From contig JBNGIO010006406.1 of assembly GCA_049999805.1 (NCBI GenBank), positions 1 to 64,000 on the forward strand: a stretch of 64,000 nt of DNA, written 5' to 3'. Made by a program: the position numbers and the translations under genes. The stretch comes from Folioceros fuciformis. Lineage: Eukaryota. Every line of letters starts with the position of its first letter. Within the stretch, counting starts at the first letter, position 1. Below, piece after piece: positions 1 to 64,000 of the stretch. The notes under the pieces were generated by a model. The model did not search any database. It was given only the letters and a program-made list of their open reading frames with translations, and was not told the origin of the DNA.

Positions 1-1299
1 GATGCGGCCCCCTGCGTTGGTCTTCCTGGCTCGGAGAGCCCAGAGCACATGCCAGGGCCCAGAAGGCCCCTCCGCTATGCCACGTTCCTTAGGTCGCAAG
101 GCTCCCTAGGCTGGACCCGACCGGCTCTGGCAGTCTGGCTGCCTCTCCGCCTCTTCTCGAGGGGCCCCGAGCTCCAGGTCCGCCGGCGCACAGCCCGGGA
201 CGGAAAGAAGTTCGGGAGACGCGGCTCATCACTGTCTGCCATTCCATGATTCCACTGTTCAAACTCTCACCACGGAGGAAGGAAGAATCCACAACCAGAA
301 TGACCAAAACAGCATCCCCCAGCTGCCAGAAATATGTGGCCATTGGACGCCACGCAAGGCTCCTCCGTTACTTGTCACCTCTCATCTAGGAGTGCTCGCA
401 GTGGATTCGTCCCACTCTTCTTTCATTCTCAAGTCTCCTTGCCTCTGGAGTCTCCTCCACCCTGAAACCAGTGTGGAGGAAAAAACAACCTAACATCACG
501 GCAGGGCAATAACCCCCTGTCATGTGAACATGTTTAAACATTTATTTTAAATTGAGAAGCATTGAACTTTCTTTCCCTACGAAGTACTGAAGCTCAAGGA
601 GGGACCCAATCGTGAAGCTGGGACTGGCGTGCCTACATACATCCTCTCAGCGTGCACTGGTCCAGTGACGCGGTCAGCCCTGCTGGGCCCTGGTGACGTG
701 AGTGGTATCCCGGCGTCTGGTGCAAATTCGATACGGACACTTTCGTGCCTCATGTCAGGACTCTCTCGTGCGACTTTTTGAGAGGAAGATTTCGAAACCT
801 TGGAAAGCACGTCACACTTGAGCCTGAGGCCTTCTGAGACAGTAGCAACGGACCAGGTCAGATGTTGTTGGTCACCATGTCAATTTGATGTTCCGATTCC
901 TGTTCCTTGTTGTCGAGAGAACATGAATACTTTATAGAGAAAAAGAGATGGAAGTTCCATCCCCGTGACAAGGGGAAAAGCCAAGAATAGGGCCTAACCC
1001 TCTCGTCCGCCTAACCTGTAATTTCTGATTCCTGTCCCTTGTTGTCATGCCTTGGGGTCCTCACATGTATGTATGTGTAGTTCATATTGGATTGCCTCTC
1101 TTCCTGTCACCCTTTTACCATGCCACGACCACCAGTTCGTTCTCCAGCTGTCTCGGGTTGCTCGTGCATCTGCTGCCTGTCCCTCCGGAAGGTCTCTGGC
1201 CTTGCAAAGAACTTCATAAGGCAAGCAGAAGTAGGACCATGGTTAGGCGGTTGAGGCCTTCTCGCTTTGCTTGACCTCCCGCCTTTAAGGAATGCAGTG

Positions 1300-1760
1300 A
1301 AGCTTAGTAGACCCTGTTTCTGCCATGTGTGGCCGTCGGTTGCACAAGTAGCATGCCAACAACGCAGTTCTGCCCACAACCATAGCATTCTCGAAACCGT
1401 GGATATTTCAACAGTAGTCCGCTACTTCAACAGATTCCGAGTCGGTGGCAGATGCACGAGCTTGAAGGGCAGCTGCGAAGACGGGAGCATAGCATTCGCA
1501 CCTGCCCTCTGCACTTTACGGCACTAGGCAAGTTAAAAATTAGATCAGCCCCTCCTGCTTGCTCCAGTCTTCCATACGTACTCAACCAGCGCTTCATGTC
1601 CAAACCCATCACCAGATTCTTCGTGTTCATGTCCTCCGAACCCCGGACAGCATCTTCCAGTTCACCAAGTCTTGCGTACATGTCATCTTCCAGTTCACCA
1701 TGTCTTGCGTACCAGGCAGGTGCCCAACGTACGCCATCCAGCAGTCATCTTCCGACATTA
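1300..1760 (-). pseudogene. Degraded PLS-class PPR gene fragment
   Basis: Minus-strand frames give PPR-like pieces (MYARLGELEDAVRGSEDMNTKNLV, VFAAALQARAS, HGFENAMVVG) broken by frameshifts and stops. They resemble motifs of the intact PPRs in this window. Boundaries are approximate. Confidence 0.5.
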
Positions 1761-1975
1761 TAAGGGTGCAGCTGCGGTATTTATTTGTTAGCCAGAAAAC
1801 AAAAAAACGATTGGGGCAAGGCAATGTCCTGTAAGAAGGACTTCTACAGTTGTTTCCATACAGGCAGTCCTTGTTATGTCGTAAGGGAGGACGGCATCCG
1901 GCCCGGAGTAAGCGCAGAGGCTTAAGTGACATTTTTGCAAAAGAAAGTCCCGCGTGTAGGCAGAGAGCGGCCGCC

Positions 1976-3491
1976 ATGAGGAGGCGTCCAGGCATCGCCG
2001 GTCTGCAGAATGCGGCAGCTGCCAGGGNNNNNNNNNNNNNNNNNNNNNNNNNNNNNNNNNNNNNNNNNNNNNNNNNNNNNNNNNNNNNNNNNNNNNNNNN
2101 NNNNNNNNNNNNNNNNNNNNNNNNNNNTGCCAGGGTAATGGATTCTTGCGTTTTGAGCTGCAGTTTTGTGGCTGAAGGCCTGAACCATATGGTTTTGCAG
2201 GATCACTACAAATTGTTAGGTGACAATCTCGCTAAAGAGCGCACGGATCAGATGAAGGAGCAGCTGGCAACCTTCAGAACGCAGCTTGAGGAGTTCGCTA
2301 GAAAGCACAAGGTATGGTGATGCAGGGCAGTCTCGATTCTGGATGCTGACCTGGGTGTCTGGTTTCATGGTGGCTTGCTCTGTTTTTCTGACAGAATGAC
2401 ATTCGGAGAAATCCGGGATTTAGGGCTCAGTTTCACACTATGTGTGCCAAGTGCGGGGTTGACCCCTTGGCCTCGAACAAGGGCGTTTGGGCAGAACTTC
2501 TGGGAATTGGCGACTTTTACTATGAGTTAGGTGAGGTCATGTTTATGAGGATTCCCGTGGAGCAGGTTCAGTTCTTGAGCTGTTGTGGTAGACGTGTTTG
2601 CTTGAATTCTGTAAATGGGAGAGCAGTGAGACGTCGCATGGTATTGAGAGGCTGTGCAGGAGTGCAGATTGTGGACGTATGTCTTGCCACACGACCTTAC
2701 AATGGCGGGTTGATTGATTTGGACGAACTTCGCACCTTACTTGCTAAGAGAAGGAGAGCTTCCCGTGAGCCAATTTCAGAGGATGATTGTATTAGGGCTA
2801 TTAGCAAGTTGAAGGTGTGTCCCAGTAGCCTGTGCCGTGATTTTGCCGCTTTGGAGGGTGTTAGTTTCGTAGCTGCTCGAGTGCCATGGTTTCACCAGTC
2901 TGGTGTGGGTTTGGTGTATGAGTGCAGATTTCGTGTGTTTGAATCAGCTAGCCCGACATGGATGAATTGCAGGCACTGGGTAGTGGCTTCAAGGCTTTTT
3001 CGATTGGCAAGAAGATGTTCGTTCGTTCAGTCCCCACCGAGTTGAACAAGGACCACAATCAAATTTTGGAGCTTGCTCAGGTGCGTCATCTTGGTTGGCC
3101 CGGTCTACGGGAACATGTTTTTTCCACTTGGCAGCAGCCGTTTCACTCAGTCTGTTAGGGCAGGAATCGTAAGCTCATGCATGTTATGCCCTGGCATGTA
3201 CCAGGCTCGGGGATATGTAACGGCACCAGATGTAGTGAAGGCTCTTGCTTGCACATCGGGGAGAGCGACGGATGCTTTAACTACACTTATGAAAGTAAGC
3301 ATCATCCAATCCGTTCACACTTTTGATGAGGAAGAATCTGCAGGCATTTTATCTTATAGTAATCTGAGCTTGTGGAGCAGGAAGGACTGGCTATGATAGA
3401 CGAAGGACATCCCGATGGAGTCACAATATTCTGGTTTCCCTGTACGGGTCCCAACTCCGGGGGGATGGATCTGGACTTCGCTGCTTCTTAA
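1976..3491 (+). CDS. VPS22: ESCRT-II subunit VPS22/SNF8/EAP30 (multi-exon)
   Basis: Exon peptides [95 protein letters not shown] introns; TAA at 3489-3491. An N gap sits at the first exon/intron boundary. Confidence 0.93.
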
Positions 3492-3683
3492 TCTCGATCC
3501 GCGGAGGTAGTCCAGCGTCATCATTGGAAGCGGTCGACGAATCCAGAAGCTTGGGCCTGCGTGTATCTTAGGACATGTTCCTCCGACTGTTCCTCTTCAG
3601 ATGCGTGCGCGAAGTAAAAGTCTTTTGTTGAGGTTCCACAAGTTGTACGCCCATCTTCTAGGATAAACACGCTAACGGTGACG

Positions 3684-4439
3684 TCACTTGCAAAGTTTCA
3701 ACTTCTTGAAAAATTGGCCAACCTGAGACTTAGTATACGGCTTCGTGGCCAGGCAAGTGGGGATGTTCTCAGGCTGCTCTATCCAGAGCTTGTGAGCTAC
3801 TCCAGCTGCTTCCAGCTTCTTGGACAGATTGACAAGCTGCGCATCTCCTTTGACTTCCAGAGTGACCTGAGCGGGACAATCTCTCAGCTGGAGGAAGAGT
3901 TAAGACAGGACACAGGAAACTGACAAGCAGCTGCTATCACTTACCGTGTGCATGTCATCTAGCTTCTCCGAAGCACAGTACTGCAAAGTCTGTGCGTCGT
4001 CCTTGTGGAGCCAAATGGCTGCAACTGCGGCATGACACCCTTGCGAGATGATGCTCCCCAGTGGCCACTTCATGGCGTCCACTAGATCCCTCCGAATAAC
4101 AACGTACTGAACAACTGTCTCTGCTTCTGGAGCAGCAATGGCATTCTCAGATGCCGGCAATGCCGCCTCTGCTGCTCCATCCAGCACGGGAGAGTCCATC
4201 GTGGTTGGACTACGCACACCAACGCTATGCTGGGACAAGCATCCAGGAGCAACCGACAGCAGTCTCAACCGCCCACAGACCACCTTACCCCGCCTCAGCC
4301 GCTCTAATCCTTCGGATGCTCCGGGTGAATTAGGGAATCCCACGGCGGCCTTTAGGAAACGACGTCTCCAGCTACGAAGGGGACGACACCCTGGCGCAGC
4401 TCTAATCCTACAAATGCCCAGATTCGACAGCATCGACAT
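3684..4439 (-). CDS. Peptidyl-tRNA hydrolase II domain protein (PTRHD1-like), 2 exons, possible N-terminal transit peptide
   Basis: VVQYVVIRRDL..WPLGSIISQGCHAAVAA..LDDMHT | VTLEVKG..HKLWIEQPENIPTCLATKPY..FFKKLKLCK*. In-frame ATGs at 4439 and 4199; true start uncertain. Confidence 0.85.
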
Positions 4440-4703
4440 ACTTGCTACGTAACCTATTCTTGTATTTAGGAAATCAAACACTTGCAGCCTGACCAACGGA
4501 GGAATGGGTTTGCCCTAGACGGAGTGCTGCCATTTCATTGCAAAGCTGTTATACAATTAGGAACCTTGGCTATAATCTACGACTCCAACTGCTCGTGCCT
4601 ATCGATCTTCGATGCTTTGAGTCTTGCTTAGAGCATCGGGTGCAAATGGAGACGATGGCACTTCTATCCGAGCGAAGTGCGAAACCACTGGCCCGATCCA
4701 TCG

Positions 4704-6742
4704 TCAAGCGGCCGGCTTGAAGCCCGCGTAGTAATCCAAGGTTGTGTCCGGCAGCCACGAGGAGGCGGCGATGAAGTTGTTGGCCAGGAAAGGGGTTACA
4801 TCACTTTCGCTACTGAACTGGTGTACTCCTGTCCACTTCACTCTGCCGGATGTATCAGCTCCAGGACCAGCATTTCGAAATTCAGCGAAGAAGAGAGTGG
4901 TAGGGACAGTTCCATCCCAGGGCATCCACCCCTCCGGCTCAATGATGTTGTCCATGTAGCTGTCGAAGAAAACAACTCTGGCGTAGTTCCTCCAAGGTCT
5001 CCCTAGATAGGACCTGGAAAGACGGTGTTTCGAGTGAGACGAGCTTTGAGCGGTGTCATGAGCGTGCTTTCGGACGGTTTGTATCAGTTACATTGACACT
5101 TACTTTTCGCTGCGAATTTGTGAGCTGTAGGTTGCTGACGGCGTGACATTGCAGTTCTGGAAGACGAAGCCTGTGTTTTGATTAGGATCTGTTCTGCCTT
5201 GGGCAGTGGTTACGCTTCCTTGCCCGTCCAGACCAGCGGTGACTGTGAGTTTGCAGTTCTGGAACAGAGCTGCAGCATTCCCGAACACGAAGTCGACTGT
5301 TCCCTCAATTTCGCATTTGCTGTAGAATTGGCGAAATGTGTGGGGATATAATGTGTCCTGAAATCCGGTCATCTTCACCTCATAGAACGCGGCTTTGTCG
5401 GCTGAGACACGCATGGCCACAGCTTGTCCATTTGCCGCTCCGGCAGTGTTCTCAACTGTGAATCCCGTGCCTATGAAGCCTTCCCCATCGATCGCTACGA
5501 GAAATGGGAGACTGTTTATCAGCATTTCCTACTCTGACAAAGCCAAAGCAAAGAAGCAGTTGGAGAACCGATCTGATCGTATTTACCCAAAGTCGCTGAA
5601 TTGAAGGTGGTGCTGCCGGTCGCCGCACTGATGTCTCCTGTTATTATTGTTTGATCGATCCCAGCCCCGATGAAGACAATGTTGGTGAGGTCGGTCGCTA
5701 CGTCTACAGGTCCTTGGTATTCGCCTGCCGTGAGCTTTATGATGTAACGAGATGCGCTTGTTTTGGGAGCAGCCGTCAGGGCATCTTGCAGGCTTGTGGT
5801 GCCTGCTGGGTGGACGGTCACGTTGGGTGTCCAGCTTGCGATCCCTTCGAACGACAGTCCAGCAAATGGGCCAGGCTGCGAGGGGGTCGAGCCAGGGACT
5901 GGCTGAATGTGCAACAGCTTCCGAAAGCCGGAAGTCAGGAAGCCTGCTTCAGGGAGCAGCGCAGGGAGGCTTGCGGCAAGGTTGAGGTAGCTTGTGCAGC
6001 TTAACAGAGCGGAGTAGAGCTGCTTGACATGAGACCCGCTTGCACTCGTAGGCAGCTGGTCAAAGCAGGTGTCGTAGAAAGTCTTTGATGCAGACAGCCA
6101 TGTCTGCAGATCTTCCAACTGTGTCTTCACCAGGCAGGTTGCAGGCTCAAACTTCACCTTGGAAAGAAGGGCAATGGAGGCAATCAGCTGGTCCTGGGCA
6201 CGATCTAAAACCTGCGTTGTTGAGAGTCGTTCATCAGAACCATCACGTCGAACATAGCCTACAACCTCGTACGTAATTATGCACAAACCATTTAGTACCT
6301 GAATGCAGACGTCCCAGGCATCTCGATGGGCAGAAGATCCGTTTTCCACAGATCTATCCATCATCCTGGTCACGTACAGCGAGGAGTCGGCGACACCGGC
6401 CAACACGGTATGGATCATGTACGCAGTCAGCTCCTTGGGGTTCTCATGAGCATCGCTTGGAGCACGGCTGCAGATGTCCTCGCAAGAATGGGGGTCTGAA
6501 TTCCCAGAGCAGATTGCTTGGATGGTTCCACCCGGCGGATCCGGAGCTGCAAAGCAGCCAGACATGATGATGATATTCACCCCTACCACCATGGCTATCA
6601 GCCCCATTGCCAGCCAGATTATCACTCTCCAGACTCGGTTCACATCAGGCTGCACCGGAGCCCATGGGCATTCCGACCTCGAATTAGGCCCGATCGGAAA
6701 CACATTCTCATGAGCATTCATGTTGGGAAGTACCGGATCCAT
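4704..6742 (-). CDS. Pectin methylesterase with N-terminal TM segment and PMEI-like pro-domain (4 exons)
   Basis: ENTAG..QAVAMRVSAD, GFQDTLY, IEGTVDFVFGNA, TAQGRTDPNQNTG, YLGRPW, GPGADTSGRVKW. Pro-region Cys motifs, QTWLSA and an RKLL processing motif. Confidence 0.93.
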
Positions 6743-7499
6743 GGAGTCAATATCTCACTTGCCTCATGGAGGCCCTTGGAATGAGAAGGGACTCGCCGAC
6801 TCAACAGATGCAGGATTCCGTATCACTTCCTGACTAGCCACAACATCCATGATAATAAGTACCATGAGCCTACGTGCCACCTTGACTCTCTGCTGCCAGC
6901 AAGAAAAGGCAGTCGCAACCCCACAATTCTGGAACATAAACCTGTTTCCCGCCCATGGCATCTGCGTGTGCAACCTTCACAGACGCACGTCTCACGGAGC
7001 CGACAACGCCAGCGGTGACATGCCATTCTGACATACAGGTGTCGTCCGCAACTGGTGACAAGTGCCAAACGTGGGCACTTGTCCGTCGTTGGAGCTCTGC
7101 AATCCTATTGGGGTCTTGAATGCTTCCTTTCCGGCCTGAAGTCTTCACGGCTCCCGATTCCGGGTCCTACTTGCAATCCGACCGTTTTCCAGCTTTCCCA
7201 GCATCCGGACATATATATATACATCCGGGAGAGATGGAACAACCCTGCCGGTGGTTAGCACATCCGTCTCACCTATCACGGTCAGCCTTCAGCTTGCATC
7301 GTAGGTTCTCTTCCACCCACAGCTCCTTCACGCGGCTGGAACTGCCGTGGAGAGTCATCTGCGTTGTGGGATGGAATACCTCCTGTGGCAGGCAATTAGA
7401 TTGTGTGCAAGCAAGCCACCCCCCACAACTCAATAAGGGTAGGGAGGCGCGCCAGCTCGGCAGGGCCATCGTTGTCGAAGGCAGTAAGAACTACTAGTA

Positions 7500-10400
7500 C
7501 TACCCCATCCGCACAGTCTCTGCTCGCAAGCTAGATGGATCGGTGCCCAAAACCTTGATCTTCTGCGTCAGGGTGTACAATTCGTTGTAAATCTGCCCTC
7601 GTTCTGGATGAACGGCATCTTCCACTACAAAGCTGTGCACCTGGTGTCCCAGAGGAATCCAAGTCTTTCCTGGAGCCTTCTTCACTCCAGCACTCCTTCT
7701 CTTGACTTGGATCGCGTTCACCGCATCCCACATGTTTGCCGATGCGTAGATATTGGACATGAGATCATACGCAGCTGCAGTCTCTGGTTTCATTCGCAAA
7801 ATGCAGTCAAAGGCACGCAGTCCGATCTCCACGTTTCTGTACACCTGGCATGCTCCCAGTACCGCAAGCCACATTGCAGAATCAGGTTGCACTGACATGA
7901 AGTCTATCAAATCCACCGCGCCTTGCAGATGACCCGCCCGAGCAAGAAGGTCTACCATGCACCCATAGTGCTGCACTTCAGGTGTGATACCATGGTCCTT
8001 GCTCATGGACAGAAACAGCCGAAAACCGTCGTCCAGCAGGCCCGCATGACTGCAAGCCGATAATATACACACGAAGGTGATGTAGCAGGGTTTCTGATTT
8101 GCCAGCAGCATTTCCTCGAAGAGTCGCAAAGCTTCCCGAGCCTGTCCGTGGAGAGCATGCGCTGCGATGATGGCTGTCCAAGATACCACATTGCTCTGTT
8201 CCAGGTTGCTGAATAGGATCACAGCTTCCTCCAGCTTCCCGCATTTTGCGTACATGTCGATTAAAGCATTTGAGATAGCAGTATCTTGTAAGAGTCCTTT
8301 CTCCGACAACTGAATATGGATATGCTCGCCCAGGTCTAAGGCACCTTGGCTGGCACAAACCTTGAGGATGCTGATCAGGGTGTTTCCATCTGGCTCTATG
8401 CCTTCCTGTTGCATCTGCTGGAAGAGTTGGATAGCTTCATGGCTGTGACCATTGTGCGCGTAACACGCAGCCAAGGCAGCCCATGTAGTGGCATCCCTCT
8501 TGGACATTGTCTTGAACACATGTTCAGCATCGTGCACGGCCCCACATCTGGCATACATGTCAAGGAGCGCGTTACCAAGAACACCGTCCACGACTATACC
8601 TCGTTCTGTGAGGAGAAGATGTACTTGCTTGCCATAATCCACATCTGCTAGGCTGCCACAGGTTTTGATGACACCAAGAAATGTTATTCTGTTCGGCTCC
8701 ATACCCTGTTGTGTCATCTGCAGGAAGAGTGTGAGAGCTTCCCGTGGATAACCATGCTGGGTATAGCCTCCTATCATCGTAGAATAGCTAACAACATTTT
8801 TCTCGGCGGTCTGAAACAACTTCCGTGCCTCATCCAAGCTCCCGCACTTGGCATACAAATCCAGCAGACAGTTCATCACGGCTGAATCGGCGTCAAGTTT
8901 GCTCTTAATGACTTTTTCGTGTATGCGCTTACCCTGGTCTAGAGCAGCTATACTGCTGCATGCATTAAGAGTGACAAGAAACGTTATCTTGTCCGGCTCC
9001 AAGCCTTGGTCTTCCAGTTGCTGATAGAGTTGGAGAACTTGCTGACAATGCCCGTATTGTGCATATCCTGACATTAATGTGTTCCATACAGCCAATCCTT
9101 TTTCCTGCTGGGTGTCAAATAAATTTCTCGCTGCATTCAAGGCACCGCACTTGGCATACATGTGTACCAGCAAATTCATGATCGCCATGTCAGATTCAAA
9201 GCCATCCTGAACAATTTGATTGTGGATTTGCCTTCCTAGATCCAAAGCTGCCACGCTGCAACAGGCTTGGAGAGCGCTGATAAAGGTTACCTGGTCAGGC
9301 TCCATGCCATCTTCCAACATCTGTTGAAACAACTCAATAGCTTGTAGCGGATGGCCGTGCAACACACAGCCACCTATCATGCTTGTCCAAGAAATAACGT
9401 CTTTCACCCATAGGCTATCAAACACATCCCTTGCCTTTCGGAGACATCCACACTTCGAATACATGTCAATAAGGCTGTTGCAAACAGAAATATCTGATCC
9501 CAGGCCAGATCTCATAGCCAGGGTATGAATTTGTGCACCCTCGTCGATGAAAGCGTTACTGCTGCATGTGCCAAGAATGCTCAAAAATGTGAACTTGTTT
9601 GGCACCACACCTTCCTGCTGCATTTGATGGAAGAGATCGAGGCCTTTCCAACCACACCCAGCCTGTGCACATATCCTGATCATTGCAGTCCATGTGGCAG
9701 CATCCTTAATTTTAGTGCTGTGAAACAAGTTCCAGGCCTCATCTAGGCACTCAAACTTTAGATACATGTCAAGCAGTGTGTTCACGATTACTACGTCCTG
9801 TGTGAACCCCCTCATGATTGCTTCCGCGTGAACCTGTCTGCCCACATTCAAGGCTCCAACGTTACTACAAGCCTTAAGAACGTGCACAAATGTTACCCTA
9901 TCGGGCATTATTCTGGCTTCTTTCATCTGTTGGAAGAGACCAAGCGCTTCTTGAGGATAGCAATCGTGAGCATAGCCAGCAATCATAACATTCCAGGACA
10001 ACAGGTCCCGTTTAGCTGATCTGTCAAACACTCCCCGTGCCTGCTCCAGGCCTCCACATGTGATATACATGCTGATCAAGGCATTCTCCAAAGGGACATC
10101 TAACTGAAGTCCACTAAGAATGAACCGGAAGTGCGCTGTAGTACAGAAATCCAGAAGGGCAGCGTTGCTGCAAGCCTTGAAAATGTTCAAATATGTTATC
10201 TTATTTGGCTGCACACCCTGTTCCTGCATTTGCTTAAGATTTTGGAGGGCTTCCTGTGCTCTCCCAACAAGAGCGCATCCACCAATCAAGGCCGTCCATG
10301 ATACCACATCTCTCTTTACGAGCTTGTCGAAAACTCCCTGGCCCTCATCCAGGCTACCGCACTTGCAGTACATGTCAACAAGCATGTTCGCTACAACCAA

Positions 10401-11258
10401 GTCGGATTCCAAACCTCTCGAGATGATCTCCAAATGCAGCAGCTTCCCATAATCCAATGCTGATATGCTTGCACAGGCTTTAAGGGTCATAAGATAAGTA
10501 ACTCTATTGGGCTCCACGCCTGTCCCTCTCATGCACTGAAACAACCGTAGAGCCTCCAGAGCACCAGCATGCCGTATGTAGCCCCCAATAATAGCACTCC
10601 ACGAAACCACATCCTTATGCAACAAGTTGTCAAACACATTTCGTGCCTCCTCTATATCGCCACAATTGGCATACATTGTAACAAGGGCATTGCCCACAAC
10701 AACTGATGAATCGCATAGTGCCTCCATAGCATGTCTGTGAATCAACCTCCCCTCTAGAAGGTCGTCTGTGTTGCCACATGCTCTGATGAGAGATGCAAAT
10801 ACATGGGCATCCGGTATTACATTTGAATTGATCATGTCATGATACATCTCTATAGCCTTCTCACTTTGCCCGTCTTTGGTATATGCTGAGATGATTGTTT
10901 GCCAGGAGTACTTGTTTGGCAATCGCATGTTCCTGAAAATCTGATATGCTTCCAGCAGGCGTCCGCAAGAAGCAAACAACTGGATAAGTTTGTTATCAAT
11001 GTACACATTGGAGTCACAAATTCCTGACATAATTAGTGAATGAACTCTCGTGCCAACTGCCAAATTACTCTCCTGAATGCATCCCTGTAAGATAAATTCC
11101 ACCATTTGAGTAGTGACATTCCCTCGGCCTAGGGCCTCCACTGCCTGCAACGCCTCATCCAGGAGTCCCTTCTCACATAGTTCACGTAAATGTGGAGCAT
11201 GATCCGAGGAGGCATAGTTTACCACCCTGAAAACATTCAAGCATGTCAAACATTTCAA
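7500..11258 (-). CDS. PLS-class pentatricopeptide repeat protein with E/E+ domains (organellar RNA-editing factor); 5' end uncertain
   Basis: 1252-aa ORF of P-L-S triplets ending HYGCMVDLLARAG..KKAPGKTWI..VHSF..HP. The ORF track starts at TTG and an in-frame stop lies at 11277-11279, so an upstream exon (~11310-11650) is likely. Confidence 0.92.
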   Translation of the reverse strand: MKCLTCLNVFRVVNYASSDHAPHLRELCEKGLLDEALQAVEALGRGNVTTQMVEFILQGCIQESNLAVGTRVHSLIMSGICDSNVYIDNKLIQLFASCGRLLEAYQIFRNMRLPNKYSWQTIISAYTKDGQSEKAIEMYHDMINSNVIPDAHVFASLIRACGNTDDLLEGRLIHRHAMEALCDSSVVVGNALVTMYANCGDIEEARNVFDNLLHKDVVSWSAIIGGYIRHAGALEALRLFQCMRGTGVEPNRVTYLMTLKACASISALDYGKLLHLEIISRGLESDLVVANMLVDMYCKCGSLDEGQGVFDKLVKRDVVSWTALIGGCALVGRAQEALQNLKQMQEQGVQPNKITYLNIFKACSNAALLDFCTTAHFRFILSGLQLDVPLENALISMYITCGGLEQARGVFDRSAKRDLLSWNVMIAGYAHDCYPQEALGLFQQMKEARIMPDRVTFVHVLKACSNVGALNVGRQVHAEAIMRGFTQDVVIVNTLLDMYLKFECLDEAWNLFHSTKIKDAATWTAMIRICAQAGCGWKGLDLFHQMQQEGVVPNKFTFLSILGTCSSNAFIDEGAQIHTLAMRSGLGSDISVCNSLIDMYSKCGCLRKARDVFDSLWVKDVISWTSMIGGCVLHGHPLQAIELFQQMLEDGMEPDQVTFISALQACCSVAALDLGRQIHNQIVQDGFESDMAIMNLLVHMYAKCGALNAARNLFDTQQEKGLAVWNTLMSGYAQYGHCQQVLQLYQQLEDQGLEPDKITFLVTLNACSSIAALDQGKRIHEKVIKSKLDADSAVMNCLLDLYAKCGSLDEARKLFQTAEKNVVSYSTMIGGYTQHGYPREALTLFLQMTQQGMEPNRITFLGVIKTCGSLADVDYGKQVHLLLTERGIVVDGVLGNALLDMYARCGAVHDAEHVFKTMSKRDATTWAALAACYAHNGHSHEAIQLFQQMQQEGIEPDGNTLISILKVCASQGALDLGEHIHIQLSEKGLLQDTAISNALIDMYAKCGKLEEAVILFSNLEQSNVVSWTAIIAAHALHGQAREALRLFEEMLLANQKPCYITFVCILSACSHAGLLDDGFRLFLSMSKDHGITPEVQHYGCMVDLLARAGHLQGAVDLIDFMSVQPDSAMWLAVLGACQVYRNVEIGLRAFDCILRMKPETAAAYDLMSNIYASANMWDAVNAIQVKRRSAGVKKAPGKTWIPLGHQVHSFVVEDAVHPERGQIYNELYTLTQKIKVLGTDPSSLRAETVRMG

Positions 11259-12097
11259 CAGTTCAAACTGCTCTTTTCAAAGCTTCGACAAAAGAGGTTG
11301 GATCATGACCTACGATGGAAATGCCTTGCCCTTCCCCACTTGGTCACAGCACTCAGAATGTTAGCTTTTTTCAAGGCTCTCGCCACGCCTGTGTGTGTTG
11401 TCATGTGTCTCAAGGTTCCCGCCATTCTTCCAATCACGGCGGATTCCACAACCACATTGCGTGCAAGAGTGTAGTACTTTGATCAACTCTTGGAATAGCA
11501 GCAGCGAAAAATATCTGAAGAGAAACATCGACCGGACGACAACTGAGAGCTGCTAGAGGCCAGGACGCTTCTGTTGCAATGCTTCCATATACCAACGCCA
11601 ATTTTCCACCACCACCAGCTACGGGTGCTCTGACTGGCATGGCTGCCATGGACAACAGCAGGAGGAGAAAACATGCTGTTCACAATCAAACAAGTTGTAA
11701 TTAGGAGGCGCTTACAACAGCAGAGATGATGTATTGTTCAGGATCCGACTCTGCGGCCCTACATCTAGTGCCAGCTGCTGAATTTTGATGAAACGACGCC
11801 ACATGCGGCTCACGCAAACATGGGACGTGGCACGCTTGGATAGCGCCGGTTTGCGAAGGTGTTGCTTTCTTCGAATTTCTTGCTTTGCTTACTCTGCGCT
11901 GTCCGGACGTCAGAATCTGCTGCTGGTGCCAACGGGCGTGGCAGTGCTCACAGGCTGTTTGCCGCATGGGCCCGAGGTGTGTACAGCAGCTGGTGAATTG
12001 AGATCGTTAAGGACTTGCATCTGGAACCAGTAAATGTGTTGACTGGATGGCATGCGTCATTGTAGGAGGTTGTGTGTGATGTTACCGCCTGTCCAGC

Positions 12098-14632
12098 ATG
12101 CAAAATGCTACTGCCAAGGACCTGCCCGGTGACAGACCATGTATGGGGAATGCCCCGCCCAGTCTTCCTCAGGAGCACGAACGCCAGGGCGAGGCCAAGA
12201 CGGCAGAGACGGATCACAATCGAGTGGAACCGCATCAGGACGAGGCCGGCATGGATCCAGGTTTGTGGGGTACGCTCCCTGAGGAGATCGTAGATAGGAT
12301 TCTTGCTTTCTTGCCTATCCTCAGCTTCTTCCGACTGCAGGTGGTATGTAAGAGGTGGAACTCGCTCAGGTTTTCTCATGGGTTTCTGGAAATCTATTCT
12401 GAAGTTGTGTCTGGGGGGCCTTGGCTGCTTGTCTTTGCCAAGGGCAAGGATAGGCCCGATGTCCCCCATATTCCTAACCTGCAGAAGCTAGGATTGGCAT
12501 ACAATTTCATGTTGAAGAGGGTGAGTTTTGTGTACAGTCCTAAGTCTAGGAAATGGTATAACCTTGCCCTGCCATGCCTGCCCCCTCAAGCCAGCGTTTT
12601 AGCAGCATCTGGGGGCCTGCTCTGTTGTGAGGGGGGTGCGGGGTACTTCCTAGTCTGCAATCCAGTGACCAACACCTGGAGACCCTTGCCCCCGAGCCTC
12701 TTGGATCGGAATACCATGCACTTGGAGATGGTTGCAGACTGCCCTACAAGGTCCTACAAGGTTATTGCCGTGGGTGGTAGCTTTTTGTATCCTCCAGGAG
12801 AGATGCCCTCGGATGGCACCACTTTGGGGACTAATATATCTGACTATAGAGTTCGCCTAGTTCTGAACAGATTGAGAAGCAGCTCAGTTGGAGGAAATTA
12901 TGCAGGGTTTAGCAATTGCGATTTTCAGCCCAGGAACAGTTATCCCGGTTTCCCTACTCCCCATGCCCATCCCAACCTGGACCCTTTTGATTCTAGTGAT
13001 CTGCTGTCGCACCGTCGTAGTGCCAATCTGGGTTCTCCTAGTGCAAGTGCAGGTTCCAGTACCTCTGAGTTTCATGCTGGTTTTGGCCTCAACCAGCTAC
13101 GGGTGCTGAGAGTTTCTCGAGGGCCTTGTCGCAGTTGGGAAGGGAGTCTGAGAGAGACTGCACATCCAGGTTGCAGGACCGAGGCAAACCATACATCTCA
13201 GGAGGGTGCAAGCCAGCTAAGGTGCACTTCGCCAGCTACGGGAGAAGGAAGCATAGATAATGTCAATGTTCAAGTCACCCCTAGCATTCCTACCCTTGTA
13301 GTCAGAGATGGACTTGCTGTTCAGTCAAGCGGGAGAATGTCAGCGTCTGTTTCCTCCACTTCTGAAGAGTCATCTGATATCTCAAACAATGACATAATTG
13401 CTGCGTTGGATAGATTGCATATAAGTACTCCCAGAAGTCCTGAACTAGGTGCTGGTAGTTCAACTAGTGACGGCTTTCCCATTTCTCCCAGTGGAAAACT
13501 GGTGCAGGAAGTCTTAGAGGGGAACAGCTCGTTGCCAGTTAGTCTGAGGGTTGGCAAGGCAAACCTTCAAGTTGTGGATGCCGGTGCACAGGTGCCTGAC
13601 CACATATCTGTCTCTGCTATCAGCAGCGAGAGTGAAGATGTTGAGAGAGTTGGAAATTCAGATGACAGACTGAGGGGTTGTACGTCAGAGCAATCTTTCA
13701 CTGGTAGTGCAGCGACCAACTCCAGTTTGCTTCTTCCACCGCATAGCGCTCGCCTTTTGTCTAGCTGTAATGACGACGTTGGTTTAACACCACCGAGTGG
13801 CAGCGAAGCACTTTGGCGTGTAGGGGCTGTTGATGATGCGGTTGGGCTAGCCAGCCTTCTAGAGCAAACCAATCTAAGGTTGTCGCGGGATTCAGGGTAC
13901 CATTTTGGGCATGCCTTCACCAGAGTGAGAAACAATCTTCTTCGTTCTGCGGAGGCTGCAGAGGCAAGACCCACGGACTATCGTGTAGGGGTTATGCTTA
14001 ATCGGATAAGATCCAATGCAATAGCGGCTTCTAATGCTATTTCCAACAACTCTGATTATTATGGTTTTACTGTTGAAGTTTATGATTCAAAAGTTGGGAG
14101 GTGGGAAAGAGCGGGTCTGCTTCCCCGAGAAGTGGACTCCATCTCAAAGACCTGCTATTGTAATGGCTATCTTTATTGTCTAGCCTTCAATCTCTTCCGG
14201 ATATTCAGATTCAGCATAGTAGAGGGCTCATGGACTTCGATAGACATTCCTGCATTCTTCTTCTTTATTGTTCCAGACCTTGTGGAGCTCTATGGTCGCC
14301 TCTTCCTTGTGGGAGGGGTGAAAGGAACTCCACTGGCAAATGCCATTGTCATCTGGGAGCTTGAACAATCCAGACGTGAATGGACGGAAGTCTTGAGGAT
14401 GCCAGATGATCTATGCAAGGAATTCCATCGTGGGGAACACTTTGGGGTTTTCAGATGTGTGGGAAATGGAGCTTTACTGTTCTTTATGGGTGAAAACTTT
14501 CCTCGAATTCTAGTGTGTAATTTGAACATGAAGTCATGGCAATGGTCACCTCTGTGTCATGGAATTGAGAATCGCTATCAGCGGGGGTTCAAGGGCTTCT
14601 GCTTCGAGCCCAGATTGGATGCCTTAGTGTAG
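12098..14632 (+). CDS. F-box/kelch-like protein with ~430-aa internal low-complexity insertion (single exon)
   Basis: F-box LWGTLPEEIVDRILAFLP..VCKRWNS; ASGGLLC..VCNPVTNTWRPLP; YKVIAVGG..TVEVYDS..W; C-terminal GFCFEPRL. Confidence 0.88.
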   Translation: MQNATAKDLPGDRPCMGNAPPSLPQEHERQGEAKTAETDHNRVEPHQDEAGMDPGLWGTLPEEIVDRILAFLPILSFFRLQVVCKRWNSLRFSHGFLEIYSEVVSGGPWLLVFAKGKDRPDVPHIPNLQKLGLAYNFMLKRVSFVYSPKSRKWYNLALPCLPPQASVLAASGGLLCCEGGAGYFLVCNPVTNTWRPLPPSLLDRNTMHLEMVADCPTRSYKVIAVGGSFLYPPGEMPSDGTTLGTNISDYRVRLVLNRLRSSSVGGNYAGFSNCDFQPRNSYPGFPTPHAHPNLDPFDSSDLLSHRRSANLGSPSASAGSSTSEFHAGFGLNQLRVLRVSRGPCRSWEGSLRETAHPGCRTEANHTSQEGASQLRCTSPATGEGSIDNVNVQVTPSIPTLVVRDGLAVQSSGRMSASVSSTSEESSDISNNDIIAALDRLHISTPRSPELGAGSSTSDGFPISPSGKLVQEVLEGNSSLPVSLRVGKANLQVVDAGAQVPDHISVSAISSESEDVERVGNSDDRLRGCTSEQSFTGSAATNSSLLLPPHSARLLSSCNDDVGLTPPSGSEALWRVGAVDDAVGLASLLEQTNLRLSRDSGYHFGHAFTRVRNNLLRSAEAAEARPTDYRVGVMLNRIRSNAIAASNAISNNSDYYGFTVEVYDSKVGRWERAGLLPREVDSISKTCYCNGYLYCLAFNLFRIFRFSIVEGSWTSIDIPAFFFFIVPDLVELYGRLFLVGGVKGTPLANAIVIWELEQSRREWTEVLRMPDDLCKEFHRGEHFGVFRCVGNGALLFFMGENFPRILVCNLNMKSWQWSPLCHGIENRYQRGFKGFCFEPRLDALV

Positions 14633-15307
14633 GCTATGTTTCCCAAAATATCAGCATTGTACAAGTAGCAAATGCATGTATCTTGGAGACGTACCACAAC
14701 CCGTTCTATGTACTACGCCTTGACCAAACCTGTCGAGACTACCTATCCCTGCACATGGTGTCTCTTTCACTTGCAGGTCGCAAAGTCTGTTGTATAGCCG
14801 TGGCTCACCATGCTCAGCTATTTCGGTTGACTAGGGATCAGAACTTGCTTAGGGATTTTGTTACTTCGGCGTGCTGAGATAGTCCAGCAAGTGCCTCGAT
14901 CCGCTGTATGTTGCAACTAAATTGAAGGCTATGACCATGTGTTTGACCAGTTTTCCCCTTGTAGTACCTGTGAGACAGTCCGATCTGGAACCCTGCTGTC
15001 AGGCTCACCATGTTGAAGTACACTATGTGCAGAATATGCAAATTATCCTTCAGTTACATGTTTCAATTTCTTTTTTGATAGGAAAGGTGGAGATGGGAGA
15101 AACTTGATGTGTGTGTCATAATCTCGACCCTTTACCACCCTTGGACATCCGGAATCCTGAGTTAGTACCAAGCGTCCCTGGTGAAGTAAAATGCTTAGAG
15201 GGATTGTCGCTTTTCAACAGGTCTTTTTCTCCTAGCCGCTGACCACATCGTTTTGTAAATTTTGTAGGGCATGGAAACATGCCACGCAGACCCTCTGGCA
15301 AGAAGGC

Positions 15308-18300
15308 ATGAGATTTAAACTTGATCTGGAAGTCAGTGACTCAGACGAAGCTTCAATACATGTGGAAAGTCCAGCGAAAAGGGCTCGACATTCCGTTCCA
15401 GAGAAACCAACCTCGAGCACTTCTAACACGTCTGAATCGGTGAAGTCTCCAGAATTGGAGGTGTCTGTCATGGTGGGCCAAACGCTTCTGAGTGGATTGG
15501 CAAATATGGATAAGGATTTGCACAGCAGGCAGCTGGCAGTTTATGGTGGGGAGACCATGCGCCGTCTGTTTGGTGCAAGCGTTCTCATATCAGGTCTCAA
15601 GGGACTAGGAACAGAAATAGGTATGGCCAGACGAACTTGGTGGGGAGTTACAGTCAGTATGCCCTTTACTATTGACCGCTTCATAGTCGCATGATGAGTG
15701 CTGTGCAGCGAAGAATGTTATCTTGGCAGGGGTGAAAACTGTCACCTTGCTTGACATGGGGAATGTTGAGCTTGACGATCTTTCTGCCCAGTTTTACCTA
15801 TCGGAAAGTGATATTGGGAGCAATAGAGCCTCTGCTTGCGCTGAGAGGCTAAGAGCACTCAACGCTTCAGTTGTTACAAATGTCCACAAAGATGAGATTA
15901 CAGCGAAATTTTTGGCAAACTTTCAGGTACGGATGGTTTCCTCATAGTGTACGATGCTTCGCTTTGTTACTAAGTTTCTTAGTCTCAAATTTGCATGTTG
16001 GTCGTTGCTCAGGTTGTAGTCTTCACCAGTGTAAGGCTTGTTGATGCCTTGAAGTACAATGAGTACTGTCGCCGGTGTAAACCTCCTATTTCCTTGATAA
16101 AAGCAGATGTCTGTGGAGGTCATCTTTACAGAGGTCCAGGGGAGGACTGAGCTAAACGATGGAAGGCCACGACGGATTAAGAATGTCAAACCTTACTCCT
16201 TTGTTCTAGATGATGATACTAGCAGGCTGTCAGAGTACAGTAGAGGGGGCATAGTGACTCAAATCAAGCAGCCCAAGATCCTCCATTTCCTCCCACTTAA
16301 GGAGGCCCTGAAGGTTACGGGGAACTATCTAGTGAGTGATGTCTCCAAACTTGATCGATCCCTTTTGCTGCACTTGGCTTTTTAGGCTCTCGACTCCTTT
16401 ATTTGCTATGCCGGCCACCCACCTCGTCCAGGATTTGATGAGGATGCACAGAAGCTAATTGAGCTTACCAAGCAATTGAACGAGAATGCAGAATCTGTTA
16501 AGCTTGAATGCATAGATGAAAGACCTCTGAAGCAGTTTGCCAGTGGTCGTCTGCAGTTCTGAATCCAATGGGAGCCCTGTTTGGGGGCATAGTTGGGCAA
16601 GAGGTTGTCAAAGCTTGTTCTGGAAAATTTCATCCGATTTTCCAGGTATTTGTACCCAATTCTTTTATATTCCTACGCAGTGACATCCTAGCAGGCTAGG
16701 CTGACAAGCAAGAAAGTTTATATTTCAAACTTGTTTTGTTGGTCCTTTAGCAGATCGCGCAAGTATCCTGGTAGCAGAATCTCAATTTGCTCACGTTAGT
16801 GTCGGTACTTGCAGTTCTTCTATTTTGATTCAGTTGAATCACTACCAATTGAGCCACTTGTTGTAGAGGATGTGAAGCCTTCACGATATAACGCACAGAT
16901 TTCTGTCTTTGGACACAAGTTGCAGCAGAAGCTAGAGGATGCAAACATACTTGTTGTCGGTGCAGGTGCTCTGGGCTGTGAAGTACTGAAGAACCTTGTT
17001 TTGATGGGGGTATCATGTGGCAAAGGGAAGCTGACTATTGCTGATAACGATGTGGTAGAGACGAGTAATCTTCGCCGCGAGTTTCTCTTTCGTGACATCA
17101 ATATTGGTGAGGCAAAATCGACAGTGGCCCTTTCAGCTGCTTTCTATAAACCCCTCGCTGAACGCGGAGGCAATAGTAACCCGTGTCGGCCTGAGCTCTG
17201 AGAATGAGTTTACTGATGCATTCTGGGAGGGATTGGATGTGGTTATCAATGCACTAGATGATGGGGATGCCCGACTATATGTGGACAGAAAGTGTGTATA
17301 TTTCCAGAAACCTTTATTGGAATCCGGAACACTTGGGACAAAGTGTAATACACAAGTGGTCATCCCCCACGCGACAGAGAACTATGGAACGTCCACAGAT
17401 TCTCCTGAGAAGCAAGCTGCAATGTGCACCCTTCACTCATTTCCACATAATATGTGCCACTGTCTCACATGGGCACGTTCAGAGGTTGAAGGACTGATGG
17501 AGAAGTCACCATCAGAGGCAAATGCGTACTTGGCGGATTCAGAAGTATACATACGATCTCTGAAAAGTGTAGGAGAGATGCGGGCAAAGGAGAGGTTACA
17601 AAGTGTCGTCAACTGCCTTGTCGAAGAGAGGTGTGCATCATTTGAGGACTGCCTTGTCTGGGCAAGACATTGCTATGTAGAATGCCGTGCGGCCTCTCTT
17701 TTTCCCATTTTGCGAACAAACCCGACTGTTCTATCTATCCACGTGCTACGTGCAGGTTTGAAGATTGTTTTGTCAGTCGCATAAAGCAGCTCATTAGTAC
17801 ATTCCCAGAAGATTGTACATCCAGCTCCGGAGCTCCATTCTGGTCAGCTCCAAAGCGGTTTCCGAGGCCACTGGAGTTCAACCTCTCTGACCACACTTGC
17901 CGCTCGTTCATCACAGCGGCAGCTATGTTAAGGGCTGAGATTTATCGCCTATTGGTTCCTGAGTGGGCTTCTGTTCCAAGTAAGCTAGCAGAATTCGTGG
18001 ACGGTATTGAAGTTCCAGAGTACAAGCCAAAGCCAGCAGGAGCACACTTGCAAAAGAGGAGAACGCATCAGGAAGCCAGCCACTTACAATCACCGACAAC
18101 GCAGGAAGTGTCAGTGGCCAGGATGCAGACAGTGACAGCCCAGTCGGCCAGCTGACAAGTGCACTGGAAGCAGCAGTCCACAAGCGTCCCCTAGGATTCT
18201 CGATGAATCCTGTGATCTTTGAGAAGGTAAGGTCATACCACCATCACACGCACTTCAGGAAACATGCTGGAGACCAAGATTTGACATTATTCTCCTCCCT

Positions 18301-18944
18301 GTGTGCAGAATGATGACTCGAACCATCACATGGACTTGATAGCTGGGATTGCAAACCTGCGAGCCAGGAACTATAACATTCCTGAAGTCGACAAACTCAA
18401 GGCCAAACTGATAGCCGGCCTAATCATCCCAGCCATCGCGACCACCACAGCTATCGCAACAGGTCTAGTGTGCTTGGAGCTGTACAAGATCCTCCTGGGG
18501 CACAGAATTGACATGTACAGAAACACATTTGCTAATCTGGCCTTGCCTCTGTTCTCCAAGGCGGAACCTGTGTCAGCTAAGACCTTCAAGCATGCAGAGC
18601 TGTCCTGGTCGATCTGGGATCGGTGGATCATCACTGAAGATATTTCCGTAAGGGAGCTGATGGACTGGTTTCAGGCGAAGGGGCTAACAGCGTACAGTGT
18701 GACTTGTGGGTCGACTTGCCTGTACAACTCGTATTTTCCAAATCACCGCGAGCGACTGGAGCGAAAGCTTGTGGAGCTGGCTGTGGATGTGTCCAAGTTT
18801 CAGGTGTCCGCAAATCACTTGCGCCTGGATCTTTCGGTGGGCTGCGAAGATGCCGATGGGAACGATGTGGAAGCCCCTCTTGTGTCCATCTCCTTGTACC
18901 AGTCTGTTAATAATCTTCCACCTTCAGGTGACCGTGGTGGATAG
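15308..18944 (+). pseudogene. UBA1: Ubiquitin-activating enzyme E1 (UBA1-like), disrupted
   Basis: [67 protein letters not shown] tail. Lesions: deletion plus frameshift ~16115, in-frame TAG 16383-16385 (LAF*ALD), frameshifts near 16548, 17140 and 18045. Confidence 0.85.
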
Positions 18945-19488
18945 CGGTTGTTTCAACGTGCAACTACCTTCGCTCGTCCTACAATGCTCCTAAAAGGCTT
19001 TGTATTAAAATGCAAAAAATTAAGGAATTTGTGTCCTCAAAGGTGAAACCCGTAACACCAGTCTCACCGATGTCCTTGAATGATTGAAACGACATTCCAA
19101 CAACCAACCATGTCTCCGGGGTCACGAAAGTGGCGTTTCACTTAGAACACTCGAATTATCATTAAGTGAGAGATTTTTCACGGCTCCCGAAAAAACTGCG
19201 CAGAGTGGCGGGAGAGGCCCTTTTGCTTTCTTTACCTCACGGAAGGCTTGAGCTGATGTTGAAGGAGAGGAATTCGGAAGTGGAGCTCGAAATGGTGGCA
19301 GGCAGCTGGAGCCGTGCGGCAGGATGTTGTTGTCAGCGGGGATCAAGCTCGCCACGGCGCAGTGCTGCTGTTCTTTGCGAGAGGAAATGACGGGGTTGCG
19401 CAATGCTTGGCAGAGAACGCAATTGGGCACACGGGGAGCCTCGTGAACGCAGTCTAGGGTAGCTAGGTCTGGAGGAGGGAGCTCAGCC

Positions 19489-22400
19489 ATGTTTATAAAG
19501 CAGGTGATCATCGAAGGATTCAAGAGCTACAAAGAACAGGTTGCTGCGGAGCCATTCAGCCCCAAGCACAACTGCGTGGTCGGGGCGAATGGTTCAGGGA
19601 AGACTAATTTCTTCCACGCCATTCGGTTCGTGCTCAGTGATTTGTTCCATGATTTGCGGGCCGAGCATAGGCAGGCCCTCCTCCATGAAGGAGCCGGGCA
19701 TCAGGTCATGTCCGCGTTTGTGGAGATTGTGTTTGATAACAGTGATAACCGAATGCCCGTGGACAGGGAGGAGGTGCGCCTGCGCCGGACCATCGGCCTG
19801 AAGAAGGACGAGTATTTTTTGGATAAGAAGCACATCACTAAGACTGAGGTGATGAATCTGCTGGAAAGTGCGGGTTTCTCGCGCTCCAACCCTTACTATG
19901 TGGTGCAGCAGGGGAAGATTGCGTCGCTCACTCTGATGAAGGACGGGGAGCGACTGGATCTTCTTAAGGAAATCGGTGGTACTCGAGTGTATGAGGAGCG
20001 CAGGAAAGAGAGTTTGAAGATTTTGCAGGACACTGAGAATAGGAGGAGGCAGATTGTGGAGGTGGTTCAGTTTATCGAGGAGAGGCTCAAGGAGCTGGAT
20101 GAGGAGAAGGAGGAGCTCCGGAAGTACCAGGTGCTTGATAAACAAAGGAGGTCGTTGGAATACACCATCTTTGAGAAGGAGCTGCTGGATGTTAGGCAGA
20201 AGCTTGATGAAACGGAAGAAGCCCGGCATAAGGTTTCTGAGAAGTCCAGGAACATGTACAATAGCGTGTTGGAGTCACATGACCAGCTTAAAGACATGGA
20301 GAAGAGTTTGAAAAGCCTTGCCAAGGAGTTGCAGGCCGCGACCAAGGAAAAGGACTATGCAGAGAGGCAGAGGACGGAGTCGCTTCGGAATTATGCTAAA
20401 GTGGAGTCCGATGTGCGAGATATGGAGGACCGCATGAGGACGGAAGCAAGATCGAAGGATGAGATCGTGAGGGAGCTGAGAGCGCTGGAGAAAGAGATCC
20501 AGCGTTCCAGGCAGGCCTTGGAAGAAGTCACTCCTAGGTATCAGCAGCTGGTACAGCAGGAAGACGAGATTGCCAAAGGTGTGGTATCCAGAGAGAAGGA
20601 GCTCAGTATTCTCTATCAGAAGCAGGGGCGTACGGCACAGTTTGCCAACAAATCAGCTCGGGATCACTTTCTTCAGAGGGAGGTGGATGACCTGAAGGAT
20701 AGCATCCGCTCAGCGAATGCTCAAGTGCAGACGCTTCAGATTGAGATGACGAAGCTGAATGAAGAGCTGGAAGCTCATACAGCTAGCGTAGGCCATTTCA
20801 CCGCAATGCTTCAACAACTGGAGAGTTATGTTGCTCAAAGTGATGCGCAATTTGCTGCATTGAAAGCTGAAAGGGATAATATGCATGACGTACGAAAGAG
20901 TATGTGGAAACAGGAGAGTGATCTAACGGAAGAAGTTGAGAGACTGAGATCAGAGACTCAGAAGGCTGAGAAAGCCTTGGAGCATGCGGCTCCCGGTGAC
21001 ATTAGGAGGGGACTTATGTCTATCCGGAGAATCTGCAAGGAACGCAACATCACGGGTGTGCATGGGCCTATCTTGGAACTGCTGGACTGTGATGAGAAGT
21101 TTTTCACAGCTGCTGAGGTAACAGCCGGAAATAGCTTGTATCACGTTGTCGTGGATTTCGACGAGATATCAACCAAGATTATTCATTACCTTAGCAAGGA
21201 GAAGGGTGGCAGGGTCACGTTCATGCCTCTGAACAGAGTCACCCCGCCACGAGTCAACTATCCCACAGGCCCTGACGTAGTTCCTCTCTTGAGTTGGTTG
21301 AAGTATGATTCAGTTTATGCCCCGGCCTTCGCGCAGGTTTTTGGAAGGACTGTGATATGCCGTGATATCGAGGTGGCAACCAAAGTTGCTCGCACAGCTG
21401 AAGTAGACTGCATAACTCTCGAAGGTGACCAGGTTAGCAAGAAGGGAGGAATGACCGGTGGTTTCTACGACTACAAGAGGTCTAAATTGAAACTTCTTAG
21501 TGTCGTGCGGCAAAACACAAAAACGGTTGGCCTGAAGCAAGAAGAACTGGAGAAGGTTAGGGCATCTTTGCAGGAGCTTGATCAGAAAATCAATGGCGTC
21601 ATGAGTGAGCAGCAGAAGCTGGATGCTAGCAAGGGGCATAACAGGTCGCAATGTGACCAGCTGAGAAATGATATCAGTGCAGTGAAACGTGAAGAGGTTA
21701 TGAAGCGTCGAGCTCTCGAGAGCAAGAAGAAGTTGATGGCCAATTCGTGGGAATTGATTAAACAGCTTGAGGCATCAATTGAACTCAAGCAAAAGGAGAT
21801 GCAGACAGATCTTGTCGGGCAGTTGACGGATGAAGAAAGGCACCGCCTGTCGTGTCTGAATCCGGAGATAACCTCCTTGAAGGAAGACCAGATTACGATC
21901 AGAGCAATGCGAATGGATGCTGAGATGAGAAAGGGTGAGTTGGAGACTCTCCTGTCAACCAACTTGGTGAAACGTCAAACAGAGCTGGAGGTCCAGCTTG
22001 CTGCAGTGGATCCAAAGACACTCGAGGCAGAACTTGAACAAAAGAGAGAAGAGTTGAGGAATGCTAAGGTCTCTGTCGACGAGGATACACAACACTTGAA
22101 GACAATCACGGATCAGATTGATAAGCACAATCGACAGATACAGCACTTGAAAAGCTCGAAGGATGAGCTGAAGGCTTTGGAAAGCACCTATGAGCAGACT
22201 TTGCAGGATGAAGCAAAAGAGCTGGAGCAACTTCTTAGCAAGCGAAACCTGCTTCAAGCAAAGCGAGAGGACCTGATGAAGAAAATTCGTGACTTAGGTT
22301 CCCTCCCCTCCGATGCCTTTGAGAAGTATCAGCGGAAAGGACTTAAGGAGCTGCACAAAATGATCCATAGATGCAATGAACTGCTTAAGGCTTTCAGCCA

Positions 22401-23100
22401 TGTGAACAAGAAGGCTCTTGACCAGTACGTCAATTTCACCGAGCAAAGAGAGGAGCTTCATTTGAGGCAAGCTGAACTGGATTCTGGCGATGAGAAGATC
22501 AGGGAACTCATATCAGTCCTGGATCAACGAAAAGACGAGTCTATTGAAAGGACATTCAAAGGTGTTGCAAAAAATTTTCGAGAAGCTTTTGCGGAGTTAG
22601 TTCCAGGTGGTCACGGATCACTTGTGATGATGAAGAAGCGGAGAATGGATGAGGCAGAGGATGAGGATGCAGATGATGACTATCGCGAAGGAGATGTGGA
22701 CAGGGTTGAGAAATACATAGGAGTGAAAGTGAAGGTTTCATTTACGGGGCAGGGTGAGACACAGTCTATGAAACAGCTGTCCGGAGGTCAGAAGACGGTT
22801 GTTGCTCTAACTTTGATCTTCGCTATCCAGCGATGTGACCCTGCTCCGTTCTACCTGTTTGATGAGATCGATGCAGCTCTGGATCCTCAATACCGCACAG
22901 CGGTGGGGAATATGATAAAGCGACAGGCAGATACCTCACACACTCAGTTCATCACTACAACATTTCGACCTGAGCTTGTGAAGGTTGCTGACAAGATTTA
23001 TGGAGTCACTCACAAAAATAGGGTGAGCCGCGTTGATGTCATCAGCAGGGACGATGCTCTCTACTTCATAGAGAAAGATCAAAGTCATCAACCATCATGA
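19489..23100 (+). CDS. SMC3: Structural maintenance of chromosomes 3 (cohesin subunit), intronless
   Basis: 1203-aa uninterrupted ORF: Walker A GANGSGKT, GLKKDEY, LESAGFSRSNPYYVVQQGKI, hinge GRVTFMPLNR..GGMTGGF, LSGGQK, FDEIDAALD. Confidence 0.97.
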   Translation: MFIKQVIIEGFKSYKEQVAAEPFSPKHNCVVGANGSGKTNFFHAIRFVLSDLFHDLRAEHRQALLHEGAGHQVMSAFVEIVFDNSDNRMPVDREEVRLRRTIGLKKDEYFLDKKHITKTEVMNLLESAGFSRSNPYYVVQQGKIASLTLMKDGERLDLLKEIGGTRVYEERRKESLKILQDTENRRRQIVEVVQFIEERLKELDEEKEELRKYQVLDKQRRSLEYTIFEKELLDVRQKLDETEEARHKVSEKSRNMYNSVLESHDQLKDMEKSLKSLAKELQAATKEKDYAERQRTESLRNYAKVESDVRDMEDRMRTEARSKDEIVRELRALEKEIQRSRQALEEVTPRYQQLVQQEDEIAKGVVSREKELSILYQKQGRTAQFANKSARDHFLQREVDDLKDSIRSANAQVQTLQIEMTKLNEELEAHTASVGHFTAMLQQLESYVAQSDAQFAALKAERDNMHDVRKSMWKQESDLTEEVERLRSETQKAEKALEHAAPGDIRRGLMSIRRICKERNITGVHGPILELLDCDEKFFTAAEVTAGNSLYHVVVDFDEISTKIIHYLSKEKGGRVTFMPLNRVTPPRVNYPTGPDVVPLLSWLKYDSVYAPAFAQVFGRTVICRDIEVATKVARTAEVDCITLEGDQVSKKGGMTGGFYDYKRSKLKLLSVVRQNTKTVGLKQEELEKVRASLQELDQKINGVMSEQQKLDASKGHNRSQCDQLRNDISAVKREEVMKRRALESKKKLMANSWELIKQLEASIELKQKEMQTDLVGQLTDEERHRLSCLNPEITSLKEDQITIRAMRMDAEMRKGELETLLSTNLVKRQTELEVQLAAVDPKTLEAELEQKREELRNAKVSVDEDTQHLKTITDQIDKHNRQIQHLKSSKDELKALESTYEQTLQDEAKELEQLLSKRNLLQAKREDLMKKIRDLGSLPSDAFEKYQRKGLKELHKMIHRCNELLKAFSHVNKKALDQYVNFTEQREELHLRQAELDSGDEKIRELISVLDQRKDESIERTFKGVAKNFREAFAELVPGGHGSLVMMKKRRMDEAEDEDADDDYREGDVDRVEKYIGVKVKVSFTGQGETQSMKQLSGGQKTVVALTLIFAIQRCDPAPFYLFDEIDAALDPQYRTAVGNMIKRQADTSHTQFITTTFRPELVKVADKIYGVTHKNRVSRVDVISRDDALYFIEKDQSHQPS

Positions 23101-23523
23101 TCAGGTGATGTCCGCTGAGATCCATGGTCGGGAGTTAGCGAGTGAACTGTTGTACCATAGAACCGAAAGCCAGTGTCTTGAGAAAGTTGAGATTCATGGC
23201 TGACGGCACCAATTTTCTCCGACAAAAAGCTTTAATCATCCTGAAGTTGCATAGGAAGTAGTTAGGTCCTGAAAAGAATGGTTCCAAACTGTGAAACTGG
23301 ATGGAGCCTTGTTGTGAATATGGCGCATGTCATCTTAGGAAAACCTCCCAGCATTTGGAGGATTAGGATTAGTGTAGCATGAGGGACGAGGAACATGAAC
23401 CATCGTTGAAAGGAAACGAATTATCTGCAAATATTATTACCGGAAAGTCTAGCAAAGTCTGGATACAGCAAAAGGAGCTGGACATTTCCAAACAAAGCTG
23501 GAACTCGATGTTCATCGAGGCTG

Positions 23524-24925
23524 TCAGGCTTTGGCGCGCTCGCGTTCTTCACTCTACAGCAGAAAGTTTTAGAAACGGTCTCAGAACCTGGAAGCCGCGG
23601 CAACGGACAATGGACAGTACTACAAGTCGAACAATCCACGATGAGGGACAGTTTGGCTTTACCAAACGATTATGATCCTCCAGTATTTCATTGACCAGTT
23701 CTCGAAGATTTTTCATTGTATTGTTGGGGACATGTCCAGCAAAGATGGGTTTCTCCATGCCTGAAAGTGATACAAGCCACCGTAAAGGATTCCAAATAGA
23801 ACATTGAGATACACCTTGTATGAAAACGACAGGCATCAACATCCTACCTGCGCCTGTAAATGACTCGATAATCATCATCACCTCCTCTCCTGTCAAACCT
23901 GAAATGAAGCATACGCGGGGAACTCCTTCTGCAGGCTGTACCCTTGCAGCTGTTTAACATCAACCCATCCACGACCCTTGAAGAGAATAGGGAAAAATGT
24001 ATGCTACAACCGACACTCAACATCTATGCCCAGACATAGTCAAAGAAGCAGCATCCAGGACATACCCTGACGTTGGTGTAGTCTTGTTCAGTGTCTAATG
24101 CCCTGCCGAGGGTACCTGACATCATGTCACTCGTTGCCAGCACGACCTGAGCCAATGAACGTTAATCAAAATAGACAAGGAAAGCAGGCGAGCGAGCAAG
24201 AGAACAGGCCTGGCAGCCTTGAAATAAGGACTCACCTTCATGAACTCACCATCGATTTCAGACAGCAAGTTGTGTACCTAATCCACCGACAGTTGGGCAA
24301 GATCAGTGTCATGTGCCTCGTCATGAACTAGAGACGACCGATCCTCCAGTTGCCAGATTCGCTCACATCAGATAACACTGAAATATGTTGAACTTCACCT
24401 TATGAACATCCTCCCTGCTGAAGCCCATCAGAAGAAGTGCCTGGTGAAGCAACAAGTACCATCAGCTTTTCCTGCTATCTCTAACAAAAACAGAGCCATA
24501 ACACTTCAAATACCAGTAAAATGAAGCTCAAGGACCTACTCACAGTTGGTCCGAAACACGGATCGTCAGCATTGATGCGTGCGAACTTCGAGTCCTCGAG
24601 TACTTCGTTTGGAACCTCTGCCAATGGTGACCTCCACAACTCAGAAAGAGACCTGATCGCGTTACGCACTTACAACCCAAATGCGGTTGGTAGAGTCCTA
24701 GAGGAGAATCCCACCGTCAAACGCAGCAGCAGTTCTCCTCCAAGCAGTATCGCGTGCTGACCATTGAGTCCTTAGAACACAGCACTTGGATGAATGGTAT
24801 CTGCAAATTCCGCTAGAGCCCAAAGGCCTCCAGCTCGACAACATTGCGATTTCTTGGGAATGGCCATTCATGGACAGAGGAATACATGAAGTCGGCTGGA
24901 AACACGAAGCCATGTTCGCAGCCAT
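23524..24925 (-). CDS. DUF3783-like protein, probably plastid-targeted (7 exons)
   Basis: Exons DSKFARINADDPCFGPT | ALLLMGFSREDVHK | VHNLLSEIDGEFMK | VVLATSDMM.. | PRVCFISGLTGEEVMMII | PIFAGHVPN..LVNEILEDH | SEERERAKA*. GT-AG sites found; family name is from recall. Confidence 0.7.
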
Positions 24926-25268
24926 AGCGAAGAGAGGAATTCCCATCAACACACGGTGCAACCTTGAAAACGTACGCACACAAGGCAACTAAACGACACG
25001 TGGCCAGTCAGAGGTAAAAAGAGCCTTTCAGCCTCCACTTCACACGCAACGAGTGGGGATCGTGGCAAGAGGTTGGGCATTCTGCGAACTGGTGAGGAGC
25101 GCAGAGGGTTCATGAGAACATTTTAGGAAGTGTGCAAGAATGCCTCCCTGCAAAACCTAGTTCTCCTCTCCAATTAGATTATGTACATCAACTACACGAC
25201 ACAGGAAGAAGTGTCGAAAACGCGGACCCGAGCACGCCCAATCGACAAAAAGCGGACTACAACCAGCC

Positions 25269-26149
25269 CTATCGGGCATTGCCATAGCTCTGATAATAAT
25301 AATATCGGCTGCCTCGACCCTGGCCCTGAGACGAAGAAGCCTGCGCAGCCATGAGCTTCTTGACCTTAGACTTCTCCCGTTCCTCTCGCTTTAACCTCTC
25401 TGATCTAAGTTCCTCAACCGTCTTCCGCTTACCCGCTTCTGCCGACACCAGGATACAAAACACATCAGACGCATAATCCAGCAATCAAAGAACCGGATCT
25501 TCAACGGAGCAAATACAGCAGCACAGGATGACGATTAAAAAAAACCTCAAAACACCGAAACGCACTCAACACAACACTTACGAGATCGAGAAGGGGCAGG
25601 GCAGGCCTCATCTTCGTCCTCCGACTCACCCTCGTCTGCCCTATTCAGCACGAAACTCTTGGTAAGATACCACGGCCTTTTGGAATTCTTGCCGACGGTC
25701 CCATACCCGAACCTGTACTGCTCATCGCTTGCATCCACAGGTTCCTGCCTCCCTTTCCCTTCTGTCCGCCTGCTCTCATCGGTCTTCCTTTTGCGGTCCA
25801 CGGGCTTAGCCTCGGCACCAGTCTGCCTCTCCTCCACGTCCTTGAACAGATTAATATGCTCGATCTTCACCACCTGGATGGAACCATGCCCTGATTCCCC
25901 GTCCGGACCGCCCTCCCCTGCATCACCACTGCTATCTGCGCCGTGGCCAGCGGACACGCGCTTGGCGTGTGCAATCTCCCGCAGCTTCTCCAAACGGAAC
26001 TCAGAGTCCCTCTGTCGCGCAAGGCGCTGCGCTTGCTGCTCCTGCCGGGCTGCCTCCTCCTCATCCTTACGCACCCGCTCCCGATTGTCGAAATTGTACA
26101 CATTCCACCGCTTCTGCGGCAGAATGTTCAACCCGCCGTGCCCTCCCAT
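25269..26149 (-). CDS. Cir_N domain protein (LENG1-like), 2 exons
   Basis: MGGHGGLNILPQKRWNVYNFDNRERVRKDEEEA N-terminus; C-terminal KTVEELRSERLKREERE..YYQSYGNAR*. Confidence 0.85.
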
Positions 26150-27699
26150 TCTCACGGGATCGCAAATCTGCCTAGAGTCGGGGGTGTTTCTCCTTTCCGT
26201 GCCTCGTCACAGTTTTCTTTGAGAAATTCCGTCGGTGTCTGAATCTCAAGGAATTCCCCCGTCACATCTGGCCGCCTCAAGATGGCTCAGTCTACATAAG
26301 CTAACTACGTATGTAGATACTTACTTACGTATGTATGTACAATGTTCACAAAGATTATGGGAGGCCCAGCCTAGTCCCCCTTTTAACCATTGGCCTTCTT
26401 TGGCTTGTCCTTGGACTTCGAAGTAGGTACATATGTAGATGGAGTTTTCAAGTATTTTCTGAATAAAATATAAGAATTATTTATATACTCTCTTTCAGAT
26501 GAGTTCTCAGATATAGTAGGGAGTATGGAATAAGGATTCGGACACCCTTAGACATTGATTTTTTTTTCTGGAATACATATTTATACGGGAATATACGGTA
26601 GCATCTACCACAGATTCTTGTACTAAACATAACCATGTCACAGGACCTACCTATACACCGTAATGGGCATGTGGACTGATATGGACACGTATTATGTTTT
26701 TTATTTAGGTTCATGTGGGCATGTGTATGGAATATCGAATAAGATGCGGAGAGGGACTACATAGTCATGTATAACAGCTTAAGAATTGCAGCTAAAAGAA
26801 GCCACAGCAGCAATTATAGTTGCTCTTACACGGTTCACAAAAACATCAAGTTCATTAAGCTAGACCACAGAGGCAAGAAGGCAACCTACAGCAACCTACA
26901 ACACCTTTCACAAAACATCTACAAACTACTAGTGCTGCTACTACAAGACCAGTCTACTAACAGTAGATTCAGGAAAAACTCTACAGGTTCACCATCTCTG
27001 TAGTACCAAGGCCAGTGCCTTTAACTTGCCTACCTGCACGCCACATGCATTCCTAAATCTTGCAATCCCTACCACGAGAGGCAACCTCCACATATGTTGC
27101 ACAGTCACGTATGGCACACTACCGTTTTTGCGATGCGCGCACTGGATCCCGTGATTTCGCAATTGGGTGACAAGAATCGTTCCAGCAGCTGCACGCAAGG
27201 AAGCAAACTCCGGCTCACCCTTTCGATTGGCCTCCCTATCGCGTTGGTCTTGAGGGCCATCTGAAGGGGACGAGCTCCCCACCCACTCTCCTGCATAGGT
27301 CGATGGCCCTCTAGGAATGGCACTGTTGAACCTCCAGATGGAGCCCACAATCGCAGCTTGGCTAACTACGTGAGTTGTCCTGCCGCGACGCACTTCTAAC
27401 AATTCACTACGCATTGTGGGGTCGGTAGCTGGGATCAATGTCGACGGCGATCGCTGCCTAGAGACATTGCTACCTGGTTACATGGTGGCCATGGGCCTCG
27501 AGGTGCGGCCCTCTCTCTCCCTTATCATGTTCGCCTTGCACAGGTGCAACTTGCATCTCAACTGCTACACCTGCAACGTGGATGCAACTTGCCTAGAGCC
27601 TTTCGATTGAGTGGCGGGAGGGCACTAGGATGAGGGGGGAGGTTGAAACACCGTGTAGGATCGACACTCCACTAATGTCGCTTAGCTGATGCATATGAG

Positions 27700-28075
27700 G
27701 ATTGAAGACACACCTAAGACTCAATATGCAGCTACGACTACAGACACACCTAGGATTGATGATGCACCTTCGACTGCAGACACACCTAGGACTAAAGATG
27801 NNNNNNNNNNNNNNNNNNNNNNNNNNNNNNNNNNNNNNNNNNNNNNNNNNNNNNNNNNNNNNNNNNNNNNNNNNNNNNNNNNNNNNNNNNNNNNNNNNNN
27901 GACACACCTAGGACTAAAGATGCACCTACGACTGCAGACACACCTAGGACTAAAGATGCACCTACGACTGCAGACACACCTAGGACTAAAGATGCACCTA
28001 CGACTGCAGACACACCTAGGACTAAAGATGCACCTACGACTGCAGACACACCTAGGACTAAAGATGCACCTATGA
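27700..28075. repeat. 36-bp tandem repeat GACACACCTAGGACTAAAGATGCACCTACGACTGCA (2x18-bp higher-order unit), spans an N gap
   Basis: Four perfect copies plus a partial one at 27901-28071; degenerate copies at 27700-27800. Confidence 0.95.
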
Positions 28076-28327
28076 TTGAAGACGCACCAGGTTACTTGGT
28101 TGATGCCTGCAAGGATTGAAGACGCAGAAGCGACTCCACATATGTTCCTGACTTGGGCTGGTTACGAGGATCGATGAGGAGTAGCCTGTATGGGCAAATT
28201 GGTGGTTGACAAGTATGCCACTGCAAGGGAGATGCCTGGTAACTTAACTTCACTAGGATGCCACATGTGTTCAATATGACACTCGAGTGAGTGTGCTGGG
28301 GAACGCGCAAGTTGCGTCTATTTCAAC

Positions 28328-28680
28328 AGCCATAGAAGACAAAACGTAATACTTCATCCTGCACTCAAAATACTTCATTAGGTGGCATGCATTGGATACA
28401 TCCTCTAGAAAACCCATGCATTGGATACATCCTCTAGAAAACCTTCCAATCCATAAGCCAGCAATAGCCATAGAAGACAAAACGTAGTACTTCATCCTGC
28501 ACTCAAAATACTTCATTAGATGGCATGCATTGGATACATCCTCTAGAAACCCTTCTCATCCATGAGCCAGCAATAGCCATAGAAGACAAAACGTAATACT
28601 TCATCCTGCACTCAAAATACTTCATTAGGTGGCAAGCATTGGATACATCCTCTAGAAACCCTTCCAATCCATGAGCCAGC
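28328..28680. repeat. Three tandem ~109-138-bp repeats (AGCCATAGAAGACAAAACGTAATACTTCATCCTGCACTCAAAATACTTCATTAG...)
   Basis: Copies start at ~28328, ~28466 and ~28575. The first copy carries an extra internal duplication of ATGCATTGGATACATCCTCTAGAAAACC. Confidence 0.93.
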
Positions 28681-29378
28681 AAACAAAAAGCACTATTGAC
28701 GGTCAACCCAAAACACTCTGATGGAAGCATGACTTTGGATAAACATTGTGGATCGTTTCCATTGTAGTTGCCACAAGCCACCGAGCATTGTTGACAACAA
28801 TGCAATATACTTCAGTGGGATGCCTACCATCCACACTAGTATGTGGAAGAAGAACAAGGCTTGCACCATAAGTCACAAGTAAATGATACTTCAGGGGGAT
28901 GACCTATGCACTAAGACACTAAGAAGCACTAAGACAAAAAACAATCCTAGGCCAGAGGCCAACATAACGCATACGACCAAGGACCAAGTGCAAAGGGAGC
29001 AAGTCGTAGCCTCCCAGTTGTGAACATGTAAACTAAGGTACTTGCTAGAGGCTACCACCAAAGACAAGTGGTCAGCAATGTCAAAAAGAGCAACAGCACA
29101 ATTGCATGGCCGATGGATGGGTGTTGTTCCATTCAAAAAAACATGAACAATAACATGATGCATGGATACGTTGCCCACATATATAGACAAACATAACATG
29201 AACTCTGAGTGAAGGGTGGGCCGCATATGTAGGCCAACGTAACATGAACTCTCGATGAAGTGTTGCCTCATACCCGATGTTAGGCTTGTGAGGTCTATTT
29301 ATATCCTACTCGTTGTTGGCCTTTGAAGACGTAATACACATGATCACGAACTACGTAGTCGTCCTTTTCTAGTTTTCC

Positions 29379-29404
29379 CATATATATATATATATATATA
29401 TATA
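29379..29404. repeat. (TA)n microsatellite
   Basis: Direct reading of the sequence. Confidence 0.9.
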
Positions 29405-31999
29405 GGAAGTGTATGTGACGTACATATGCATATGGTGAAAACTATGATGTTACACAATACGCATGATAGCCTTAGGAAGGTAGAAGTGAAATGGAGTAAA
29501 GTGTGGTTCATTGTTTTATGCTTTGTCGTAGGGTTAGGGTATGGTCCCTACACCCTAATACCCATGAACTATGTATATGACAACAAGCCAAGCCTAACAC
29601 CTGCCAGCTTGGGGTGGAGGACACCAAAACAGCAGCAATGTGCACCGCAATGAGGTTGAGTACTGTAAGGGGATGAAGGGGCCCACCACACGGAGAGTTA
29701 AGGGTTTGAATTGGCATCGAGCGAGCCAAGTCATGCTGCTTTTAATGCATGGATGGTGTATGGTTGCCATAAATGGCTGCGATACCACTCCCTTCTTAAA
29801 CGACGCAGGGGAAGCAGAACTCCGTACAATGGTTGGGGATTTTGCCCCACATGGTACAGTGCAGCCTACGCTAACACCTCAAAGACGCAGATAGTTTTGA
29901 AAAGGGGCCAATGTTGTCGGTGGGTTGCCTCCACTAGGTAGTAGCGTGGAGCGAGACACTGTGTGCGCACGGAGCCCCGCCTTGGGCACGCTCATGACAA
30001 TGTCACAGCTGAGTCAGCAATGCTCACTAGCACACCCGTTTGCACTGTGCTTATGGCACATGCAGCAGGTTCAAAACCTTTGTTGAAGCTTGGCTCCAAT
30101 GCAAGTGGAGACCGTAGACGACCGCCCTCACATGGGGTGCAAGAAATGGGAGAGGAGGCAATCTGATCCATGGTTGCCTTGAGTAGAGGGTTGTGTTTCG
30201 TGTAAGCTTGTTGTGGTCTACATTGTGAGGCGAGCGTGATGCTGGATGAAAGGGACGCTTGTCTGTTGTGGGAACTAAGCTTACAATAGGGCTGATGGCT
30301 TCTAATTGTGCTAAGGGCGACCTCCTCCACGGCTCGCCTTCCTTCACGGTCAGGGCATCGCGATGCGGCAGAAGACTGGGAAATGATATGCTAGCGGGAG
30401 TACATTGTAGGGTGGCCAAAGGGTCTAACCAACTATTGGGAATTATCTGAGCTCCTTGCCTTCCTGGAAGACCATGAGCGCCACTCCTACAAATGGATGG
30501 CTTTTCTGCAAAAAGTGCTCATACTCTATGAGCTGCATAGTAGGGGGATAGATGGTGTGGAGTGGAGGTGGACAAACTACTGCGATAAAGCATACTGGCT
30601 GGTGGAATGTCTTGTCTTCATGCATCAAGTTTTTGACACGTGGGCTCCAAGTAACTACACGGTGTATGTAGGGAGGGTGCGGCCAAAATCAATCCATGAC
30701 GTGAGAGTGTGGTTCACGCAGTTGCATGCATCTAGAGCGATAGCTAAGGTTGGAAGGTGGCCCTAAAGGTATTATGCATTGCTCAATTGTGTTCATCTTG
30801 GGGAACTACAGTGGAACAAACGAGCAGTAGCATTGTTCGATGAGCTAAACATGGAGACCGAAAAGCATGTCTTAAACTTCATATCCGGCCTTTGTGAGGA
30901 GGCAGCGACCTCCCATGATATTGGGGTGTACAGGATAGGGGCCGGCATGCGGGAATGTAGTGTGTACAATTGGCTCTTGCAGCAATGTTGTGGTGTGTCT
31001 TGCATTCCAGACCCTGCGAGGGAGCTGTACATAAAGTGTTGTTGGAACCCTAAACTAGTGAACGATCTGTGGTATGTCGTGTCTGTGAGGCTGTCATGGC
31101 ATGTGGCACTGCGTGCACGTCACTGTGTCCATCGTGTAAAACGCTTTTTTTGTCATAGACATTCGAATGAGGCTTGTGCTTGACCTGCACCCTATTGCAA
31201 TGGCAAGTATGGATGTATTTGCTTGCTGGTGAGTCTCATGATGTCCTTATTGACCTGACGAGCCACCCCGCACCTACGTGGCTATGTCACGTGTACTTGT
31301 TGTTCCTCATCAGGTATGTGCAGTAATTGGCACGGTAGCTTGGTAGAGGTGTGTTGACGAAGACCTGAGGATGTTGTTGGGCATATGGAATTTGCAACAA
31401 GTGGGTGCATATTCCAATACATTTTGCAGTGTATGAGGGGGGCCATGGGGCAGTGGAAAGTGTAGTGGGATCGATGGTGGATTGCATAGCAGCCTGCATG
31501 TACGATGCAGCCCACAAAAATGCGTTGCAATTGCATAAGAAGCTTGTGGCATGCACATTGCACGAACCCAATTCCCAGACACCGGTAGCACATCGTCAGA
31601 AGTGCGGCATGCATTCAGGGTGTCACTTGGATGCAATCCGCATTGTTCATCGGTGTAGGTAGGGCAATTAACGCGATCGCCACGTGTTATGTGGAAGACA
31701 AGACCAGGAGCGCAGATGCACCTGTCTGCAACATGTGCCTATGGAACACACTGTTCAAACTATGGGTGCGAATGCTGCTGAAGTGAGTTGGGGTGATAGG
31801 TCGAGAGCCCGTTCGTGCACAGACGGAATGAGGTAGAGGGTGTTGACCCTGGCTGCGACGGCGCTGAGCAACAATTGAGGGCCATGTGTGCAAAGAGGAA
31901 GGGACGGGTGCCCCTAGTGTGGTCTGCACTTTGGTCATAGGTGTGCACAGTCGCGGTGGTTAGCTTCTATAGGGAAGACATGGCATTCTGTGTATTGCG

Positions 32000-33172
32000 A
32001 TGGACGTGGCCTTGGGGGCGCATGGGTTACTGCCCGACAAGGAGGAAGGCTGGCTAGGGGCCATGCATGCCCTAGTCGACACAATGGGGGAACCAATTGC
32101 CGAGAACCATGTTGCACACTTCCAGCTACACATGGTGGATGGGCCTGCAAATGGTGCACGGGCAGGGGGTGGAGGGGACATCGTTGCNNNNNNNNNNNNN
32201 NNNNNNNNNNNNNNNNNNNNNNNNNNNNNNNNNNNNNNNNNNNNNNNNNNNNNNNNNNNNNNNNNNNNNNNNNNNNNNNNNNNNNNNGGCAAGGACGACC
32301 TTGGAGCGGACTGGGTTGAGTCAACAAGGCTTGTACGAGATGGTAGTGCAGCATTTGCAAGGAGGACGGCCGCTGAAGGAGCTGGCGCCGCAGCTGGGTT
32401 GCAATATACGTACGGACAGGAGGCTACTAAATGGACATCCCATGTGGAGGGGGGTGCATGGCAGGTTGTCCATGGAGGAGGTGTGGACGATTATCACAAC
32501 GCACACTCCAATACGGCAGCACGGTGTGAATGCGGGGATTTGATTTGTGCAGGTTGAGCTGTAGCTGGATGGAATTGAGATACCAAAGAGGCAGGTAGCA
32601 GAGGCGTTGCGCTGGGTTGGTTTGCCGCGTAGTAGCTTCCTGTTTTCATAGCCCTGTTGTGAAATTAGTATTTACCCTCCTCTGCAAGAAAAAAACATTA
32701 ACACAGTTGTAATCACAAACGGATTGAGCACTTCTGGCGAGCATTGGGGGAGAAATGGGCATTCTTGTACAAGGGGTACTTGGTAAACTTGATAAGGAGC
32801 AACGAATTGGACATAACGAATCCGTGGCACATTCATTCCTTGCATGCTACGTTCATGCCCACCATAAGGAGTGAGCTGGAACGATGGAGGCAAGTGTGGA
32901 ATCGACATCAAGTACGGCGTATGAGGGGCCCGAATCGGGACATCCCAGGACATGTCCCTGCAATCGCTTTCCAAGAGGAAGAGCAGTTGAAGGGGTTGGT
33001 GCAGCCACCTCCGTATGGTGCAGTGGATGATGATGGAGAGAAGTACAATGCCGGGGGCCCACAATACACACAGAATGTGGCTTCGGAGATGCCCCCGTTG
33101 AGGAGGATTGAGCTTCTGGATGGGGTGAGCTTCTGTAGTGATGCAGGCGTGGCTGCAAGCTTTTGCTGTTGA
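32000..33172 (+). pseudogene. IS3EU/integrase-core-type transposase remnant (HTH plus C-terminal part of DDE core)
   Basis: HTH LKELAPQLGCNIRTDRRLL; NAGI*FVQVEL*LDGIEIPKRQVAEALRW; SCNHKRIEHFWRA..ELDITNPWHIHSLHATFMPTIRSELERWRQVWNRHQVR. The segment with the first two catalytic Asp residues appears to be missing. Confidence 0.7.
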
Positions 33173-36100
33173 CCCGTAATTGACTTGTGCATGACTGTGC
33201 AATGGATGCCTGTTACTGCATTGTCCTTGGAGGTTGAGCTACAATGTGGAGGAGATGGCAGATGTACATTTCCTTGTGCATGCAGTGCAGTTGAATAGGG
33301 AAATTCGCGTGACTGTGGCAAGAGATTGGAGACCTAAACCCTGTAGCTACTACATGTGGCTAGGAAATGTGGTTGCAGCTTGCATTTCGTGATGGTTATT
33401 GGTAATTGTAGGGAGTGCGTGCAAACGCAACTTGCAGTTCCACATTCCACGTGGACATGGCCAGGCAACAAGTAGTTGGAGAGAGTGCTTCGTAAACAGA
33501 GTTGCGCTAGCAATTTGTGGTGCAGCATTGAGGGCACAATTTGAGTGTAGTGATTGTAACTGCAGACATATAGTGGATTTTGTGGCTACACCGTATGGGT
33601 AGGGCTGTCGTTGTTGTTCATGCATGTAGGGTGTGTTGCAGGTTGTTGCTTCGGCTGGCCCTGACCAAGCAAAATATTGTAGTGGCGTTTGGGCATGTTG
33701 TCTGCAATTTCCTTTTAATGTTGCACCTTGCAAGCAAACTTACCCTCCACATTGTATTTGTGCGTTGTGCGTTGTGCTAATTGCAGTTGGTAGTAATTAT
33801 AACCCACACCCCTTTCTGTGCTTTATGGAGGCATTGCAAGTCGCCCGCAACAATGCTTATGTGAAACGCCTGGAGGGTAAGGACTATTTACTTAATATGT
33901 ACCGCTTGCACTTGGCCTTGACCACATTGTGTAGAGAGTGCAAAAGCAAAATGGAGCCCTTGGATGCCTACCTACATGCTTGGACGTAGGAGGAGGGCAC
34001 TCCGTGGGAGTGGACATGCATTTGCCTCCTTAGCTCTCTGTAGTAATGGGGGGAGGGGGGGATTTGTCAAGTACCTTAGGGGCATGTGTGTTGTGGAGTG
34101 AGACCCTATGTAGCTTTGCCTTGCCCTCATGGGCTGTGAAATAAAGGTGGGCATTTCATTCCCCTCTATCATTTGTTTGTCCCCTTGTCCTCCTCACATC
34201 CATGTGAATGCATAGCGAGGAAGGCAAGAAGGGATATCCCCTTTAGCAGGTTTTGGATTGGAGTGGCAATAATTCAGATGGTTAGGGGTGTGCATGGAGG
34301 TGAGAGAGATGTGTGCACATCAGACAACACGGTGAATGCTGAGGTCCGCTGTAAACCTAAACCCGAGGATGGATGTTGACCCCACAAGCACTAACCCTAA
34401 CAAAAAAACGAAAGTGAATGACTGTGAGTGGAGAGAGATGAATCCGAACGTGTGAGGGATAAAGTATTATCACAAAGTAGGTGTCACAATGGCACCCTAC
34501 AACCTAAGGAGACAGATTTGTTATGTCCAAAATGTTTGGACCGTATATGGCCGCGCTAAATTTTGTGTGAAAGTCAGCCTGAATGTATCGGTATTCCATA
34601 AGGGAGATGAGGGAAGTTTATTTAATTATTTATATTATTATATAAATACAATCTAGGAAATTTTATAAATTGATTATAAAATTATATATTTACTAAACAA
34701 ATATAGAATAATTCGAATTAAATGGTTTTTTATCAAGAGTAAAACTAAGGATAAAATTATTTGCTATGGGCATGGCATGGCGAGAAAAAAAAAAAGTGCG
34801 TCGGCCGTCTTTTAGAATTGTACTATAGTTGTGTTGTGTATGGAGAATGTGACAAAGCAAAAATTTAAAAATTGGAGCACCTACAGCTAAATGAAAGGGA
34901 GCGTGAAGGAGGTGGCGGTTAGCTTTGAGCTGGCACGCACTTGGAAAAGGCTGCCATGGCGCAAGCAGTCAGTCAGCGTTGGCAGCCTCGGGCCCCGTCC
35001 AGTCTCTCTTTTCCGTTCCCTGCTTTCTTTTCTTTCTTTACTTGCTTCATACTTTCCCGTTCCTTTCCACGGCTTCCGTTCTCCGGAAGCTCTCGCATGG
35101 CCCGACGGCAAGATGGCGCTCAGCACGCACGCTCGCTTTCAATACGCCTTGTGATGGCCGTGCGGCCCAGACAAGGAAGCGCAGGACATGGGAGGTTTGT
35201 CTGCGAGCCTCCGTTGCAATGGTGCCGGATTTGAGGCAATTTCGGCTCACTCGCTACAATTGTAGCTCCTCCGCACCTTCTTTTGCAATGTGGAGGTATC
35301 ACTTGCTTGTTTGGACTAGTCGGGAGTCTGGCTGCACCTAGTTCTTGGTCCATGTGGAATGCGGTGTTGCCTTGTGAGTTAATTGGAGTTTCTGACTGGT
35401 CGATGGTACCGTCTGCCCGGTGAGTGACCTGGTGTCTTATCCGTCGTCCCCTTCAGTGTGCCATTTGTGTTGCAGTGAGTTAGTGAGTAGGCCCGTTCTT
35501 GTGTGGTGGTAATTTGACCCCTTTTGCAACTCGACGGGCTTCCTAGTGCCTGCTGTCCAGGCATGGCTTTTGTCTTGCAGCTGAGATAAACTGTCAGCTG
35601 CGCTGTCGACGCTCATCGTGGCTCTCTTATGTTTGAGCAGAGAGGAATGGGAGTGGCAGAGATCAGCTGGAGAGGAGTCGGGTGGGCTTCTGGGACGGGG
35701 GTTTCCTTGTCGTCCTGAAGCTCTTATTATGGAATTGCCATGTTGAGTAATCTGAGCGCGGAGGACAGTCCCGGCCTGTGTCGACCCCTTGTTGCTGCTT
35801 ACTGCGTGGCACAGCTTTAGATATGGGTAGAGTGCATCGGCTGTTCAGGACCAATGTGCTGGATGAGGGCACCCCCTCGTGGTTTCTCAGATTGCAGAAC
35901 GGGGTGGTCAGATGTTGACTCGTTGGGCACCTAAGCGAGGGTCCACTTGTGGTTCTGTGCTTGACAGAGGGTTCTGGACCGTTGCGTGTGATGTGACGTC
36001 ATGGAATACAGTGCCCCTCGATGCATCCTCTTGCCTTGTTTTCTTCAGCTGGAGTTTGCTATCATGTTTGTCATACTGATGGAGGGAAAGACATTCCCTT

Positions 36101-36246
36101 GCTTGTCTTCATAGAAGTGTCGGGAGAGAGCCCTCTGTACACAAGTTGTCCTCTTTTTCTCGCCTCCTCTCTCTCATCAGCCTTTGCTCTCTCGATCAGC
36201 CAGAGGCTGATGAGAGAGGGAGTTAAATGCAATGCAAGGCTGAGTT

Positions 36247-39251
<3,005 letters not shown>

Positions 39252-39694
39252 TGCACGGGCACGCTCCTCGGTTCACAGTACTCTCTCTTGACCATTCTTT
39301 CCATCCATATTCAAGTAAATGTACAATAAGTCTCACAATTTGTCTTCAAACAAGGCTCAGAATGTGAAAATCTTCGAACAAATTCTTGGAGTGATCTTAC
39401 CCCGCCATTAAGACACTGCACAAGGGCTTCTTCCATTCCTGGAAACACGCAGATATTTCCTCTCCCGTGTGTCCTACACAGACTCCATATCCGTAAAGAC
39501 AACGTTCTCCAAGGAATGGGGCGCATTTTGCAATCGGTAGTGACAGCTATGCAATCTCTTCCTTCTAAAATCTGCCAGTATAATTATCAAACGCGCTGAC
39601 TAAAGATATTTTTCTCAAAACAAGCCCTTACTTATCTCGAGAAAAGGTACAAAGAGAAGGAAGACATAACACGCGGATACGGGAGAAGCGGAAG

Positions 39695-51700: not shown

Positions 51701-53019
51701 GAATCAGGTGTACTGTTGCCTTCTTCTCCCATAGCTGTGTAGACACAAAGTGCTTCCCATCCCAGGCCTTGATGAGAATATCCTGCTATCATGGCGTTCC
51801 ACGTCGCCACATCTTTTCGACCAAGCCCATCAAACACTCTCTTAGCATCTGCCAAGCTGCCACATTTTGCATACATATTCACCAAACTGTTACCGACCAA
51901 TACATCAGTTTGACGCCCCTGTTCTCTAATCTGCACATGAAACTGCTTCCCCAGCTCCAAAGCTGGGCTGCCCTCACTTGCACATGCCTGCAGGAGGCAA
52001 GCAAATGTGACGGAATTGGCTTCTGTGCAGCCTTCTGCTCGCATAGCCCTGTAGAGACGCAGGGCTTCCTGAGCCATGCCCTGCTGGGAATACCCTGAGA
52101 TCATGGCATTCCAAGTCACCACATCTTTTCGACCAAGTCCGTCAAACACCCTTCGAGCATCTTCTAAGCTGCCACACTTTGCATACATGCCCACCAAGCA
52201 ACTGCAAACGAACAAATCAAGCTCAACACCAACAGCCAACACATCAGCATGCAGCTGCTGCCCGGTAATCAAGTCTCCTTTCCTTGCACAAGCCTGAAGG
52301 GCAGCCACAAACACATGCCCATCTGGCCTCACACCTGACCTGCGCATGCCATGGTACAGTTGTATAGCTTTCTCGTCTTCTCCTTGTTTAACATGCGCAG
52401 AGATCAAGGACGACCACATGAAGGCATCCGGTGTGGCAACCATGGTGAACACATCCATCGCGTCTTGCAACCTGCCATGAGAAGCATACATTCGCAGGAT
52501 GTGGTTGCAGATGAACGTGTCCGTCCCAAATCCCGTCTTCACCGTAAAGGCATGAATGCGGCGACCGAGAGCAACATCCTTCTTTAGTACACACTCTTTC
52601 AGGACCGCATAAAAGAGAGATCTGGAAACGCAAAATGCAGTCTCCACCAAAACTCCCAAGGCCTCAACAGCTTCAGCCAGCTGGCCCTGCTCACATAGCA
52701 TGCTCACAGTTTCGGACGTTACAATCCTTCCGTATCCTGCAGGACTGTTATTCCGCCACAATGTGTGGCCTCCAAACAGGAGCTCGCTGGAACACCCATG
52801 TCCTGACAACCGTCCTTTCGGACAGGCTGGTTCTGTTGGAACGCTGTGGCACCTCGCACCTGCAGTGTTTCCCAACGGTGGGCTCCATGAAGGGGAACCA
52901 GCATGGGCTTGTACAACAGTGCCTGTGAACCCACCACTTTGTTGGGTCCACGGCAATCCCTTCCATAACGAGTCCGGTTGCCCCTTCCAAAGCTCAATTC
53001 CACCACTCCACACAGCCAT
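48727..53019 (-). CDS. Long PLS-class PPR protein with E domains and WW-type PG box, truncated before DYW (intronless)
   Basis: 1430-aa ORF with ~11 P-L-S triplets at a 312-bp period; HYTCMVDLLGRAG E domain; ends KEPGQSWWTDADGQLHSF. Confidence 0.95.
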   Translation of the reverse strand: MAVWSGGIELWKGQPDSLWKGLPWTQQSGGFTGTVVQAHAGSPSWSPPLGNTAGARCHSVPTEPACPKGRLSGHGCSSELLFGGHTLWRNNSPAGYGRIVTSETVSMLCEQGQLAEAVEALGVLVETAFCVSRSLFYAVLKECVLKKDVALGRRIHAFTVKTGFGTDTFICNHILRMYASHGRLQDAMDVFTMVATPDAFMWSSLISAHVKQGEDEKAIQLYHGMRRSGVRPDGHVFVAALQACARKGDLITGQQLHADVLAVGVELDLFVCSCLVGMYAKCGSLEDARRVFDGLGRKDVVTWNAMISGYSQQGMAQEALRLYRAMRAEGCTEANSVTFACLLQACASEGSPALELGKQFHVQIREQGRQTDVLVGNSLVNMYAKCGSLADAKRVFDGLGRKDVATWNAMIAGYSHQGLGWEALCVYTAMGEEGNSTPDSLTFVCLLQACARLGTPALEKGRQIHVQIREQGYQADNVVVNSLVNMYAKCGSLEDARSVFDGFRQKDVVMWNAIIAGYSQQGMGQEAIRLFWAMQEEAVAVPDSVTFVCVLRACACVGNPALEIGKRLHVQIKEQGLQADESVANSLVTMYAKCGSLEDAQSVFDVIDRKSVVTWNAMIAGYSQQGMGQEALCVYTKMAEESNTLPNSVTFVCLLQACACIGTSALEKGRQLHAQIKERGNEADSFVANSLVNMYAKCGSLADAQKLFDKLGYKDVVTWNAMMRAYSQQGKGWKALRLYGNMQTDSTVVPDSVTFVCLLQACAGIGMSALEFGKQLETQIREQGHLADQFVVNSLVNMYAKCGSLEDARRVFDGLCQKDVVTWNSIIAGYSQQGLGQEALCLYTAMQEEGMTVPNPVTFVSLMQACASVGAPALAKGKQLHVQIEEQGHEADVFVASCLVNMYVKCGSLADARRVFDGRAEKDVVIWTAMIAGYSQQGMGQEALCLYSAMQKACLAVPDSVTFACLLQACASVGSSALKIGKQLHSQIRERGHEVDVFVASSLVNMYAKCGSLERAQRVFDGLGQKDVVTWTAMIAGCSQQGMGQEAIRLYSAMQNEGVAVSDSVTFVSLLQACAGVGAPALEIGRQLHVQIKERGYLADVFVANSLVNMYAKCGSLEDARSVFNRLVQKDVVTWNTMITGYSQQGRGPEALRLYSEMQDEKTAEADSVMFVTLLQSCANVADLHLGRRLHMQIKEQGLQDDLIIAGSLINMYGKSGSMVEAQQVFDALSVRDTVAWSALVAGYTCQGDSEAVFALVQRMEEDGLQPDSITFLSVLTVCNHASLVTKGRDYFEAMSNYGITPTADHYTCMVDLLGRAGRLDEALALVRTMPVLPNAAVWHTLLSACRKWSNVEVGCDAFNQAVQLEKNDAAAYVLMSSIYTGAQMWERAEKMQARRKGVRAWKEPGQSWWTDADGQLHSFLAKRGLDTLS

Positions 53020-54153
53020 ACACTCCAGTCACAGGGAATGCATCGCCTGGAATACGATGGGTTTCATGAGCGATCCTGATCCGTCGCACTGCTCCATCAG
53101 ATGCTGCATCTAAGAATTCGAGGTCTAATAGAACCTTGATCCAAAATCGCTGTCCACCAGGAAGGAAAAATTAGAGTGCGGTGACGTTTGAGCTGGGACG
53201 GAAACATGTCTTTCCTTGTTTCTTATTTTTGCTTCTGTTTTCTCTTCCCAAAGCGTGTTGCATCCTCTTGAGACTTTTCATTTGTTCTAGAAACTTATTA
53301 CTCAAACATGCAAATATGCCTTAATTACTTGCTTTGCTCACTATTTCCAGTTTACAGTTCTTAGGTTGCAAACCATGGGTTGCAATTTAGATTTACGATT
53401 TGTGTGCCTCGAACCATTAGCTAATTTGGATTCACTATGGCATATTAAAGGGGTTAATCTCTCTTTTCCCCTATTTTAATCATTTTTCCATAAGTAACTT
53501 CTAGCATGTCCTTCCTCGATTCCCAAATAAACGATGTATGCTTTGGTCACCCAAACACAAAGGGCATTACACCAAATAAGGCAAACAAAGTGATTAAAAC
53601 CATGGCAACTTAGGGTTTGAGTGGAAGCGAATTAGCCCAAAATTTTTACACCACATGCCTTCTTTGTAATACTGCAAACTCGAATGCATGTTGTACTAAA
53701 AACTCTTTCCTAGCCCATAACTACAAGCATCCTCATATGTTGTGGGCTTGCCACTTCCATAACCCAACCATCTATGAGCATCTTGTTAAGGGTAGGGTTT
53801 ATGTGTGACAACCCATCCAATCATATGTAAGTGTCTTTCTAACGACTATGGGTTGCGATCCAATCTTTTCCCTTAATCGGGCTTTATGACCAATGGCTCC
53901 ACAATCAGCCTATTCATACTTTATGTTTGAGAGTGTGCTTGCCTCCGAAACCACAAACTTGTGGAATTTATCTCTCATATTGGACACATCTCTTACTTCA
54001 AGCCATTCTGGAACAAACAAGGACAAAAATCGAACCAAGCGTACATTGGAATGAAAAGTCATCTCCAGACAATCACGCAATTGAATTATAGCAATCTTAT
54101 AACACAAAGCGAGCACTCCAAATCTCATAGTACAAACAGCTATAGCCTTGATA

Positions 54154-54360
54154 TGTTAGAGTTTTCTAGAGCGGAGAGCTTGAGAAAATCAGAACAATGG
54201 TAGGCAAAAGAATAATACATTACAATTAACAAAAATGTTTAAATATGTAAGTAAAGTGTCTCTTCATATTAGGGCTAATTAATCAAGGCTAATTATGGTA
54301 AATATATTATCAACCCTAATCTAATGACGTGGTTACCAAGACCCGGTAGGTCTCTTAACA
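54154..54360 (-). repeat. 3' LTR (207 bp) of the minus-strand Ty1/copia element
   Basis: TGTTA...TAACA inverted termini; polypurine tract (minus strand AAGGGGG) just inside at ~54364-54370. Confidence 0.8.
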
Positions 54361-57300
54361 CACCCCCTTAACCACGACAGACTAACGCAGTTCGGAGGAC
54401 ACGTCACACAGCCACGGTCAAACAAGCAGCAGGAAATCGCGATTAAATACAGCAAAGGAGCTTCATCCGCGAGAGCCTGATGCGCCGGACGTGAAGCAAG
54501 TCAAGAGTCCAAAACCTGTTGAGAGGCAAAGCCAACATAATCCACAAGCCCCATCTGATCACGAAAGAAAGAATGCTTGGATGTCGGCAAGGCCTTGGTA
54601 AGCAGGTCAGCAACATTGAAATCTGTTGATACATAAGAAATCTTGACAATTTGCCTTTCAACGGAGTGTCGCACAAAATAATGCTGAATTTCAATGTGTT
54701 ATGTGCGGGCATGGAAACGCGGGTTTCCAACCAAAGCAATGGTAGACTGATTATCACAAAACACCGTTGTGGGTTGTGCTTGTGGAAACAAGAGGCCAGC
54801 CAAGAAACTACGCTCCCACTCTGCCTCCTTAGCAGAGTCTGTAAGAGCCTTATACTCGGCTTCCGTGGAGGACAAGGCCACGGATACTTGTTTCTTTGAG
54901 CTCCAATTTACAACAGCTCCAGATAAGAAGAAGCAGTAGGCTTACAAACTCCGACGGGTTTCAAGGTCTGTGGCCCAATCGGCGTCGGCATACCCAACGA
55001 GTGTGAAATCTGAATCAGGTGAGCCAAGCCGATAGCAGAGACCATAAGTTGAAGTTCCTCTAAGATATCGCATTACACGCTTGACTGCACTCCAATGATC
55101 TTTACCAGGTTTTTCCAAAAATTGGGACACTGAACTAACGGCATGTTGAATGTCAGGCCGTGTCCAGCAAGCAATGTAATTAAGGCATCCTACAGCATGC
55201 CTGTATGGAACATCCATCATGGCCTGTTGCTCTTCTTCACTTTGTGGTGACTGCTGTGAGGTCAGCTTAAAACCTACAACCCCTGGTGTGCTAACAGGTT
55301 TTGCTTTGTCCAGATTGAAACGCTTTAAGGTCTCATTGATATATTTAGATTGATGCAGAATAAGAGTCTTATTGCCGCGGTCTCTGATTAGTTGAACACC
55401 AAGTACAAAGGTAAGTGTGCCAATATCCCTCATATTATATCTTTTGTGAAGCATTTGCTTTACCCAATCCAAGAGCTTGCGATTATCAGAGGAAAAAATA
55501 GCGTCATCAATATACAAGGCTAAGATGACAACATGGCCATCTCTGGAATATCGATGGACATTCACATCAGCAGGGTTCTGGACAAAACCTATGGACTTAA
55601 GGTAAGCGTCTATGTTCTTCAGGGTGCTCTAGGTAAATTTCCTCCTCAAGCTCACCATACAAGAAAGCTGTTGAGACATCCATTTGTTCCAAGTCCCAAT
55701 CGCGTGCAGCAGCTAGGGCTAAAATCATTCTGATGGACTGCGTTTTGACTACAGGACTGAAAGTCTCAACATAATCTACACCAGCTACCTGCGAAAAACC
55801 TCGAGCGACCAATCTGGATTTACACCTAGCTATCTGGCCTTGAGCATTTAGCTTGTGTTTAAAAATCCATTTACAACTCACGGCCTTCCTTCCAGCAGGT
55901 AGGGGGCATAGCTCCCATGTTTCATTTTGTATAAGAGAATTATACTCATCTTGTATGGACGGGATCCAATGATCCTTATCCTTACCAGTGACAGCTTCCT
56001 GATAACTGCGGGGTTCGGCAGGATGATCTGTAGAGGAAGATAACACCAGAGATGGGTTTTGTGTCAGCCTGGACGATTTAGGGATTCTAAAATCCACTGA
56101 CTCATATGGTTTCTCGTGCCACTGATCCCTAGGGTTTCGGATTCTGCTTGGGTATCTGCGTTCTTCAGTCACTGGGACGGGAGCATGTAAGACAGGGGAC
56201 TCAGGAACATCAGGAACTGAGGTGCCTGGGGCTTCATCAACATCATCATCAGAAGACGCAGAGGAATGAAGAAGATCAGGTGAGTCTTCAACTAAAGGAA
56301 ATTCGCCTAAGTCATTAATCTGTGCTGCAGGGGGTTCATTATCTTCAGCATAGTCTTCAGCACTTGCATCACTTAGCAGCCCATGTGTGTCATTTAATTC
56401 AGCGGGATCATCTGGTTGGACAGGAGAATGACCTAAAACAAGCAAGTCAAGTGGTGCGGAGGAAGATGACGGTGCAGGGGACTGAGAACCACCCCCTGAA
56501 CCACCAGGAGCAGCAGCAGCAGCAGGAGCACCCCCTGAAAGGGGAACCATGTAAACATCCTGAGGATACTCCGAAACTTCAAGGTCAAAGTCATCAGCAG
56601 GAGAAGAAATAGCCGAAGGGTCAGCAAAATGAGGAACGGCCGGGCGGGTAAGCTCCTTGAAAGTAACACTGCGAGCAAAGGTGCAGGTACGAGACAGAGG
56701 ATCATATAATTTGTAGGCCTTGGTCTCCTCACCATAACCCACAAAAATGAGAGGCTTTGCCCGGTCGTCAAGTTTCTTGCGTTGTTTCTTAGGGATATAA
56801 GCATAAGCCGGTGAGCCGAAAACACGCAAGTGGACGAGGCTGGGGCGGCGGTGCCAAATGACCTCAAAAGGAGTCCGAGTCTCCACAGAACTGGTAAGAA
56901 GTCGATTTAGAATGTATGTAGCCGTGACAACAGCTTCAGCCCGGTAGGATTTATCCAAACCTGACCACTGAAGCATGCTGCGTGTCATTCCAAGTAATGT
57001 CCGATTCCTCCTCTCAGCCACGCCGTTTTGCTGCTGTGTGTAGGGGACAATCAACTGACGAATAATTCCACGCTTCAAGAGATACTGGTTAAAATCTTGA
57101 TTAACAAATTCAGTACCATTGTCCGATCGCAAACAACGAAGGAGACGGCCGTTCTGACGTTGCACCATGAGAAGCCATTCTTGGAATACAGGAAATGTGT
57201 CAGATTTACGCTGAAGAGGGAAAGTCCATGAATAGCGACTGTAGTCATCGGTAAGTGTCATGTAATAGTGGGAACCGCCTAAAGAAGGCACTTGAATTTT

Positions 57301-60060
57301 GCCTGAGATATCTGTGTGCACCAGATCCAGGACGTTGGAAGTACGGTGAGCAACCGTAGCTGGAAAGGGGAGTTCCTTTTGCTTAGAAAGGACGCAGGAG
57401 TCACACAAGGCAAGTTCCTTAAAACAAGTTGGCAGTGGCTCACGATAACAGTCAGTGTTGGACATCTTAATAAGTTTGTTCTTATTTGCATGGCCCAAAC
57501 GGGCATGCCACAATTGTGCTAATTCTGACTGTGTGTAAGCAGCTGCAAAAATGCTGTGAGCAGATTGGCAACATATATCTAGGCGATATAAGTCATCAAC
57601 CAGAAGCCCACAAGCCACTGGATCATCAGCACCTTTATGGGTGAGCATGCAACCATCAGCTGTAAATAACAGGTCAAACTGCCCAAGTTTCATCAACTGG
57701 CTAACCGAAAGAAGATGCTTTGCCATGGTAGGAACGTAGAGAACGTTGTCCAACTGCAGTGCAGAGCCATCCTTAAGTCGGAAAGTACATGATCCTGTAC
57801 CAAGAATTCTCAAACCTGTTCGGGTAAGTTCATCTCCCAACCACACCTTCTCATTAGTATGTGTTGGAGAAAATTTACTAAGCAAGTGACGATTATGGCA
57901 GATATGGGTTGTGGCACCCGAATCCAAATACCAAGAATCTGGCTCACAGATTGTGTTGGAATGGCAGACGGTCATCACAACTGGCTGCTGGCGAGAAGAA
58001 GAGGTCGGTGAAGACCTGTCCTTGGAAACTGAGTGGGCCTCAACCGTTTTCTGGGGTTTCTCGGCCTTCCTCGGTTCTCCATTTTTCTTCTTCTTGCATT
58101 CGCGCTCCCAATGCCCTGGAAACCCACACCAGTTGCAGGATCCAGATCGTTTTCCTTGCCCTGGCTTGGATACACCAACACCAGGTATATTCTTAATTTT
58201 CCCTTGTGGTTTGTTCTTGTTAGAATACAGGACCTTATCAGCTTTTGTCTTTCCTGGTGTATGCATGCTGCGACTTTGCTCTTCCTGTAGAAGGGCACCA
58301 ACAATATCTGTGAAGGATATGTTGGGTACTTGTCCAGCAGCAGCAGCTTGTTGGGCAACATGAAGAGCTGCCCCATAGCTTGAAACGAAGGACTGATAAC
58401 TATGGGGAAGACTAGTTAGAAGTTGAGCCACAGCGTCAACCTCGCCCAGCTGAGAACCAAGTGAGATCAGCTGTGATCTCAAGTGTCTGAACTTAGCCAC
58501 GAAGGTGGCTACTTTCTCTCCCTCCTTCATCCGTAATGAGAAGAGTTCCCCACGTACTGTGCATAGTGTAATGATATTCCTCACATCATAAGTTTGTGAC
58601 AGCTGATTCCAGATGTCCTCGGCCTTAAAAAGGTAAGCTACATCGGGAACAAGTACCTCATCTAACCCACTGATGAGCAGGGCATGAGCGACGTTATTTG
58701 CATTCAACCATCGGTCCTTGTCATCTTGTGTGGCGTTAGGTGAGGGTTGTGGAATCTGGCCATTCGCAACTCCCCAGACATGCCTGGCATCAAGGGCAGC
58801 TTGCATCCGGACACTCCACACCTGGTATTTTGTACCATTGAATCGATCACGTTCTTTGAATTCAATGGTGTACGCCGGCTGATAAATGTGAGCTTGAGCA
58901 GCAGGCGAGCCTGAGGTTGCTTGTGCAGGCGGATTAGGTGGTGGTACGGGCGGAGGTGGTGGAGGATTGGGTGGTCCGCCACTGCCACCTGATCCACCAC
59001 TGGCACCGCCAAGACCAGAATACTAGTTACCAAGTCCACCAAGTCCTGCATAAAGGCTTGTGTAGGGGTTTGGAAAAACGCCAGAGGTAGTGGCAGCACC
59101 AGAGGTAGAGGCGGAAGCTCCACCTGCACCCTGCGCTGGACCTGACGTAGAGGAAGATGGCGGCGGTGGCACAACAGTGCTGCCTGGAGTTGCAGAACTC
59201 ACGGCGGGGGAGACGTTTCCACTCCCCACGCCAAAGAGGAGCCCTGCAGAACTCTGCGTGGTGTTCATCGCGCACGCAAGCAGTTAACAGGCTCGATTCT
59301 CAAAGGTGGATGCTGAAAAACTGATTCGCGCTAATCGATTGTGTAGACCAGCGCGGAGCATGCTGAGTTTCGGGAAGAAAAAAAATCAAGCGCAAGACGG
59401 GGGCGAACGGTTGCGAGGTGGTGTGCAAGGTAGCAAGCCGGCAAAGCCGCGAACCAGCTGTAGCGGTTACAGAGAAATCCCTTGCCTCTGAAAAGTTGCT
59501 TCACCAGTCGCTTCTGTTTCGCCATTTGAGCATGCACCCTTTGCGACCACACACATCCGGATTAATCTGACAATGTTGACCTGGATTGCTGATCATAGGG
59601 CAGAGGCGCGTCCTCAAGATCTTGCATCGCCTGGCCGTGGCAGGTGCAAATAGTCGCGCCCCTATCGCTCTCCGGCCAGCAACGGTTCAGCGTCGCGCGC
59701 GCGTCCTCGAAATCTACTTACATTCGCCCGCGCACGTAAGCTGATTCAGGGTCATGAACTCAGTTGTGCCGATTGAAATCTCGCGTTTGCTGAGTCTGTC
59801 TTTGTGCAAACGCGCCAGAGTTGATGTCGCTGATTACAAATCGCATGAGTATAGGGAAAGATGGCCTGTTCAAGAGGAATTGCGTCCCGACAAGAATCGC
59901 TCCAGCAAGGTAATGAATCTCCCATACCGATTTATAAGGGCTCGCATTTGAGTTTGCAGAAGTCTGAGGTCGCGTAATCGAAAATTGTCCTTTCCCAAAA
60001 ACTGAGGCGGAGATCTTCTCTGAAAGAAATCTATGCTCTTCTTTTCGGGAAGTCTTTCAA
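54154..60060 (-). mobile_element. Ty1/copia LTR retrotransposon, decayed, 5' LTR missing
   Basis: Gag from ATG 59268 (in-frame TAG at 59023), CNWCGFPGHWERECK zinc knuckle, WYLDSGAT protease, WHARLGH/DLVHTD/RSDNGTEF integrase, RLVARGFSQ and YIDD RT, YADADWA/STEAEY RNase H. Deletion and frameshift at ~55600; stops at 54942 and 54699. Confidence 0.93.
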
Positions 60061-63000
60061 ATCGGCTTGGAAATAACTACGCATGCGAGATTGCAGGCGT
60101 TGGTGATGTGCAGCTGAAGTTCGACAATGGATCTTCATTCATACTGAAGGATGTTAGGCATGTTCCGAAGTTGGCTAAAAGCATGATTAGTGCAGGGCAG
60201 TTGGATGACGCTGGCTACCACTGTTGGTTTGGAGATCTTTCTTGGAAGATCTCCAAAGGTTCTCTTGTGTTAGCTCGTGGATCGAAGTGTAGCACTTTGT
60301 ACTCACTTCAGGTAACCACTGTCAAGGATCATGTGATTTGTGTACAGGAACAGCCAAGTGTTTCCTTGTGGCATAGTCGGTTAGGACATATGTCTCAAAA
60401 AGGAATGAAGATACTATCTCATTTTGGTTACGTCCCTGCTTTTGATTTCTCCGATTTCTCCGTGTATGAGCATTGTCTGTATGCGAAACAGACGAAGTCA
60501 CCACATGGAGCAAGAGGTGAACACAAAAGTAAACCTCTTGAATTGGTTCACAGTGACGTTTGTGAACCTATGCTCACTGTATCGTTAGGCGGTGCATCCT
60601 ATTTTGTCACTTTCATACATGATTTCTCACGAAAGGTGTGGGTTTATCCTTTGAGGAAAAAGGATGATGTTCTGACAGTTTTTCAGAAGTTCGTCACCCT
60701 TGTGGAGAATCAGTCTGGTCTGCGACTGAAATGTCTAAGGACGGACAATGGGGAAGAGTATGTTTCGAAGGCTTTTCAGTCTTTCTGTGATTCCAAGGGA
60801 ATAAGGAGAGAATTGACTGCCCCGTGCACTCCTCCCAAGAATGGTGTGGCTGAATGGATGAACAGGACCATCCAGGAGAGGATGCGTAGTTTGTAGTCAA
60901 ACTCTGGATTGCCTAACGGATTTTGGGCAGAAGCAGTGGCTACTGCGGTGCATCTTATTAAGAGATCTCCTAATAGAGCTGTGGATGAACAGGTTCCAGA
61001 GGAGATGTGGTCTGGAAACCAGCCGTCATACAAGCATCTTCGAGTGTTTGGCTGCGAGGCATACTACCATGTTTCGAAGGAGTTTCGGAACAAGTTGGCC
61101 CCCAAGTCCAAGAAATGTATCTTTCTTGGCTATGGTGAATCTGGTGAGAAGGGATACCGTCTGTGGGATCTAGAAGCCAAGAGGATGGTTCGCAGCAATG
61201 ACGTGTTCTTCAATGAGACCAAGATGCACAAGAAGCCTACTCCAACTGTGGAGGTGCGATGGGTAGTTTTCCAAGAAGATGGACTTGACCATCCTGCGCA
61301 GGTTAAACGTCGTGATGTGCAGGAACAAGTTCCTCCACTTGTACAAGAAGCGAGAGGGCAACCAGCTCCGGTCGAGGGGCCAGTGCTTCGTAGGTCAGGA
61401 AGGATCTCACGTCCTCCTGACATGTATGTTGCATCTCTTGATTATGTCATGTTGACGGATTGTGGGGAGCCCTCTTGTTACCAAGAGGCCATGTCAGTGA
61501 ATGACAAGGACAAGTGGGAGAAAGCGATGCAGTCGCAGATGGATTCGCTCCACAAGAACCAAACTTGAGAATTGGTTCGGTTGCCTAAGGGCAAGAGGGC
61601 GTTGCCATACAAATGGGTGTATAAGATGAAGGACATACCCCATTATGGCAAACCCAAGTACAAGGCACGATTGGTTGCGAAGGGTTTTAAGCAACAGCAA
61701 GGTATTGACTTTGATGAGATTTTCTCACCGGTTGTCAAAATGACCACCTTGCAATGTGTTCTTAGTCTGGTTGCGAGGCTGGACATGGAACTTGTCTAGA
61801 TGGATGTGAAGTTGGCATTTTTGCGTGGTGATCTCTAGGAAGAGGTATACATGTAGCAACCAGAGGGTTTCATTGAGAAGGGCAAAGAGAATCTGGTGTG
61901 CAGGTTAAAGAAAAGCCTTTATGGTTTGAAGCAAGCACCAGGGAGTGGTATTTCAAGTTCCACTCATTTATGCTTTCTCAAGGCTACAAGCGTAGCGATG
62001 AGGATCATTGCCTCTATACGAAGCAAGCTAAGGATGGAAGCTTGCTCATTCTGGTCCTCTATGTGGATGATATGCTAATTGGTGGGACTAATAGTGATGA
62101 GATTTCAACATTAAAGTCAAAGTTGAATAGTCTCTTTGACATGACAGACTTGGGAGAGGCAAGTGGGAGAGGCAAGCCATATTCTTGGCATGCGTATCCG
62201 TCGAGACAGACAGCAGCGTTTGTTGTACATGTCTCAGACTGAATACATTAACAAGGTGCTTCAACGTTTCAATATGGAGAAGGGGAAGGTATTAATTACT
62301 TCGTTGCCTCCATATGTGAAACTGTCGAGCAAGGATTTCCCAAGCTCTGCGGAGGACAAAGCTGAAATGGAGAAGGTTCCATACTTATCAGCTGTAGGGA
62401 GTTTGATGTATGCAATGATCGCTACACGTCTTGACATTGCCTTTGTAGTGGGAGTGGTTAGCAGGTTTATGTCAAACCCTGGGAGGAAGCATTGGGAGGC
62501 AGTGAAAGGAGTTATGAGATACTTGAATGGTACGAAAGCTTTGAGCTTATGTTTTGGTAGTGAAGATGCATCTGTCGTAGGATATACGGATGCTGATTAT
62601 GCAGGGGATATGGACAAAAGGAGGTCCACATCAGGTTATGTCTTCATGTGCACTGGAGGGGCAGTCTCATGGCGATCGCGTTTGCAATCGTGCAAAATGC
62701 TATCTACCACAGAGGCCGAGTATGTTGCAGCGACTGAGGCGTGCAAGGAAGCCATGTGGCTTGCTCGTTTAGTGGGAGATTTGGGGATCAAGGTTGCGCT
62801 GCCAGTGTTGCATTGTGATAGCCAGAGTGCTATCCAATTGGCGAAGAATCCAGTGTTTCATGCGAAGACCAAACATGTGGAAGTGAAGTATCACTTCATT
62901 CGAGGGGTGTTGGAAGACAAGAGGGTACAACTTGTAAAAGTCCACACTAGTTAGAACCCTGCAGATGTTCTTACCAAGGGGCTCTCTTCGGAGCAATTCG

Positions 63001-63101
63001 CACAAGCTCGGACACTCATGGGCATGAGTTAGACCACTCCCCTATGAAGGTAAATTGGCCTTTTAAGGGGGCGGTCTTAGGGTTATTAAAGCCCAATGTG
63101 C

Positions 63102-63193
63102 TTAGACTAATGTGATTAGTCTAATTAGACTAATCACATTAGTCTAATTAAACTAATGTGATTCGTTTAACTAGACTAATGTAATTAGTCTAA
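63102..63193. repeat. Four tandem 23-bp self-complementary units (TTAGACTAAT-GTG-ATTAGTCTAA)
   Basis: Units at 63102, 63125, 63148 and 63171; unit 2 is the exact reverse complement of unit 1. Confidence 0.9.
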
Positions 63194-63425
63194 GATAAGC
63201 ATCTAATTAAGTATCATTAGTTTAGATTAGCTTAAGCTAATCTTTAGGAAGCTTCCTGCATAGCTTCCTGTGAGCTTCTTGTGAAGCTTCCTTGGGAGCT
63301 TTTCTAGAGGGTATAAATACCCTCTTGAGCTCCCTTTGCAATAGAGCTGCGAGACCTCGTTTTCTCCTCTCCTCCTTGCCTCCTCCTCTCCTCTCCTTCA
63401 CCATGTAGTTCCTAGCGATCCTTCA

Positions 63426-64000
63426 CGAGGTAACTCCGAGATTAACCTAACTCGACTGATCGATAACTAGGGTTATGGTTTACGTAATCATACCCTATTC
63501 TTAATAGTCTAGGCCAATCTAAGAGTTTTAAAAGCAACTGAATGGTATAAATAGTTGGCCCTTCTTAGAAGAGATTGAAGGGCCTAACTAAATGGTATGA
63601 ATAGCTGGCTCTTCTTAGAAGAGATTGAAGGGCCTAAATGAGTGCTAGTCGCACCACTTCGCTAGGGGTGTGACTGTTCGAGGTAACTCTGAGATTAACC
63701 TAACTCGATTGATCGATGACTAGGGTTATGGGTTACTTAATCGAACCCTATTCTTAATAGTTCAGCAAAATGAATGAATAAATACAAGATGAGTGTTTCT
63801 TATATAGGTGCTAGTCGTACCACTTCGCTAGGGGTGTGATTGTTCAAGGTAACTCCGAGATTAACCTAACTCTAGGCCAATCTAAGAGTTTTAAAAGCGA
63901 CCAATCTAAGAGTTTTAAAAGCGACTGAATGATATGAATAGCTGGCCCTTCTTAGAAGAGATTGAAGGGCCTAAATGGGTGCTAGTTGCACCACTTCGCT
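63426..64000. repeat. Mosaic array of shuffled ~27-75-bp modules
   Basis: AGGTAACTCYGAGATTAACCTAACTC x3, GGCYCTTCTTAGAAGAGATTGAAGGGCCTA x3, GTGCTAGT..ACCACTTCGCT x3, TAGGGTTATGG..ACCCTATTCTTAATAGT x2. Confidence 0.88.

Follow-up and report, generated by a model that had tools for sequence, protein, structure and literature searches.

The question raised by this locus is whether the interval between 26518 and 34606 of a 64-kb window (the whole stretch of DNA analysed, 64,000 nucleotides) holds a single bounded IS3EU-type DNA transposon residing in a land-plant genome, as the original prediction held, and whether such a copy could still move. Its first part can be answered in the affirmative: the interval shows a 6-bp target site duplication (TSD), ends of the form TATGG..CCATA and a transposase remnant matching PF24764, while PLS/E-type PPR genes and a plant SMC3 in the same window identify a land-plant genome. 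We consider it very likely that 26524-34600 is one IS3EU/GingerRoot DNA transposon insertion, defective and flanked by its own 6-bp duplication.

The hexanucleotide AGGGAG stands at both edges as an exact TSD with no seventh matching base, and this direct reading bears out the predicted duplication and inverted termini (Table 1). The duplicated sequence has four G or C among its six bases and lies within an A+T-rich left flank (35% GC over 150 bp); at the right boundary the G+C content drops sharply, the element having 41% and the adjoining outer 150 bp 15%. The assembled insert measures 8,077 bp, of which 200 are N in two 100-N gaps, hence both its true length and some of its content are uncertain. 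The inverted termini match at 13 of 16 positions, the first nine being identical. Beyond the first 16 nt the ends show no significant likeness (z = 1.3 over 120 nt; in a 300-nt end comparison, a local score of 42 against 29.2 +/- 5.7 for shuffles, maximum 47), thus the 100-150-bp terminal inverted repeats (TIRs) of Selaginella GingerRoots are absent here. Either the family of this element has short TIRs or longer TIRs have decayed. Subterminal repeats accompany the ends. The 9-mer ATATACGGT has exactly two copies in the 64 kb (0.08 expected), one near each end and in mutually inverted orientation, just as had been predicted. For the heptamer TGGAATA the window as a whole has 15 copies where 7.4 would be expected, three of them clustered at the left end of the element, and the terminal motif recurs in the copy at 26726-26743 (TATGGAATATCGAATAAG). 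We regard the TGGAATA repeats as candidate subterminal transposase-binding sites. No second copy of the element was found within the 64-kb window.

Table 1. Features of the element and of its immediate borders, in positions of the window.
Feature	Position	Strand	Remarks
Left TSD copy, AGGGAG	26518..26523	.	Read directly; identical to 34601-34606
Left terminal inverted repeat, TATGGAATAAGGATTC	26524..26539	+	Begins TATGG; 13/16 against right end
Three direct TGGAATA copies (26526, 26569, 26728), repeat family D13	26526..26734	+	In first 211 bp
Subterminal 9-mer ATATACGGT	26591..26599	+	68-76 nt from left end
36-bp tandem array (18-bp sub-period)	27706..28088	.	Split by 100-N assembly gap at 27801-27900
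109-bp tandem repeat	28386..28682	.	About 2.5 copies
Unexplained reading frame, 262 codons	30395..31180	+	Single stop at 30764-30766
100-N assembly gap	32188..32287	.	Directly upstream of transposase remnant; true length here uncertain
Putative N-terminal helix-turn-helix-like remnant	32289..32540	+	84 codons ending in stop; hhalign, weak
Junction, 164 nt	32541..32704	+	About 137 profile columns including both catalytic Asp expected; no detectable homology
C-terminal part of integrase-like DDE core	32705..32998	+	Within ORF 32702-33169; PF24764, relatives' HMM
Subterminal 9-mer ATATACGGT	34540..34548	-	53-61 nt from right end
Right terminal inverted repeat, reverse complement of TATGGAATACCGATAC	34585..34600	-	Finishes CCATA
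Right TSD copy, AGGGAG	34601..34606	.	Read directly

The pattern KRIEHFWR...WNRHQVR, by which the transposase had been recognised, is real and lies in the ORF at 32702-33169, the sole one among 80 element ORFs (at least 45 aa) that passes a Pfam cut-off. A Pfam profile search, one of the checks named in the original prediction, placed this ORF above the cut-off of PF24764 (rva_4; E 1.5e-11, 44.8 bits against a cut-off of 26, profile positions 99-170 of 194) and gave no match to rve at E<=1. The core remnant comprises N-x-R-I-E, whose Glu (32726-32728) is presumed to be catalytic, followed by NPWH..SLH..F.P...WN.H.VR and HVPAIAFQ. It matched an HMM built from 20 full-length relatives at positions 211-300 of 394 (E 1.5e-26), reached 99.3% in hhalign against the 20-relative profile, and had 177 library matches at E<=1e-3; all 20 full-length relatives are PF24764, and the 30 Atlas matches are without exception PF24764 clusters. 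In the PDB, the family profile hit the catalytic core of retroviral integrase (E 1e-4). A comparison with 1.84 billion representative proteins gave nearest sequences of 40% identity or less, and word-index protein searches yielded no relatives. When aligned by eye with SL_GR-020 from Selaginella lepidophylla (supplement of PMC6839031), the ORF shared 22 residues over 55 ungapped positions, NPWH..SLH..F.P among them; the motif VRSDFA.EH is common to the Selaginella sequences and to the nearest library relatives that extend upstream (P0005 and P0007).

The superfamily call is right, because a 6-bp duplication, TA..TA (TAYGG..CCRTA) ends and an integrase-like transposase define IS3EU/GingerRoot; the element has the 6-bp TSD, the TA..TA termini and PF24764-type transposase homology, PF24764 being equated with IS3EU/GingerRoot by by-eye motif comparison with published GingerRoot sequences. 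As described in PMC10045372, IS3EU elements have TA..TA ends and TSDs usually of 6 bp, and in the analysis of Kojima and Bao (2023) IS3EU and GingerRoot share a single lineage (bootstrap 99%; PMC10045372); for the fungal members, Kojima (2025) gives TAYGG..CCRTA ends with a 6-bp TSD (PMC12730594). The idea of an under-recognised lineage in plants has been overtaken, since GingerRoot was described in 2019 by Cerbin, Wai, VanBuren and Jiang from S. lepidophylla and is also reported there from bryophytes and lycophytes (PMC6839031). The element is a well-bounded, defective and ordinary copy of a superfamily that has been in print for non-seed land plants since then.

The word "remnant" in the original prediction was apt. 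Only the Glu-bearing segment of the DDE triad is left, and neither catalytic aspartate has a counterpart in the window: among its 2,434 six-frame ORFs the profile matches 32702-33169 only, with no match for the D-D region, and tblastn with 150 relatives against the window gave 148 match rows, all at about 32.4-33.1 kb. Judged from its sequence, the copy is dead, the transposase stretch for both catalytic Asp having been deleted, and it would be immobile. The predicted helix-turn-helix fared less clearly. Aligned by hhalign with the 20 relatives, residues 19-70 of the putative N-terminal piece fall on columns 10-60, colinear and in the expected N-terminal position, with P=0.007 but an HH probability of 5%; the piece has no Pfam match at E<=1 and no PDB sequence match at E<=10, and AlphaFold models it as helical, though with low confidence (mean pLDDT 56.9). 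The helix-turn-helix thus has weak support from its colinear placement and no confirmation from Pfam, PDB or AlphaFold. The HHCC zinc finger, GPY/F and chromodomain likewise have no Pfam match in the 80 ORFs, an absence that means little in so heavily decayed a gene. The rest of the 8 kb contains tandem repeats, and no gene could be recognised in it. The reading frame at 30395-31180, without a Pfam match and, for 30767-31180, without an Atlas match, might represent a second ORF that has decayed, or else a captured fragment.

Could the transposase fragment be real and the proposed ends a chance pair, the true element being larger, smaller or truncated? Exact 9-bp inverted repeats spaced 1-15 kb apart and flanked by an exact 6-bp match are no rarity by chance: four such pairs occur in the window, and 200 first-order Markov surrogates hold 1.19 on average. 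The long-TIR similarity is weak, and near-copies of the terminal motif lie inside the element at 26726 and 26569. The proposed ends, however, combine the family-specific TAYGG..CCRTA form with the 6-bp TSD, and when a TA start and matches at four or more of the next seven positions were demanded, two window pairs were left (26524/34600 and one within a (TA)n microsatellite) and 0 of the 200 surrogates had any. The 14-mer TATGGAATANNGAT, allowing at most one mismatch, has five matches against 0.27 expected, of which the two exact ones are the two ends of the element; the one-mismatch matches at 53479 and 55542 have no extended similarity. In front of the internal motif at 26726 stands CATGTG, a hexamer that differs from the right flank, and both the unique inverted 9-mer, at similar offsets from the two ends, and the composition break at the right boundary argue for the limits given here. 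We consider chance ends very unlikely.

An origin of the fragment from another integrase-bearing element with 5-6-bp TSDs (Ginger1, Ginger2/TDD, Polinton/Maverick or an LTR retrotransposon) draws on the weak additional match of 11 of the 20 full-length relatives to Pfam rve, on the resemblance of the family profile to retroviral integrase cores, on copia-type elements elsewhere in the window, and on the 6-bp duplications that Polinton and Ginger2 also generate according to PMC6839031. This is extremely unlikely: the ORF matches PF24764 only, none of the 80 element ORFs matches reverse transcriptase, gag, protease, polymerase B or capsid, neither LTRs nor long direct terminal repeats were found and the termini are TA..TA, and the family profile matches the window's own copia integrases no better than at E 0.08 and 6.9. 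It is also very unlikely that the copy is not dead, either because an artefact of assembly has collapsed or hidden the catalytic region or because the 156-codon ORF is a domesticated host gene. Two 100-N gaps do lie inside the element, one of them adjoining the gene, and the 156-codon frame is still open; but the 164-nt interval between the N-terminal piece and the core is fully sequenced and has stops in the transposase frame, the ORF begins right after a stop without upstream coding continuity, and the opposite strand also has open frames of similar length.

For the IS3EU/GingerRoot insertion we propose the chemistry of its family. An RNase-H-like, integrase-related DDE transposase would bind the TA-terminated inverted ends, probably aided by the TGGAATA-containing terminal and subterminal repeats, excise the element in a cut-and-paste process and join it to a target whose strands are cut 6 bp apart; repair of this stagger would generate the AGGGAG duplication. 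What survives of the transposase gene in the present copy is an N-terminal DNA-binding piece, weakly recognisable, and the final third of the catalytic core, which carries the Glu. With the D-D region gone, its own enzyme could no longer be made, so the copy would be a fossil or at best non-autonomous, mobile only with a transposase from another copy.

In an unrooted SMC3 tree the host attaches between liverworts and mosses plus vascular plants, which would fit a hornwort. The identity of the nearest of the 1.84 billion representative proteins, 40% or less, gives no sign of recent transfer. It is possible, although we are doubtful, that the element represents a new plant GingerRoot/IS3EU family with TIRs of about 16 bp and TGGAATA subterminal repeats, in a host lineage without earlier reports of the superfamily. 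If so, and if the host is a hornwort, the superfamily would be present in all three bryophyte groups, which would support vertical descent from a land-plant ancestor over transfer; a host outside mosses and lycophytes would in any case widen the known plant range and bear on whether the element was inherited or acquired. The significance of the locus is mostly one of annotation, as it adds one more bounded, defective IS3EU/GingerRoot copy. One modest gain is that the TAYGG..CCRTA ends of fungal IS3EU are identical in this plant copy, which supports a mode of end recognition conserved across kingdoms.

Among the known systems compared with the element, prokaryotic IS3 and IS481 share the DDE RNase-H-like fold class and an N-terminal helix-turn-helix placed ahead of the catalytic core (PMC10045372), but have TG..CA ends, are much smaller and reside in prokaryotes; a pattern scan of one genome per species in 185,579 bacterial and archaeal species yielded no relative of the ORF. 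With Repbase IS3EU it has in common the 6-bp duplication, ends of TAYGG..CCRTA form and a PF24764 transposase, as described in PMC10045372 and PMC12730594, and its Atlas neighbours, all PF24764 clusters, are commonest in Basidiomycota. Unlike Repbase IS3EU elements, which come from animals, fungi and others, it is a defective copy in a plant host and carries no TET/JBP or alpha-kinase passenger genes; its TIR is also shorter than the >30 bp given for rust-fungus IS3EU families (PMC12730594). From the S. lepidophylla GingerRoots it differs in having a TIR of about 16 nt (13/16) and one shared 9-mer in place of 100-150-bp TIRs (PMC6839031), in lacking a recognised captured gene fragment, and in a host that stands apart from Selaginella in the SMC3 tree; compared by eye with the closest published Selaginella GingerRoot, its transposase fragment is about 40% identical over 55 residues. 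Similar to the GingerRoots described in PMC6839031 (6-bp GC-rich TSD with a mean of 61% G+C, TA..TA in 72 of 77 elements, 3.9-12.9 kb), it has a G+C-rich 6-bp TSD, TA..TA ends and, at 8.1 kb, a length within their range, and similar to 23 of the 77 intact S. lepidophylla elements, which have no DDE region (PMC6839031), it is without a complete one. It shares with them an integrase-like DDE transposase with N-x-R-I-E-H-x-W-R and NPWH..SLH..F.P, and a non-seed land-plant host.

The insert measures 8,077 bp as assembled, two 100-N assembly gaps included, and is flanked by two copies of the hexamer AGGGAG. Its left end reads TATGGAATAAGGATTC and its right end is the reverse complement of TATGGAATACCGATAC; in inverted orientation the two ends match at 13 of 16 positions, the first nine exactly, and past the first 16 nt no significant likeness between them was found. 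The 9-mer ATATACGGT has two copies in the 64-kb window (0.08 expected), which are inverted and lie one near each end of the element, 68-76 nt from the left terminus and 53-61 nt from the right. The 6-bp duplication, the inverted ends and the inverted subterminal 9-mer were seen on direct reading of both ends as originally described. Three plus-strand copies of TGGAATA are present within the first 211 bp of the element, and at the right boundary the G+C content falls from 41% within the element to 15% over 150 bp outside.

Pairs that combine no more than a 9-bp inverted repeat and a 6-bp flank, both exact, at a spacing of 1-15 kb are not uncommon: the window contains four of them versus a mean of 1.19 in 200 first-order Markov surrogates. 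Under a stricter filter (a TA start and at least four of the next seven positions matching) two pairs were retained in the real sequence and none in any of the 200 surrogates. The second of these (29385 and 42633) was rejected as an artefact of (TA)n microsatellites; it exemplifies the simple repeats that are caught by structural scans for terminal inverted repeats (TIRs) plus target-site duplications. The pattern TATGGAATANNGAT, allowing up to one mismatch, occurs five times versus 0.27 expected: the two exact occurrences are the element ends, a third is located within the left end of the element, and the near-matches at 53479 and 55542, being devoid of extended similarity, were treated as chance.

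Features of the element and of its surroundings
Feature	Position	Strand	Remark
Target-site duplication AGGGAG, left copy	26518-26523		direct reading
Target-site duplication AGGGAG, right copy	34601-34606		direct reading
Element	26524-34600		
100-N assembly gaps	27801-27900; 32188-32287		within element
36-bp tandem array	27706-28088		within element, across a 100-N gap
Frame of 262 codons	30395-31180	+	within element, one stop
Candidate N-terminal HTH frame, 84 codons	32289-32540	+	weak colinear hhalign
Transposase remnant, 156 codons	32702-33169	+	PF24764
PLS-class PPR ORFs with E motifs, 1,258 and 1,433 aa	7503-11276; 48730-53028	-	intronless
SMC3, 1,217 codons	19447-23097	+	single uninterrupted ORF

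The two strands of the element together hold 80 stop-to-stop ORFs of 45 codons or more, of which one, the 156-codon transposase remnant, scored above a Pfam cut-off, matching positions 99-170 of the 194 of PF24764 ("rva_4, integrase core domain") with an E value of 1.5e-11. Word-index protein searches with this 156-aa ORF, against longer and near-length proteins, gave no match and a full HMMER scan was needed; run over 1.84 billion representative proteins, it yielded 177 matches at E<=1e-3, the top one at 2e-14 with 36% identity. All 20 full-length relatives collected (340-600 aa) are PF24764 proteins, which share in consensus order an N-terminal helix-turn-helix (HTH), W-H-x-D, I-D-G-x-S-R, R-x-D-x-G-x-E-N and H-N-Q-R-I-E-R-x-W-R. 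The profile built from them recovers the ORF at positions 211-300 of 394 (E 1.5e-26; hhalign 99.3%), and in the PDB it matches the retroviral integrase catalytic core (E 1e-4) through its D-D region. The 30 Atlas neighbours are without exception PF24764 clusters, most often of Basidiomycota. Together, the PF24764 and family-profile matches corroborate the presence of a transposase remnant in the element.

The remnant is severely truncated. When the 150 relatives among the matches listed were compared with the window by tblastn, 148 rows were obtained, every one at about 32.4-33.1 kb; in a relaxed tblastn for the missing D-D region, those of the matches listed that fell outside the ORF had E>=0.01. 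Likewise, when 2,434 ORFs from all six frames of the window were scanned with the family profile, no further segment of the protein came to light, the next-best scores being those of the window's own copia integrases (E 0.08 and 6.9). Homology to the relatives begins sharply at 32705, straight after a stop codon. The original prediction combined an HTH with a transposase pattern: the pattern stands, in the PF24764 ORF, while the HTH amounts to a colinear but weak alignment of an 84-codon frame with family columns 10-60 (P = 0.007, HH probability 5%), for which sequence searches of Pfam and the PDB gave no confirming match and the AlphaFold model is of low confidence (pLDDT 56.9). This frame is separated from the core remnant by 164 nt, in place of the roughly 137 profile columns, both catalytic aspartates among them, that would be expected. 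All that survives of the core is its Glu-bearing third, and with those columns missing the copy is unable to encode an active enzyme.

The remaining content of the element includes a 109-bp tandem repeat and the 36-bp array, which is broken by a 100-N gap, so that the length of the array, and hence of the element, is uncertain. In the 262-codon frame there is one stop, where chance would give about 12; neither Pfam nor an Atlas search of 30767-31180 yielded a match. The frame may represent either a captured fragment or a second gene in decay. No captured gene fragment or second gene was recognised in the element by Pfam on the 80 ORFs, by Atlas or by a tblastx comparison with the remainder of the window, in which nothing similar appeared; no further copy of the element was found within the 64 kb.

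The window has the gene content of a land plant, with a PMEI-domain pectinesterase, an E1 ubiquitin-activating gene, an F-box/Kelch ORF and a pair of very long PLS/E-type PPR ORFs. The two long intronless PPR ORFs suggest an RNA-editing-rich non-seed plant genome. SMC3 is 74-75% identical to its counterparts in Diphasiastrum, Riccia and Marchantia, about 71% to those of Selaginella, ferns and mosses and about 66-68% to those of angiosperms, with no named plant SMC3 exceeding 75%; an unrooted FastTree, in which hornworts are absent, places it on a long branch between liverworts and mosses plus vascular plants (support 0.91), so that the host may plausibly be a hornwort. The uninterrupted ORF may be a retrogene or may reflect an intron-poor genome. 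Copia-type LTR-retrotransposon pol/gag fragments (RVT_2, rve, gag_pre-integrs and Retrotran_gag_2 domains) lie in opposite orientations at 54945-59022 (-) and 60024-61565 (+). An A+T-rich stretch at 39923-42128 (27% G+C at 40-42 kb) contains three assembly gaps, one of 400 N, and adjoins a tRNA-Arg(CCT) gene at 39694-39767 (-). The element itself is flanked, about 0.3 kb to the left, by a 219-aa ORF unmatched in Pfam (25550-26206, -) and, about 1.6 kb to the right, by a Myb_DNA-bind_4 ORF (36244-36963, +), which places it in a short A+T-rich intergenic space near genes.

The TA..TA ends, the 6-bp duplication and the PF24764-type transposase fragment support assignment to the IS3EU superfamily, whose hallmarks are TA..TA termini and a duplication of usually 6 bp (PMC10045372). 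The original prediction also proposed an under-recognised plant lineage, either ancient or horizontally acquired. The novelty claim is not supported and was already outdated: GingerRoot was described in 2019 from the clubmoss Selaginella lepidophylla by Cerbin et al. (PMC6839031), and Kojima and Bao (2023) placed IS3EU and GingerRoot in a single lineage with 99% bootstrap (PMC10045372). A pattern scan of one genome each from 185,579 bacterial and archaeal species found no prokaryotic relative of the ORF, and the nearest proteins in the HMMER scan are at most 40% identical; neither points to a recent transfer. None of the papers searched names both "IS3EU" and "bryophyte", and liverworts, hornworts, Anthoceros and Marchantia all go unmentioned in the main text of the GingerRoot paper (PMC6839031).

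By analogy with the family, the element would have moved by DDE cut-and-paste, its target being cut with a 6-bp stagger and its ends recognised through the TA-terminated repeats and possibly the repeated TGGAATA motif. The present copy is a fossil or non-autonomous, a defective additional copy of an already known transposon type.

As reported by Cerbin et al. (PMC6839031), GingerRoots occur among plants in bryophytes and lycophytes only, range from 3.9 to 12.9 kb and have a G+C-rich 6-bp duplication; of 77 intact elements, 72 have TA..TA ends and 54 an integrase-related DDE transposase. Their TIRs are 100-150 bp long, whereas our element has no long TIR; no captured gene fragment was recognised here, and it lies near genes, while Selaginella GingerRoots reportedly prefer gene-poor regions. 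Compared by eye, the transposase fragment shares only about 40% of residues with the nearest published GingerRoot sequence: 22 of 55 ungapped positions match SL_GR-020, a Selaginella lepidophylla sequence of the supplementary DDE alignment, including those of the motifs N-x-R-I-E-H-x-W-R and NPWH..SLH..F.P. The nearest library relatives extending upstream (P0005 and P0007) contain a VRSDFA.EH motif also present in Selaginella sequences. The termini, TATGG..CCATA, conform exactly to the TAYGG..CCRTA ends of rust-fungus IS3EU families, which likewise generate a 6-bp duplication (PMC12730594).
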